A stretch of 64,000 bases of DNA from an uncultured delta proteobacterium (GTDB lineage Bacteria; Myxococcota_A; Polyangia; Palsa-1104), in the NCBI GenBank assembly GCA_963785725.1, contig CAWAWS010000017.1:32001-96000 (forward strand), in the 5' to 3' direction. Positions 1 to 64,000 of the stretch are shown here, piece by piece. A program made the translations under genes and the position numbers. The stretch's first letter is position 1; each line of letters opens with the position of its first letter. The notes beneath the pieces were generated by a model. It was not told the DNA's origin, did not search any database, and worked only from the letters and a program-made list of their open reading frames with translations.

Positions 1-3
1 GAC

Positions 4-930
4 GTGGTCATCAAGCTGGGGACGCTGGCGCCCAACGGCTCGCCTTGGCACACGATCCTCAAGGAGATGGGGCAGAAGTGGGAGCAGGCGTCGGGCGGTA
101 AGGTCAAGCTGCGCATCTACCCCGGCGGCGTCCTCGGCAACGAAGGCGACATGGTCAAGAAGATCCGCATCGGCCAGCTGCAGGCGGCGGCGCTGACGAC
201 GGTCGGCCTGCACGACATCTCGGCCGACGCGCAGGCCGTCGACGTGCCGATGATGATCGACTCCTGGAAGACGCTCGACTTCGTCATGGAGCGGATGGGC
301 CCGAAGCTCGAGAAGACGATGGAGGGCAAAGGCTACGTCGTGCTCGGCTGGAGCGAGGTCGGCTTCGTGCGCTTCTTCTCGACCAAGAAGTACGCGACGC
401 TGGCGGAGATGCAGTCGGCCAAGATGTTCTGCTGGGAAGGCGATCCGGCGTCGGCCGAGGCCTGGCGCGCGGGCGGCTTCCATCCGGTCATCGTCTCGTC
501 GACCGACATCGTGCCGTCGCTGCAGACCGGACTCATCGACACGGTGGCGTTGGCGCCGCTGTACGCCTATTCGTCGCGCATCTTCGAGAAGGCCAAGTAC
601 ATGCTCGACGTGCCGTGGGCGGTGTTGACGGGGGCGACGGTCGTGAAGAAGGAAGATTGGGACAAAGTGCCGGCCGATCTGCAGCCCAAGCTCATCGAGA
701 TCACGCGCGAGTATTCGAAGAAGGTGGGCATGGAAGTGCGGCGCATGGACACCGAGGCGCTCGAGAACATGGTCAAGCAGGGCCTCGTGCAGGTGAAGAC
801 GACGGACTTGGCGGCGTTCGATCGCGCGGCGCAGGCGTCGTACAAGGTCATTCGCGGCAAGGTCGTGCCGGCCGACGCGTTCGACGAAGTGAAGAAGCTC
901 GTCGAAGAAGCGCACGCGGCCAAGAAGTAG
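4..930 (+). CDS. dctP: TRAP transporter substrate-binding protein DctP (5'-truncated by window edge)
   Basis: IKLGTLAPNGSPW...IYPGGVLGNEGDMVKKIRIGQLQ start and SLQTGLID motif typical of DctP/SBP_bac_7; signal peptide presumably lies upstream of the window. Confidence 0.85.
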   Translation: MVIKLGTLAPNGSPWHTILKEMGQKWEQASGGKVKLRIYPGGVLGNEGDMVKKIRIGQLQAAALTTVGLHDISADAQAVDVPMMIDSWKTLDFVMERMGPKLEKTMEGKGYVVLGWSEVGFVRFFSTKKYATLAEMQSAKMFCWEGDPASAEAWRAGGFHPVIVSSTDIVPSLQTGLIDTVALAPLYAYSSRIFEKAKYMLDVPWAVLTGATVVKKEDWDKVPADLQPKLIEITREYSKKVGMEVRRMDTEALENMVKQGLVQVKTTDLAAFDRAAQASYKVIRGKVVPADAFDEVKKLVEEAHAAKK

Positions 931-933
931 CCG

Positions 934-2109
934 ATGGCCATGGGGCGACCCGCGATCGCAGGTGTGTTGGCGTTCGCGGGCCTCGTCGCCACCCACGCGG
1001 CGGCTGAGCCGGCGAAGGCCGATCATCCGCTGACGCCGCTGCTAGAGGCGCAGGTCGTCGCGATGGCGCCGCTGGTCGCGCTCGCCGACGTCGCCTGTAT
1101 CGAGTCACAGCCCGACGGCACGATGAAGCAGGTGACGGTGTTGACGTGGATCGCCGCGCCGGCGCCGATCGTTCGCAACGTCATCGAAGCCTCCGAGCGC
1201 TACAAAGAGTTCGTCCCCAACCTGACGCAATCGACGCGCGAGCCTTTGCCCGACGGCGGCTGGCTGTCCGTTTGGCGCATGGAGCTGCCCGTCTCCAGCT
1301 TCGAGGGCAAGAGCCGCTTTCACCACGACGGCGACGCCATCTTGGTCCGCGGCGACGACGAGGCCAACTATCGCTACGAGATCGTCCCCGTCGCCGGCGG
1401 CACGATCTTGGCGCAGTACGGCTTCGTCGACGTCAAGCACGCCAGCGCCTTCGTGCGCGCGTTCGTCAAGCGGCAGCCGATGATGGAGCACGGCCTGGCG
1501 CTGTCGGCGCAGCTGATGTTCACGACGGCCATGCGCAGCGAGGCGCTCAAGCGCGCCGCGGCCGCCGGCGCGCCGACCATCGCGGCGCCGCGCGGGCCGT
1601 CGCCGTCGTTCGACGCGCTCTTGGCGCGCGGGCAAGTGGCGCTCATGCGCACGACCGCCGGCGGCGGCGCCGGCGACGTCAGCGTGCTCGAACGCATCTT
1701 CGCGCCCGAAGCGCGCGTGCACGACGTCGTCGTCAAAGCCGGGCAGTGGGCCGACTTCGTGCCCGGCGTCGACAAGAGCTACGCGCGCGCGGCCGGCGAA
1801 TACCAAGTGGAGATGTCGGTCCCGATCGTCAGCTGGGCGACGGCGTGGGCCTTGCGCGACGGGCCGCACGCCATCGACGGCGCGGGCGTGAGCGGCGACT
1901 TGAACGGCGCGCGCTTTCGCTGGGACCTGTCGTCGCGCGGCGAGAAGGAGACGCTCGCCGTCTACCGCGTGCGCCAGAAGCTCGACGCCGGCAGCCTCAT
2001 TCTGCGCAAATTATTCGCACATCAGCCGTCGCTCGAATACGGCATCAACGTCGCGCTCGGCCTCGTCTGGATGCACGCCATGCGCGGCCGCGCCGAAGGT
2101 TGGCGTTAG
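934..2109 (+). CDS. exported protein with two tandem SRPBCC/START-like domains
   Basis: Signal peptide (…HAAA-E); two repeats of the SRPBCC opening (IAAPAPIVRNVI..YKEFVP; IFAPEARVHDVV..WADFVP); starts 3 nt after dctP stop. Confidence 0.6.
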   Translation: MAMGRPAIAGVLAFAGLVATHAAAEPAKADHPLTPLLEAQVVAMAPLVALADVACIESQPDGTMKQVTVLTWIAAPAPIVRNVIEASERYKEFVPNLTQSTREPLPDGGWLSVWRMELPVSSFEGKSRFHHDGDAILVRGDDEANYRYEIVPVAGGTILAQYGFVDVKHASAFVRAFVKRQPMMEHGLALSAQLMFTTAMRSEALKRAAAAGAPTIAAPRGPSPSFDALLARGQVALMRTTAGGGAGDVSVLERIFAPEARVHDVVVKAGQWADFVPGVDKSYARAAGEYQVEMSVPIVSWATAWALRDGPHAIDGAGVSGDLNGARFRWDLSSRGEKETLAVYRVRQKLDAGSLILRKLFAHQPSLEYGINVALGLVWMHAMRGRAEGWR

Positions 2110-2169
2110 CGCCGACCGACCGTGACTTAGATCGCGAGAACGGTCCGTCAACTGAGCTAATGTGACAGC

Positions 2170-3012
2170 ATGCGGAGCTCGTTTTTCCGCTCGCTGCAGT
2201 CGGCCGCCGCCACACACCGCGCGACGACGACGATCGTCCTGTCGCTGGTCGCGCATGTGCTCGTCATGCTGCTGCTCGTGTGGCGACGCGCGCCGCTGCC
2301 GGTGGCGACGGAAGTGACGCTGCTGAGCGCGCCTGCGCCGAGCCCGGACGAGGAGGGCGCGCCCGCAAGCGCCGGCGCGCCGGCGGAAACGGCGGCGGTG
2401 CCGGCGGCGCGCAGCCGTTCGCGCGCCGCGCACGGGCATCGCGCGCGCTCGCCGGCGCCGCTCGCGCCCGCGCCCGCCGTCAGCGCCGAGGCCGCGCCGG
2501 TCGCACCGGGGCCGCCGACGCCCACCGACGACGAGCAGGCGATCGGCGACGAGCAATCGGTGCCCGACCCGGCCGCGCCCGGCGACGATCGACCCGGCGA
2601 CGGCACGGGCGGCGTCGCCGGCCTCGGCAGCGGCAGCGGCGACGGCGGCAGCGGTCGCGGCGGCAACGGCCGCGGTAACGGCGTCGACCTCAGCCGGGCG
2701 CCCGATCTCGACCGTGAATCGTGCGTGCGCGGCCTCGACTACCCGTGGAAAGCGGCGCTGCTCGACAAAGAGGGCGTCGTGCTGCTGCGCGTGGCGCTCG
2801 ACGCCACCGGCCACGTGCGCCAAGTGCAAGTGCGCCGCAAGGCCGGCTACGGCTTCGACGAGGCCGCGACCGAGTCGGTGCGGCGACGCTGCCGCTTCAC
2901 CGCCGCGCTCGATCGGCACGGCAAGCCGACCGACTACGTCATCGAGGACTACCGCTTCTACTTCATCTACGCCGAGTTCGAGAAGGCGCACGAGAGCGCG
3001 TCGCTGCACTGA
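2170..3012 (+). CDS. TonB-family protein (TM anchor, Pro/Ala/Gly linker, TonB C-terminal domain)
   Basis: SLVAH TM motif; YPWKAALLDKEGVVLLRVALDATGHV..GYGFDEAATESV. Confidence 0.85.
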   Translation: MRSSFFRSLQSAAATHRATTTIVLSLVAHVLVMLLLVWRRAPLPVATEVTLLSAPAPSPDEEGAPASAGAPAETAAVPAARSRSRAAHGHRARSPAPLAPAPAVSAEAAPVAPGPPTPTDDEQAIGDEQSVPDPAAPGDDRPGDGTGGVAGLGSGSGDGGSGRGGNGRGNGVDLSRAPDLDRESCVRGLDYPWKAALLDKEGVVLLRVALDATGHVRQVQVRRKAGYGFDEAATESVRRRCRFTAALDRHGKPTDYVIEDYRFYFIYAEFEKAHESASLH

Positions 3013-3129
3013 TCGCGCCGCGGCCGGCGCGGGCGAGGCGACGCTGCCGACGGCGGCCTGCGCATCGGTCGGGCTCGAGTGACCGCGACACTTGGTCCGC
3101 GTCCGACGCGCGCGTAGGCTTGGCCGCGC

Positions 3130-4101
3130 ATGGCGTTACGACCTTTCCCGCTCGACGGTGCGCTCCTCCTCTTCGATCGCGACAGCGGCACCAACGTGCG
3201 GCTCGACGGCGACGAGACGGCCGCCCTGCGCCTCGTCGCGCCGCGCGCCGTGCAGTTCGCCATCACCAACCGCTGCAACTTGGCTTGCTCGTTCTGCTCG
3301 CGCGACGTCGCCGCCGACAGCGCCTGGACGGCCGAGAGCGCCTTCGTCGTGCTCGCCGACCTCGCCCGCGCCGGCGTGCTCGAGGTCGCCTTCGGCGGCG
3401 GCGAGCCGTTTGCCTTCCGCGGCTTCGAGCAGCTCGTCGCGCGCCTGTACGACGAGACGCCGCTGGCCGTGCACGCCACGACCAACGGCCTGCTCCTCGA
3501 TCACGCGCGCCTTTCGCGCATCGCCGGCAAGCTGGGCGAGCTTCGCCTCTCGCTCTACGACGACAACGACTGGCGCCGCACGATCGCGCTGCTCGTCGAC
3601 GAGAAGGTGCGCTTCGGTGTCAACGTGCTGCTCTTGCCCGAACGACTGCCGCGCTTGGAGGCGCTGGTGCTCGAGCTGTTCGATCGCGGCTGTCGCGATG
3701 TCTTGCTGCTGTCCTACAACGGTCCCGATCGCGCGCAGCACCTGTCGGCCGCCGAAGCCGACGCGCTGGCGACGCGCGTGCGGCTCCTCCATCGCGCCCT
3801 CGGCCGGCGCGGTCGCCTCAGCCTCGACGTGTGCTGGGGCGACCGCATGGAGCGCGTGCCGCGTCACTTCGATCGCGACGACTGCGGCGCCGGCCGCGAC
3901 TTCATCGTGATCACCAGCGACAAGCGCATGATGCCGTGCAGCTTCCACCACGCGTCATTCCCGATTCGCGACGCCGCCGACGTCATGGCCCACTGGAACG
4001 GCCGCCGCGTCGAGCTGGCCGCGCCGTCGACGATCGCCGGCTGCGCGCGTCGCGCCGACTACGGCTTGACCGGGCTGGCCGTCGCCAAAGGAGCGTCATG
4101 A
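3130..4101 (+). CDS. radical SAM protein with C-terminal Twitch/SPASM-like cysteines
   Basis: CNLACSFC (CxxxCxxC), FGGGEP, TTNG; C-terminal CGAGRDFIVITSD..MPCSF. Confidence 0.9.
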   Translation: MALRPFPLDGALLLFDRDSGTNVRLDGDETAALRLVAPRAVQFAITNRCNLACSFCSRDVAADSAWTAESAFVVLADLARAGVLEVAFGGGEPFAFRGFEQLVARLYDETPLAVHATTNGLLLDHARLSRIAGKLGELRLSLYDDNDWRRTIALLVDEKVRFGVNVLLLPERLPRLEALVLELFDRGCRDVLLLSYNGPDRAQHLSAAEADALATRVRLLHRALGRRGRLSLDVCWGDRMERVPRHFDRDDCGAGRDFIVITSDKRMMPCSFHHASFPIRDAADVMAHWNGRRVELAAPSTIAGCARRADYGLTGLAVAKGAS

Positions 4102-5048
4102 AGGTCCGCATCTGGAACGCTTACGCGTCCAACAACAGCGGCAGCTACACCATCGTCGGCCAGCTGCCGTCGCAAGCGGTTGCCGAAGCCGTCGCCGCCG
4201 AGCTGACGACGCTCATCGCCGCGCACGGCAAGTGGCTCGGCGACCCCGAGTCGCAGTCGACCGAATCGCCGCTGGCCGCGTTCTGCCGCGACAACGCGCT
4301 CTTTTGGGAGGATGGCCTCGGCTCCGGCGAGGACTGGTCCGATTCCGACGACCCGCCGCGCGTCGTCGCCGCCGGGCGCCAAGTCATCGTGCATCACCAT
4401 TATACGGTCTCGTTGCCGCCGACGTTCGGCGAGCTCTTCTACAGGCGCGGCGGTCGCGTGCAGACCGAGGAGAACCACGCGCACGCGCCCATCGTCGTCA
4501 CGGCCGAGTTCCGGTGGGGCTGGCGCGAAGCGGACAAAGCGCGACAGCAGCTGGAGCTGCCGCGGCTCATCGCGGCGTTGACCGCGGCCGACGGCCCGCT
4601 ATCGCAGCAGTTCACGGACGGCTGGCCGGCCGCTTGGCGCACCGCCGGCACGGACTGGCAAGACGCACCCTTTACGGTCGGCGCCGTCTTCAAAGATCTC
4701 GTCGCCAGTGTCGGCGCGGTGCGTGACATCGCGACGGCCTGCGGTGCGCAGCTGATGCTGCGGCTGCACGAAGCCGACGACGAAACGAGCGATCCGCTGG
4801 CCAGGCTGCGGCCGAGCACGCCGGCCGTGGCGCGCTTCGAGCTCATCCTCACGGCGGCGTCCGACCCCGATGCGGCGGCCGACTGCATCGCCGAGCGCTT
4901 GCACCTGGATTGGCAGGTCGCGCACGATCTAGTCGCCGCGCTGCCGCGAACGATCGCGCGCGGCCTGGCGGACGCGGATGCCGAGTCGACCGCGCAGGCG
5001 CTGCGCGCCGTCGGCGCCACCGTCCACGTCGCGCGCCGCGACGGCTGA
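4098..5048 (+). CDS. uncharacterised protein with C-terminal ribosomal L7/L12-CTD-like domain
   Basis: ATG 4098 overlaps radical SAM stop (ATGA), AAGGAG upstream; C-terminus FELILTAA..AHDLVAALPRTIARGL..DAESTAQALRAVGATVHV resembles L7/L12 CTD. Confidence 0.7.
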   Translation: MKVRIWNAYASNNSGSYTIVGQLPSQAVAEAVAAELTTLIAAHGKWLGDPESQSTESPLAAFCRDNALFWEDGLGSGEDWSDSDDPPRVVAAGRQVIVHHHYTVSLPPTFGELFYRRGGRVQTEENHAHAPIVVTAEFRWGWREADKARQQLELPRLIAALTAADGPLSQQFTDGWPAAWRTAGTDWQDAPFTVGAVFKDLVASVGAVRDIATACGAQLMLRLHEADDETSDPLARLRPSTPAVARFELILTAASDPDAAADCIAERLHLDWQVAHDLVAALPRTIARGLADADAESTAQALRAVGATVHVARRDG

Positions 5049-5049
5049 G

Positions 5050-6066
5050 TCAGGACGTGGCGAGCGCGGCGATGACGACGGCGAGCGAGCGCTCGTAGCG
5101 GTGCGACGTGTTGAAGTGGCCGCCGTCGAACTCCTCGTGCGTGCATTCGATGCCGTAGCCGGCGAGCTTGCCGCGCAGCTGCCGCGTCGCCAGCTGCAGG
5201 TTGTATTCGTCGCTGAGCCCGCCGTCCAAGAACAGCGCGCGCAGCAGCTGCAACCCTTGGCGGTGGCGCGGCTCGTCGACCATCCGCACCGGATCCCACG
5301 CAAGCCAGCGCGCCCACACGTCGGGACGCACGGCCGCCGTCAATAGATGAAGCGGCAGCTCGAAGCCGACGCCGAAACCATACGGCCCCGTCGCGTTCGG
5401 CGACCAGGCGGCCGCGCAGCACAGGTGCGACATGACCTCGAACGCGGCCTGACCTTTGGACGGCTGCTCCTCGAACCAGCGCAAGAAGGCCGGCAAACCG
5501 CCGCGCCGCTCGAGCGTCAACACCGTGTGCGGCAGCTCGCGCCAATAGGAAATGTCGAAGGCGCCGTCGGCCGCGTGCGCGCCGCAGGCGGCGACGACGT
5601 CGGGCCGCTGCATGGCCATGACGAGCGCGCCGTAGCCGCCCGACGACTTGCCGACGACGCCGCGGCCGTCGCGCGTGGGAATCGTGCGAAAGCGCGCGTC
5701 GGCGAAGGCGAAGAGCTCGTCGGCGAGGTAGCTTTGGTAGCGGCCGATCGCCGGCGAGTCGACGTATTGCGAGCCGCCGTAGCGCGTGAAGCAGTCGGGC
5801 AGGATCAAGATCGCCTCGCCGATGCGGCCGGCGCGCATGGCGTCGCCGAGCCGCTGCGGCAGCGGCGTCGTCCAGGCGCTGCGGTTGAGCGCCAGCGACC
5901 AGCCGTTGCCGCCGAAGCCGGCCAAGAGCTGCACCACCGGATAGCGCCGCGCCGGCGACGCCTCGTACGACGGCGGCAAGAGCGCGATGACCTCGCGCCG
6001 CGCCGGATCGCCGAGCGGATTGTCGGCCAGTAAGCGGCTCTCGTGCGTGCACATCTCGACGCGCAT
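5050..6066 (-). CDS. alpha/beta-hydrolase esterase (enterochelin esterase-like family)
   Basis: LPPSY..RYPVV, GKSSGG nucleophile elbow, C-terminal FDGGH. Confidence 0.85.
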   Translation of the reverse strand: MRVEMCTHESRLLADNPLGDPARREVIALLPPSYEASPARRYPVVQLLAGFGGNGWSLALNRSAWTTPLPQRLGDAMRAGRIGEAILILPDCFTRYGGSQYVDSPAIGRYQSYLADELFAFADARFRTIPTRDGRGVVGKSSGGYGALVMAMQRPDVVAACGAHAADGAFDISYWRELPHTVLTLERRGGLPAFLRWFEEQPSKGQAAFEVMSHLCCAAAWSPNATGPYGFGVGFELPLHLLTAAVRPDVWARWLAWDPVRMVDEPRHRQGLQLLRALFLDGGLSDEYNLQLATRQLRGKLAGYGIECTHEEFDGGHFNTSHRYERSLAVVIAALATS

Positions 6067-6093
6067 GCGCCGAACGCTAGCACGCAGCAGGCG

Positions 6094-7110
6094 TTACAAG
6101 AGCGGCACCGGCGTGGCGCCGATCTTCAGCTCTTTGCACAGGCGCGCCACCAGCTCGTCGTAGACGGACTTGAGGCCGCTCTCGTCGCGCACCTCGGCGA
6201 ACATGCGGCCGCCGGCGATCATGCCGTGGCCGCCGGCGGCGCCGTTGCTGCCGACGACGCGCCGCATGAGCGCGCCCGCCGTCGCGTTGGTGATGTCGGT
6301 GCGCGCCGACAAGAACACGGTCCCGTGATGCTGCCCGACGCACAAGACCCAGTGCGCCTTCTCGTAGGGCAGCATCAAGTCGGCCACTTCGGCGACCAGA
6401 TCGGGATAGCTCAGCTGCCCCAAGTTGATGGCCAAGAGCTCGCCCCACACGACGGCGGAGCGCAGCGCGCGATCGAGCGCCACGAAGTGCTCGCGCCCGA
6501 GCTTGGGATTGACGATCTCGTACAGCTTCTCGAAGTCGGCGATGCCCGACAGCTCGACGTAGGCCGCGCGCTCGTCGGGCCCCGATTCGCGGCCGAGATC
6601 GCGCGTCTCCGACTTGAGCGCGTACAAGAACGCCGTCGCCAAGTTGCTGTCGACGCTGATGCCGCGCTCGCGCAGGTAGCCGTGCACGATGGTCGCCGTC
6701 GCGCCCATCTCGGTGCGGATGTCGAGCCACGGAATCGGCGGCAGATCGACGCGCGGCGGGTGATGATCGATGACGATGTCGGCGTTGCGCGCCTGCGGCA
6801 GCGAGTTGTTGCCGGTGCCCGGCTGCGTGTCGACCATGGCGATGGCCGAGTGCGCGCTCCAGTCGAGCTTGTCCATCGGCGTCAGATCGATCTTCAGCTC
6901 GCGGACCATGGCGCGGTTCTCGGCGCGTCCGATGATGCCGCCGAGCGCGATCGTCGCGCCCGCCATGCCCTCGTGCTCGAACAGCCGCTTCAATCCCAGC
7001 GCCGCCGCGAGCGAGTCGGGATCGGGGTTGTCGTGCGTCAAAATTGCGACGCGACCGTCCGCCGCACGCTGCTTGAGCGCCGCCAGGGATCGCGCGAGGT
7101 CGAAGCCCAT
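6094..7110 (-). CDS. DHH/DHHA1 family phosphoesterase
   Basis: THDNPDPDS, VDT, IDHH and AGGH motifs; start placed at MGFDLAR. Confidence 0.88.
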   Translation of the reverse strand: MGFDLARSLAALKQRAADGRVAILTHDNPDPDSLAAALGLKRLFEHEGMAGATIALGGIIGRAENRAMVRELKIDLTPMDKLDWSAHSAIAMVDTQPGTGNNSLPQARNADIVIDHHPPRVDLPPIPWLDIRTEMGATATIVHGYLRERGISVDSNLATAFLYALKSETRDLGRESGPDERAAYVELSGIADFEKLYEIVNPKLGREHFVALDRALRSAVVWGELLAINLGQLSYPDLVAEVADLMLPYEKAHWVLCVGQHHGTVFLSARTDITNATAGALMRRVVGSNGAAGGHGMIAGGRMFAEVRDESGLKSVYDELVARLCKELKIGATPVPLL

Positions 7111-7257
7111 AGACAATCGAACGTAACGCGTTTGTCGACGGTACACAACCCGTCGCCCACGCTAGTCGGCAAGCGCAAACACGAGTGTAGGAAGCGAGGC
7201 TGGACGAGCGAGCGCCCCAAGTGCGCGTCGTTGGCGAGGATGTAACGGCGAGGCTGT

Positions 7258-8223
7258 TTAGCGGTGGACGACTTCGAGCGGCACGTGCAAGGTCGCCAGC
7301 GCGGCGCCGGTGTTGGCGTCATGCACGTCCCAGCTCAGGTCGAGATCGCCTTGGTGGGCGCCGGTCGCTCGCTTGAAGTACAGAAAGCCGCTCACACGCG
7401 CGCCGGGCGGCAACACGCCCTCGGGCAGGCCGAGCGACAGCACGTCCATCGACGGACGCGCCGGATAGTACGACGGACCCCAATACGTGACCCAGTCGCC
7501 GTAATAGGGCGGGTAGAACCACGGGCCGCCCCAGTAGCCGAGACCGCCGCCGTAGTAGCCGCGCAGACCGCCGTAGGCGCGGAAGCCGACCCAGCCGCCG
7601 CCGTAGTAGCCGTAGCCGCCGTAATGACGACCGAGCGGCGCGACGCCCACGCCGACGCTGACACCGGCGCGCGGCGGCAAGATCGCCGGCCGGCCGACGC
7701 CGGGCGGACCGACGCGCACGCCGCTCGGACGCACGGCCGCGCCGCCGTAACCGCCGCGATAGCCGCCGCCGCCGCGATAGCCGCCACCGCCATGACCGCC
7801 GCCGCCGCCGAAATGCGCGGCGTAAAGGACCGGCCCGTTCGACGCCAGCAGCACCGGCTTGGCCGGCAGCGCGCCCGTGTCGTCGGACTGCGAGACCGGC
7901 ACTTCGCCTTCCTGCGGCAGGAACGGATTGATCGCGCCGTAACGGAAGCCGCTCGCGTCGCGCAGCGCCAGGTCGGCGTACGTCACGCGCACTTCGTTGG
8001 GGCCTGGATTATAGAGCTCGATGGCGATGGGCGTGACGTAGTCGGCCAGATCGTCGGGGTTGGATTCCCACTGATTGGCGAACGCCACGATGGTGACGCC
8101 GTTGACCTGCGCGACGGCGCGATCGCTGCCGCCGCGGGGAACGACCGCGTACTCGGCGGCACAGCCGGCGAGCATGATGCAACCGCACAATAAACTGGAA
8201 GCTAAGCGAATGGGGTGACGCAT
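7258..8223 (-). CDS. putative lipoprotein with internal Gly/Tyr/Arg-rich low-complexity region
   Basis: Lipobox LAGC; GGGGYRGGGGYRGGYGG and YGGYGYYGGG tracts between folded-looking segments. Confidence 0.65.
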   Translation of the reverse strand: MRHPIRLASSLLCGCIMLAGCAAEYAVVPRGGSDRAVAQVNGVTIVAFANQWESNPDDLADYVTPIAIELYNPGPNEVRVTYADLALRDASGFRYGAINPFLPQEGEVPVSQSDDTGALPAKPVLLASNGPVLYAAHFGGGGGHGGGGYRGGGGYRGGYGGAAVRPSGVRVGPPGVGRPAILPPRAGVSVGVGVAPLGRHYGGYGYYGGGWVGFRAYGGLRGYYGGGLGYWGGPWFYPPYYGDWVTYWGPSYYPARPSMDVLSLGLPEGVLPPGARVSGFLYFKRATGAHQGDLDLSWDVHDANTGAALATLHVPLEVVHR

Positions 8224-8278
8224 GCGCAACCTCTCGGCCGATAGGTTCAATGTGGGCATGTCGCAGCTTTAAATCAAG

Positions 8279-11200
8279 TCACGCCCGCAGGTCGGGCTCG
8301 TCGAGCCCCGCTTTACGCGCAGCGGCAACGATGTCGCGCGCGGGCGGCGCGCCCAAGTAGCGGGTTCGCCAGCCTTCGTCGCGCAGGCGCCGCGCCTTGC
8401 GCACGACCTCGGCGTGGGCGCGCCGCAGCGCCTCGTGCGCGACCGACGTGGCGCCGGCGGCTTTGGCGGCGCGGGCGTGGATGAACAGCACCTCTTCGGG
8501 CGTGTCGACGTCGCGGCCGGAGTCGAACAGCGTGACCGCCTGCGTCGAACGCGACAGCGCCTCTTGATGCCGGCCGGCGCGACCGAGCGCCAACGCCTCG
8601 GCGCACAAGCCGTAGACCTCGCCGTTGGCGATCTCGGCCTCGCGCGCCAAGCGCGTCGCCGACTGCGCCAACTCGAGCGCCGCTTCGGGCGCGCCGCCGC
8701 GCTCCAGCCGGCAGAACGCCAAGTAGACGAGCGCGCGAATCTCCTGATAGCGATTGCGCGTCTCCGACGCCAACTCGAGGCCGCGCTCGAGCTGCTCGTC
8801 GGCCTCGCCGACCTTGCCTTCGCGCAAGGAGACCTGCGCCAACGAGATGAGCGCGTCGGCGAGACCGGGCTGATCGGCGAGCGCGGTGTGGATCTCGATC
8901 GCCTTCTCGAGATAGCGGCGCGCACGCTCGAAGTCGCCGAGCTCGGCGTAGGTCTGCCCGATGTTGCCGAGCTTGACGCCGATTCCCGCGCGATCGCCGA
9001 GCTCCTGCGCCAGCCGCAGCGAGCGCTTGTAGTGGCCGAGCGCCTCTTCATGCTCGCCCAGCCCGACGAAGACCCACCCCATGTTATTCAACGTCGCCGC
9101 TTCATAACGACGCGCGCTCAGCCGGCGATAGATGACGAGCGCCTCGGCATACGACGACACCGACTCGCGCAGGTGGCCGGTGTGCACGTGCACGTTGCCG
9201 ACCGCGTTCAAGGCCTGCGCGCGCGCCAGCAGCTGATCGCGTGCCGAATTCGTCGCGCTCTCCGACGGCGTGCCGAGGACGTGCAGCGCCGAGAGCGCCA
9301 CCTCCAAGGCCTCGATGTTCTTGCCGACGTTCATGAGCAGCGTGGCCAAGAGGCGCAGCGCTTCGGACTCGCACAGCACGTCTTCGGCTTGGCGCGCCAG
9401 GGCCAGCGCGCGGTCGAGCTCGCGACGCGCGGCGGCGTGGCGGCCGATGTCGAGGTAGAGCAGGCCGAGGCGCGCGAACGCCTGCGACTCGCGGCGGCGG
9501 CCCTCTTTGCCCGGCGTCGCGGCGGCGTGCTTGCGCATGTAGTGCACTTCGCGCAACTGCGCCGGCCGCTTGCCCCAGCCGCGCAAGATCTGCTCGCGCT
9601 CGCCGTGCGCGTCGTAGCGCTCGTCGTGCGCGTCGGCGGGCAACAGCTCGAGCGCGCGCGACAAGAGGGTGAAGGCGTCGGCGTTGCTGGCGTTGTCGCG
9701 CGCGTAGGCGCCGGCCGAGACGAGCGCGCGGCCGGCACCGGTGCGATCGCCCGCCGCCAGCAAGTGTTCGCCCATGCGCGCGTCGTCGCCGCCGGCGCGA
9801 TAAGCGGCCGAGCGGCGCAGGCGATCGGCGGCGACCGAATGCAAGAGCGCGCGCGTGTCGGCCGGCAAGCCCTCGTAGGCGACCTCTTTGGTGATGAGGT
9901 TGCGGAAGCTGTAGGCGCCGGGACCGCGGCCGAAGACGTCGCTGCGCGCCGACGCCGGCGCGATGAGCCCGCGTGCCGCCAGCCGGACGAGCGCGCGGGT
10001 CAGCCGCTCGGGTGGACCGCCGCCGGTCAACGCTTGCAGATCCTCGACGCGGAAGATGCGGCCGAGGAGCGCGGCGCGGCGAATGGTGTCGCGCTCGTCG
10101 TCGGGCAGCCGATCGAGCCGCGCGGCCACGACCGCCTCCACCGTCGTCGGAATGAGCAAGAGCTCGTCGCGCTTGACCCAACGCAACAGGCCATCGACGT
10201 TCGGCTGCAAGGTGCCGCGCTCGACCAGCGAATCGACCATCTCGTTGATGTAGAACGGGTTGCCGCCGGCGCGATCGAGGATCTGCGTGCCCAGGGCGTG
10301 CGCGTCGGCGGGATCGGCGAAGCGGCTGCGCACCAGCTCCTCGCGCTCGCGCAGCCCCAGCTCGCCGACCAGGATCGTCATCACCTTGTCGGTCTGCGAC
10401 AGCTGATCGGTGCGCTCGTCGTGCCGCGCGGTCGCGATGCCGAGCAGCGGCCGCTCGATCGGATCGCGCACCAGCTGCACCAAGATCTCGAACGACTGCG
10501 AGTCCGCTTGGTGCATGTCCTCGACGACGACGACGAGCACGCGCTCTTCCGCCAGCCGCGTCTGCAGCTTGCGCAAGGCCGCGTACAGCCGATGGCGCCG
10601 CTCTTGCGGATCGAGCTCCTCGGCGCCCGACGCGCGCAGACCGAGCAGCGCGCCCAACGCCTCCGACACTTGCCGCGCGTCGCGCTCTTCGGCCGGCGTC
10701 GTGGCCGGGAACAGCCGCTGCACCGTCGTGTCGATGCGCTTCTTGACCTCGCGCGGCTCGGCCTCCTCGGTCAGCTCGAAGAGGTCGCGCGTCAGATCGG
10801 CGACGAGCGCGTAAGGCGTATCGCGCAGCGACGGCCGGCCGACGGCGCGCAAGATGAGGTGCGTCGTGCGATCGAGCTTGTTGCGGAAGGCGTCGACGAT
10901 GGTGGCCTTGCCGACGCCACCGTCGCCGAGGAGCAGCACGTAGCGAGCGCGGCGCTGCTCGACGACCGCGCGGTGCGCGTCGCCGAGCGCCGCCAGCTCC
11001 AAGTCGCGCCCGAGGACGCGGCGCACGCCGGCGTGATCGGCGAGCCGCTCGGCGCGCGGTCGCGGTCCGCGCAGGCGGTACACTTTGGCGCGTCCCGGTC
11101 CGGCCGGCTCGAGGTCGTTGTCGCGTCCGGCGCCGGTGTCGAGATCGGGCGGCAGCGTGATCGCGTCCAGCTGCTCGAAGTTCCAATCGGCGCGCGCGCC

Positions 11201-12769
11201 GCGAAAGCAGCCGCCCGACACGAGGATCTCGCCGCCCATGGCCTCGTTCGCCAGCCGCTGCGCCACCTGCGCCGTTTGGCCGAGCAGCTCGTACTGAAAG
11301 CGCGCCGCGTCCGAGCCTTCGGCGCCGCGCGTGACCAGCGCCGTGCCGCGCGACAGGCCCAGCGCCAGCGTCAACGGCGGCGTCAGATCGCGCGAGATGC
11401 CGTCGAGCGCGTCGATGAGCGCGCGCGCCAGCTCGACCGCGCGCGCCGCGTCGTCCTCGGTGCCGACCGGCAGGCCGATGACGTAGGTGAAGCCGCGATC
11501 GTCGAGCCGATCGGGATGCGCCTGATGCTTGTAGGCGACGTGCTCGGTCACGCGGAGAAAGTCGAGCAAGGCTTCGCGGGCGCGCGCCTCGCCCATGTTG
11601 CGCCGCAAGGTCGGCAGGCCCGCGAGCACGCCTTCGACGACGAGCACCGGCTTGCGCTCGGCCGGCTGCATGAGCTGGTCGCGTGCGCCGGCGCTGGGCC
11701 CGGTCTTGCCGATCGTCGGTCGCGCCTGCCGCGTCGGCGTCGGCGTCGCCACGGCCACGCGCTGGGCGGCCGGCGAATCGGGCGCCGTCATGAGGCCGTG
11801 CGGCAGCGCCGGCCCGTTGCGCTCGGCCTCGGGGATGACGAGCGCCAAGAACGACGCCATCGTCCCCGACTCGTAGATCTGCCCATCCTTCGACGACAGC
11901 GCGAAGAAGAATTGACCGAGCGCCCGATGCAGATCGCGCGCCGTCTGATAGCGATCGTCCGGCTTACGCTGTAAGCACTTGAGGATGATCGCCTCCAGCT
12001 CGCTCGGGATCGCCGGATCGACCTCGCTCGGCTTCGGCACCTGCGCGTTCTTGATGGCGTTGATCGCCTGCCGGCCCTTCAAGTTGCCGAAGAGGCTGCG
12101 CGCGCAGCACAGCTCCCACAGGACGATCCCCGTCGAGAAGATGTCGGCGCGCGGATCGACGGGCAGCCCTTGCGCCTGCTCCGGCGACATATAGGCGAAC
12201 TTGCCTTTGACGACGCCTTCTTCCTCTTTGACGTGGCGAGCGCGGGCGATGCCGAAGTCGACGATCTTGACCATCCCGTCCCACGAGACGATCACGTTCT
12301 GCGGCGAGACGTCGCGATGGACGATGCCGAAGGGCTCGCCGTATTCGTCGGTCTTGCGGTGCGCGTAGTCGAGCCCTTTGGCGACCTGCTGCGCGAGATA
12401 GGCGCACAAACCGAACGGAATACGCGCGTTGGCCTCGACGGCGGCGTTGAGGACGCGCAAGAGATCGACGCCCTCGACGTGCTCCATGGCCAAGAAATAG
12501 GTCGGTCCGATTTGGCCATAACCGAACGTCTGCACGATGTTCGGATGGTTCAAATTGACGGCGACCTTGGCCTCGTCCTCGAACATCTGGCGGAACTGCG
12601 GCGTCTCCGCCAGCGACGGATGGATCTTCTTGATGACGAGGATCTTGGCCAGGCCCTGCGCCAACGGCTCGCGGGCCAGGAAGAGCTCGGCCATGCCGCC
12701 GGCGCCTAGGCGACGAATCAGCTGATATTTTCCGAAGGTGTCCACGGTCGCGGTTAACGTAATTGGCAA
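8279..12769 (-). CDS. multidomain Ser/Thr kinase + class III cyclase-like + STAND/AAA ATPase + TPR protein
   Basis: [25 protein letters not shown] cyclase-like start; GDGGVGK, VVVVEDMH, GGNPFY; C-terminal TPRs; start codon uncertain. Confidence 0.88.
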   Translation of the reverse strand: MPITLTATVDTFGKYQLIRRLGAGGMAELFLAREPLAQGLAKILVIKKIHPSLAETPQFRQMFEDEAKVAVNLNHPNIVQTFGYGQIGPTYFLAMEHVEGVDLLRVLNAAVEANARIPFGLCAYLAQQVAKGLDYAHRKTDEYGEPFGIVHRDVSPQNVIVSWDGMVKIVDFGIARARHVKEEEGVVKGKFAYMSPEQAQGLPVDPRADIFSTGIVLWELCCARSLFGNLKGRQAINAIKNAQVPKPSEVDPAIPSELEAIILKCLQRKPDDRYQTARDLHRALGQFFFALSSKDGQIYESGTMASFLALVIPEAERNGPALPHGLMTAPDSPAAQRVAVATPTPTRQARPTIGKTGPSAGARDQLMQPAERKPVLVVEGVLAGLPTLRRNMGEARAREALLDFLRVTEHVAYKHQAHPDRLDDRGFTYVIGLPVGTEDDAARAVELARALIDALDGISRDLTPPLTLALGLSRGTALVTRGAEGSDAARFQYELLGQTAQVAQRLANEAMGGEILVSGGCFRGARADWNFEQLDAITLPPDLDTGAGRDNDLEPAGPGRAKVYRLRGPRPRAERLADHAGVRRVLGRDLELAALGDAHRAVVEQRRARYVLLLGDGGVGKATIVDAFRNKLDRTTHLILRAVGRPSLRDTPYALVADLTRDLFELTEEAEPREVKKRIDTTVQRLFPATTPAEERDARQVSEALGALLGLRASGAEELDPQERRHRLYAALRKLQTRLAEERVLVVVVEDMHQADSQSFEILVQLVRDPIERPLLGIATARHDERTDQLSQTDKVMTILVGELGLREREELVRSRFADPADAHALGTQILDRAGGNPFYINEMVDSLVERGTLQPNVDGLLRWVKRDELLLIPTTVEAVVAARLDRLPDDERDTIRRAALLGRIFRVEDLQALTGGGPPERLTRALVRLAARGLIAPASARSDVFGRGPGAYSFRNLITKEVAYEGLPADTRALLHSVAADRLRRSAAYRAGGDDARMGEHLLAAGDRTGAGRALVSAGAYARDNASNADAFTLLSRALELLPADAHDERYDAHGEREQILRGWGKRPAQLREVHYMRKHAAATPGKEGRRRESQAFARLGLLYLDIGRHAAARRELDRALALARQAEDVLCESEALRLLATLLMNVGKNIEALEVALSALHVLGTPSESATNSARDQLLARAQALNAVGNVHVHTGHLRESVSSYAEALVIYRRLSARRYEAATLNNMGWVFVGLGEHEEALGHYKRSLRLAQELGDRAGIGVKLGNIGQTYAELGDFERARRYLEKAIEIHTALADQPGLADALISLAQVSLREGKVGEADEQLERGLELASETRNRYQEIRALVYLAFCRLERGGAPEAALELAQSATRLAREAEIANGEVYGLCAEALALGRAGRHQEALSRSTQAVTLFDSGRDVDTPEEVLFIHARAAKAAGATSVAHEALRRAHAEVVRKARRLRDEGWRTRYLGAPPARDIVAAARKAGLDEPDLRA

Positions 12770-12804
12770 TCGTAGCTCAACGAGACGGTCAAAGGGGATA
12801 GCAC

Positions 12805-14319
12805 ATGGGTGACGCGGCGAAGGTGAGTGGGCCGGATTTTTCGCAAGGAGTTGCCGCGAGCGATGTCTTGGATGGTCAGCCGCTCGTCGGCCATGTCGGC
12901 GACGACAGCGTGATGCTGGTGCGACGCGGCGATGACGTCTTGGCCGTGGGCGCGACCTGCACGCACTATTCGGGGCCGCTCGGCGACGGGCTCGTCGTCG
13001 GTGACACGGTGCGCTGTCCGTGGCACCACGCCTGCTTCGACCTGCGCACGGGCGCGGCCGTCAAGGCGCCGGCGCTGAGCCCCATCGCCTGCTACGACGT
13101 CAGCATCAGCGAAGGCCTGGTGCGCGTAGGCGCCAAGAAGGCGGCGCCGGGCTTGCCCGAGTCGCCGCTCGGTGCGCCTAAGTCGATCGTGATCGTCGGC
13201 GCGGGCGCGGCCGGCCAGGCGTGCGCCGGCGAATTGCGCGCGCGCGGCTATCGCGGCCGCCTCGTGCTCATCGGCGCCGAGGACAGCCTGCCCGTCGATC
13301 GGCCCAACTTGTCCAAGGACTATTTGGCCGGCAACGCGCCCGAGGATTGGCTGCCGTTGAAGCCGCGCGAGTGGTACGCCGAGCAGGGCATCGAGCTGTC
13401 GCTGGGCGCCAAGGTGATCGCGCTCGACGTCGAGACGCGGCACCTGACGCTGGAGAACGGGCGCAGCTACGACTTCGAGCGGCTCCTGTTGGCGACGGGC
13501 GCCGAGCCGCGGCGGCTGCAGATTCCCGGCGGCGAGCGCGCGCACACGCTGCGTTCGTTGGCCGACAGCCGCGCCCTCGTCGCGCTGGCCAAGCCCGGGC
13601 AGCGCGCGGTCGTGGTGGGCGGAAGCTTCATCGGGCTGGAAGTGGCGGCGTCGCTGCGGGCGCGCCAGGTCGATGTGACGATCGTCGCGCCGGCCGGCCC
13701 GCCGCTCGGCCGCGTGCTCGGTCCCGAATTGGGCGCGTATATTCAGTCGCTGCATGAGTCGCACGGCGTGCGGTTCCGGCTGGCGATGCCGCGCGAGATC
13801 AGCGACGAAGGGGTCACGCTCGACGACGGCACGATCTTGCCCGCCGACTTCGTGGTCGCCGGCATCGGCGTCAAGCCGGCGTTGACGTTGGCAGAGGTGG
13901 CCGGATTGGCGCTCGGCGAGCGCGACGACGGCATCCTCGTCGATCCGCAGCTGCAGACGAGCGTGCCCGGCATCTTCGCCGCCGGCGACAGCGCGCGCTA
14001 TCCCGACCGCCACGGCGTGCGCCGGCGCGTCGAGCATTGGGTCGTCGCGCAGCGCATGGGTCAGACGGCGGCGCGCAACTTACTCGGCGCCAAAGAGGCG
14101 TTCAGCGAGGTGCCGTTCTTCTGGAGCCAGCATTACGACGTCGGCATCAACTACGTCGGCAGCAGCGACGGCTGGGATCGCCTGACGCTCGACGGCAAGC
14201 CGAGCGAGAACGACTGCTGCGTGCGCTTCTTCAAGGGCGACACGCTGCTGGCCGTGGCCACGATCTATCGCGATCACGAGAGCCTCGCCGCCGAACGCCA
14301 GCTCGAGCTGCAGCGGTGA
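12805..14319 (+). CDS. Rieske [2Fe-2S] domain fused to FAD-dependent ferredoxin reductase (AIF-like)
   Basis: CTHYS and CPWHH Rieske motifs; GAGAAG, GGSFIGLE, IFAAGD, VPFFWSQHY. Confidence 0.92.
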   Translation: MGDAAKVSGPDFSQGVAASDVLDGQPLVGHVGDDSVMLVRRGDDVLAVGATCTHYSGPLGDGLVVGDTVRCPWHHACFDLRTGAAVKAPALSPIACYDVSISEGLVRVGAKKAAPGLPESPLGAPKSIVIVGAGAAGQACAGELRARGYRGRLVLIGAEDSLPVDRPNLSKDYLAGNAPEDWLPLKPREWYAEQGIELSLGAKVIALDVETRHLTLENGRSYDFERLLLATGAEPRRLQIPGGERAHTLRSLADSRALVALAKPGQRAVVVGGSFIGLEVAASLRARQVDVTIVAPAGPPLGRVLGPELGAYIQSLHESHGVRFRLAMPREISDEGVTLDDGTILPADFVVAGIGVKPALTLAEVAGLALGERDDGILVDPQLQTSVPGIFAAGDSARYPDRHGVRRRVEHWVVAQRMGQTAARNLLGAKEAFSEVPFFWSQHYDVGINYVGSSDGWDRLTLDGKPSENDCCVRFFKGDTLLAVATIYRDHESLAAERQLELQR

Positions 14320-14339
14320 GCGATGGCGGAGGTGCTCAA

Positions 14340-14369
14340 TTGACAGCCGGCCGCGCGGCAGACGATGCT
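14340..14369 (+). promoter_or_regulatory. putative sigma70 promoter of the small His/Arg-rich gene
   Basis: TTGACA 14340-14345, 18-nt spacer, GATGCT 14364-14369. Confidence 0.45.
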
Positions 14370-14386
14370 GGATGTCGGAGGACTGA

Positions 14387-14581
14387 ATGAGCCTCATCCG
14401 CAGCGCGATCTGGATAGCGGTCGGACTCGGCGTCCTCGGCATCGACGTCGGTGAGAGCTGGCGCACGTGCAGCTTGCGCGACGGCCACGTGCAGGCGCAG
14501 CCGCACCATCATCGGCGTCATCATCGCCGTCATCATCGGCGCCGCCGCCACCATCGCGCGGCACCGGCGACCGAGCTGTAA
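14387..14581 (+). CDS. small (64 aa) membrane/exported protein with His/Arg-rich tail
   Basis: GGAGGA RBS 14377-14382; hydrophobic N-terminus; HHHRRHHRRHHRRRRHHR; fills an intergenic gap. Confidence 0.55.
   Translation: MSLIRSAIWIAVGLGVLGIDVGESWRTCSLRDGHVQAQPHHHRRHHRRHHRRRRHHRAAPATEL
14507..14542 (+). repeat. 3 x 12-bp imperfect tandem repeat encoding HHRR
   Basis: catcatcggcgt catcatcgccgt catcatcggcgc. Confidence 0.8.
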
Positions 14582-14628
14582 GCGCACATCTACCGGCAGC
14601 GCCCGCGGCTGCCGTGCGATTCGAACGT

Positions 14629-15243
14629 CTACTGCGGCGTGATCTTCAGGTTGTCGAAGTGCAGCTCCGCTTCCCAGTCGTTGAACGCGAAGAAGCGATG
14701 GCCCGCGCCTTCGAGCGGATGGCGATCGTCGTAGCTGAGGAACGGCTTGCCGTCGATTTGCCAGTCGATGTGGCCGCCCTTGCGCGCGATGCGCCAGTGA
14801 TAATGCCGCCCGAGCTCGACGCGCACGTCGCTGCGCGTCTTGCGATCGTTGCCGTGCTCGTCGAGACGCGCGATGGCCGAGATCTGGTTGTGCCAGCCGC
14901 CGAAGATGAAGACGTAGCTCGTCGCCGTGTACGAGACGGTCTGCGCCCAGCTCTGACCGTCGCCCCAAATTTCCACCTTCAAGTCGCCGGCGGGATCGTT
15001 GGACCAGCAGTCGAGCTCGATGACGGCGTCTTCGGGGATGGGCTGCGCCAGCCACAGCGGCCGGTTGTAGCCGTGGTCGATCGTCACGGCGCCGTCGACG
15101 ATGCGCCACTTGCCGCCGCCGGGCGCGATCCAGCCCGAGCCGATGTCGGCGCGATCGAAGTTGTCGGACGACGGGCCGGCCGGCGGCAGCTTCTCCACCT
15201 TGCAGGCTCCGAGCAGCAACGCGAGCGCCAACCAACGCACCAT
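14629..15243 (-). CDS. lipoprotein, probable concanavalin A-like beta-sandwich
   Basis: Lipobox LGAC; DNFDR..W..G.WRIVDG start and LHFDNLKI end typical of ConA-like folds. Confidence 0.7.
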   Translation of the reverse strand: MVRWLALALLLGACKVEKLPPAGPSSDNFDRADIGSGWIAPGGGKWRIVDGAVTIDHGYNRPLWLAQPIPEDAVIELDCWSNDPAGDLKVEIWGDGQSWAQTVSYTATSYVFIFGGWHNQISAIARLDEHGNDRKTRSDVRVELGRHYHWRIARKGGHIDWQIDGKPFLSYDDRHPLEGAGHRFFAFNDWEAELHFDNLKITPQ

Positions 15244-15279
15244 GCGCGTTTTGTAGCACGGCGCGGCGCGCGCGGTCAG

Positions 15280-16644
15280 TCAGGCGAGCTGAGAAAAACG
15301 CGCGGCGGCGGCGGCGGCGGTCGGGCGCGCGGCGGCGTCGTCGGCGAGCAGCGCACGCAATAATTCCACGAGCGGCGCGGCTTTGGCGCCGAGCGCGGCC
15401 GTCACTGCCGGCGGCAGCGTGCCCGACCAGCGCGCGTCGCCGCGCAGGAGCGCCGCGCGATCGCCGAGCCAGCTGGCCAGCGCCGCCGTGCCGGTGACGA
15501 GCTCGACGGCGATGACGCCCGCCGCGTAGACGTCGGCCGCCGGCGACAAGACGCCGCGGCGCTGCTCGGGCGCCATGTACGCCAGTGTGCCGCGCGCGGC
15601 GCGATCGGCCGCCGCCGTGCCGTCGGCCAGCTGCGCCAGCCCGAAGTCGCCGAGCACCAGCTCGGCGTCCTCGGCCACGTCGCGAAAGAGCAGGTTCGCC
15701 GGCTTGACGTCGCCGTGCACGACGCCGTGCGCGTGCACCGCCGCCAGCGTCGACAGCAGCTCGGCCGCGCGCGCGATGGCCGACGGCGGCGACAGCGGCG
15801 ACGAGCGCAGCCGCGCCGCCAGCGACCCGCCCGCGCACAGCTCCATCGCCAACAGCTGCCGCTCTTCGTCGAGATCGTAGATGGCGACGACGCCGGGATG
15901 ATGAATCGCCGCCGCCACGCGCGCTTCGAGCCAGGCACGCGCTTGCTCGAGCCCGCGTTGCCGCGCGTGCGGATGCAGGATCTTGAGCGCCAAATCGCGG
16001 TCGAGCTCGGCGTCGCGCGCGACGTAGACGGCGCCCGACGCGCCGCGGCCGAGCTCGCGCACCAGCCGCCAGCGGCCGAAGTCGGCGCCGCCTTCGGGCA
16101 GGCCGGCCAGCGTCGGCGCCGCCAGCACCGGCGCGGCGACCGGCGGCAGGCCGTGTGACAGCCGGTCGGCGCGGCCGCGCGCCTGCGGATAGTCGAGATC
16201 GACGGCCAGGATGCGCTCGAGCTGCCGGCGCGCCTCGACCTCGTCGCCGGTGCGCTCGGCGGCGTCGGCGAGCAGGAAGCGGGCGCGCAAGGCGTGCTCG
16301 CGCACCTCGGCCAGCCGCTCGAGCAGCGGTCGCGCGGTCGCGTGCTCCAGCCGATCGCACAACAGCTCCGCCAGCCGCGCCGCGACGCCGTGATCTTCCG
16401 GTTTGGCGGCCACGAAGCGGCTCAAGATGTCGATGGCCGTATGCTCGCGCCCCGTCGACAACAAGCGCTGCACGGCGGCCCAGAACTCGCGATCGCCGAC
16501 GCCGATCTTGCCTTCGTCGTTGGGATCGCTGAGGCGGCCGAGCAGGTTGCGCAGGAACGCCTCCTCGGCCGGCATCTCGGCTTCGGGCTCGACGGTGGGC
16601 TTGGGCGCGCCGAACGCATCCTTGAGCCAGCCGACGAACGACAT
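15280..16644 (-). CDS. Ser/Thr protein kinase with N-terminal TPR-like region
   Basis: ATG 16644 overlaps upstream stop (TGATG); LGRGASGAV, LALK, HGDVKPAN, DFG, GTLAYMAPE. Confidence 0.88.
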   Translation of the reverse strand: MSFVGWLKDAFGAPKPTVEPEAEMPAEEAFLRNLLGRLSDPNDEGKIGVGDREFWAAVQRLLSTGREHTAIDILSRFVAAKPEDHGVAARLAELLCDRLEHATARPLLERLAEVREHALRARFLLADAAERTGDEVEARRQLERILAVDLDYPQARGRADRLSHGLPPVAAPVLAAPTLAGLPEGGADFGRWRLVRELGRGASGAVYVARDAELDRDLALKILHPHARQRGLEQARAWLEARVAAAIHHPGVVAIYDLDEERQLLAMELCAGGSLAARLRSSPLSPPSAIARAAELLSTLAAVHAHGVVHGDVKPANLLFRDVAEDAELVLGDFGLAQLADGTAAADRAARGTLAYMAPEQRRGVLSPAADVYAAGVIAVELVTGTAALASWLGDRAALLRGDARWSGTLPPAVTAALGAKAAPLVELLRALLADDAAARPTAAAAAARFSQLA

Positions 16645-17870
16645 CAGGCGACCTCCAAGCGCTGCTCGCCGAGCTCGATGACGTCGCCGCGAATGAGCTG
16701 CACGCCGCTGGCCGCGTGCACGCCGTTCAAGTACAAGAGGCGCCCGCCGATGGGCGACAAGCGCGGACGACCGTCGATGAAGTAGAGCTCGCCCACGCCT
16801 TCGACGTCGAGCGCGCCCGAAGAAGCCGACAGTCGCAGGCCGCGATCGAGGCCGCGCGTGACCTCGAGGTGCAGCGTCTCGCCGTCGACGCGGTAGGCGA
16901 TCGCGCATAATTCGCCGAGGCCGATCTCGCCCGCTTCGCCGAGCGGCAAGGTGCCGGCGATGCGCACGCCCGCCAGCGTCGTGCCGTTCTTGGAGTCGTG
17001 GTCGACGAGGGCGAAGCGGCCGTCGGCGGCGAGGATGATGACGTCGGCGTGGCGGCGCGAGATGCCGGCGTCGCGCAAGGGCAGGGCGCAGCCGGCGTCG
17101 CGGCCGAGGCCGAGCGGGAAGGCGCCGACGTAGCGCCGCTCGCGCGCTTGTCCGGCGGCGCCGGCGCGCAGGCCGAGCGCGCCGTCGGCGATGAGCTTGG
17201 CCTCGAGCTCCTCGCGCAGTCGCTGATAGGACGCGCGATCGCGGGTCAATTCGGCCAGGCGGTCGGCGGACACCGTCGTCTTCGCCGGCAGCGCCGTCTC
17301 GGCGCACTGGCGGATGGCCTCCAGCGCGCGATCGCGCTCGCCCGCGGCCAGCGCCAGCTTGTACTCCTCGAACGACTCGTGGACGCGCTCTTCGCGCTTG
17401 CGCCGCTGCTCCTCGCGCGCCAACACCGACTCGAGGCGCTCGACGTCGCCGGCGCGCTGATAGGCTTCGGCCGCCTGCAATTCCTCGCCGATGAACTCGT
17501 GGCACTCGCCGGCGCCGCCGTGATCGCCGACGTCGCCGAAGAGCTGCGCCGCCTCGCGCACGACCTGCTTCTCGGGCTCGCCGACGATCGACGACACGCG
17601 CGCCCAGCCGAACAGCGCCCGAGCGATGCGTTTGCGCGCCTGCTGACCGTCGGGCTCGGTCGGGTCGGTCCAGCGGATGGCGGCGCGCAATTCGTGCAGC
17701 TTGGCCGCCGGCGACGGCGCGCGCTCGGCGCGCAGGAGGTGCATCTCGGCCACTTTGACGCGCTCGCCGGCCAAGGCATAGGCGCGGGCGGCCTCGGCGT
17801 AGTCGCCGGCGGCCTCGGCAGCGACGGCGCGCCGGAAGTCGGCCGAGAACATGCGCTTGAAGAAAGTCAC
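16644..17870 (-). CDS. TPR-like repeat + FHA domain protein
   Basis: GTG 17870 (VTFFKRMF); helical repeats; FHA motifs LGR, SRRH, SKNGT; a second degenerate beta-rich FHA-like segment at the C-terminus. Confidence 0.8.
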   Translation of the reverse strand: MTFFKRMFSADFRRAVAAEAAGDYAEAARAYALAGERVKVAEMHLLRAERAPSPAAKLHELRAAIRWTDPTEPDGQQARKRIARALFGWARVSSIVGEPEKQVVREAAQLFGDVGDHGGAGECHEFIGEELQAAEAYQRAGDVERLESVLAREEQRRKREERVHESFEEYKLALAAGERDRALEAIRQCAETALPAKTTVSADRLAELTRDRASYQRLREELEAKLIADGALGLRAGAAGQARERRYVGAFPLGLGRDAGCALPLRDAGISRRHADVIILAADGRFALVDHDSKNGTTLAGVRIAGTLPLGEAGEIGLGELCAIAYRVDGETLHLEVTRGLDRGLRLSASSGALDVEGVGELYFIDGRPRLSPIGGRLLYLNGVHAASGVQLIRGDVIELGEQRLEVA

Positions 17871-17878
17871 GGCGCCAC

Positions 17879-17891
17879 AGCATACCGCGTT
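17879..17891 (-). promoter_or_regulatory. AACGCGGTATGCT promoter motif, copy 1
   Basis: Contains TATGCT -10-like hexamer ending 8 nt before GTG 17870; identical to 21202-21214. Confidence 0.6.
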
Positions 17892-17924
17892 GAACGCAAG
17901 GTGCAGCCACCGTAAGATAAAGTC

Positions 17925-19437
17925 GTGCTCGAACCCGTCGCCCTGAACCAGACCCGGTTCAACGTGCCCGGCATCGCCCCCGACAACCGCGGTGTCGTGC
18001 TCGGCAAGCAGGGCGCGCTCTTGTTCGCGTCGGTCGATCGCCTGGTCGGCTTCTTTCGCATCTTTTGTGACGAGTCGTCGATGGACGATCTGTTGCCGAA
18101 GCTGAAGATCCACCAGCTGCGCACGCCGCTCATGGCGCGCGAGTTCCTCGTGCTGTTCGCGGCGTCGAGCTCGTATCTGCTCGATCGCGCGGCGCGAATC
18201 GCCGGCCTCCTCGGAGGGCTGCCCTTCACCGGCTCGGGCAAGCACTTCGTGAAGTATCGCGACACGCAGTCGCCGCTCGGCTTCGACGCGACGGCGCTGT
18301 CGACGGAGCCGGCCGACTTCGTGCTCTACGCGGACACGTTTACGCAGGGCTATCAGAAGGTCAAAGACGTGCCGTTCGAGCAGCTCGTCTTTCAGCTGTC
18401 ACCGCGGCGTTTGCCGGGCAGCGCCCGACGACGATCTGCAGGACCGCGAGCTGCTCTGGCTGACCGTTCGTCCCGGCCTCGGGCGCGCGATTTTGACCTA
18501 TTTGTGGCGCAATCGCGTGCGCGCCGAGGCCACGTTCGTGCAGCCGGCGCAGACGGCGGCGGGCGCGGGCAGCTTCGGGCAGGGCGCGTCGTTCGTGCTC
18601 ATTCGCGCGCACGAGCTGCCGGCGCGCATGCTGACGCTGTTTGCCGCCGTGCCCGGCGTCGAGATCTTCCGCCCCGTCGCCGAGAACGTCGTCGTGCAGG
18701 TCGGCTTTCGGCATCCGCTGCGGCTCGAGTCGTGCGCGTCGATCTTCGACAAAGAGCGCTTCTACGTGTTCTCGGGCACGCGCGACGCCGTCGACGTCTT
18801 GATGGCGCCGCCGCCGCTGGTGCCGGCGACCGACCTCATCGGCGGCGGCTTCGATTTGGGCGAGCGGCCGGCGCCGATCGAGCAGATGCCGCGCGAGCCC
18901 GACAAGCTCGAAGTGCAGCTCAAGCTCGTGCCCGCGCAGTCGGCCCGCCGCCGCGTGACCGCGACGCTGGTGTCGTGGGCGCACGCCGACCGGCTGCGCA
19001 AGCTGGTCTACGCGCTGCCGCCGACGATGCTGGCGACCTATCGCGTGGCCGCCTTGACCGAAGGGCTGTTCGTCGTCGGCGAGCAGGGCATCGACGGCCT
19101 GCCCATCGGCGACCTGTTTCAGGAGGCGGCGCCGTCGATCTTCGTGCCGCTGGGCATGGAGTTTCTGCCGCGCGTCGGCGCCGCCGTGCTCACCGATCAT
19201 GTCGGCGGCGTCAACGGTCGCTACGTCGTGTTCCCGCATCATGGCCGCCCGCTCGCGCTCGAGCACGGCGCGTTCGAGCCGCTCGGCCGGCGCGCGCTGG
19301 CGCGGCTCGACGTCGAGGTGCGCACGCGCGACGTGCGCCTGCCGCCGCCGCGCGCGACGACGCCGGCGACGGTCGTCAACGAAGAGCTGTCGGCGCTGCC
19401 GCTGTGGGGATTCCAAGGAAATCCCAAGGTCGAATGA
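17925..19437 (+). CDS. uncharacterised ~503-aa protein of the MoxR-vWA cluster (one apparent 1-bp insertion near 18425)
   Basis: Protein-like frame 17925-~18425; deleting one C from gccc gives GSADDDLQDRELLWL, in frame with ORF 18493-19437. Confidence 0.7.
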
Positions 19438-20000
19438 GCCGCGGCGCCGTCGTCACGATCGCCGTCATCCTCGTCGTCGTGTCGGCCGCCTCGGCGCACG
19501 CCGAGACCGGCTGGGCCGGCTCGGTGCGGCTCGGCGTCGGCGCGCCGCTCGATTACGCGCGCGCCGGCCAAGCCAACGTCGACATGGCGCTCAATATCCA
19601 CCTCATCATCCGGCCCGGCGCTTACGACGAAACGTGGGGCGGCGGCCCGTTCATCGACGCGCACACGCTCGGCTTCTCGCGCCACGACATCACCGCCGGC
19701 GCCGGCGTCTCGACGCCCGACTACATGGGCCTGTTCGCCGGCGGGCTGCGCATCGGCGCCGGCTACCGCTGGCTCAGCGACGACCGCACCGGCGGCATCG
19801 TGCACACGACGTTCGTCTTCGGCTTCCGCATCCCAATCAAGAACCACGAAGAGCTGGTCCTCGGCATCTACGCCGACGCGCGCGTGCTCCTCGAGCATCA
19901 CCCGACGAGCGAGCTGACGTCGGGCCTCGAGATCGATCCCGTCGGCATCTTGGCGGCGCTGTTTCAAGGCACGAAATGGGAACCGAAGACTAAGCCATGA
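19434..20000 (+). CDS. exported protein, possible small outer-membrane beta-barrel
   Basis: ATGA overlaps at both ends; signal peptide …SAHA-E; alternating amphipathic strands (GLRIGAGYRW, LVLGIYADARV). Confidence 0.65.
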   Translation: MSRGAVVTIAVILVVVSAASAHAETGWAGSVRLGVGAPLDYARAGQANVDMALNIHLIIRPGAYDETWGGGPFIDAHTLGFSRHDITAGAGVSTPDYMGLFAGGLRIGAGYRWLSDDRTGGIVHTTFVFGFRIPIKNHEELVLGIYADARVLLEHHPTSELTSGLEIDPVGILAALFQGTKWEPKTKP

Positions 20001-21136
20001 AGTTCGCGCCCGCGCGCTGGCTGCATAACTTCGTCCTGCCGCTGATCGCCGGCGGCGACGTGCGCGTGGCGATGGTCTTGGGCGCGCGCGAGCTCCGGCA
20101 GCTCAAGGACAGCGACTTCGACAACGACGAGAACGGCCAGCGCATCGGCGAAGCGCGCCACGCCATCGTCTCCGAGCTGCTCATCTCGCCGCCCGAGCCC
20201 GAGCTCGACGAAGACGCGCTGCGCTTGGCGGCGGCCATGCAAAACCTGCTGTTTCTGCTGCATCCGGGCACGGCCGCGCTCGGCGTGACGCGGCGCCGGC
20301 TGCGCGCGGTCTCGGCCTACACCGCCGAGCTGGCGACGCTGCATCTGCCCGAAGCCGACGAGGAGGGCGCGCGCATCTTGGCCGCCCGTCACTCGATCTT
20401 GCACCACCTGTTCGACCTCGGTCGCGACGACGTGCGCGTCAGCTTTTGGGCCGGCAAGCGCGAATTCCGCGGCGCCGAGCCGCCGCCGCGCCTGCTCAAA
20501 TGGGCCGACGTGCGCCGCGTGCGCGAGGAGCGCTGGCGCATCACCGTCGCCGGCGAGGCGATGGCCGATCCGCTGTACAAGCCGATCGTGGCCGCGCTCT
20601 TGGCCTCGTCGCCGCTGACCGATCTGTTCGAGCCGGCGCGCCTCGAGCCGCGCTTCGACCTGTTGCATCTGGCGCGCTGGCTCCGGCAGCCGTCGCTGGC
20701 GCGCGCCGTCGCCGACCGCTGGCTGTCGGCCGGTCTGCCGCAAGTCGCCGGCGCCTACACGGCGGCGCTGATGGCGCTGTACAACGAAAAAGACACGCGG
20801 GCGCGATTGGCCGCGCGCACGGCGACGTCGTTCGCCGCGCACGTGCAGCTCCTGCATCTGCTCGGCCGCCGCGCGCCGATGGGCGAGCGCGAGCACCTGC
20901 TCGATCTGCAAGGCCTCGTGCAGGCGCAGCCGGGCTTGCGCGACTTCTACGGCCTGTTCGCTGCCGCCCAGCGCGTCGGCCTCGGCCGTCCGACCGACGT
21001 CGCCCGCGATCCGCGCCTCGCGGCCGAGGTCGACCGCTACGCCGCCGCCTGTGCCACGCTCGTCGGCCACAATCGCCTGCTCGAGCTCATCGGCGTCATG
21101 GGCCGCGGCCTCGGCCAGCTGCAGCTCATGCCCTAG
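19997..21136 (+). CDS. uncharacterised helical protein of the MoxR-vWA cluster
   Basis: 379-aa ORF with normal composition, translationally coupled to the upstream gene. Confidence 0.75.
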   Translation: MKFAPARWLHNFVLPLIAGGDVRVAMVLGARELRQLKDSDFDNDENGQRIGEARHAIVSELLISPPEPELDEDALRLAAAMQNLLFLLHPGTAALGVTRRRLRAVSAYTAELATLHLPEADEEGARILAARHSILHHLFDLGRDDVRVSFWAGKREFRGAEPPPRLLKWADVRRVREERWRITVAGEAMADPLYKPIVAALLASSPLTDLFEPARLEPRFDLLHLARWLRQPSLARAVADRWLSAGLPQVAGAYTAALMALYNEKDTRARLAARTATSFAAHVQLLHLLGRRAPMGEREHLLDLQGLVQAQPGLRDFYGLFAAAQRVGLGRPTDVARDPRLAAEVDRYAAACATLVGHNRLLELIGVMGRGLGQLQLMP

Positions 21137-21201
21137 CTAGCCGCAAATCTTAGTCCCGCACGGGCTTCACAAGTGTTGCCAAGTCGCGTCTCGCGACGAA
21201 A

Positions 21202-21214
21202 AACGCGGTATGCT
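21202..21214 (+). promoter_or_regulatory. AACGCGGTATGCT promoter motif, copy 2
   Basis: TATGCT ends 8 nt before ATG 21223; identical to the minus-strand copy at 17879-17891. Confidence 0.6.
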
Positions 21215-21222
21215 ATGCGGCA

Positions 21223-22421
<1,199 letters not shown>

Positions 22422-22425
<4 letters not shown>

Positions 22426-22763
22426 AAGTGATCGTCTTCGACGACGTCTTGTGCGGCCGCGCCCGCGAATACGAGGTGGCCAACCTCGACTTGCATTTTT
22501 ATGCGCACGCCGACGAAGCCGTGGCCATCGTCGCGCGCGAAAAGCCCGACGTCGTGCTCATGGACTATTCGATGGACGCGAAACACTCCGGCGAAGACGC
22601 CATTCGCGCCTTACGTTCAGCAGGGATGCCGGGCGGCGGCAAGATCGTCGCCATCTCCTCCGATCCACGCTCGAACGAACGCATGCTGACGGCCGGCGCC
22701 GACGACGCGATCCCGAAGACGCACGTAAAAGGTTATTTGTCTCGACTATCGAAGTTGAAATGA
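22422..22763 (+). CDS. single-domain response regulator (receiver)
   Basis: IVFDD, VVLMD phospho-acceptor, AISS, AGADDAIPK; ATGA overlap with MoxR. Confidence 0.85.
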
Positions 22764-22776
22764 ATCGATATTCGTC

Positions 22777-24258
22777 ATGATCGCAGCCGAAAAACGTCAT
22801 TCGCATTTGGCGCGTCAAGTCGGGACGCTGGCGCTCAGCCATGTGCGCACGACGAACCCGATGGCGGCCGTGCGCGCCGCGGCCTGGGCGAACACGATGG
22901 GCCGCCTCGGCGTGCATTTGCCGCTGTTCGTCGTGCACGACGTCGGCCTCTTGTTGACGGCGCCGCGCGGCGCCGGCGGCGTGCAGCTCGGCCCGCGCGA
23001 GCCGCTCTTGGCCGCCGTCGGCCTCGGCGACGAAGCGCGCGGCTTACTGCGGCAATATGGCGCGTTATTGGCGACGATCGCGGCCTCGGAGGTCGTCGAG
23101 AAGGCGACGTCGTGGCGGCTGCGCGACGATCTGGTCTCGGTGCTGCTGACGAAGATCTTGGGCGACCTCTATCATCGCTGGCAAGAGCCGACCAAGAGTG
23201 TCGGCGTCGAAGAGCTGCCGCTCGATCCGCAGACCTACGCCGATGCCGACTTGGCGCAGCACTTTCGCGACTTCGACGCCGCGCCCATCATCGGCTTTCT
23301 GCGCTTCTTCGCGTCGCAGCAGCTGCATGTGTATACGTCGCTCGAGCAGATCGATCTCGACACGTTGCGCCTGCTCGGCGTCTTCAACGGCGGCGCCAAC
23401 ATGGGCGGCGGCGTCGAGGCGGCGGCGATCGATCTCGTCGATCTGTTCGGCGTCTTTCAGTCGGCGGAGGCGAACGACGTCGTCAACTTCTCGCTCGAGC
23501 TGTTGCCGTCGGTCTTGGAGACGAAGCGCGCGTCGGGCGTGCAGACGTTCGCCGTCGACGGTTACGCGGCCATCGAACGGCGCGGCAACTTGGATTCGCT
23601 GATGCTGTCCGAGTTCGCTTACGACGACGACCTGTTCGAGCGCAAAGTCATCGACGACGAGCTCTACTATTACGGCCACGAAAAGCAGCGCGAAGAAGAG
23701 CGCCGGCTGCAATACATCCTCGTCGACAGCTCGCCGTCGATGCGCGGCGTGCGCCAAGTCTTCGCGCGCGGCTTGGCGCTGACGCTGGCCAAGAAGCTGT
23801 CGCTCGAAGGCGATGAAGTGTGGCTGCGCTTCTTCGATTCGCGGCTATACGACACGCAAAAGGTGCAGCACGGCGATTTGGCGGCGCCTTATTTGTTGTG
23901 CTTCAAGTCGGAGCGTGGACGCAATTACGCCAAAGTGTTTCGCCAGCTGGCGCTCGAGTTGCAGCGTCTGCGGCGCGAAGATCGGCGCCAGCTCGTCGTC
24001 TACATTCTCACGCACGGGCAGTGCCATATCCCCGTCGAAGTCGTGCAGCAAATGCGACGCGAGGCCTATTTGTACGGCATTTTCATCCTGCCGTCGTCCG
24101 ACGTCAGCCTCGAATATCTCGACCTCTTGCATCGCCATCAAATCGTCGACGAGCAGACGCTGCAGAGCCGCAATCGCCGGCGCGACAAGGCGCTCGACAT
24201 CATCAACGACGCGGGCGGCCGTCCGCCCGATCCCCAAAAGAAGGCAGTGGCGAAATGA
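22777..24258 (+). CDS. vWA-domain protein (MoxR partner)
   Basis: GYAAIERRGNLDSLMLSEFAYDDD..ELYYY pre-vWA segment; ILVDSSPSMRG MIDAS; LRFFD; YILTHG. Confidence 0.85.
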   Translation: MIAAEKRHSHLARQVGTLALSHVRTTNPMAAVRAAAWANTMGRLGVHLPLFVVHDVGLLLTAPRGAGGVQLGPREPLLAAVGLGDEARGLLRQYGALLATIAASEVVEKATSWRLRDDLVSVLLTKILGDLYHRWQEPTKSVGVEELPLDPQTYADADLAQHFRDFDAAPIIGFLRFFASQQLHVYTSLEQIDLDTLRLLGVFNGGANMGGGVEAAAIDLVDLFGVFQSAEANDVVNFSLELLPSVLETKRASGVQTFAVDGYAAIERRGNLDSLMLSEFAYDDDLFERKVIDDELYYYGHEKQREEERRLQYILVDSSPSMRGVRQVFARGLALTLAKKLSLEGDEVWLRFFDSRLYDTQKVQHGDLAAPYLLCFKSERGRNYAKVFRQLALELQRLRREDRRQLVVYILTHGQCHIPVEVVQQMRREAYLYGIFILPSSDVSLEYLDLLHRHQIVDEQTLQSRNRRRDKALDIINDAGGRPPDPQKKAVAK

Positions 24259-24707
24259 TATTCTTACTTTTGCTCGGCCTGTTTTCTTATGACGAGGTTT
24301 TGCATACCGACATCATCGTGCACGCCAAGATCCGCTGGTCGAAGCTCGACGGCGGCGAGCGCGTGTTCGTCGAGATCGCCGGCGGCGAAGCCAAGCGCGT
24401 CAATCCCGGCTGGTCGCCCGATCCGCAGCCGATCGCCTACGACATCGCGCGCGAACGCGATCTGTCGCGCTCGCTGAAGGCCGCGCGTTTGCCGGCGTCG
24501 ACCGGGCACCCGTCGGAGGCGCCCGACGACCGCACGCTCGAAGTCATCGTCGAGGACGCCAAAGGCTGGCACTCTGCCGGCGTCTGGTCGCTGTCGGTCA
24601 AGGCCTGGCAAAAAGGCCGCCTCGGCTCGATCTACGACGCGCTCGAGCCGCTCTTGAAAGTGCAGCCCGACCTCTTCGGCACCGGCACCAAAGGCGGACA
24701 TCCGTGA
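24255..24707 (+). CDS. small putative exported hypothetical protein
   Basis: ATGA overlap with vWA stop; MIFLLLLGLFS hydrophobic start. Confidence 0.6.
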   Translation: MIFLLLLGLFSYDEVLHTDIIVHAKIRWSKLDGGERVFVEIAGGEAKRVNPGWSPDPQPIAYDIARERDLSRSLKAARLPASTGHPSEAPDDRTLEVIVEDAKGWHSAGVWSLSVKAWQKGRLGSIYDALEPLLKVQPDLFGTGTKGGHP

Positions 24708-25315
24708 GGAGGGTGGTGCTGGTGTTGGGCGCGCTGTTGTTGATCGGCGCCGACAACCCGCTGCCGTATCGCATTTGGTGGTCGTTCCCGAACGACGACG
24801 ACACGGCCATCGAAGTCGACGATCCCGATTTGTCGGAGTCGACGTACACCTCGCGCTGGCAGTTCGCGGTCGCCATGCAAAAGTGCGACGTGCGTAAGTC
24901 GAAGCGGCTGGCGCTGCACAAAGACGGCACGCCGGTGCGCGAGATTCGCGTCGAATCGCTCGAGCCCGACGGTTCGACGCGCGCGACCGCTCGCTGCGTC
25001 ATGGCGCTCAAAGACTGGCGCACGCGCATCGGCAAACCGCTCGTCGTGCGGCTCGAGGACGAATTGGACGCGCACGCGGCGTTCCTCATGCCGCGCCATT
25101 TCCCGGGCTCGGGGCCGTTCGACGCCGGCGTCGTTCCCGAGGCCAAGCCGCTCAAAGTCGACGTCAAGCCGCAAAAGCCGCGAGCAGCGGAGCCCAAGCC
25201 GCAAAAAGCCGACGTGAAGCCGCAGCCGCTCGACGCCGCGCCGCCGAAAGCGGACGCGAAGCCGGCCACGCCCGCGACGCCCACGACGATGATCGAAGGG
25301 CACGCCGCGCCATGA
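24704..25315 (+). CDS. exported hypothetical protein with Pro/Lys/Ala-rich tail
   Basis: GTGA overlap; signal peptide MRRVVLVLGALLLIGA; repeated DVKPQ/KPQK. Confidence 0.65.
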   Translation: MRRVVLVLGALLLIGADNPLPYRIWWSFPNDDDTAIEVDDPDLSESTYTSRWQFAVAMQKCDVRKSKRLALHKDGTPVREIRVESLEPDGSTRATARCVMALKDWRTRIGKPLVVRLEDELDAHAAFLMPRHFPGSGPFDAGVVPEAKPLKVDVKPQKPRAAEPKPQKADVKPQPLDAAPPKADAKPATPATPTTMIEGHAAP

Positions 25316-27159
25316 TCGAAGCCAATGCTCAGCTCTTGGCGCGCGCGCAAGGCCTGCTCGCCGCCAATCGCGCCGCCGAAGCCGAGCGGCTGTTCCGCCA
25401 GCTGCTGCAGAACACGCACGTCATCGACTTCGAATACGACGAGTGGCTCAAGGGCATCGCCGAGGCCTATCGCGCGCTCGGCCGCACCCGCGAAGCCGGC
25501 TACGTCTACCTCTATTTGCACGCCTTCGATCGCGCGGCCGAGATGTTCCCGGCCGCGACGGCGCCGGTCGACGCGGCGCGCGTGCGCGAATTGGAAGCGC
25601 GTCGCGCCGGCGGCGAGCCGGCCGCGCGCTTGTACGGCGAGGCCGCGCGCGGTTACGCCGAAGCCGGCCGCCACGTGCTGTCGGCGATCGCCTTCGCGCA
25701 AGGCAACCAGCCGCGCGACGAACGTCGCGCTTGGGAGCGCGTCTTGCGCGATCCGCGGCTGCGCGCCCATCCCTACGAAGAGGCGCTCGTGCAGTTCAAC
25801 TTGGGCGTGGCCGCGACGCGCGACGGCGACAAAGAGGGCGGCAATCGCCACCTCGTCTCCGCGCAGCGCCTGCTCGAGGAGGTCGCCGACGAATTCGAGA
25901 CCCACGGCGAGCGCCACCGCGCCTTCGACTGCTACTGCATCCTGCTCAAGCTCGGCAAAGACTCGGGCAGCTTCGAGAACCTCGCCGAAGGCTACATCAA
26001 CTGCATCCGCGTCCTCAAAGAGGACAATTTAAAGTTTTATGTGCTGCAATATTATGAGGATTTTCTTCGCATAGCGCTGGAACGCGAGGAATATCATGCA
26101 GCTGCCACCGTATTCCGCGAAGCGGCCGATTATGCGCGTCGCGTCGGCCTCGTTTATGACCGCGGTTATCTGAAGCGCGCGGCCGAGACGTGGTGGAAAG
26201 CGGCCGAGAAGAACGAGCGCGACGGCGGCCCGGTCGAGATCACCGAGAACGCCTATTTGGCGGCGATCGACGCCTACAACTCGGTCGGCGATTTCTATCA
26301 CGTGCGCGAGTCGTACAAGCAGGTGACGAAGCTGGCGCTGGGCGAGAAGAAGCAAAAGCGCTACTCGGACGTCGTCGCGCGCTACGCCGAGGTGTGGCAA
26401 GAGGCGATCGACGCCGCGCCGTTCCCCGATTATTTGCGGCAGCAGCACGCCTATCCCGAGATTTGGTACCTCGATTTGATCGAGTGGGAGCTCGACGGCG
26501 ATCACCGCGAGGTCTGCGCGTCGATGGTCGGCGACACGCGCTATGCCGACATCATTCGCCGGCGGGCGCTCAACGTCCTGTTCACGCACTTCGACGCGCG
26601 GCCGCGCGACGGCGCCGAGCTCGACGCGCACACGCTGGCGCAAGTGGCGCAAGACATGGGGCAGCTCGGCGCCTACGCGGCGCTCATGCCGCTCGAACGC
26701 CTAGCGACGCACGCCAATCCGGAAGTGCGCCGCGGCGTGATGCGCGCGCTCAAGCACCTCTATTTCAAGCGCACGTTCAACATGATCACGCGCGGCCTGC
26801 GCGACGAAGCGCCGGCCGTGCGGCAGGCGGCGCTGGAAGCGATGGCGGCGCTGCATTTCCCGCACGCGTTCGATCCGCTGATGCGCATCTTCCGCGAGCA
26901 CGACGACGCGCGCGTCAAAGAGGTCGCGCTCGAGAGCATCGGCCGCATCTCGAGCCTGGAAGCGGGCGAGTTCCTCGTCGAAGTGCTGCGCTACGAGTCG
27001 GAGCCGCTGCGGCACGTGGCGCGCCGCCAGCTGGCATCGTTCGACAACCCGGACATCTTCCCCATCTTGCGCAAGCACCTCGAGCTCGAGACGAACGGCC
27101 CGGCGCGCCAAGCGCTCGAGCAGATCGTCCGCGGCTCGACCAGCCGCGCGCCCGCTTAG
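25312..27159 (+). CDS. TPR (SNAP-like) + HEAT repeat protein
   Basis: ATGA overlap; N-terminal helical repeats; HEAT repeats (HANPEVRRGV, DEAPAVRQAA, DDARVKEVA). Confidence 0.82.
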   Translation: MIEANAQLLARAQGLLAANRAAEAERLFRQLLQNTHVIDFEYDEWLKGIAEAYRALGRTREAGYVYLYLHAFDRAAEMFPAATAPVDAARVRELEARRAGGEPAARLYGEAARGYAEAGRHVLSAIAFAQGNQPRDERRAWERVLRDPRLRAHPYEEALVQFNLGVAATRDGDKEGGNRHLVSAQRLLEEVADEFETHGERHRAFDCYCILLKLGKDSGSFENLAEGYINCIRVLKEDNLKFYVLQYYEDFLRIALEREEYHAAATVFREAADYARRVGLVYDRGYLKRAAETWWKAAEKNERDGGPVEITENAYLAAIDAYNSVGDFYHVRESYKQVTKLALGEKKQKRYSDVVARYAEVWQEAIDAAPFPDYLRQQHAYPEIWYLDLIEWELDGDHREVCASMVGDTRYADIIRRRALNVLFTHFDARPRDGAELDAHTLAQVAQDMGQLGAYAALMPLERLATHANPEVRRGVMRALKHLYFKRTFNMITRGLRDEAPAVRQAALEAMAALHFPHAFDPLMRIFREHDDARVKEVALESIGRISSLEAGEFLVEVLRYESEPLRHVARRQLASFDNPDIFPILRKHLELETNGPARQALEQIVRGSTSRAPA

Positions 27160-27201
27160 TAGCCGCCACGCCGCGCGCTGGCGGCATGGCGGGCGCGTCC
27201 G

Positions 27202-27537
27202 CTATCCGCACACGACCGCTTGTCCCGGCATGCCGCGCCAGCAGACGAAGCGGGCGTCGTCGATGCAATCGGCCGCGCGCATGACCTGCCGGTTGTCGAA
27301 CCCCGGCAGCCGCTGCAGCCGCGGCAACAGCTTCGCCGCCTGCGCACCCGGGATCACGCAGTCGTTGCCTTCGGCGTCGCCGAGCATAAAGAACAGGTCC
27401 TCATCGAAAGGCCCGTCATCCACCGTCACCAGCGCCACCTCCACCAGATCGCGCCACGCCACCCGTTCGATGCTGCCATCTTCGAGCGCGCGCGTGATGC
27501 CCTCTCCGTCAATCTGAAAGTCGTCGCGTCGCGTCAT
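27202..27537 (-). CDS. hypothetical protein (111 aa)
   Basis: GGAGGT RBS before ATG 27537; VAWRDL..DDGPFDEDLFF..LQRLPGFD. Confidence 0.7.
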   Translation of the reverse strand: MTRRDDFQIDGEGITRALEDGSIERVAWRDLVEVALVTVDDGPFDEDLFFMLGDAEGNDCVIPGAQAAKLLPRLQRLPGFDNRQVMRAADCIDDARFVCWRGMPGQAVVCG

Positions 27538-27692
27538 AGTGCTACCTCCGCCCTGAGTGATAAGGGCGAATGACGCGCTGCGCAAGTAACGATTTAATTT
27601 CGTAAGTAATCGAAACTTCACATTTTACAAGTCAGTTACAGATCGGTCGGCTAACTGGTGAATAAAACAGGGGCGGCTTCGTCGACCGCTAT

Positions 27693-28979
27693 GTGACTGG
27701 GGATGCCGCGGCGGTCGATTATGGGGCGCTGGCTCGCGAGCTGACCGCGACCGGCATCCTGTCCGACCCGTGGATCGACGGTCGGCCGCGCTTCGCCACC
27801 GCGCCGCTCGTGTTGCCGCGTCGCCGCGCCGGCGCGCTGGCCACCGCCGCCGAAGACCTGGCCGCGGCGTGGGACGAGGCCGCGCGCCTGTGCCTGGCCG
27901 ACGACGCGCTCGTCCACCACTTCTTCCCCGCGCTGACGCCGTTTCAACGGCTCATGTGGACCGCTGCCGGCGGCGCCTGGCACGGCATCGCCCGCGCCGA
28001 CGTCTTCGACACCGACGACGGCCCGCGAATCTGCGAGCTGAACTGCGACACGCCGAGCGGCGAAGCCGAAGCCGTGCTCCTCAACGCCGCGGTCGCGCGC
28101 CGTCATCCGGCGCTCGTCGATCCCAACGCCGACTTGGAGCGCGCGTTCGGCGACGTCGTGCTCGCCTATGCCGGCGGCCTCGATCGCGACCACGCGGCGC
28201 CGCTCACCGTCGGCATCCTCTATCCGACCGAGCTGGTCGAGGATCTGTCGATGATCCTCATCTATCGTCGCTGGCTGGAGGCGCGCGGCTGCCGCGTCGT
28301 CCTCGGCTCGCCGTTCAACCTGCGCCGCATGGGCACGCAAGCGGCCCTCTTCGACGTGCCCTGCGACGTCTTCGTGCGCCACTACAAGACCGATTGGTGG
28401 AGCGAGCGCGAGCCGGTGCGCGACGACGAGCCGCCCTTCGCAGACGCCGAGCCGCTGGCCGAGCAGCTCGGCCTCTTGACCGAGGCGACGTTGGCGCGAC
28501 GCTGCGCGGTCGTCAATCCCTTCGGCGCCGTGCTCATGCAGAACAAGCGCGTGATGGCGCTGATGTGGGAAGCGATCGAGCGCTTCTCGCCGGCGTCGCA
28601 GGCGGCCATTCGCGCTTATCTGCCGTATACGGTTCGGCTGGAGGCGCTGCCGTCGACGGCGTTGCGCGATCGCGCCGACTGGGTCGTCAAGAGCGACTAC
28701 GGCTGCGAAGGCGCCGAGGTCATCATCGGCGCCGCCGTCGACGAGAACGCCTGGAGCGACGTGCTCCGCCACGCCAAGCCCGGCCGCTTCATCGCCCAGC
28801 GCTACTTCCGCGCCCGCCTCGGCGCCGACGGCCGCTCGGTCAACTACGGCGTCTACCTCATCGGTGGCGAGGCTGCGGGCTTCTTCAGCCGCCTCGCCCA
28901 CAACGCTTGGGGCGCCACCGATTATTACGCAGTCACTGCCGCCACGCTCGTCGACGAAACGGGGGAAACGCATGAGTGA
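27693..28979 (+). CDS. glutathionylspermidine synthase-family ATP-grasp ligase (YgiC/YjfC-like, no amidase domain)
   Basis: ARADVF, ICELNCDTPSGEAE, VNPF..LMQNKR, VVKSDYGCEG. Confidence 0.85.
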   Translation: MTGDAAAVDYGALARELTATGILSDPWIDGRPRFATAPLVLPRRRAGALATAAEDLAAAWDEAARLCLADDALVHHFFPALTPFQRLMWTAAGGAWHGIARADVFDTDDGPRICELNCDTPSGEAEAVLLNAAVARRHPALVDPNADLERAFGDVVLAYAGGLDRDHAAPLTVGILYPTELVEDLSMILIYRRWLEARGCRVVLGSPFNLRRMGTQAALFDVPCDVFVRHYKTDWWSEREPVRDDEPPFADAEPLAEQLGLLTEATLARRCAVVNPFGAVLMQNKRVMALMWEAIERFSPASQAAIRAYLPYTVRLEALPSTALRDRADWVVKSDYGCEGAEVIIGAAVDENAWSDVLRHAKPGRFIAQRYFRARLGADGRSVNYGVYLIGGEAAGFFSRLAHNAWGATDYYAVTAATLVDETGETHE

Positions 28980-30495
28980 ACGAAGCTTTGGCGCGCGCTG
29001 GTGGCGTGAATCGCTGGCGACGTCGCGGTTGGCGCGCGGCGGCTTGGCGGGAACGTTCGGGCTGCTCGGCGGCGCGGCGCTGACCTTGCCCGGCTGCTTC
29101 AACTACGGCGATCCCGTTCCCGACGAATCCGCGGCGCAACAATCGGGCGACGAGATCGACACCAGCGTCGACGCGCTGCAGCTGCAGCAGCACGAAGGCT
29201 GGGACGTCGGTCAGCCGGGCGGCCAGCTGCGCTTCGCCGGCTCGTCGCTGGAGGACGTCGCCGGCACGCAAGACTGGCGCGGCGGCATGCAGCGGCTGGC
29301 GGAGACGCTGCATCCGACCGAGCCGGCGCTGCAGCCCTACTACGTGCCGACGCTGTTTCAGTCGCTGATGGGCAAAGCGGGGCAGCGGCTGCGCGCCGTC
29401 ATGCGGCCGGTTCATGACGACGACATGGATCGCGACTTCGCGCGCGGCCTGGCGCTGCGCGAGGCGTTCGCCGCCGCCGGCTGGCCGCGCGACACGGCGC
29501 TCGTCGTCGATGCGCCCGGCTCGCACGCCGTTGCGTTGGCGGCGGCGCTGGCCGATCACTTCGCGCCCGTCTTCACCTTCGGCAACTGGCCGCATCCGCG
29601 CGGCGTCGTCCCCGCGCACGAGACGCTGGCGGCGACGCTGTTTTACCTGCCCGCCTTCGCCGCCGCGCAAGACGAGCGCCCCAACGACGCGCCGCCGCTC
29701 TTCGTCCTCGACGCCAATCGCCTGGCGCCTTATCGCGACGCCGACGCCGAGTTCGACAACCGCTACTTCGTGCATCTGCCCGACGCGCGTGCGTTCGCGG
29801 CGATGGGCATCAGCCACGTCCTCTACGTCAGCGCCGACGGCTACCAAGAGCTCGACGACCTGAACGCGGCGCTCGTCGAGCTGTCGCAGAATAACGTCGA
29901 CGTGCAGATGGTGGCGCTGGGCGACTTCGTGCCCGCCGGCCAAAACGCCCCCGAGCTGGCGCAGAACGAAGGGAACGACGAGGAGACCGAAGCCGAATAC
30001 GAGAACGAAGGCGTCGGCAATCCGTCGTTCGAGGTCGGCTTTCCCTTCGCGTTCTTCTTCGACTCCTGGCCGTGGTGGCAATCGCGTCCCTGGGCGACGG
30101 CGCGCTATTGCTACGGCGGCTTTGCGCGCGGCGGCAGCTACCGCTTCTGGCGCGATCATGGCGGCTACCACGCGCCCGTCGTCGTCGCCCACGGCGGTCG
30201 CGTCGTCGGCCCGCCGAAAGTCGGCCGCATCAACGGTCTTCAGGCGCGCAGTGCGATGCGCTGGAGCCCGACGCCGCGCGCGACGATGTTCAACCCGCGT
30301 GGCCCGCTCGTGCCCGGCGCGCACCCGCGCGTCGCCGGCTTCGGCCAAGTCCCGGTGCGCGCGTCGCGCTTCGACGGTCGCGTCACCGCCGTGCGCGGCA
30401 GCGGCTTCAGCCACTACAGCCGCGCCGGCGTCCACGGCGCGACGTTCGCCCGCTCCGGCTCGATCGGCCGCGCCGGCGGCGGCTCGAGCGGCTAG
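28972..30495 (+). CDS. large putative lipoprotein with Gly/Arg/Ser-rich C-terminus
   Basis: ATG 28972 overlaps ligase end; LPGC lipobox; ends ARSGSIGRAGGGSSG. Confidence 0.72.
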   Translation: MSERSFGARWWRESLATSRLARGGLAGTFGLLGGAALTLPGCFNYGDPVPDESAAQQSGDEIDTSVDALQLQQHEGWDVGQPGGQLRFAGSSLEDVAGTQDWRGGMQRLAETLHPTEPALQPYYVPTLFQSLMGKAGQRLRAVMRPVHDDDMDRDFARGLALREAFAAAGWPRDTALVVDAPGSHAVALAAALADHFAPVFTFGNWPHPRGVVPAHETLAATLFYLPAFAAAQDERPNDAPPLFVLDANRLAPYRDADAEFDNRYFVHLPDARAFAAMGISHVLYVSADGYQELDDLNAALVELSQNNVDVQMVALGDFVPAGQNAPELAQNEGNDEETEAEYENEGVGNPSFEVGFPFAFFFDSWPWWQSRPWATARYCYGGFARGGSYRFWRDHGGYHAPVVVAHGGRVVGPPKVGRINGLQARSAMRWSPTPRATMFNPRGPLVPGAHPRVAGFGQVPVRASRFDGRVTAVRGSGFSHYSRAGVHGATFARSGSIGRAGGGSSG

Positions 30496-30505
30496 CGGCG
30501 CGGGC

Positions 30506-31561
30506 TTACTTGGCGACGGCGGGCGTGACGACGAGCGGCAACAGCCCGAACGGCAGCTCGGCGAAGATATCGGTGCGCGCCTTGCCCGTCACTTCCGCGG
30601 GGATCGGCAGGCCGAGCGCATACAGCGCCGTCGCGGCCGTATCGAGCGTCGACGGCGGATCCGGCAGCACGTAGTCTTCGCGCACGCCCGGACCGCAGGC
30701 AATCCAGGGAATTTCGCGATCGATCTTCTTCGCGCCCGAGTGCACGCGGTTATGCCCGCCATGATCGGCGGTCACGATGAGCAGCGTATCGTCGATGAGC
30801 CCGGACTTCTCCAGCGCTTCGTAGATGATGCCGAGACACGCGTCGCTGTGCGCGATGGCGTTCTTCTGCGGCGACGACATCCAGCCTTTGGCGTGGCCGG
30901 CCTCGTCGGGATCGGAGAAGTGCACGAACGCCAGCGCCGGCTTCTCGGTGGTCAGATAATTGGCCGCCTCTTCCGCGACTTTTTTGCAGTAATAACCGGG
31001 GCGATCGTACATGCCGACCGAGCCCGGCGGCACGATGTGACGCAGCTTCGACTTGCCGGTGAAGAACGCCGTCGACAAGCCGGCGTCGGCCGCATGCGTG
31101 AAGATCGTCGGCGTCTTGATGTAGCCCTCGCGCGGCCGCCACGTATTCCACGTCAGGCCATGCTTCGACGGCTGCACGCCCGACAACATCGACGCGTGCG
31201 CCGGCAACGTCGACGCATCGCGAATCGTCATCGCGTGGTCGCTGTAGCTGCCGCGACGGCGGAGCAGATCGTGCCAATGCAGATGCATCGTCGCCACCGC
31301 ATCGGCGCGCAGCCCGTCCTCGCTGATGATGAGGACGTGGTTGATCTTGAGCTTCGGCTTCTCCGGCGCGACGGTCTTGTCCGGCGGCACGCCCGTGACC
31401 TGCAGCGCGCCCGTCTGCGACGGCGGCTGCTGCGCTTGCTGCTGCTTGGCGTCGTAGGTCGGCGGAACGGGAGCTTGCGGCTGCTGCTGCGTCTGCGCAC
31501 CGACGGGCGCCGACAAAACGCCCACCGCGACGATGAACAGCGCGGCATTGAACTTCGGCAT
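30506..31561 (-). CDS. exported alkaline phosphatase superfamily protein (NPP/phosphodiesterase type)
   Basis: ISEDGLR, STLPAHASMLSG, DPDEAGH, TADHGG; signal peptide. Confidence 0.88.
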   Translation of the reverse strand: MPKFNAALFIVAVGVLSAPVGAQTQQQPQAPVPPTYDAKQQQAQQPPSQTGALQVTGVPPDKTVAPEKPKLKINHVLIISEDGLRADAVATMHLHWHDLLRRRGSYSDHAMTIRDASTLPAHASMLSGVQPSKHGLTWNTWRPREGYIKTPTIFTHAADAGLSTAFFTGKSKLRHIVPPGSVGMYDRPGYYCKKVAEEAANYLTTEKPALAFVHFSDPDEAGHAKGWMSSPQKNAIAHSDACLGIIYEALEKSGLIDDTLLIVTADHGGHNRVHSGAKKIDREIPWIACGPGVREDYVLPDPPSTLDTAATALYALGLPIPAEVTGKARTDIFAELPFGLLPLVVTPAVAK

Positions 31562-31606
31562 CCACAAACTATGCGCGCCCGAGTAGCGCCCGCGCAAGTT
31601 TAGTAG

Positions 31607-32803
31607 CTACGGCGATGTGCGCAAAGGTACGAGCGTCGGCGCGCCTTTGGCCGCCAGCTGACCGCACGCCGCGTCGATATCGTCACCGCGCGGACGGCGC
31701 ACGTAGACCGCCAGGCCGCGATCGCGCAGCGCGTCCTGAAACGCACGCACGCGCTCCGCTTTCGGCCGCCGATAGGGAATTTCGCCCGTCGTCAGCTCGT
31801 GCGGATTCCACGGGATGAGGTTGATCTTCGTCGGGATTCCGCGCACCAGCTCGACCAAGCGGCGCACGTCGTCGTCGCTGTCGTTGACGCCGTCGAGGAG
31901 CACGTACTCGAACGTCACGCGCCGCTTCTTTTCCAGCGGAAACCTGCGCACGGCCTCGAGCAGCTTGGCGATGTTCCACTTCTTGTTGATCGGCATCAGC
32001 ACATCGCGCACGGCGTCGGTCGTGGCGTTGAGCGACACCGCCAAGTTCACGCGCAGCGCCGTCTTCGTCTCCGCCGCCAGCTTCTCGATGCCGGGCACGA
32101 GACCGGCCGTCGACACCGTGATCCGCCGCCGCGAAAAGTCGGCGCCGTTGGGATCGGTCAAGATGTCGAGCGCGCGAATGACGTTCTTGTAGTTGTGCAA
32201 GGGCTCGCCCATGCCCATGAACACCAGGTTGCTGACGCGATCGGAGCCGGCGACGCGCGTCGGATCGTCGGGCGACAGCGACGCCACCAAGTCCTGCGCG
32301 CGATAGACCTGATCGACGATCTCGCCCGCCGTCAGCTGGCGGCCGAAGCCGAGCTGCGCCGTCGCGCAGAAGCTGCAATCGAGCGCGCAGCCGACCTGCG
32401 ACGACACGCACTGCGTGAGCTTGGGGCGCTTGGGAAACAGCGCGTGCTGCAGATGCTCCGGCTCGGCCGCCGTCTCCTCGAGGTCGTCATCGGGCGCGGC
32501 CGCGTCGGAGTCGGGGATGAGCACGGTCTCGATCATGCGGCCGTCGTGCGTGCGCAGCCTGAGCTTGCGCGTGCCGTCTTTGGAGACCTGCGCGAAGTCG
32601 ACGTCGAGGCGGCGCACTTCGGCGGCGTCGCCGAGCTGCGCGCGCAGGGCCTTGCCGAGGTTGGTCATCGACTCGACTTCGTTGGCGCGGCGGTAGTGCA
32701 CCCAGCGGAAGATTTGATCGCCGCGATAGCCCTCGACGCCGAGCGACGCGGCAAAGGCGCGCGTCTCGTCGTGCGTCAAATCGCGGAGATCTTGTTTCGT
32801 CAT
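31607..32803 (-). CDS. rlmN: dual-specificity rRNA/tRNA m2A methyltransferase RlmN
   Basis: CVSSQVGCALDCSFC, FMGMGEP, DIDAACGQL. Confidence 0.96.
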   Translation of the reverse strand: MTKQDLRDLTHDETRAFAASLGVEGYRGDQIFRWVHYRRANEVESMTNLGKALRAQLGDAAEVRRLDVDFAQVSKDGTRKLRLRTHDGRMIETVLIPDSDAAAPDDDLEETAAEPEHLQHALFPKRPKLTQCVSSQVGCALDCSFCATAQLGFGRQLTAGEIVDQVYRAQDLVASLSPDDPTRVAGSDRVSNLVFMGMGEPLHNYKNVIRALDILTDPNGADFSRRRITVSTAGLVPGIEKLAAETKTALRVNLAVSLNATTDAVRDVLMPINKKWNIAKLLEAVRRFPLEKKRRVTFEYVLLDGVNDSDDDVRRLVELVRGIPTKINLIPWNPHELTTGEIPYRRPKAERVRAFQDALRDRGLAVYVRRPRGDDIDAACGQLAAKGAPTLVPLRTSP

Positions 32804-32842
32804 CGTCGTCAAAGTCTGTTCGCTTCCGGCTCGACGCACCAC

Positions 32843-32887
32843 AAAAGAAACGGGCGGAAGCTGGCCGTCTATCGCCGCTTCCGCCCG
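32843..32887 (-). terminator. intrinsic terminator downstream of ndk
   Basis: 11-bp stem cgggcggaagc/gcttccgcccg (32851-32861, 32877-32887) followed on the minus strand by TTTCTTTT. Confidence 0.75.
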
Positions 32888-32907
32888 CTAAATCCCAGTA
32901 CGACTAA

Positions 32908-33339
32908 TTATTCGGTGATGCCCAGCGCCGCCAGCTCGGTGCCGCTGAAGAAGAAGCCGATCTCGTACTTCGCCGTCTCCGGCGCGTCCGAGCCGTGCAC
33001 GGCGTTCTGCTCGATGTCGGTGCCGAACTTCTGGCGGATCGTGCCCGCGGCCGCCTTCTTCGAGTCGGTGGCGCCCATGAGGTCACGGTTGCGGGCGATC
33101 GCGTTCTCGCCTTCGAGGACCTGCGCGATGCAGGGGCCCGACGTCATGAACTTCACGAGCTCGCCGAAGAACGGGCGCGCCTTGTGAACGTCGTAGAAGC
33201 CTTCGGCCTGCTGCTTGGTCAGGTGGATCATCTTGACCGCGACCGGACGCAGACCGCCGTCGATGAGGTGCTGCATGACGGCGCCGGCCTTACCAGCTTT
33301 GACCGCGTCGGGCTTGATGATCGAGAACGTGCGCTCCAT
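32908..33339 (-). CDS. ndk: nucleoside diphosphate kinase
   Basis: [20 protein letters not shown]. Confidence 0.98.
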
Positions 33340-33391
33340 GTTCCTTGCTCCTGAAATATTTAACGGAAAACGAAACTATTGATCGAAACTG

Positions 33392-35460
<2,069 letters not shown>

Positions 35461-35589
35461 GGGTTCCTCCGCGGCGATGGGGTAACACGACGGCGTCCGC
35501 TCTTCAAGCGGTTCGACGATCTACGACTGCCTACTACCACAGGAACTTTGCGTGATGGGAGCGCGTCTAGCCCGATCGGAAAATTTGCG

Positions 35590-35626
35590 TGCAATCAAAA
35601 CGAGTGCCTATGCAATCAAAATGATT
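35590..35626. promoter_or_regulatory. tandem direct repeat, putative enhancer-binding-protein sites
   Basis: TGCAATCAAAA at 35590 and 35611 (21-bp period); second copy contains the palindrome AATCA-N3-TGATT. Confidence 0.6.
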
Positions 35627-35692
35627 CTGTCGCCGAGAGCGGGCGGCGCGCAAAACGGGCCGGCGACGGGCGCGAAGCGATTGCTCGCGGAG

Positions 35693-35708
35693 TGGCGTGG
35701 CACTTGCT
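35693..35708 (+). promoter_or_regulatory. putative sigma54 (-24/-12) promoter of yceI
   Basis: TGGCGTGGCACTTGCT: GG-N10-GC with TTGCT. Confidence 0.65.
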
Positions 35709-35769
35709 GACTACGCGGAACCGATTTACAAACGCGAACTCGTTTCGAACCATCACTAGGAGAATGTTC

Positions 35770-36372
35770 ATGCGTAAGCTCATCGTTGCCGCCGCCCTCA
35801 TGGCCGCTCCCTCTCTTGCCTTCGCCGCGCCGTGGGAAGTCGACCCGTCGCACTCGTCGATCAACTTCAGCATCAAGCACATGGCCGTCTCGACGGTGCA
35901 TGGCACGTTCGACACGATCAAGTCGGGCACGGCGTCGTGGTCGAAGCCGGACTTCTCGGACGCTCAGATCGAAGTCGTCGTCGACGCCAACAGCATCGAC
36001 ACGCACGAGCCGAAGCGTGACGGTCACTTGAAGAGCCCCGACTTCTTCGACACGGCCAAGTTCCCGACCTTGTCGTTCAAGTCGAAGAAGGTCACCAAGG
36101 CGGCGGCCGGCCACGTCAACGTCGTCGGCGACTTGACGATGCACGGTGTGACGAAGGAAGTGACGTTCGACGTCACCGGTCCCTCGGCCGAGATCTCGGC
36201 GATGGGCGCGACGATGTCGGGCGCCGAAGCGACGGCGACGATCAACCGCAAAGACTTCGGTCTCGTGTGGAACAAGGCGCTCGGCGCCGGCAACCTCGCC
36301 GTCGGCAACGACGTGAAGATCGAGATCGCGCTCGAGCTGCACAAGAAGGCGCCGCTCAAGGCCGAGAAGTAG
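35770..36372 (+). CDS. yceI: YceI-family polyisoprenoid-binding exported protein
   Basis: Signal peptide; WEVDPSHSSINFSIKH, RDGHLKSPDFFD, GDLTMHGVTK, INRKDFG; AGGAG RBS. Confidence 0.93.
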   Translation: MRKLIVAAALMAAPSLAFAAPWEVDPSHSSINFSIKHMAVSTVHGTFDTIKSGTASWSKPDFSDAQIEVVVDANSIDTHEPKRDGHLKSPDFFDTAKFPTLSFKSKKVTKAAAGHVNVVGDLTMHGVTKEVTFDVTGPSAEISAMGATMSGAEATATINRKDFGLVWNKALGAGNLAVGNDVKIEIALELHKKAPLKAEK

Positions 36373-36413
36373 ATCGCACGGAAATCGCGCGCCTTTCAGC
36401 GCGTCGGTTTCGC

Positions 36414-36446
36414 AAAGCGCGCCCGGTGATTTGGGCGCGCTTTTTT
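36414..36446 (+). terminator. intrinsic terminator after yceI
   Basis: AAAGCGCGCCC-N8-GGGCGCGCTTT plus T run. Confidence 0.8.
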
Positions 36447-36484
36447 ATTGCCTCTCGCCGCCGAGATTCAGGTTCGGGCGACGA

Positions 36485-37156
36485 CTAGACGTGACCGCTC
36501 TTGCCGATCGTGAACGTCAGCGTCAACGGCGCCGGGTTCACGATGTCGAGCGGCGGATACTTGGCCTTGGCGACGGCGTCGAGCACGCAGCCGTCGAACG
36601 AGGCGTCGTGCGCCGACGAGTTCATCAGCGTCGGCGCGTAGGCCTTGCCCTCGGCGGTCACGAAGACCATGACGGTGGCCTGCGCGTAGAAATCGACGCC
36701 CAAGAAGCGCTCGCCGCAGCTGACGATCTCGGCGTGCGTGAGCTCCTGCACCGAGCCGATCTTGCCTTCGATGCCGTCCGGCAGCTGCTGCTGCGGCGGC
36801 TCGGCGCCGGGCGCCCAGAAGCTCCACAGCGCGCCGACCGGCGGACCCGTCAGCGGCGTGATCGTCGCCTTGTTGGCGGCCTCGAGGACGCACTGCGCGA
36901 CGGGCGCCGGGCCGTCCCACTTGATCTGCTCCGCGTTCAGCTTGCCCGAGGAATCGGCGCTGACGGCGAAGTAGCCGCCCTTGATGCCGTCGCCTTTCAT
37001 ACAGCCGTTGGCGACCTTGTGCGCGTCGACGATCTCAATCTTGCGCTTCGCGACGGCGTCTTTGCCCTGGAACGCGCCTGACGGCTTGGTGCCACCACCG
37101 CTCATCGTGGCGCAGGCGCTGAGGAGCAGACCAAAAGAGATGAGTATTGTTCTCAT
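36485..37156 (-). CDS. lipoprotein with two TonB-C/AgmX-C-like modules
   Basis: Lipobox LSAC; repeated C...CVL(E/D)A pattern, VFVTAEGKA. Confidence 0.55.
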   Translation of the reverse strand: MRTILISFGLLLSACATMSGGGTKPSGAFQGKDAVAKRKIEIVDAHKVANGCMKGDGIKGGYFAVSADSSGKLNAEQIKWDGPAPVAQCVLEAANKATITPLTGPPVGALWSFWAPGAEPPQQQLPDGIEGKIGSVQELTHAEIVSCGERFLGVDFYAQATVMVFVTAEGKAYAPTLMNSSAHDASFDGCVLDAVAKAKYPPLDIVNPAPLTLTFTIGKSGHV

Positions 37157-37291
37157 GCGCACCCTCATAACAGAGCGCGCGCGGTCTCGACAAGTGGGGG
37201 AGTGCTTACTCGTGCTAGCGGTTCAGCTGGGTGCGACGACCGATACGTCGCTGGTGCGGGCCGTCGGCGAGGGCCGCCGACGACTGTCGAG

Positions 37292-38705
37292 CTAGTTGCC
37301 CATGACGCGGGTCAGCGCGACGTGCTGGATGGCGAGATCGTAGCGCGCGCGGGCGAGGTTGAGCCGCGCCGTCGTCAGCGCCGATTGCGCGTCGAGGAGG
37401 TCGGTCGTCGTCGCCGAGCCGGCCTGCACGAGCGCCTGCTCGACGCGATAGGCCTCCTGCGCGCTGGCGATCGCCTCTTTGGCGACGTCGACGGCCACCG
37501 CCGCCGCCTGCGTCTGCGCCACCGCGTTGTGCACCTCGACGGCGACGCCGCGCTTCTCGTCCTCGAGCTCGAGCGCCGCGGCCTGCGCCTGCTTCGACGC
37601 CGCGCGCGCCTGGAAATAGGTCGCGCCCCACTCCCAAACCGCCCACGTCGCCTTGACGCCGACGAACCACTGATTCGGCGGCGCGAACAGCTGACCATCG
37701 GTGCGAACGTAGCCGCCCTCGGCGTCGATCTCGGGCAGCAGCGAGAAGTTGCGCGCCGCGCGATTGCGGTCGGCCGACAGCGCCGTCAGCTTGAGCTGCT
37801 GCACTTCGGGACGATGCGCTTCCGCCTGCGTCGTCGCGAGGCCGAGATCGGGCAGCGCCGCCGCCGACTGATCGAGCAGCGTCGACGGCTCGACCAGCTC
37901 GACGTCGTCATCGGGCCGCAGACCGAGCGCGTCGAGCAGCTGCGCCGTCGTCGTGATGCCCGACGTGTGCGCCACGATCTGCTGCTGCCGCGCGTTCGCT
38001 TCGGCGACCTCCACGCGCAGGAGGTCGGCATTGGTAATGACGCCGGCCTTCAAGCGCGCCTGCGACACCTTGACCTGATCGGCGAGCTCGGTCACCGACG
38101 CGATGGCAATCTGCTCGAGCGCGCGTGCTTCGTACGTCTGCAAGTAGGCCGTACGCACGGCTTGCACCGTCGCCGCCTCGGCCACTTTGAGCTGCGCGTC
38201 ACCCGCTTTGGCCGTGCTGTGCGCCGCGCCGTAATCGTAGCCGAGGTGCAAGAGGCCCAGAGATCGGCTGCGAGATCGTGGCCACGAAGCTGTTCGTGTT
38301 CTGCGCGCGCGCGACGATCGGCGGTCCGCCGAACAGCCCGCCGAGCAACGTCGCTTCCGCGGTCGAGAGACCCGTCGGATTGAACGGGTGGTCTTTGGTG
38401 TAGGCGACGACGTCCGCCTTGCACTCGGCGCCGCCCGAGAAGTTCGAGAGGCTCAACGCCGCCGGGCAGTCCCAGTGTTGATATTCCTCGGACAGGTGAA
38501 TCGACGGCAGCATGCGTCCGCCGACCGACAGCGCGACGTCGTGGCCGGCCTCGGAGCGTTTGTGCTGCGCCAACAGCCGCAGGTTCTGCTTGAGCGCCAG
38601 ATCGACGGCCTGCTCGACGGTAATCTGCTCCTTGGCCGACACGAGGCCGCTCGTCGCCAGCAGAACAGACACAACTAGTGCGGAAACCTGCGATCGCATG
38701 ATCAT
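37292..38705 (-). CDS. TolC-family outer membrane efflux protein (1-bp insertion near 38260)
   Basis: Signal peptide, ITVEQAVDLALKQN; AGVITNADLL; GSATTTDLLDAQ; two frames join as QPI-LGLLHLGY. Confidence 0.85.
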
Positions 38706-38715
38706 CTCTCGATGG

Positions 38716-39963
38716 CTATTTGGACGAGGTGTGGACCGTGACATCGGCGGACAGACCGGCGCGCAGCGGCAGCTCGGGCTCGTGATCCCAAGCGATACGA
38801 ACCGGGACGCGCTGCACGACTTTCACGAAGTTGCCCGAGGCATTATCGGCCGGCAGCAGCGAGAAGCTAGCGCCGGTACCGCCCGAGAGGCTCTCCACTT
38901 TGCCGTGCAGCTTGTGGCCCGAGTACGCGTCTACTTCGATGTCCACCGGCTGTCCTGGTTTCATCGCACCGAGCTGCGTCTCCTTGAAATTGGCGATGAG
39001 GTAGGTCGTCGTCGGCACCAGCTCCACGACCGGCGAGCCGATGGCGACGAGCTGGCCTTCGTGCACCGTCAGCTTCGAGGCCACGCCGTCGGCGGGCGCG
39101 CGCACCGTCGTGTACTCGAGCTGCAGCTTGGCGAGGTCGAGCTGCGCCTCGGACGACTTGGCGCGCGCGTGCGCCAGATCCGCCTGCGCCTTGGCCGTCG
39201 CGATCTGCGCCGCGATCGGCGACGACTGGCTCAGCCGGCCGCGCGCTTCACCGACGTGCTCCTGCGCGACGCGCTTCGCTTCCTCGGACACCGCGACGTT
39301 GGCCTTGGCCTGCGCCAGCGCCGCCTGCGTCGCGTCGTAGGTCGCCTGCGCGTTGTCGAGCTGCTGCTGCGGCACGGCGTTCGCCGCTTTGAGCTCCTTG
39401 GCGCGATTGAGATCGAGCAGCGCCTTCTTGTCGTCCGCTTCGGCGCGCAACAGCGCCGCCTTCGACGCCAAGATCTGCGCGTCCGCCGAGCCGACGCTCG
39501 ACGTCATGCCGAGCAAGGCCGACTGCGCCGACGAGAAACCGCCCTTCGAGTTGGCCGAGATGACGGCGACCTGCGCGTCGGCTGCGGCCGCTTGCGCTTC
39601 GTTCGACGCCAGATCCGCCTCGGCCGCTTTGACGCGCGCCTGGTAATCGGCGGGATCGATCTCGACGAGCGGCTGGCCCTTCTTGACCTTCTCGTTCTCG
39701 ATGACGTGCACCTTGACGATCTGCCCGGCGACGCGCGTGCCGACGGGAACCATGTCGGCCATGACCTGCGCGTCGTCGGTGTTCTCTTCGCCTGCCGTCA
39801 AGACGAGGTAGCCGCCGATGGCCAACGCCATGACGCCGACGATGGCGCCGACGATGACGAAGGGCCGCGACTTGCTCTTCGGCGGCTCGGCCGCGGCCGC
39901 GGCGCCCGTCGCCGGCGAGTCGAGCTTCACCGCCTCGAGACGCGCGTTCTTTTCGTTTTCCAT
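38716..39963 (-). CDS. emrA: EmrA/HlyD-family membrane fusion protein
   Basis: TDDAQV, ANFKETQL, FSLLPADNASGNFVKVVQRVPV. Confidence 0.92.
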   Translation of the reverse strand: MENEKNARLEAVKLDSPATGAAAAAEPPKSKSRPFVIVGAIVGVMALAIGGYLVLTAGEENTDDAQVMADMVPVGTRVAGQIVKVHVIENEKVKKGQPLVEIDPADYQARVKAAEADLASNEAQAAAADAQVAVISANSKGGFSSAQSALLGMTSSVGSADAQILASKAALLRAEADDKKALLDLNRAKELKAANAVPQQQLDNAQATYDATQAALAQAKANVAVSEEAKRVAQEHVGEARGRLSQSSPIAAQIATAKAQADLAHARAKSSEAQLDLAKLQLEYTTVRAPADGVASKLTVHEGQLVAIGSPVVELVPTTTYLIANFKETQLGAMKPGQPVDIEVDAYSGHKLHGKVESLSGGTGASFSLLPADNASGNFVKVVQRVPVRIAWDHEPELPLRAGLSADVTVHTSSK

Positions 39964-39968
39964 GTTCG

Positions 39969-41588
39969 TCACATCTCCACGTGAATATCGGGCTTGGGGC
40001 CGCTCATGGTTTTGGGCGCCTTCAAGAAAATCAGGAGCGGCATCACGCACAAGAACGCGATACCGGCCATCAAGAACATCTTCTCGAACGTCATGACCAT
40101 CGCCTGCTGGGCGACGACGCCGCCCAAGAAGCGCGACGCCGCCATCTTCGCCGACGCCAGGTCGTAGCCTTTGCTGACCAAGAGGTTGGTCATCATGTTC
40201 ATTCGCTGCGTCACTTCGGGCCGACCGGCGTAGACGTGCGCCGAGATCGCCGCCTTGATCTGCGTCGGATAGCGCGACATCAGCGTCGCGAACACCGCCA
40301 GACCGAGCGAGCCGCCGATCTGGCGCACCAGCGAGTTCAGGCCGGTCGCGTCGGGCAGCTTGTTACGCGGGATGCTCGCCAGCGCCACCGTCGTCAGCGG
40401 CACGAACAGGCAGCGAAGCCGAGGCCCTGAATGAAGAGCGGCAACACCAGCTGACGCATGCTCGTCTCGAGCGTGTAGTGGCTCATCATCACCGCGCTCG
40501 ACCGCGAAGCAGACGATGCCGAAGGCGACGACGATACGCGGCTGGACCTTGTTGTAGATGCGCCCGACGAGCGGCACGGCGATGATCATGACGAGCGAGC
40601 GCGGCATGAGCGCCAAGCCCGACTGCATGGCGTTGTAGCCGAGCAGCTCCTGCATGAACACCGGCAGGAGGAACGTGATCGCCATCAGCATCGCGAACAT
40701 GACGGCGCCGATGAGCGTGCCCGAGAGGAACACCGGGTCCTTGAAGAGCGACAGGTTGACCGCCGGCACCGTCGCCGTCAGCTCGCGGATGACGAACAGC
40801 AGCAGCGCCACGACCGCCGTCACGCGCAAGCACCGCGATGACGTTGTCGACTCGAACCAGTCGTCTTGCGATTGCCCTCCTCGAGCACGTACTGCAGCGA
40901 CGCCAGACCGACGGTCAGCAGGGCGATGCCGGCCCAGTCCATGTGCTTGCGCTGCTGCGCCGCCGCCGCCGGTTCGCGCTGCCGGATGTCCTCCGGCTCG
41001 TGCACGAAGCGTGAGACCATGAAGAGGCCGAGGAGGCCGACCGGGAGGTTGATGTAGAAGATCCAGGGCCAGCGCGTAGTTGTCGACGATGTAGCCGCCG
41101 AGCGTCGGGCCGAACGCCGGGCCGAGCATGACGGCGATGCCGAAGAGCGCCATCGCCATGCCCTGCTCTTCGGGCGGGAACGTCTGGCGCAGGATCGCCT
41201 GCTCGGTCGGCTGCAGCGCGCCGGCGCCGAAGCCCTGCAGGATGCGGAAGAGCGACGAGCATGTCCAGCGAGCGCGCGATGCCGCACAAGCGCCGAGCCG
41301 ACGACGAAGAGCGCGAGGCAGAACATGTAGACGCGCTTCTGCCCGAAGAGCCGCCCGAGGAACGCCGTCAGCGGCATCACGATGACGTTCGCGATGATGA
41401 AGCCGGTCGAGACCCAGGTGATCTCCTCGACGGTGGCGCCGAGCGAGCCGCGAGATGTGCGGCAGGGCGACGTTGACGATCGACGAGTCGATCGTGCCCA
41501 TCAGCGTGCCGAACGTGATCGAGACCGTGACCAGCCACTTGTTGACCGGCGGACGCGCCGCCGGTGCCGCTGCTCGCATGAGTGCCAT
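39969..41588 (-). CDS. emrB: EmrB/QacA (DHA2) MFS efflux transporter (several apparent indel errors)
   Basis: MGTIDSSIVNVALP, FRILQGFGAG, GPAFGPTLGG, WIFYINLP, RQIGGSLG across frames. Confidence 0.9.
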   Translation of the reverse strand: MALMRAAAPAARPPVNKWLVTVSITFGTLMGTIDSSIVNVALPHISRLARRHRRGDHLGLDRLHHRERHRDAADGVPRAALRAEARLHVLPRALRRRLGACAASRARWTCSSLFRILQGFGAGALQPTEQAILRQTFPPEEQGMAMALFGIAVMLGPAFGPTLGGYIVDNYALALDLLHQPPGRPPRPLHGLTLRARAGGHPAARTGGGGAAAQAHGLGRHRPADRRSGVAAVRARGGQSQDDWFESTTSSRCLRVTAVVALLLFVIRELTATVPAVNLSLFKDPVFLSGTLIGAVMFAMLMAITFLLPVFMQELLGYNAMQSGLALMPRSLVMIIAVPLVGRIYNKVQPRIVVAFGIVCFAVERGDDEPLHARDEHASAGVAALHSGPRLRCLFVPLTTVALASIPRNKLPDATGLNSLVRQIGGSLGLAVFATLMSRYPTQIKAAISAHVYAGRPEVTQRMNMMTNLLVSKGYDLASAKMAASRFLGGVVAQQAMVMTFEKMFLMAGIAFLCVMPLLIFLKAPKTMSGPKPDIHVEM

Positions 41589-41591
41589 CGT

Positions 41592-42224
41592 CTAAGCCCC
41601 CGCGCCTTCCATGAAGAACCGAACGATCTCTTCGACCGGCAGATGCTCGGTGGCGAGCTCGCGCTGCTGTTGCCGCGCCGAGCGCAGCACGCCGATCAAG
41701 ATGGACGAGTAATAAGGCGCGAGCTCCGGCCGCAAGGCTTTCTGCTCGACGCCGCGCTCCATGATGACATCGAGCCGCTCGTACATGAGCCGCTTCATCT
41801 CCGCCGACGACGCCGCCGTTACCGGATACGCCGCGAGCCCGGTGCCCAGATCGCACTGATGCAAAATGTGATGAAAGCGGCGGTGCAGGTCGAGATAGCC
41901 GCCGATGTTGGTCATCAGCGCCAGCAGATCCTCGCGGAAGACGCCCGAGCTCGGCTGCGCCAGGAAGTCGTCGATCGCCTGGATCATGCCCATCCGTCGT
42001 TCGCGCATGAGCGCATCGAGCAGGGCGTCGCGGTCCTTGAAGTGGTTGTAGAGCGTGCCCACGGCGACGCCGGCCTTGGCCGCGATATCGTTCATGTGCG
42101 CGGCGTGTAACCCTTGGTCGGCAAAGACTTCTTCGGCGGCGTCGAGGATGGCCGCGCCGGTCGCTTCGCGGAGTCGAGAGCGCAGGCTCGACCCTTTCGC
42201 GTCAGAAGTTGAACGGCCATTCAT
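41592..42224 (-). CDS. TetR/AcrR-family regulator of the efflux operon
   Basis: ILDAAEEVFADQG..IAAKAGVAVGTLYNHFKDR. Confidence 0.93.
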   Translation of the reverse strand: MNGRSTSDAKGSSLRSRLREATGAAILDAAEEVFADQGLHAAHMNDIAAKAGVAVGTLYNHFKDRDALLDALMRERRMGMIQAIDDFLAQPSSGVFREDLLALMTNIGGYLDLHRRFHHILHQCDLGTGLAAYPVTAASSAEMKRLMYERLDVIMERGVEQKALRPELAPYYSSILIGVLRSARQQQRELATEHLPVEEIVRFFMEGAGA

Positions 42225-42260
42225 GATTTGCAGTATCGGTTCACGATTTGAATCTGTCAA
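42210..42260 (-). promoter_or_regulatory. sigma70 promoter and probable TetR operator
   Basis: TTGACA (42260-42255), 17 nt, GATACT (42237-42232), 7 nt, ATG; palindrome TGAACGGCCATTCA at 42210-42223. Confidence 0.7.
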
Positions 42261-42395
42261 GCAGGCGTTGAACGGTGATGTCAACCTGGTCGATAGATGC
42301 GCTATCGGTCGAGAAAGCGTCAAAAATTCGCGCCTGTCGGACGGCTCGTCTACAAGCGATCGTAGGGGGTTCGCCTGAACACGATCCGCTTCGCG

Positions 42396-44216
42396 ATGTG
42401 GCCGCTCTTGATTGTCGGGTCGGCCGGCTGCCTGTCGACGTCGGCGCGGCTCAAGCTCGCTCGGCTGCGCGAGCACGCGCATACGCCGGCGGCGGCGCGG
42501 GCGGGCGCGCTCGGCGACGAGCACGTCGCGGCGGCCGCGGCGCAGCCGCCGATCGACTGCAGCGACGTGAAGATTCGCGCCTACAACCGGCAGATCTGCT
42601 GCGCCAACGTCAAAGAGGTGCTGGCGCCGGCGAGCTTGGCGGACCTCGTCGACACGGTGAAGAAGACGGCGCCGGCGCCGTTACGGGTCGTCGGCAATTC
42701 GCACACGTCGAACGAGCAGATCTGCACCGACGGCTACGGCATCAGCCTCGCCAACTTCAACCAGATCCACGGCCTGCGCATTCACGACGGCGTCGAATAC
42801 GTCGAGGTCGACGCCGGCGTGCGCCTGTCCGACTTGAACCGCTGGCTCTACGAGCGCAATCGCTCGATCGGCTTCGTCACCATCGGCTTTCGCGGCATCA
42901 CCATCGGCGGCGGCGTCGCCACCGGCGCGCACGGCAGCTCGCTCGTGCATCCGTCGGTCATGAGCTCGCAGGTCGAATATCTGCAGATCGTCGACGGCAA
43001 AGGCGCGGTCCGCGAGTATCGCCGGCCGCGCGCGCCGCCGGTCGCGGCGCCGCTGGTGGCGCGCGTCGGCACGCTGGCGAGCGCCACGCCGCGCGCGACG
43101 CTGCCGGCCGCCGCGCCCGTCGCCGCCCTCGTCGAGCGCGGCGCCGCCGACGACTCCGACGTGGCCGGCGAGCGCTTCCGCGCGCTGGCGGCGTCGGTCG
43201 GCATGCTCGGCATCGTGACCAAGATCGGCCTGCGCACCGAGCCGCGCTTCAACCTCGACGTCAAGGTCGACTTCGCCGACAGCCACGCGCTCTTTGCCGA
43301 CGGCGTCGAGGCGCTCGTCGGCGGCTGCGATTGGGGGCAGCTCGTCTACTTACCGCGCGCCGACAAGGTCATGCGCGTGTGCGGCCAGAAGACGTCGAGC
43401 GAGCCGATGGCGCAGGCGAGCAACTCGTTGTTGGCGCCGCATGTCGACTTCTCGACCGATATCGGCGCGTTCAAAGAGCTGATGGAAGATACGATCGCCA
43501 ATGGCGCCTATTTCTGCGCGATCGAGAGCGAGCGCTATTCGCAGTTGAAGAGCTATCCGCCTTTTACGCGCGATTGCGGCTGCAAAACCAAATACGACAA
43601 ACACGTCATCGGCGCCGGCGACTTGATGATGTCGAGCGAGCTGACCCCTTATCACGCCGAGCTGCCGGAGATCGACTACGAGATCGCGATCCCCTTAGCG
43701 GAAGTGCCGGCGGCGTTGGCGCGCTTTCGCAATTACGTCCGCGATCAACGGTTGTGCATGCCGCTCATCGGCGCCTTCTTACGCTTTTCGCCCAGCGATG
43801 ACTCGACGTTGATCGCGCATTCGGTGACCGACGACGCGGCCTTCAAAGGGCAAAAGGTGATGTTCCTCGAGTTCGTCGCTTACGTGCTGCACCAAGGCGA
43901 AACGCCGGAAGAGCGCGCGCACCAAGAGCAGCACTATTACAAGCTGTATCGCGATTTGGGATTGCAGATCGTGCAGAACCATCATGGACGGCCGCATTGG
44001 GGAAAGAATCAATTACCGTTATTTCAGCTGCATAAAGAGATCGATCCCGCTTATGCGGCACGCCTGAAGAAGTTCCATTGTTGGGTGCGCGAGCTCGATC
44101 CCGACAATCGCTTCGCCAACGAGTTCTCGCGCACGATCGATCTGACGCCGCCGGGCGCGCGCTCGGAGTCGGAGCCGAGCGGCGCCGAATGCAGTCGCGC
44201 CTTACGGACCCAGTAA
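42396..44216 (+). CDS. FAD-linked aldonolactone oxidase family protein (GULO/ALO-like), probably exported
   Basis: RVVGNSHTSN, ITIGGGVATGAHGS, GMLGIVTK, GRPHWGK. Confidence 0.85.
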   Translation: MWPLLIVGSAGCLSTSARLKLARLREHAHTPAAARAGALGDEHVAAAAAQPPIDCSDVKIRAYNRQICCANVKEVLAPASLADLVDTVKKTAPAPLRVVGNSHTSNEQICTDGYGISLANFNQIHGLRIHDGVEYVEVDAGVRLSDLNRWLYERNRSIGFVTIGFRGITIGGGVATGAHGSSLVHPSVMSSQVEYLQIVDGKGAVREYRRPRAPPVAAPLVARVGTLASATPRATLPAAAPVAALVERGAADDSDVAGERFRALAASVGMLGIVTKIGLRTEPRFNLDVKVDFADSHALFADGVEALVGGCDWGQLVYLPRADKVMRVCGQKTSSEPMAQASNSLLAPHVDFSTDIGAFKELMEDTIANGAYFCAIESERYSQLKSYPPFTRDCGCKTKYDKHVIGAGDLMMSSELTPYHAELPEIDYEIAIPLAEVPAALARFRNYVRDQRLCMPLIGAFLRFSPSDDSTLIAHSVTDDAAFKGQKVMFLEFVAYVLHQGETPEERAHQEQHYYKLYRDLGLQIVQNHHGRPHWGKNQLPLFQLHKEIDPAYAARLKKFHCWVRELDPDNRFANEFSRTIDLTPPGARSESEPSGAECSRALRTQ

Positions 44217-45056
44217 GCCGCGCGGACCGGCGATGTCGCGATATCCGAGGCCGTGCCAGAGGTCGAGCTCCTTGGCGCGCAAGATCGGAAATGGATGAGT
44301 CCGATAGAGGTTGATGAGCACTTTGTAGGCGCGATTGAGGTTACTGCGATCGGCGTCTTCGTACTCGCGCGTCTGCCGCACGAACTCGCCGTAATCCATC
44401 TCTTCGTATAAACGGCGCGCGCCGCCCGCCAGCTTCATGAACGTGCGCAGGCAGGGCTCGATGTCCTGAACGCACAGCAAACCGGCGCGATCGGCGGTCA
44501 GCTCGGCTTTGCGGAACCAATCGTTGAGCGCGATGACCAAGCCTTGGCCGAGCAGCGAGCCGATGCCCAGCGTCACTTGACCGATGAGCGCCATGATGGC
44601 GGCGATATTCTTGGCCAGCACCGTATAGAGCACGTGATCGGCTTTGATGTGACCGAGCTCGTGGGCGATGACGAAGAAGCGCTCTTCGTCGTCGAGCATA
44701 TCGATCAAGCCCGAGGTCAACACGACGAACGGCCGCGTATGCCCGTACGTGAACGCGTTGGGCACCGGATCGAGCGTGACGTAGAGCTCGGGCTCGTCGA
44801 TGTCGAGGATCTTGCAACCCCACTGCAACGAGCGATACAGCCGCGGCAGCTGGCGCGGCCCGACGCGGACGTTGCCGGCCACGTTGTCCAAGTAATAGAG
44901 GCGCTCGAAGCCGTACTCCATGACCTTCGACACGACCGTGTCCAGGCCCGGCACCGAGCGCAGCGCCGCGGTGGCCGTGACGTCGTCGGGATGTTGGAAC
45001 GTGGAGGCTTGCAGACCGGGAAACGTGAGCAGCTTGCGCTTCTTGGCGTCGGCCAT
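44202..45056 (-). CDS. M48-family zinc metallopeptidase
   Basis: PNAFTYG, AHELGH, AELTADRAG, THP. Confidence 0.92.
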   Translation of the reverse strand: MADAKKRKLLTFPGLQASTFQHPDDVTATAALRSVPGLDTVVSKVMEYGFERLYYLDNVAGNVRVGPRQLPRLYRSLQWGCKILDIDEPELYVTLDPVPNAFTYGHTRPFVVLTSGLIDMLDDEERFFVIAHELGHIKADHVLYTVLAKNIAAIMALIGQVTLGIGSLLGQGLVIALNDWFRKAELTADRAGLLCVQDIEPCLRTFMKLAGGARRLYEEMDYGEFVRQTREYEDADRSNLNRAYKVLINLYRTHPFPILRAKELDLWHGLGYRDIAGPRGLLGP

Positions 45057-45201
45057 GTCCGCAGCATCGCACGTCGAAACGGCGGTTTGGCGCCGTCGAT
45101 GAATTTTTTGGGGAAGATTCGCCGGCTGTGACGTCAGTCGGGCGGGAGTGGTGTGCTTGTTGACCCCAGCGACGGCGTATGACAGCGTTTGGCTCTTGTC
45201 G

Positions 45202-45723
45202 GTGCCCGACCGTGACGCGAGCCGTCGCTTGGACGCGCTGGTGCGCGAGCACCAAGACGCGCTCTACGCTTTCGCGCTGAAGCTCTGCGGTGAGGCGAAC
45301 GATGCGCGCGATCTGGTCCAAGACGTCTACGAACGAGTGCTGCGCGCCGACCAGTCGCAGCCGCGCGAGAACGAGCGCGCTTGGATGTTTACCGTCCTGC
45401 ACCACCTCTTCGTCGATCGCTATCGCAAGAAAGCGCGCGGGCCGCGCCACAGCTCGCTCGACGACGTCGAAGTCGCGGCCGTCGAGCCGACGCCGCCGCC
45501 AGCCTGGGTCAATCTGACCGTGGACCAGGTGCGCGTCGCGTTGCGCTCGCTCGAGCCCGAGTTCGCCCAAGTCTACGAGCTGCATGCGTTACAAGGGCTG
45601 GGCTACGGGGCGATCGCGGAGCGGTTGGGGCTGCCGTCGAGCACGGTGGGCACGCGCATCATGCGCGCCCGCAAGAAGCTGCGCGCGCTGTTGGCCGCGC
45701 AAGTGAGCGGAGGCGACGCGTGA
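45202..45723 (+). CDS. ECF RNA polymerase sigma factor
   Basis: DARDLVQDVY, AWMFTV, IAERLGLPSSTVGTRIMRARKKL; start uncertain (45148-45202). Confidence 0.9.
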   Translation: MPDRDASRRLDALVREHQDALYAFALKLCGEANDARDLVQDVYERVLRADQSQPRENERAWMFTVLHHLFVDRYRKKARGPRHSSLDDVEVAAVEPTPPPAWVNLTVDQVRVALRSLEPEFAQVYELHALQGLGYGAIAERLGLPSSTVGTRIMRARKKLRALLAAQVSGGDA

Positions 45724-47381
45724 TCGTCAGCGACGTGCACGAGCTGGTGGATGCGTTCGCCGATGGCGAGCTGGAAGCCGAAGAGGCGGCGGCGTTTCGT
45801 GCCCATCTGCCGGATTGCGAGGCGTGCCAGCGCGAGCTGCACGAGCTCATGATGCTGGCGGCGGTCCAGCCGATCCACGCCGCCGCGCTGCACACGCAGG
45901 CGCCGGCCGCGGCGACGACGACGCCCGCGGCGGCGGCGACGACGCCGCCCGCGGCCGCGAAGCCGGCGGACGGCGGCGGCGCGCCGGTGATCGTGCTGGC
46001 GTCACGGCGGCGGCGGACGTTCACGGCGACGTTGTCGGCGCTGGCGGTGGCGGCGGCGCTGGTCGTCGGCTGGCGCGTGACGCGGCCGGCTCCCATCGTG
46101 CTCGCGAGCGCGGAGACCCGGCCGCTGGAAGCGCGCCTGTCCTACGGCAACGCCGAGCGTTATCGGCCGTACGAAGTCATGCGCGCGATGGGTCCGGTGC
46201 GCGAGGAAGTGCCGATCACGACGCTGGCGCAGCTCGAGCACGACCACGACCTGCACGGCCTCGGTGTCGGCTACCTGCTCGGCGGCGACGGCGCCCGCGC
46301 GGCCGAGGCGCTGGCCGGCGCCGGCGATTCGGCGGCGGTGCAGAGCGACCGCGCGGCGCTGGCGCTGCAGCAGCACGACGCGCTGGCGGCGCTGGCGGCA
46401 GCGGACGCGGCGTTGCGCGCGCAGCCGGGGCAGCCGGAGGCGTCGTGGAATCGCGCGCTGGCGCTGCGCGACTTGGGCTTGCCGTTGACGGCGGCGCAGA
46501 CGTTCGATGCCGTCGCGGCGCACAACGAGACCGGCTGGGCCGACGAGGCGCGGCGACGCGCGTCGGCGCTGCGTGCGGCCGAGGCCGAGCGCGAGCGGGC
46601 CTATCGCGCGGCGGCGGCGGCGGGCAAGGCGATGATCGCGTCGGGCGCGGCGCCGCCGAGCGACGTCGTGCGCGCGTTCACCGGGCTCATGCGGCGCGAT
46701 CTGTACGAGGCGGCGCGCACGTCGCCCACGCGCGCGCGCTCGCTGCAGCTCTTGCCGGTGGCCGATGCCGTCGACAGCGCCCGCGCGTTGACCGAGCGGC
46801 TGCGCGCGGCGGCCGCGGACGCGCCGCGACGGGCGGCGCTGGCGGCGACCTACGCGCGGCTGCAGGCCAACCCGGCGTCGCTGCGCCCGGCCGAAGCCGA
46901 CGCGTTCTTGGCGGCGCTGGCCAAGGCGGGCGCCGACGATCTGCGGCTGGGCGCGCTGGTCCTGTTGGGCCGCGTGGCGACGTCGCGCGCCGAAGTGCGC
47001 CGCATCGCCGTCTCCCAAGGTGACCCGTGGTGGCTGAGCTTGGCCGATGAGGCGGACGCCGAAGCCGCGCTGACGGCGGGCGACGCGGCCGGCGCCGAGC
47101 GGCTGCTCGCCGAGGCCGATCGCCGCTGCTTGGCGGCCGCCATCGATTTCCGCTGCGCGTCGCTGGAGCTGACGTTGGCCGACGCGCAGCTGCGCCAGCG
47201 ACGACTGCCGGAAGCGCGGGCGACGGCGCTGGCGGGCCTGGCGCGCGCCCGAGCGGCGGGCGTCGATCCGCGCGATCTCGAGCGCCGTTTCATGCTGCTG
47301 TTGGCGGAGGTCGCGCGCGCCGGCGGTCAGCCGGGGCTGGCGGCGGCCTACGTGGCCGAAGCTCGGCTGCGGATGCCGTAA
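45720..47381 (+). CDS. zf-HC2 anti-sigma factor with TM helix and TPR-like C-terminal region
   Basis: GTGA overlap; FADGEL..HLPDCEAC; TM segment; EASWNRALAL. Confidence 0.8.
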   Translation: MIVSDVHELVDAFADGELEAEEAAAFRAHLPDCEACQRELHELMMLAAVQPIHAAALHTQAPAAATTTPAAAATTPPAAAKPADGGGAPVIVLASRRRRTFTATLSALAVAAALVVGWRVTRPAPIVLASAETRPLEARLSYGNAERYRPYEVMRAMGPVREEVPITTLAQLEHDHDLHGLGVGYLLGGDGARAAEALAGAGDSAAVQSDRAALALQQHDALAALAAADAALRAQPGQPEASWNRALALRDLGLPLTAAQTFDAVAAHNETGWADEARRRASALRAAEAERERAYRAAAAAGKAMIASGAAPPSDVVRAFTGLMRRDLYEAARTSPTRARSLQLLPVADAVDSARALTERLRAAAADAPRRAALAATYARLQANPASLRPAEADAFLAALAKAGADDLRLGALVLLGRVATSRAEVRRIAVSQGDPWWLSLADEADAEAALTAGDAAGAERLLAEADRRCLAAAIDFRCASLELTLADAQLRQRRLPEARATALAGLARARAAGVDPRDLERRFMLLLAEVARAGGQPGLAAAYVAEARLRMP

Positions 47382-47399
47382 CGCGCGTCGCGCCCGGGC

Positions 47400-48107
47400 T
47401 TACGGCAGCCGCTTCGTCGTCACGTCGGCGGCGCGCTTGACCCACATGATGCTGGCCGCGAACTGCGACCGAAGCTGCGCCGGCGCGCCGTCGCTGCCGT
47501 AGGTCAGCTCCATGTCGGCGCGGTCGGCCAGCTTCACGAACCGGCTCGCCGGCTGCATCGTCGCCGAGCGCTTCTTGCCGCTCGCCTCGTCGACGACGAC
47601 GTCGATCGCCGTCACCGCTGCGTCGCGGTGAATCTTGCAGCGCAGCAGATAGCCGCCGTCCGCCACCGGTCCAATCGGCTGCACGTCGACGTCGCCCGCG
47701 CTCAGCGGCGTCAACGCCACCGTCAACGCCTCGGCCTGCTGCGGCGGCTTGGCCGGCGCGCCCGTCGCCTTGCGCAGCGCCGCCTCGCCGAGCGCCTGCC
47801 CGTCGAAGCGACCCCACACGAAGTCGTTGCGCACGCTGCCGTCGCTGCCGATCGACAAGCGGCGCAGCGCGTCCATCGTATGCGACGCGTTGCCCTCGCG
47901 AATCGTGCCGTGCGACTGCATTTGCAGCGTCGTGCCCGCCAGCGCCCGCAGCTGCGTGCGCTCGGCGGCGCGGGCGCGCGTCAACACGTCGTCGCCGTGG
48001 CCATCGGCGAACGCCGCCGGTTCGACGCCCGATAGGACGACCGCTCCGACGAGAAAACCAGCGATGACGATAGAGAAGCGACGCACGAGCAGTCCGTTGC
48101 GTACCAT
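47400..48107 (-). CDS. exported hypothetical protein
   Basis: Hydrophobic signal (…PAAFA-D), beta-rich body; start uncertain. Confidence 0.55.
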   Translation of the reverse strand: MVRNGLLVRRFSIVIAGFLVGAVVLSGVEPAAFADGHGDDVLTRARAAERTQLRALAGTTLQMQSHGTIREGNASHTMDALRRLSIGSDGSVRNDFVWGRFDGQALGEAALRKATGAPAKPPQQAEALTVALTPLSAGDVDVQPIGPVADGGYLLRCKIHRDAAVTAIDVVVDEASGKKRSATMQPASRFVKLADRADMELTYGSDGAPAQLRSQFAASIMWVKRAADVTTKRLP

Positions 48108-48152
48108 GCGAGCCGGCAGCAATCGGCGAGGCGGCTCACATTTATGGCGCGG

Positions 48153-48689
48153 CTACTGCTTCGGGAACGACTGGCGATAGCGCGTCACGCCCTCGCGAAT
48201 CAGCCCCAGCGCCTGCTCGCGCGACAGCGTCTCGCCGACGGCGACCGGCTTGCCTTCGAGCACCTTGTAATCCTCGAAGAAGCGGCGAATTTCCAGCATC
48301 GTATGCGTCGGCAGCTCGTCCAGATCCGTATACTCGCGCACCGCCGGATCGTTGACGTGCACGGCGATGATCTTCGTGTCGACGCCGTGCTCGTCGCGCA
48401 TCTCGAACGCGCCGATGGCCCGCGCGTCGACGAGCGCCAGCGGCACGATCGGCTCCTGACCGAGCACGAGGACGTCCATCGGATCCTTGTCCTCGCCCAG
48501 CGTTTGCGGCACGAAGCCGTAGTTCGCCGGGTAATGCACGGCCGAGAAGAGCACGCGATCGACCTTCAGAAGCCCCGTCTTCAAGTCGATCTCGTATTTG
48601 TTCTTCGATCCTTGCGGGATCTCGATGACCACGGGAAAGCTACCGTCGACGGTGTCGGGCAGGTCGACGTCGTGCCAGGGGTGCGACAT
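48153..48689 (-). CDS. ppa: family I inorganic pyrophosphatase
   Basis: HPWHD, KNKYE, YPANYGFVP, DKDPMDVL, FFEDYK. Confidence 0.97.
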   Translation of the reverse strand: MSHPWHDVDLPDTVDGSFPVVIEIPQGSKNKYEIDLKTGLLKVDRVLFSAVHYPANYGFVPQTLGEDKDPMDVLVLGQEPIVPLALVDARAIGAFEMRDEHGVDTKIIAVHVNDPAVREYTDLDELPTHTMLEIRRFFEDYKVLEGKPVAVGETLSREQALGLIREGVTRYRQSFPKQ

Positions 48690-48703
48690 GCCGGAAGTCT
48701 ACG

Positions 48704-51349
<2,646 letters not shown>

Positions 51350-51380
51350 ACGACCACCCTAAGTCCGACAAATTACGGCG

Positions 51381-54300
51381 TCAACGGGCGTGCAGCCATT
51401 TCTCCACTTCGGCGGCGTCGCGCGCGTTGCCTTTGCCGCCTTTTTGCAGCGCCGCCAGTGCCGATTGTGCCAGTTGCGTCGCGCGCGCCGCATCGCCGCC
51501 GGAATCGTGCAGCGCTCGCGCCAGCGCGAACTGGGTATGCGCGAGGTCGATGGGATCGCCCGCCGCTTTGCGCAGCGGCAACGCTCGTTCCAGCGGCGGC
51601 AGCGCGCGCTCGGGCTGATGCTGCGCCAGCTCGGCCTCGCCAATCCCGGTCAGCCCCTCGCCGAGGTTGGGATCTTTCGGCCCCAGCGCCTTTTCCAGCA
51701 GCACCACGGCCCGTTTGTAGCGCGTCTCGGCTTCGGCCGGCTTGTGCTCGGCCATGAGCGCGTCGCCTTGTCCGTCGAGCGCCGCCGACAGCGACGGATG
51801 CTCGGCGCCGAGCTTGGCCTGCCAAATCGCCAGCGCGCGATCGAAGTCGGCCTGGGCCTCGAGCGGCTTGCCTTCGCGCAGCGCCACCGTGCCCAGACGA
51901 TAGAGGCCCGTCGCCACGTTGGGATGGTCGGGACCGAGCGCCTTTTGCCAAAGCGCCAGCGCGCGCTTGAACTGCGCCGTGGCCTCGGTCAGCCGGCCTT
52001 CGTCGACGAGCACGCCGCCCAAGTTCGAGGCCACCGTCGCCAGCTGCGGATGCTCGGGACCGAGCGCGCGCTCGTCGATCTCCTCGGCCTTCTCGTACTC
52101 GACGAGCGCCTCGGCGTTGTGACCGCTCGCGTGCAGCATCGTGCCCAAGTTCGTCCGCAAGCTGCCGATCATCGGATGCTCGGGGCCGACCGCCTTCATG
52201 GCCGCGTCGAGCGCGCGCCGATAGAGCGCGATCGCCTCGTCGCGACGATCGAGCTGCCCGAGCACGTCGGCGACGTCGCCCATCGCGCTCGCGATATGCG
52301 GATCGTCGCTGCGCATGACCTTTTGCCGCGTCGCCAACACGCGCTGGCTACGCTCCAGCGCCTCCTGATATTTCCCCTCTTCCATGTAGAGCGTCGCCAC
52401 TTTGGCGTCGAGATCGGCCTGCAAGACCTCGCGTCCGCCGAGCCGATCGATCTTCGCTTGCGCGTCGCGCGCGGCTTCGTGGGCTTCGGCGTATTTGCCG
52501 AGCCGCTCGCCGGCCACCCACACGAGGCCGTCGGCGGCGAGCGCGGCCACTTCGTCCGAGCGGCCGGCCTCCGCGGCCACGACGGCGTCACGATAGTCGC
52601 GCGCCGCGCCCGGGTAGTCGCCGGACGAGTCGAACAGCCGCGCCGACATGAGCAGCGCCTCGGCTTCGAGCGGACGCCAGCCGATCGTGCGCGCGTCGGC
52701 CAACACCGGCGACAGCCGCGCTTGCGCTTCGGCGTAGCGGCCGCCTTCCCACAGCGCGCGCACCGTCGCCAGCGTCTTGCGCGCGCCGTCGACGCGAGCG
52801 CGCGTGGCCGCGTCGGCGGGCGGACGCACCGGCGCGCGCAAGGCCTCGGCGTCGGCGCAGCCTTCGAGGCCGGGCAGCGCTTGCGCGGCCGAGGCGGCGC
52901 GCGTGACGACGTCGGCGTCGGCGGCGGCGAAGAGGTCGACCTGCGCGCGCAGATCGTCGAGGCGCTGCGACAGGCACTGCATGCGCAAGTCGAAGAGCTC
53001 GGCCGATTGCGTCGCGCGCACGTGCGTGGCCTCGCAGGCGTCGACGTGCATGGCGACCCACGAGCCGGCGTAACCGTCGAGCGCGCGGCTCACGGCGGCG
53101 AAGCTGTCGGCGGCGTACGGCAGCTTGGTGCGCGCGAACGCCGCTTGCACGGCCGCCTTGCGCGATCCGTCCCACACGTTGCGCAGCTCGGCGGCGGCGC
53201 CGTCGCAGCCCGGTCCGCGCAGGCCGCGAAACGTCGCCAAGCCGGCGGCGCCGATCATGAGCCCGACGGCGACGACGCTGCCGATGCGCCGGCGTCGCGC
53301 CGCCGGATCGCGCGCCAACGCCTCCAAGATCGCGTCCATCGACGGCCAGCGCTTGTCGGGATTGACCTCGAGGCCGCGCAGCACGATGGCGCGAATCCAC
53401 GCCGGCACGCGCGAGTCGTGCGGCGGCGACTTCACGCGTCCGGCGATGATGTTGCCCGACAGCTCGGCGTAGCTCTTGCCGTCGAAAGGGCGCTCGCCGT
53501 ACAGCGCCTGATAGAACGCGACGCAGAAGCTGAACTGATCGGTGCGCGCGTCGCAGCCGGCGCCTTGATGCTGCTCGGGCGCCATATACGGCGGCGTGCC
53601 GATGATGGAGCCGATCTGCGTCAGCGGTGTGTCGAGCAAAGTGCCGCCCGAGTTGCCCGAGCGCTCGGCCGGGCGCGGCGTCGTCGGCGCGTTGGGCTCG
53701 CGCGCCGGCGGCGCCGGCACGGGCCGCCGGTTCGTCGTCGGCGTCGGGGTCGGCGGCGACACCGGCAGGCTGCGCGCTTTGCCCGGCGTCGTTTCGTAGG
53801 ACCAGCTCTCGGGCGCGTCGCTGGGCGGGTCGGCCGGCACGTCGCGCACCGTTGGGTTGGCCGTGCGCGCCGGATCGTGCCAGCTGCGCTCGTCTTCGGC
53901 GAGCGAGCCGAGCTCGGCGTCGCCCGGGCCGTGATGCGCGGCGCGCGCCAGCCCGAAGTCGAGCACGCGCACGCGGCCGTCGTTGCCGATCATCAAGTTG
54001 GCGGGCTTGAAGTCGCGATGGACGAGGCCGACGCGATGGGCGGCCGCCAAGCCGCGTCCGGCGTCGCGAAAGACAGACAAGACCTCGCGCCAGCCGGGCT
54101 TGCGCTTCAGCCAGATGTCGCCGCTGAGCCCTTCGACGAGCTCCATCGCCAAGAAGACGCCGCTGTCGACGCGGCCGACGTCGAAGACGCTGACGACGTT
54201 GGGATGCGACAGCTGCGCCAGCGCCTGCGCTTCCCGCAAGAGCCGCGTCGCCAGCGTGTCCGACGGCGCGTCGCTGGTGGAGACGAGCTTGACGGCGACG

Positions 54301-54540
54301 TCGCGGCCCAAGTCGCCGTCGTGGGCGCGATAGACGATGCCCATGCCACCGGCGCCGAGCTCTTCGACGATTCTCGTAGCGCCCGAGCTTGGCGCCTTTG
54401 GCGAGCGTCGGCCGCAACAGCTTGCGACGTGTCCGCTTCTCGGCGGCGACGTCGACGGTGTCGCTGGTCGGCTCGTCCTTCTCGTCGCTGACGGCGATGG
54501 AACCCTCCTTGGGGGCGTGAATCCGTAGGCCCGTCATCAT
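51381..54540 (-). CDS. membrane Ser/Thr kinase with C-terminal TPR array (1-bp insertion near 54372)
   Basis: LGRYE/IVEELGAGGMG joined across frames; HRDFKPAN, DFG, GTPPYMAPE; TM; repeated LGP(E/D)HP TPRs; start uncertain. Confidence 0.88.
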
Positions 54541-54690
54541 CGTAACCGGGGCTGTGCCGGAGGTGCTAGCACAATAGGAAGCGCAGTCGAATCGTGTAGT
54601 TGTAGATGCGAGCAACGGCTCCGTGAACTACACGCGAAATGGCGGCGGCGATCCGGGCGCCGTCGCAAATGCGCTGTACTTTGGAAAGCC

Positions 54691-55602
54691 GTGAGCCCGT
54701 TCGACCCGCACTTCGGCGCCATCGACGTGGGCAGCAACGCCGCGCGCCTGAAGATCGCGCGCTTTGCCGGCGGCGGGCTGCATGTCGTGCACGCGGAGCG
54801 CGTGCCCATCGCCAGCGGCGCGGCGGTCTTTCGCGACGGGCTCATCGGCGCCGACGCCGGCCGTCAGCTGGTCGAGACGCTCGCACGCTTCGCCGAGACG
54901 TGCCGCTTTTATCGCGCCGGCGTGCGCGCCGTCGCCACCAGCGCGCTGCGCGGCGCCGCCGATCGCGACACCGTCGTCACGCGCGTCTACGACGCGACCG
55001 GCTTCACGCTCGAGGTCGTCAGCGGTCTCGACGAGGCGCGGCTCGCCTGTCTCGGCGTGCGCGGCGGCGCCTTGCGCGACGAGCGCGCGCTGTGCATCGA
55101 CGTCGGCGGCGGCTCGACCGAAGTCGTCCTCGCGCGCGGCGAGCAGCCGGAGCGGTCGTGGAGCGGCGAGCTCGGCGCCGTGCGGCTCGCGCAATCTTAC
55201 GGCGACGACCTGACCGCGCTGCGCGCCGCGTCCGCGCACGCCGTCGCCGAATTGGCCGGCGATGCCGTCGCCGCCGCCGATCTGCCGACGGCCATCGGGT
55301 GCTCCGGCAGCGTCCGCGCGCTCATCGATTTCGCGACCGAGCGCGCTCGCGACTGGGCCACCGTGCACGAGCTCGGCGGCGCCGCCGAAGAGCTGGCGCG
55401 CATGAAGGCCAAGCGGCGCTTGCGCTTCTTCTCGCCGGCGCGCGCGCAGGTCATCGTGCCCGCGGCCGCGATCTTGGAAGCCGTGCTGCGCCGCTACGGT
55501 GTCTACGCCGTGCGCGCCACGCGTCGCGGGCTGCGCGACGGCATCCTGCTCGAGCTCGCCCGCGCGTCGGTCGTCACGCCCGCGCAGCTCGCCCGCGGCT
55601 GA
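54691..55602 (+). CDS. Ppx/GppA-family phosphatase (short form, no HD domain)
   Basis: AIDVGSN, VATSALR, SGLDEA, IDVGGGSTE, GLRDG. Confidence 0.88.
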   Translation: MSPFDPHFGAIDVGSNAARLKIARFAGGGLHVVHAERVPIASGAAVFRDGLIGADAGRQLVETLARFAETCRFYRAGVRAVATSALRGAADRDTVVTRVYDATGFTLEVVSGLDEARLACLGVRGGALRDERALCIDVGGGSTEVVLARGEQPERSWSGELGAVRLAQSYGDDLTALRAASAHAVAELAGDAVAAADLPTAIGCSGSVRALIDFATERARDWATVHELGGAAEELARMKAKRRLRFFSPARAQVIVPAAAILEAVLRRYGVYAVRATRRGLRDGILLELARASVVTPAQLARG

Positions 55603-55661
55603 CCCATCATCCTCGGCACAAGCGGCGCGAGCCGGCTCATTTGTTGTTAGGATGGCGGGAG

Positions 55662-57054
55662 ATGCGGCCGGCTCCTCGCTTGCGGGCCATCGACGGTGGT
55701 CGATGGGCGCTCCTCCTCCTGGCGTTGGCTGCCAGCTGTACGCCGATCGAGCACGCCTTCTCGTGCCACGGCGACGACGCCACCTGCACCGGTCCCATCC
55801 TCGGCAAGTGCCAGCCGACCGGCTGGTGCAGCTTTCCCGACACGATGTGCCCGAGCGGTCAGCGCTACGGTGAGTTCGCCGGCGGTCACCTCGCCAACAG
55901 CCTGCGTCGGCGGCACCAACGACGGCGGCATCGGCGACGGCAGCGACGGCGGCGGCACCTCCTGTCCGCTCGGCGACGCCTGCTGCAGCGGCATGACCTG
56001 CGCCGCGCCGTTGACGTGCAATGCAGGCAACGTCTGCGCAGGCTGCGTCATCGCCATCGCGCTCGGCGACAACCACGGCTGCGCGCTCGAGGCCGACGGC
56101 ACCGTCTGGTGCTGGGGCAACAACGACCACGGCCAGCTCGGCGACGGCACGACGACGACGCGTCCGGCCGCCGTGCAGGTCGTCGACAATCACGGCGACG
56201 CGCTCACCGGCTTCGTCGCCATCACCGCCGGCGCCAACCACACGTGCGGCCTCATGACCAACGGCGTCGCGCTGTGCTGGGGCGACGGCACCAACGGTCA
56301 GCTCGGCGTCGGCACCAACCTCGCCGTCAACGGTGTGCCCGCGGCCGTCGGCATTCAGCCGATCGGCTCCATCGCCGCCGGCGGCCAGCACACGTGCGCG
56401 TCGATCGGCACCGGCGGCGGCACGGGCGCCTTCCTCGTCTGGTGCTGGGGCGCCAACGATGCCGGGCAGCTGGCGTCGCCGAGCAACCCGTCGGGCAAGA
56501 ACATGCCCGTCGCCGCCGTCGACAAAGCGGGCGTGCAGCTGCTCGGCACGATGCTCTCGGGCGGTCTCAGCCACACCTGCATCCTCAAGATGGACGGCAC
56601 GACGTGGTGCTGGGGATCCGACACGATGGGCGAGCTCGGCGACGGCGCCTCCGCGGCATCGAGCCCGCCGGTGCAGGTCGCGGCCATCGGCACGCACGCT
56701 CGCGCGCTCGCCGCCGGCAGCCACTTCACGTGCGCGCTCCGCGACGACGGCACCGTCGACTGCTTCGGCCAGAACGATCGCGCGCAGTCGGGGCAGCCCG
56801 ACAGCGCCACGCCCGTCGACGTCGCCACCTCGGTCGGCTTGGCGGGCGCGACGTCGGTCGCCGCCGGCGCGACGCTCGGCTGCGCGCGCCTGACGGGCGC
56901 GACGCTCGACTGCTGGGGTAACGACGCCACCGTCGGCGCGGTCAAGACCAGCGGCGCCGCCGGTGCCGTCGCCGTCGGCGCCAACGATCGCTGCCAGGCG
57001 CGCGCCGACGGCGTCGACTGCGTCGTCGCCAACCCGCGCCTCAGCTGCCCCTGA
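55662..57054 (+). CDS. Cys-rich lipoprotein with RCC1 repeats (1-bp insertion near 55901)
   Basis: LAASC lipobox; repeated HTC..CWG.N..GQLG; frames join as LANS-CVGG. Confidence 0.82.
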
Positions 57055-57073
57055 TCGCAGTCGCGCTAGGTGT

Positions 57074-57793
57074 TCAACGACGGCGCGAGACCGCGACGAA
57101 GCGGCCGATGGCGCCGACGACGAGCGCGCCGCCGACGCTGACGCAGATGATGCCGGCGATGCGCTCGTTGCCGTAAGCGTCGGCGCTGCCGCCGTGCGCG
57201 GCGAATTGGCCGTACTGCGTCGCGTCGGCGAGCGAGCGCGCGCCCGCTTCGCCGATGCCCCACAACGCCGCGCCGGCGCCGGCCACCGCCACGCCGACGG
57301 CGCCGAGCGCGATTCCGGCGCGATCGCGATACCACGGCGGCGCCGGCGGCAATGGCCGTTCGATCGATGCGGGCGCAGTCGTCGTCGTCGCGGGCGTCGT
57401 CGCGGCAGCTTCAGGCGACGTCTGCGGCGCGGTCAGTCCAGGCGCGACCGTCTCCGGCGCGATCGACGCCAGCAGCTCCTCGCAGCGCGCGAGATTCTGC
57501 CGCGCCGGCGCCGCCGCGCGCTCGCCCGGCGACGTGCGCAAGAACGCGCGATAGCTGGCGACGGCGCCGCGGCAATCGCCGTTCATGCGCTGGGCCTGCG
57601 CCAACGCGTACAAGAATTCGGCGCGTGGCTCGAGCTCGTAACCGCGCTGGAAGCTGGCGATCGCCTCCGGATAATGGCCGACGGCATAGCTGCGCAGCCC
57701 GCGTTCCAGCAGCGTCTCGGCCGGCGACGCCAGCGCCGTCGCGCTCAGCAACAGCACGCACAGGAGGGTGATGACGTTCGTCGGCTTCGTCAT
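57074..57793 (-). CDS. exported TPR protein with C-terminal hydrophobic helices
   Basis: Signal peptide; GHYPEAIASFQRGYEL..LYALAQA; PPWYRD followed by TM segments. Confidence 0.8.
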   Translation of the reverse strand: MTKPTNVITLLCVLLLSATALASPAETLLERGLRSYAVGHYPEAIASFQRGYELEPRAEFLYALAQAQRMNGDCRGAVASYRAFLRTSPGERAAAPARQNLARCEELLASIAPETVAPGLTAPQTSPEAAATTPATTTTAPASIERPLPPAPPWYRDRAGIALGAVGVAVAGAGAALWGIGEAGARSLADATQYGQFAAHGGSADAYGNERIAGIICVSVGGALVVGAIGRFVAVSRRR

Positions 57794-57811
57794 GCGGCTC
57801 GCCTACGACAT

Positions 57812-59343
57812 TTAGCGCGGCGGCAGCGGCGCGTCGAGATCGACGGCCGATTTACCCGATTTACCCGGCGGACGCGTCACCGGCTTGCCATGCGCCGCGT
57901 GCGACACATGATGCTTGTTCGCCCGCTGATTCGTCGTCGGCTTCGGCGCGTGAATCACCGTCGTCGTCGGCGTGGCTTCGGCCGGCTCGTCATTCGTCGG
58001 CGTCGCCGGCGCGTCGACGGTCGGCGCAGTGCTCGGCGTAATCGTTGGCGCCGTAGGCGTGGCGACGGGCGCGGACGGCGTCGGCGTCGACTCGCGTTCG
58101 CGCGTGCGCGCCGCCTTCGACGCGCGATGCAGCTGCCACGCCGCGCCGCCGCCCGCGGCCACCGTCAACAAGCCGACGACCAGCGGAATCGTCCCTCGCC
58201 GCGAACGCCGCGACGCGACGCGCGCCACCCGCGTATGCCGCCCTTGCGCCTCGTCGGCGCCGTCGCTGTCGCTGCTGACGACGGCGCCGATCGAGATCGA
58301 CGCGTACGCCTGCGAGAACACGCCGTCGAACACGGTGGCGCCGCCGAGATCGGCCTCGACCGGGACGAGCTTGGCGGCATCGTAGAGCGTGAACTTTTCG
58401 CTGTCGGCGACCTTGGCGGCGATGGGCGCGAACAGCTTGCGCAGATGCTTGCCCATGCCGACGCCCGACACCGCCAGGCGACTCTCGCGCGCGTAAGCTT
58501 CCAGCGCCAGCTGCAGCTCTTCCATCGTCGCGAAGCGGCCCTGTTTCTCGCGTCGCAGACCGCGCATCACGATCGCTTCCAGCTCCGGCGGACACTCGGG
58601 CCACACCAGCGACGGCTTGGGCGCGTCCGACTCGGCGATCGATTTCATGACGCCGAAGTCGCTGTTGCCGCCGTACAAGCGTCGGCCGGTCATCAGCTCC
58701 CACAGCAAAATCGCCACCGAAAACACGTCGCTGCGGCGATCGACCTCGTCGCCGCGACACTGCTCGGGCGACATGTATTGGATCTTGCCCTTGAGCGTGC
58801 CGTGGCGCGTCTCGGTCGTGCGCCGCTTGGCTTTGGCGACGCCGAAGTCGAACAGCTTGATGCCGCCGTCGAAGGTCACGGCCACGTTCTGCGGCGAGAC
58901 GTCGCGATGGACGATGCCGAGCGTGCGGCCCTCTTCGTCCTTCATTTCGTGCGCGTAGTGCAGCGCCGCCGCGACGCCGATCGTAATCAACAGCGCGTGC
59001 TCGATGGGCAGCTTCTCGCGGCGCGCTTGCAAGGCGCGGATGATCTCGCGGACGTCATGCCCGTCGAGATATTCCATCGCGTAGAACGGCAGCCCATCCG
59101 CCTCGCCGATGTCGTAGACCTGCACCAAGTTCGAGTGATGCATGCGCGCCGCCAGCCGCGCTTCGTCGAGGAACATGCCGACATAGTCGGCGTCGCGCGC
59201 GAGCTCCGGCAGCACGCGCTTGACGACCACCAGCTTCTCGAAACCTTGGATGCCCGAGGCGCGCGCGAGGAAGAGCTCGGCCATGCCGCCGCGAGCCAGC
59301 GGACGGACGACCCGATAGCGGCCGAGGCGCTCGGGCGTCGCGG

Positions 59344-59347
<4 letters not shown>
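57812..59347 (-). CDS. membrane Ser/Thr protein kinase
   Basis: GTGA overlap; [32 protein letters not shown] and Pro/Thr-rich tail. Confidence 0.92.
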
Positions 59348-60648
<1,301 letters not shown>

Positions 60649-60728
60649 CTACGGATCGTACCCCGTTGGAGACGGTACGCCAATCGGTAAACGTGGGATT
60701 TTATGCTTACGACGATCCGCGTCAGACT

Positions 60729-61688
60729 TCAGATGATCGGTGCAACCTTGGAGTTTACGCCTGCGCCGGCGAAGGAGATCGGCTTGTTGGTCGTCGGGTC
60801 GTTGAAGGTGTTGAACAGCGTGCCGACGCCGGTCGTGGGATCGATGGTGATGACATCGCCGCTACCGTCATGCGTGAAGCCGAACACCTGGCCGAGCGCG
60901 AAAGCGGTGCCGTAGAGCTCGGGATAGCCGGTCCCCGAGCCCAGCTTGCTCATGACCTTGCCGGTCGTGGGATCGATCGTCGCCAGGATGTTGTTCTTGC
61001 TCGTCGCCGAGGCGCCGGTGTCGAGGATGGTGCCGAAGAGCATGCCGTTACCGATGCCGACGAGGTCGCCGGCCATCGCCAGCTTGCCGCTCGTGCCGGT
61101 GCCGGCGCCGAGCGAGCCGACGGTCGTCAAGACCGGCGGATTGGCGGTGATGTCGATCTGACAGAACGAGCCGTCGGCGCCGTCGGCGACCCACAGCTTG
61201 CCGTCGTCGGTGGTCGAGAGCGCGACGTTGTCGGTGCCGCAGGTGCTAATGGCGCTGACGAGCGTGACGTGGCCGTCGGTAGGATCGGCCGTGTACAGGT
61301 TCGTCTTCGACACGGTGTAGATCGTGTTGTCGGGCGCGACGGCGAGGTCGGTCATCGTGTCACTGCCGGGCGCGTTGAAGGGCCCGATCGTGACCAGCGT
61401 CTTGGTCATGAGGTTGATCGAGTAGAGCGTCGTGTTGCTGTGCGCGTAGACGGTGTAACAGGCGGCAGGATTGCTCGTGCAGTCGTTGGCGTTGAGGCCG
61501 CCGTCGCCGTTGTTGTTGCTGCCGCCGCCACCGCCGACGTCGCCCCCACCCGCGTCGCCGCCGCCGCCGGCCGTGCCGCCGCCGCCGGCGGTGCCGCCGC
61601 CGCTGCCGCCGCCGTGACCGGCGCCCTGAACCGAGCCGCAGCCGCCGAGGGCCATCATCAAACCGAACGCGAGCATCCGTTGCGCCAT
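60729..61688 (-). CDS. lipoprotein with Gly linker and probable beta-propeller
   Basis: LGGC lipobox; repeated (T/A)(I)DPT(T/D)G blade-like motifs. Confidence 0.75.
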   Translation of the reverse strand: MAQRMLAFGLMMALGGCGSVQGAGHGGGSGGGTAGGGGTAGGGGDAGGGDVGGGGGSNNNGDGGLNANDCTSNPAACYTVYAHSNTTLYSINLMTKTLVTIGPFNAPGSDTMTDLAVAPDNTIYTVSKTNLYTADPTDGHVTLVSAISTCGTDNVALSTTDDGKLWVADGADGSFCQIDITANPPVLTTVGSLGAGTGTSGKLAMAGDLVGIGNGMLFGTILDTGASATSKNNILATIDPTTGKVMSKLGSGTGYPELYGTAFALGQVFGFTHDGSGDVITIDPTTGVGTLFNTFNDPTTNKPISFAGAGVNSKVAPII

Positions 61689-61773
61689 GGTGCGTGTCCC
61701 CTTTGCGTTGCTGATGTCGCGACGTGCCAAGATCCTTCAAAGAAGTCGTAACGCCGCGTGTTAACGTTTCGCC

Positions 61774-63138
61774 GTGCTCTCGCCCGATTCGTGGTCGCTG
61801 GCGATCGCGCTGGCCGTAACGCTCCTGACACTCGCGCTGGCTCGGGCCGATCGCGGCCTCGCGGTCGCGCTGGCGACGCTCGGCCGGCTCCTGACCACGG
61901 CGGGCGTCATCCTGCGCTACGGCGCGCTCGGCGTCCTGCGCAAGCTGCGCGGCGAGCGCGAGGTCGCTCCCGAGCTGTTGCGCCGCGCCTTCGAAGATCT
62001 AGGCCCGACCTACTTGAAGCTGGGGCAGCTCATCGCCTCGTCGCACGGCATGTTTCCGGAGGCCTATTGTCGCGAGCTGTCGAAGACGCTCGATCGCGTC
62101 AAGCCGTTCGCGTTCGCCGAAGTGGAGCGGACGATCGCCATCGAGCTGCGCGCCCAACCGGCCTTGCTGTTTCGCTCGCTCGACGAAAAGCCGCTGGCCT
62201 CGGCGTCGATCGCGCAAGTGCACGCCGCCACGCTCAGCGACGGCAGCCGCGTCGTCCTCAAGGTGCAGCGGCCGCACATCGAGCGGCGGGTCGCGGCCGA
62301 CATGCGCATCTTGCGCATCATCGCGCAGGCGATCGCGCTCATTCCGACGGCGGAGCTGGCCAATCCCGTCGGCATCATCGACGACTTCGACAAGACGCTC
62401 CGTGAAGAGCTCGACTTCCGCAAGGAGGCCGACAACATGGACGAGTTCAACGACATCATGCGCCGGCTCGGCCACGCCGACGTGCGCGCGCCGCGCGTCG
62501 TGCGCGCGCTGACGACGCGGCGGGTGATCACGATGGAGCGCTTCGTCGGCGTGCGCGTCGACGACGTGGCGGCCGTGCAGGCGCGCGCCGTCGACACCGA
62601 GGCGCAGCTCGTCCACGGCCTGCGCTGCTGGTTTCAGTGCATGATCTTGTACGGCTTTTTCCACGGCGACGTGCACGCCGGCAATCTGATGATGCTCGAC
62701 GACGGCACGCTCGGCTTCTTGGACTTCGGTATCATCGGTCGCTTCGACACGCGCACGCGCCAGCTGGTGACGCGCTATCTGATCGCGTTCGCGGCCGGCG
62801 ATTACGCGGCGCTCGTGCAGGTGATGATGTCGATGGGCTCGGTGGCCGGCCATGTCGACACCGCGGCCGTCGCCGCCGATCTGAAGCGCGCCTACGATCC
62901 CATCCTGACGACGAGCTTCGGTGAGCTCAATTACGCCGCCGTGCTGCCGGAGATCCTGCGCGTGTCCATCAAACATCGGATGCGTTTGCCGCGCGAGTTC
63001 GTGCTGGTCACGAAGCAGATGCTTTATTTCGACCGGTACGCGAAATTGCTAGCGCCGAAGCTCAACATTTTCTCCGATCCTCGCTTGATTGCTGCGATTT
63101 CGGAGGATGTGATGCGTTCGCAAATGGCCGCAATATAA
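61774..63138 (+). CDS. AarF/ABC1/UbiB-family atypical kinase
   Basis: LGPTYLKLGQ, ASASIAQVH, KVQRP, FHGDVHAGN, LDFG. Confidence 0.93.
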   Translation: MLSPDSWSLAIALAVTLLTLALARADRGLAVALATLGRLLTTAGVILRYGALGVLRKLRGEREVAPELLRRAFEDLGPTYLKLGQLIASSHGMFPEAYCRELSKTLDRVKPFAFAEVERTIAIELRAQPALLFRSLDEKPLASASIAQVHAATLSDGSRVVLKVQRPHIERRVAADMRILRIIAQAIALIPTAELANPVGIIDDFDKTLREELDFRKEADNMDEFNDIMRRLGHADVRAPRVVRALTTRRVITMERFVGVRVDDVAAVQARAVDTEAQLVHGLRCWFQCMILYGFFHGDVHAGNLMMLDDGTLGFLDFGIIGRFDTRTRQLVTRYLIAFAAGDYAALVQVMMSMGSVAGHVDTAAVAADLKRAYDPILTTSFGELNYAAVLPEILRVSIKHRMRLPREFVLVTKQMLYFDRYAKLLAPKLNIFSDPRLIAAISEDVMRSQMAAI

Positions 63139-63229
63139 TCGGCATTTGTAAGCGTCCCTGCTAGACGGACAACTGCGCCGACTGATACGGTGGATGGACA
63201 GGGCGGGTTTTACTTGGGGGTCGGCGACA

Positions 63230-63790
63230 ATGCGCAGCGTTCAGGTGCAGTTCGCGTCGGGGCGAGAAGTCCTCAACAGCTACTGGGGCTTCCTCCGCAA
63301 CGGAGGCCTGGTGCTGGCTGAGCCGTGGGATCTGACCGAAGGCGACAGCGTCGTCCTCGACGTGCGGATCAAGTCGTTGAAGCGGAGCTACACCTTGGCG
63401 GCGCGCGTCGTCAAGCGGGCGCACGACGGGCAGCGTTCGTTCGTGGCCTTCGAAGCCGGGCAAGAGCAGGACATGATGCTCAACGCCGCGTGGGCCGACT
63501 CCCACGAAGTGCCGCAGCGCAAACATCGCCGCTATCCGTCGGGAAATCAGGTGCTGTACGCCAACGGTGGCGCCGAGACGCCGACGCACGCGGGGCAGAT
63601 TCTCGACGTCAGCCCCGGCGGCTGCAGGTTGCGCGGGCCGCATTTGGTGCCGGTCGGCGGTCGCATTCGCGTCATCGCGCTCGGCATCGAGCTCGACGGA
63701 CAAGTGCGCTGGACCGCCGGCGGACGCGAAATGGGCGTCGAGTTCCAGAAGCCGGCGATGGTCGTTCAAGCGCTGCTCGACACGCATTAG
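63230..63790 (+). CDS. tandem PilZ-like domain protein
   Basis: C-terminal QRKHRR and DVSPGG c-di-GMP motifs; N-terminal PilZ-like domain lacks RxxxR; start uncertain. Confidence 0.82.
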   Translation: MRSVQVQFASGREVLNSYWGFLRNGGLVLAEPWDLTEGDSVVLDVRIKSLKRSYTLAARVVKRAHDGQRSFVAFEAGQEQDMMLNAAWADSHEVPQRKHRRYPSGNQVLYANGGAETPTHAGQILDVSPGGCRLRGPHLVPVGGRIRVIALGIELDGQVRWTAGGREMGVEFQKPAMVVQALLDTH

Positions 63791-63850
63791 CCAGTCGCAA
63801 GTGTGATTCAGGCTCTCGATCGCGCGATCGTTTGGCGCGATGATGGCGTC

Positions 63851-64000
63851 ATGACCGCGCCGTGGTGGGAGTCGTTCTTCGACGATGATTATGCGCGGGT
63901 GTTCGACGCGTCGCTGACGCCGGCGCGCACCGCGCGCGAAGTGGAAGGGCTGCTGGCGCTGCTCGCCCCGCCGCCGAATGCGCGCATTCTCGACGCGCCG
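63851..64000 (+). CDS. class I SAM-dependent methyltransferase (3'-truncated by window edge)
   Basis: Manual translation MTAPWWESFFDDDY..RTAREVEGL..ARILDAP (start of motif I). Confidence 0.7.
   Translation, partial: MTAPWWESFFDDDYARVFDASLTPARTAREVEGLLALLAPPPNARILDAP

Follow-up and report, generated by a model that had tools for sequence, protein, structure and literature searches.

A conserved seven-gene MoxR–vWA set with kinase and FHA proteins in Polyangia

An 11-gene cluster in an uncultured member of the Polyangia places a MoxR ATPase and a vWA protein beside a Ser/Thr kinase, an FHA protein and a lone receiver, and a first-pass annotation proposed it as an undescribed conflict or remodelling system controlled by pThr/FHA plus Asp phosphorylation. 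Which of these genes belong together, how they relate to known MoxR-vWA systems and what they may do are the questions addressed here. The window referred to below is the whole 64,000-nucleotide stretch of DNA that was analysed.

Gene layout and the conserved core

All 11 open reading frames were confirmed at their coordinates (15280-27159 of the window), and domains were called with Pfam and NCBIfam. The proposed layout was borne out by this check and by junction arithmetic: seven overlaps (one TGATG and six four-base ATGA/GTGA) and two divergent arms with a 54-bp spacer between them. The left arm is a TGATG-coupled pair of TPR-FHA and TPR-Ser/Thr kinase genes, as Pkinase and FHA matches and the junctions confirm.

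14629..15243, minus strand: 204-aa lipoprotein, neighbour outside the cluster, often syntenic (20 loci)
15280..16644, minus strand: TPR + Ser/Thr kinase, core, 454 aa (Pkinase E 5.5e-36)
16644..17870, minus strand: helical-repeat/TPR-like + FHA protein (TPR-FHA), core, 408 aa, GTG start (FHA E 1.9e-11)
17925..19437, plus strand: X2, core, ~500 aa (about 503), 1513 nt, frameshifted in the assembly
19434..20000, plus strand: 188-aa protein with signal-peptide-like N-terminus, local insertion outside the core
19997..21136, plus strand: U379, core, mostly helical with a beta-hairpin, without known family or fold match
21223..22425, plus strand: MoxR AAA+ ATPase, core, 400 aa, RavA-like (bpMoxR E 5e-77; P-loop GPPGTAKS)
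22422..22763, plus strand: lone receiver domain, optional accessory (D7, D8, D48 and K99 kept)
22777..24258, plus strand: vWA protein with helical N-terminal region, core, 493 aa (MIDAS DxSxS intact)
24255..24707, plus strand: 150-aa protein, probably exported, family-level accessory, no Pfam match
24704..25315, plus strand: 203-aa protein, probably exported, Pro/Lys-rich tail, family-level accessory, no Pfam match
25312..27159, plus strand: TPR-like solenoid + HEAT repeats (TPR-HEAT), core, 615 aa (HEAT_2 E 3e-25)

A radical SAM gene outside the cluster (31607-32842), probably RlmN, is of a type that recurs near some loci (9).

Seven of the 11 genes form the core: TPR-kinase, TPR-FHA, X2, U379, MoxR, vWA and TPR-HEAT. 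Co-inheritance was assessed in a panel of 72 genomes picked by vWA status (44 vWA-positive and 28 vWA-negative, with kin that are not independent), which was searched for X2, U379, TPR-HEAT, TPR-FHA and the kinase TPR profile; MoxR stands outside these counts, and the FHA and kinase profile thresholds were set by hand to keep out generic matches. The first four were each found in 44/44 vWA-positive genomes as against 0-1 of the 28 vWA-negative ones (TPR-FHA 44 versus 0 at E≤1e-22; TPR-HEAT residues 1-440, 44 versus 0 at E≤1e-8; X2 and U379 each in 45/72 overall), nearly always as single copies, even in genomes where the genes are scattered. These four and the vWA gene are kept or lost strictly together. 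The kinase and MoxR remain linked to them; the profile of the kinase N-terminal TPR region matched 32 of the 44 positive genomes (29 beside TPR-FHA), missing 12, and weakly 2/28 negative ones, and MoxR lies within three genes of U379 in 38/44 loci. Every gene tested is single-copy in the window genome. Presence is near-fixed in whole families (34/34 genomes in f12, 38/39 in f10), and the vWA protein was found in 39/41 relatives and 129/201 genomes of the class, U379 in 135/401 of the phylum.

All seven core genes occur together in 17 of 88 fetched loci of ≤21 kb, which were picked around one of the genes and several of which are cut by contig ends; the cluster is therefore not a product of chance. 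Gene order is kept over at least eight family-level groups, and the synteny on which the first-pass annotation had staked its proposal is thus present. Divergence of the seven core proteins tracks that of MoxR (r 0.75-0.93; 15 pairs, 6 loci) and their lengths stay narrow among relatives; U379, at 29% mean identity, and TPR-FHA, at 35%, change fastest. Membrane-like segments are rare, with 0-3 members per alignment at KD19≥2.0. The X2-U379 and vWA-TPR-HEAT pairs are still adjacent after the operon has broken up; TPR-HEAT lies within three genes of vWA in 47/69 loci, TPR-FHA lies within three genes of X2 in 25/30, and in many genomes the kinase/FHA arm is found away from the right arm.

The remaining genes are more local. 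The exported gene at 19434-20000 adjoins X2 in 0/45 other loci, is kept in near-identical contigs, and is missing from one relative's contig, which skips 19385-20010; those at 24255-24707 and 24704-25315 were seen in 9 and 12 loci, respectively, all from the window's own family (f1). The earlier suggestion that exported proteins are parts of the system is accordingly not supported. The receiver adjoins vWA in 9 of the 10 loci that carry one, and occurs in 1/10 further system-positive and 0/5 system-negative genomes. It is thus ruled out as a core gene, as are the 11 genes as a single unit, given three local exported genes and an optional receiver. With the receiver optional, an Asp-phosphorylation layer is not core, so that of the control layer first proposed the FHA/kinase half stands (TPR-FHA 44/44 versus 0/28) and the receiver half does not. 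The lipoprotein gene was considered as an eighth core member and rejected: it occurs in 68/72 panel genomes, including 25/28 system-negative ones, which also serves as a control that the negative genomes are searchable, and it is a class-wide gene outside the co-inherited set.

Core proteins and their relation to known MoxR-vWA systems

X2 is broken in this assembly by one extra base (+1 frameshift) near 18420-18422. Its relatives are single open reading frames of 475-528 aa in 27/27 aligned cases, which rules out a programmed frameshift, and five contigs from three of four runs lack one base there, some with just 2-3 other differences; the frameshift is probably an assembly error. The protein appears to combine two ferredoxin-like alpha/beta units with a C-terminal half related to bpX2/fvmX7, and its homologues match bpX2 in 20/27 and fvmX7 in 9/27 cases (E≤0.5), with an hhalign probability of 94.1% against a ternary-system part. 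By these profile comparisons X2 is a distant homologue of fvmX7/bpX2. Its structure model gave 0 Foldseek matches at E≤0.001 and a best VIA Z of 7.2, against generic ferredoxin-like units; as the search used all 510 residues of the model at once, single domains may be missed.

The vWA assignment was correct although the protein falls below the cut-off in every library: the MIDAS motif DxSxS is kept in 41/41 aligned homologues, which span 454-542 aa with the vWA domain C-terminal. vWA domains usually carry a second Asp at the MIDAS position occupied here by an invariant His413. ivWA matched 20/41 members, with E 6.6e-5 in the best case, and the protein encoded in the window scored 15.1 bits where the cut-off is 35. 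ivWA-helical_N matched 3/41, and hhalign against ivWA gave 91.6% over 71 columns; on such sequence evidence the protein is a distant homologue of ivWA, below membership level. No real match was found among PDB sequences, nor any to the ViaA family or NCBIfam.

U379 is modelled confidently (pLDDT 94.2), with no Foldseek match at E≤0.001, a best VIA Z of 5.8 and no usable ESM Atlas match. None of its 30 members has a Pfam match to fvmX/bpX families; fvmX6 likewise matched 0/30, the hhalign values of 2.5% and 5.5% came from a single SPL motif, and an fvmX6 search in five genomes returned 0/5, with a control that also matched nowhere. The claim that the pre-vWA segment and the two uncharacterized proteins resemble ternary-system components thus holds for the segment (ivWA 20/41) and for X2, and is not supported for U379.

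Core MoxR forms its own clade (30 rows, 100/99), separate from the five bp rows (100/100) and outside the RavA-like rows; the tree is mostly grouped by family, and as long branches meet in it the relative order of the core and bp clades is unsure. The P-loop GxxxTAKS is present in 29/30 core rows and also in 2/3 long RavA-like rows and L098, and is therefore not diagnostic of FtsH ternary systems. Nor is a bpMoxR match diagnostic, since that profile also matches 5/14 control genomes, E. coli included. Among solved structures RavA is the best relative (E 6e-62), with a match confined to the AAA core (residues 13-311); the RavA NCBIfam model, whose cut-off is 681, scores 196 bits at positions 6-302 of 498.

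In the kinase, K221, E240, D312, K314, N317 and D333 are invariant in 21/21 members, leaving catalytic residues intact, and no membrane segment is present; in TPR-FHA, G-R and S-R-x-H are invariant in 17/17. TPR-HEAT homologues measure 568-663 aa, with a strongly hydrophobic segment in 1/39. In the ESM Atlas, TPR-HEAT 1-420 returned TPR/SNAP-like rows under 0.9, a lead only.

Four described systems offer comparisons. FtsH ternary systems of the simple type are vWA-MoxR subsystem 3, and beta-propeller ternary systems subsystem 4, of Kaur, Burroughs, Iyer and Aravind (2020; PMC7159879, sections 21 and 22). The Polyangia set resembles the former in the GxxxTAKS MoxR, in a vWA that carries a large helical region at its N-terminus and is weakly homologous to ivWA, and in the X2-fvmX7 homology. 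It differs in lacking the tandem FtsH AAA gene, radical SAM, fvmX2 and fvmX3, and in having a separate MoxR clade, TPR-kinase, TPR-FHA, TPR-HEAT and U379 in near-fixed single copy. No third component with two FtsH AAA domains, no radical SAM/NEFF1 effector and no Ubl-conjugation gene is among the 11 genes, and the loci fetched contain no additional gene family that recurs from one family to another; such a third component is present in a true ternary locus (L097), and true FtsH-type loci coexist elsewhere in carrier genomes (L097, L127). With beta-propeller systems the set shares the bpMoxR match, a weak bpX2 match and the lack of a conventional effector. Unlike in those systems, its MoxR is outside the bp clade and its vWA carries no propeller at the C-terminus (none of the 41 members matches a propeller family). 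It also has no counterpart of their third component, in which a variable N-terminus is combined with a membrane span, TPR and a propeller; TPR-HEAT has HEAT instead. The earlier statement that the cluster contains no FtsH-like AAA, iSTAND or propeller gene was confirmed by Pfam/NCBIfam on the 11 genes. In the same genomes ternary markers are patchy (fvmX2 1/73, bpX5 6/73; fvmX2 undercounts FtsH-type systems, as one genome, G157, has fvmX6, fvmX7 and ivWA with no fvmX2 match), and bpX5/bpX6 loci are patchy and separate from the Polyangia set.

In Esr, an epibiont-sensing pathway of Actinomycetes, MoxR and vWA are joined by a Ser/Thr kinase and FHA, and the signal is passed on as Thr phosphorylation (Wang et al. 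2026 preprint, PMC13622651, sections 8-9). At the domain level, sequence orthology aside, the Polyangia set likewise clusters these four and is restricted to a single class, but neither its 11 genes nor their conserved neighbours supply an Ig/propeller sensor at the surface, a transglutaminase, a phosphatase or a link to Esx, and its kinase lacks a membrane segment. RavA-ViaA of E. coli (PDB 3nbx, 6q7l) supplies the closest solved ATPase and likewise pairs a RavA-type MoxR with a ViaA-sized vWA partner; the differences are a core MoxR of 400 aa rather than 498, matching only over residues 13-311, no ViaA match, and five extra co-inherited partners. The Polyangia set is thus likely related to the predicted MoxR-vWA immune (ternary) systems without belonging to them. 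Our literature search found no description of it and none of the four systems compared matched it one-to-one, in keeping with the earlier view of it as a candidate undescribed system.

A putative remodelling machine and its rivals

We give roughly even chances to the reading that the seven genes encode one cytoplasmic, phosphorylation-gated AAA+ remodelling machine with a standing regulatory or stress role, rather than an effector-carrying defence island. Of the two functions first offered, remodelling fits better than conflict because the genes are single-copy, follow a vertical pattern, keep constant lengths and leave no effector slot. In known MoxR-vWA chemistry, a ring of MoxR acts with the MIDAS of vWA to grip a client peptide and change its conformation with ATP (Kaur 2020, PMC7159879, section 8), and the Polyangia pair would do the same. 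The client or scaffold may be the system's own X2, U379 and TPR-HEAT, since X2-U379 and vWA-TPR-HEAT stay paired when the operon breaks. Modelled on Esr Thr signalling and on the intact motifs, TPR-kinase would phosphorylate Thr on itself or a partner (candidates are linker T178 of the kinase, kept in 14/21, and T208 of U379, kept in 27/30), TPR-FHA would read the pThr and so gate remodelling, and the receiver before vWA may provide a second input in some lineages.

Two counterpoints deserve mention: the nearest relatives of the set are predicted conflict systems, and by the Esr precedent a class-confined MoxR-vWA-kinase-FHA set can act as a threat sensor. The main rival, which we consider possible though somewhat unlikely, is accordingly a fixed threat-sensing pathway that detects phage, epibiont or competitor in the cell and triggers defence through kinase and FHA. 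The distant homology of X2 and vWA to FtsH-ternary parts and the union of the same components in Esr (PMC13622651) are consistent with it, and the larger genomes of carriers (median 7.3 versus 4.35 Mb in the panel) would fit a social, fruiting lifestyle. The conserved set, however, lacks any effector or variable sensor, and neither a propeller protein of the surface nor a transglutaminase or phosphatase belongs to it; PADLOC matches just the generic kinase and HEAT (2/11 proteins), and single-copy, often chromosome-scattered genes are unlike defence islands.

It is quite unlikely that MoxR, vWA, X2, U379 and TPR-HEAT act as a chaperone, RavA-ViaA-like or for metal insertion, that serves a single metabolic or membrane complex, and that kinase/FHA is a separate module sharing their history by chance. 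RavA as best solved MoxR relative, an invariant His beside the MIDAS that could mean a different metal, and the frequent separation of the kinase/FHA arm would agree with this, but TPR-FHA has the same 44/0 pattern and proximity to X2, no enzyme or respiratory gene is among the conserved neighbours, and core MoxR does not group with RavA-like rows. A decayed or chance cluster, in which X2 would be a pseudogene of this strain, is hardly credible: X2 is frameshifted and none of the compared runs can be assigned to the strain with certainty (word share 0.35 at best), yet the conserved order and the five contigs without the extra base stand against it, and for the cluster as a whole this reading is refuted. 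A link to gliding motility found no support either, as GltG-like matches occurred in 3/3 positive and also 2/2 system-negative genomes, none above the cut-off.

Extending the remodelling-machine reading, Polyangia might at their root have domesticated a ternary relative as a permanent machine of seven proteins, a soluble kinase-FHA switch replacing the FtsH/propeller component and controlling AAA+ assembly of a solenoid scaffold with a new-fold U379. Such a machine would control some step, peculiar to the class, in social life or in cell-intrinsic immunity; we regard this scenario as rather doubtful.

MoxR-vWA ternary systems are mostly predictions, and those described are patchy with variable parts. 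The Polyangia set is fixed and single-copy, with a short, stable parts list and intact catalytic motifs, and therefore offers a clean test of remodelling targets and of phosphorylation gating; test strains exist, since MoxR homologues with 81% identity to the search query are named from cultured Nannocystis species. Polyangia are abundant myxobacteria of soil, and conclusions about their biology are usually drawn from Myxococcus; the set marks an unstudied core function of this class.

Locus layout and the X2 reading frame

All 11 open reading frames that the first-pass annotation placed at 15280–27159 were found in that region, and its seven overlapping junctions and 54-bp gap between the two divergent arms are upheld by the junction coordinates. 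Pfam matches within the cluster were to TPR and kinase, FHA, bpMoxR/AAA_5, receiver and HEAT domains, with a weak bpX2 match in the second half of X2; the five remaining right-arm proteins, the vWA protein among them, returned nothing at E ≤ 0.01 in the Pfam search. X2, the first right-arm gene (17925–19437), carries one surplus base near 18420–18422, and its relatives are single ORFs. Five contigs from three of four sequencing runs compared had one base fewer at this site (depths 2–6, none certainly the same strain), and two of these showed just 2–3 other differences across 217–242 bases; we consider an assembly error likelier than a real lesion. Several frameshifts in core genes of two few-contig assemblies (loci L034 and L052) resemble long-read errors.

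Conservation and co-inheritance of the core genes

The core comprises the TPR-kinase, TPR-FHA, X2, U379 (a 379-aa protein), MoxR, vWA and TPR-HEAT genes. We fetched 95 loci; leaving out four duplicates and three that belonged to other systems gave 88 for counting, and all seven genes occurred together in 17 of these. Pairs lying at most three genes apart were X2–U379 (43/45 loci), FHA–kinase (27/30), U379–MoxR (38/44), FHA–X2 (25/30), MoxR–vWA (34/41) and vWA–HEAT (47/69). Because the core genes are scattered in many genomes, we searched a panel of 72 genomes selected by vWA status (44 positive, 28 negative) with profiles of X2, U379, TPR-HEAT, TPR-FHA and the kinase N-terminal region. X2 and U379 were detected in 44/44 vWA-positive genomes and 1/28 negative ones (G017, an assembly of 560 contigs), and TPR-HEAT (residues 1–440) and TPR-FHA in 44/44 and 0/28 at author-set thresholds of 1e-8 and 1e-22, respectively. 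The kinase region was found in 32/44 positive genomes (29 adjoining TPR-FHA) and weakly in 2/28 negative ones; most misses come from a single divergent family whose fetched loci still place a kinase next to TPR-FHA. Ternary-system markers in the same genomes were sparse (bpX5 6/73; fvmX2 1/73, a marker that overlooks at least one FtsH-type locus, L127). Given that kin are not independent, these counts are patterns and not P-values. The core is co-inherited in single copy with its motifs intact: every catalytic residue of the kinase is kept in 21/21 homologues, the G-R and S-x-x-H residues of the FHA domain, which have an established role in phosphothreonine binding, in 17/17, and the vWA domain retains DxSxS in 41/41, Thr412 in 40 and His413 in 41 of 41, the last at a position commonly occupied by Asp in vWA domains.

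Three neighbouring features lie outside the cluster.

14629–15243, minus strand: lipoprotein, 204 aa, with many invariant Trp, Gly, Asp and His residues and sub-threshold Pfam matches only
8279–12769, minus strand: kinase-cyclase-AAA-TPR protein, 1496 aa
27693–30495, plus strand: glutathionylspermidine-synthase-like ATP-grasp gene, then a ~500-aa protein without a Pfam match

The lipoprotein served as a control and was present in 68 of the 72 panel genomes, even one of 1.8 Mb, so the vWA-negative genomes are searchable and the gene is a bystander; it is an unstudied gene that is core across the class. Several distant loci (e.g., L050, L051, L090, L092 and L112) likewise carry large kinases past the left arm, and the ATP-grasp pair recurs in two close relatives. 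Among the accessory genes of the cluster, the 188-aa exported gene is local, and the exported pair that follows vWA is confined to the window's family. The receiver is optional: it directly precedes vWA in 9/10 loci that have it, and occurred in 1/10 further system-positive and 0/5 negative genomes. In one family a methyltransferase gene is inserted between MoxR and vWA (L061, L062, L088, L089).

The vWA protein had matches in 39/41 nearest genomes, 129/201 genomes of the class Polyangia and 25/221 phylum genomes, of which just one gave a strong match from beyond the class. In some families it is almost fixed (34/34, 38/39); in others the search did not detect it (0/15, 0/8). The U379 profile matched 135/401 phylum genomes (a tally that counts one unpublished genome, G568), three of them outside the class. 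Titled relatives were Polyangia, Myxococcales or Haliangium records, and named MoxR homologues came from Nannocystis species. Among the genomes sampled, the system is restricted to the class. The three out-of-class U379 genes (L081 in G098; G207:C8:28389-29267; G441:C422:5929-6972) possibly reflect transfer or a relic; L081 is a rearranged cluster with its MoxR on a long branch.

Relation to described MoxR-vWA systems

X2 homologues matched bpX2 (20/27) and fvmX7 (9/27) at E ≤ 0.5, and the X2 profile aligned to a true fvmX7 protein (hhalign 94.1%). An ivWA match was seen in 20/41 vWA homologues, under the cut-off, and the proposed resemblance of the pre-vWA segment to a ternary-system part is borne out by its alignment to a true ivWA protein (hhalign 91.6%). 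U379 reached 5.5% against the fvmX6 profile, sharing one SPL motif. In a MoxR tree of 41 rows (30 core, five beta-propeller, two FtsH-type and four RavA-like), the core MoxRs formed one group (100/99) separate from the remaining rows and sorted mostly by family; the order among MoxR groups is unsure owing to long branches. Sections 21 and 22 of PMC7159879 give the FtsH-type and beta-propeller ternary classes each a defining third component. Both components are absent from the conserved set, and carrier genomes hold true members of both classes at separate loci, which argues that the core set is a sister lineage of the ternary systems and not a member.

Such separate loci include a simple FtsH ternary locus (L097 5395–11876, minus strand: AAA, MoxR, fvmX2, fvmX3, fvmX7, radical SAM) that shares its genome with the core system, and L127 (3801–13999, plus strand), which has fvmX6, an FtsH whose M41 peptidase match is intact, a 1088-aa fvmX7 fusion, MoxR and ivWA, without fvmX2. 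Four-gene beta-propeller-class loci (L096, L123–L126) encode MoxR, bpX5, a ~580-aa protein and bpX6; in L123–L126 the ~580-aa protein weakly matches the pre-vWA segment of the core vWA.

As a working model, the Esr pathway (PMC13622651, sections 8 and 9) comes closest. It shares four domain types with the core (MoxR, vWA, Ser/Thr kinase and FHA), but its surface sensor and further genes were not seen in the core set. Literature searches, with most subscription journals outside their scope, found no published description of the gene set; the system is real and conserved, and it appears not to have been described in print.

Possible function

In known chemistry (PMC7159879, section 8), a MoxR-vWA pair takes hold of a client and remodels it, and by analogy the core pair would do the same. 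X2, U379 and TPR-HEAT may be client or scaffold, which the kinase-FHA pair would gate via phosphothreonine at candidate sites. Predicted structures of X2 (pLDDT 82.8) and U379 (pLDDT 94.2) gave no clear match in a structure search, and strongly hydrophobic segments are rare among core proteins. Clustered at 50%, the X2 family counts 643 representatives (E ≤ 0.001). Helical repeats of TPR-HEAT (25312–26600) and TPR-FHA (16900–17870) weakly match intraflagellar-transport and WD40-protein solenoids (E about 1e-3) and SNAP-like clusters, a lead only.

The core set may well be a standing regulatory or stress machine, a reading that commands about half of our belief. A fixed threat sensor seems rather unlikely to us. 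The larger genomes of carriers in the panel (median 7.3 vs 4.35 Mb in non-carriers) are compatible with either reading. PADLOC gave generic matches only on the cluster. Core protein lengths are narrow and divergence follows MoxR (r 0.75–0.93; 15 pairs, 6 loci), fastest in U379 and TPR-FHA, so no part resembles a swapped effector. We think it improbable that the set is a metabolic chaperone beside an unrelated kinase pair. Within the MoxR-vWA ternary kind, the distinguishing trait of this putative regulatory or stress machine is its fixation with a soluble kinase-FHA pair.
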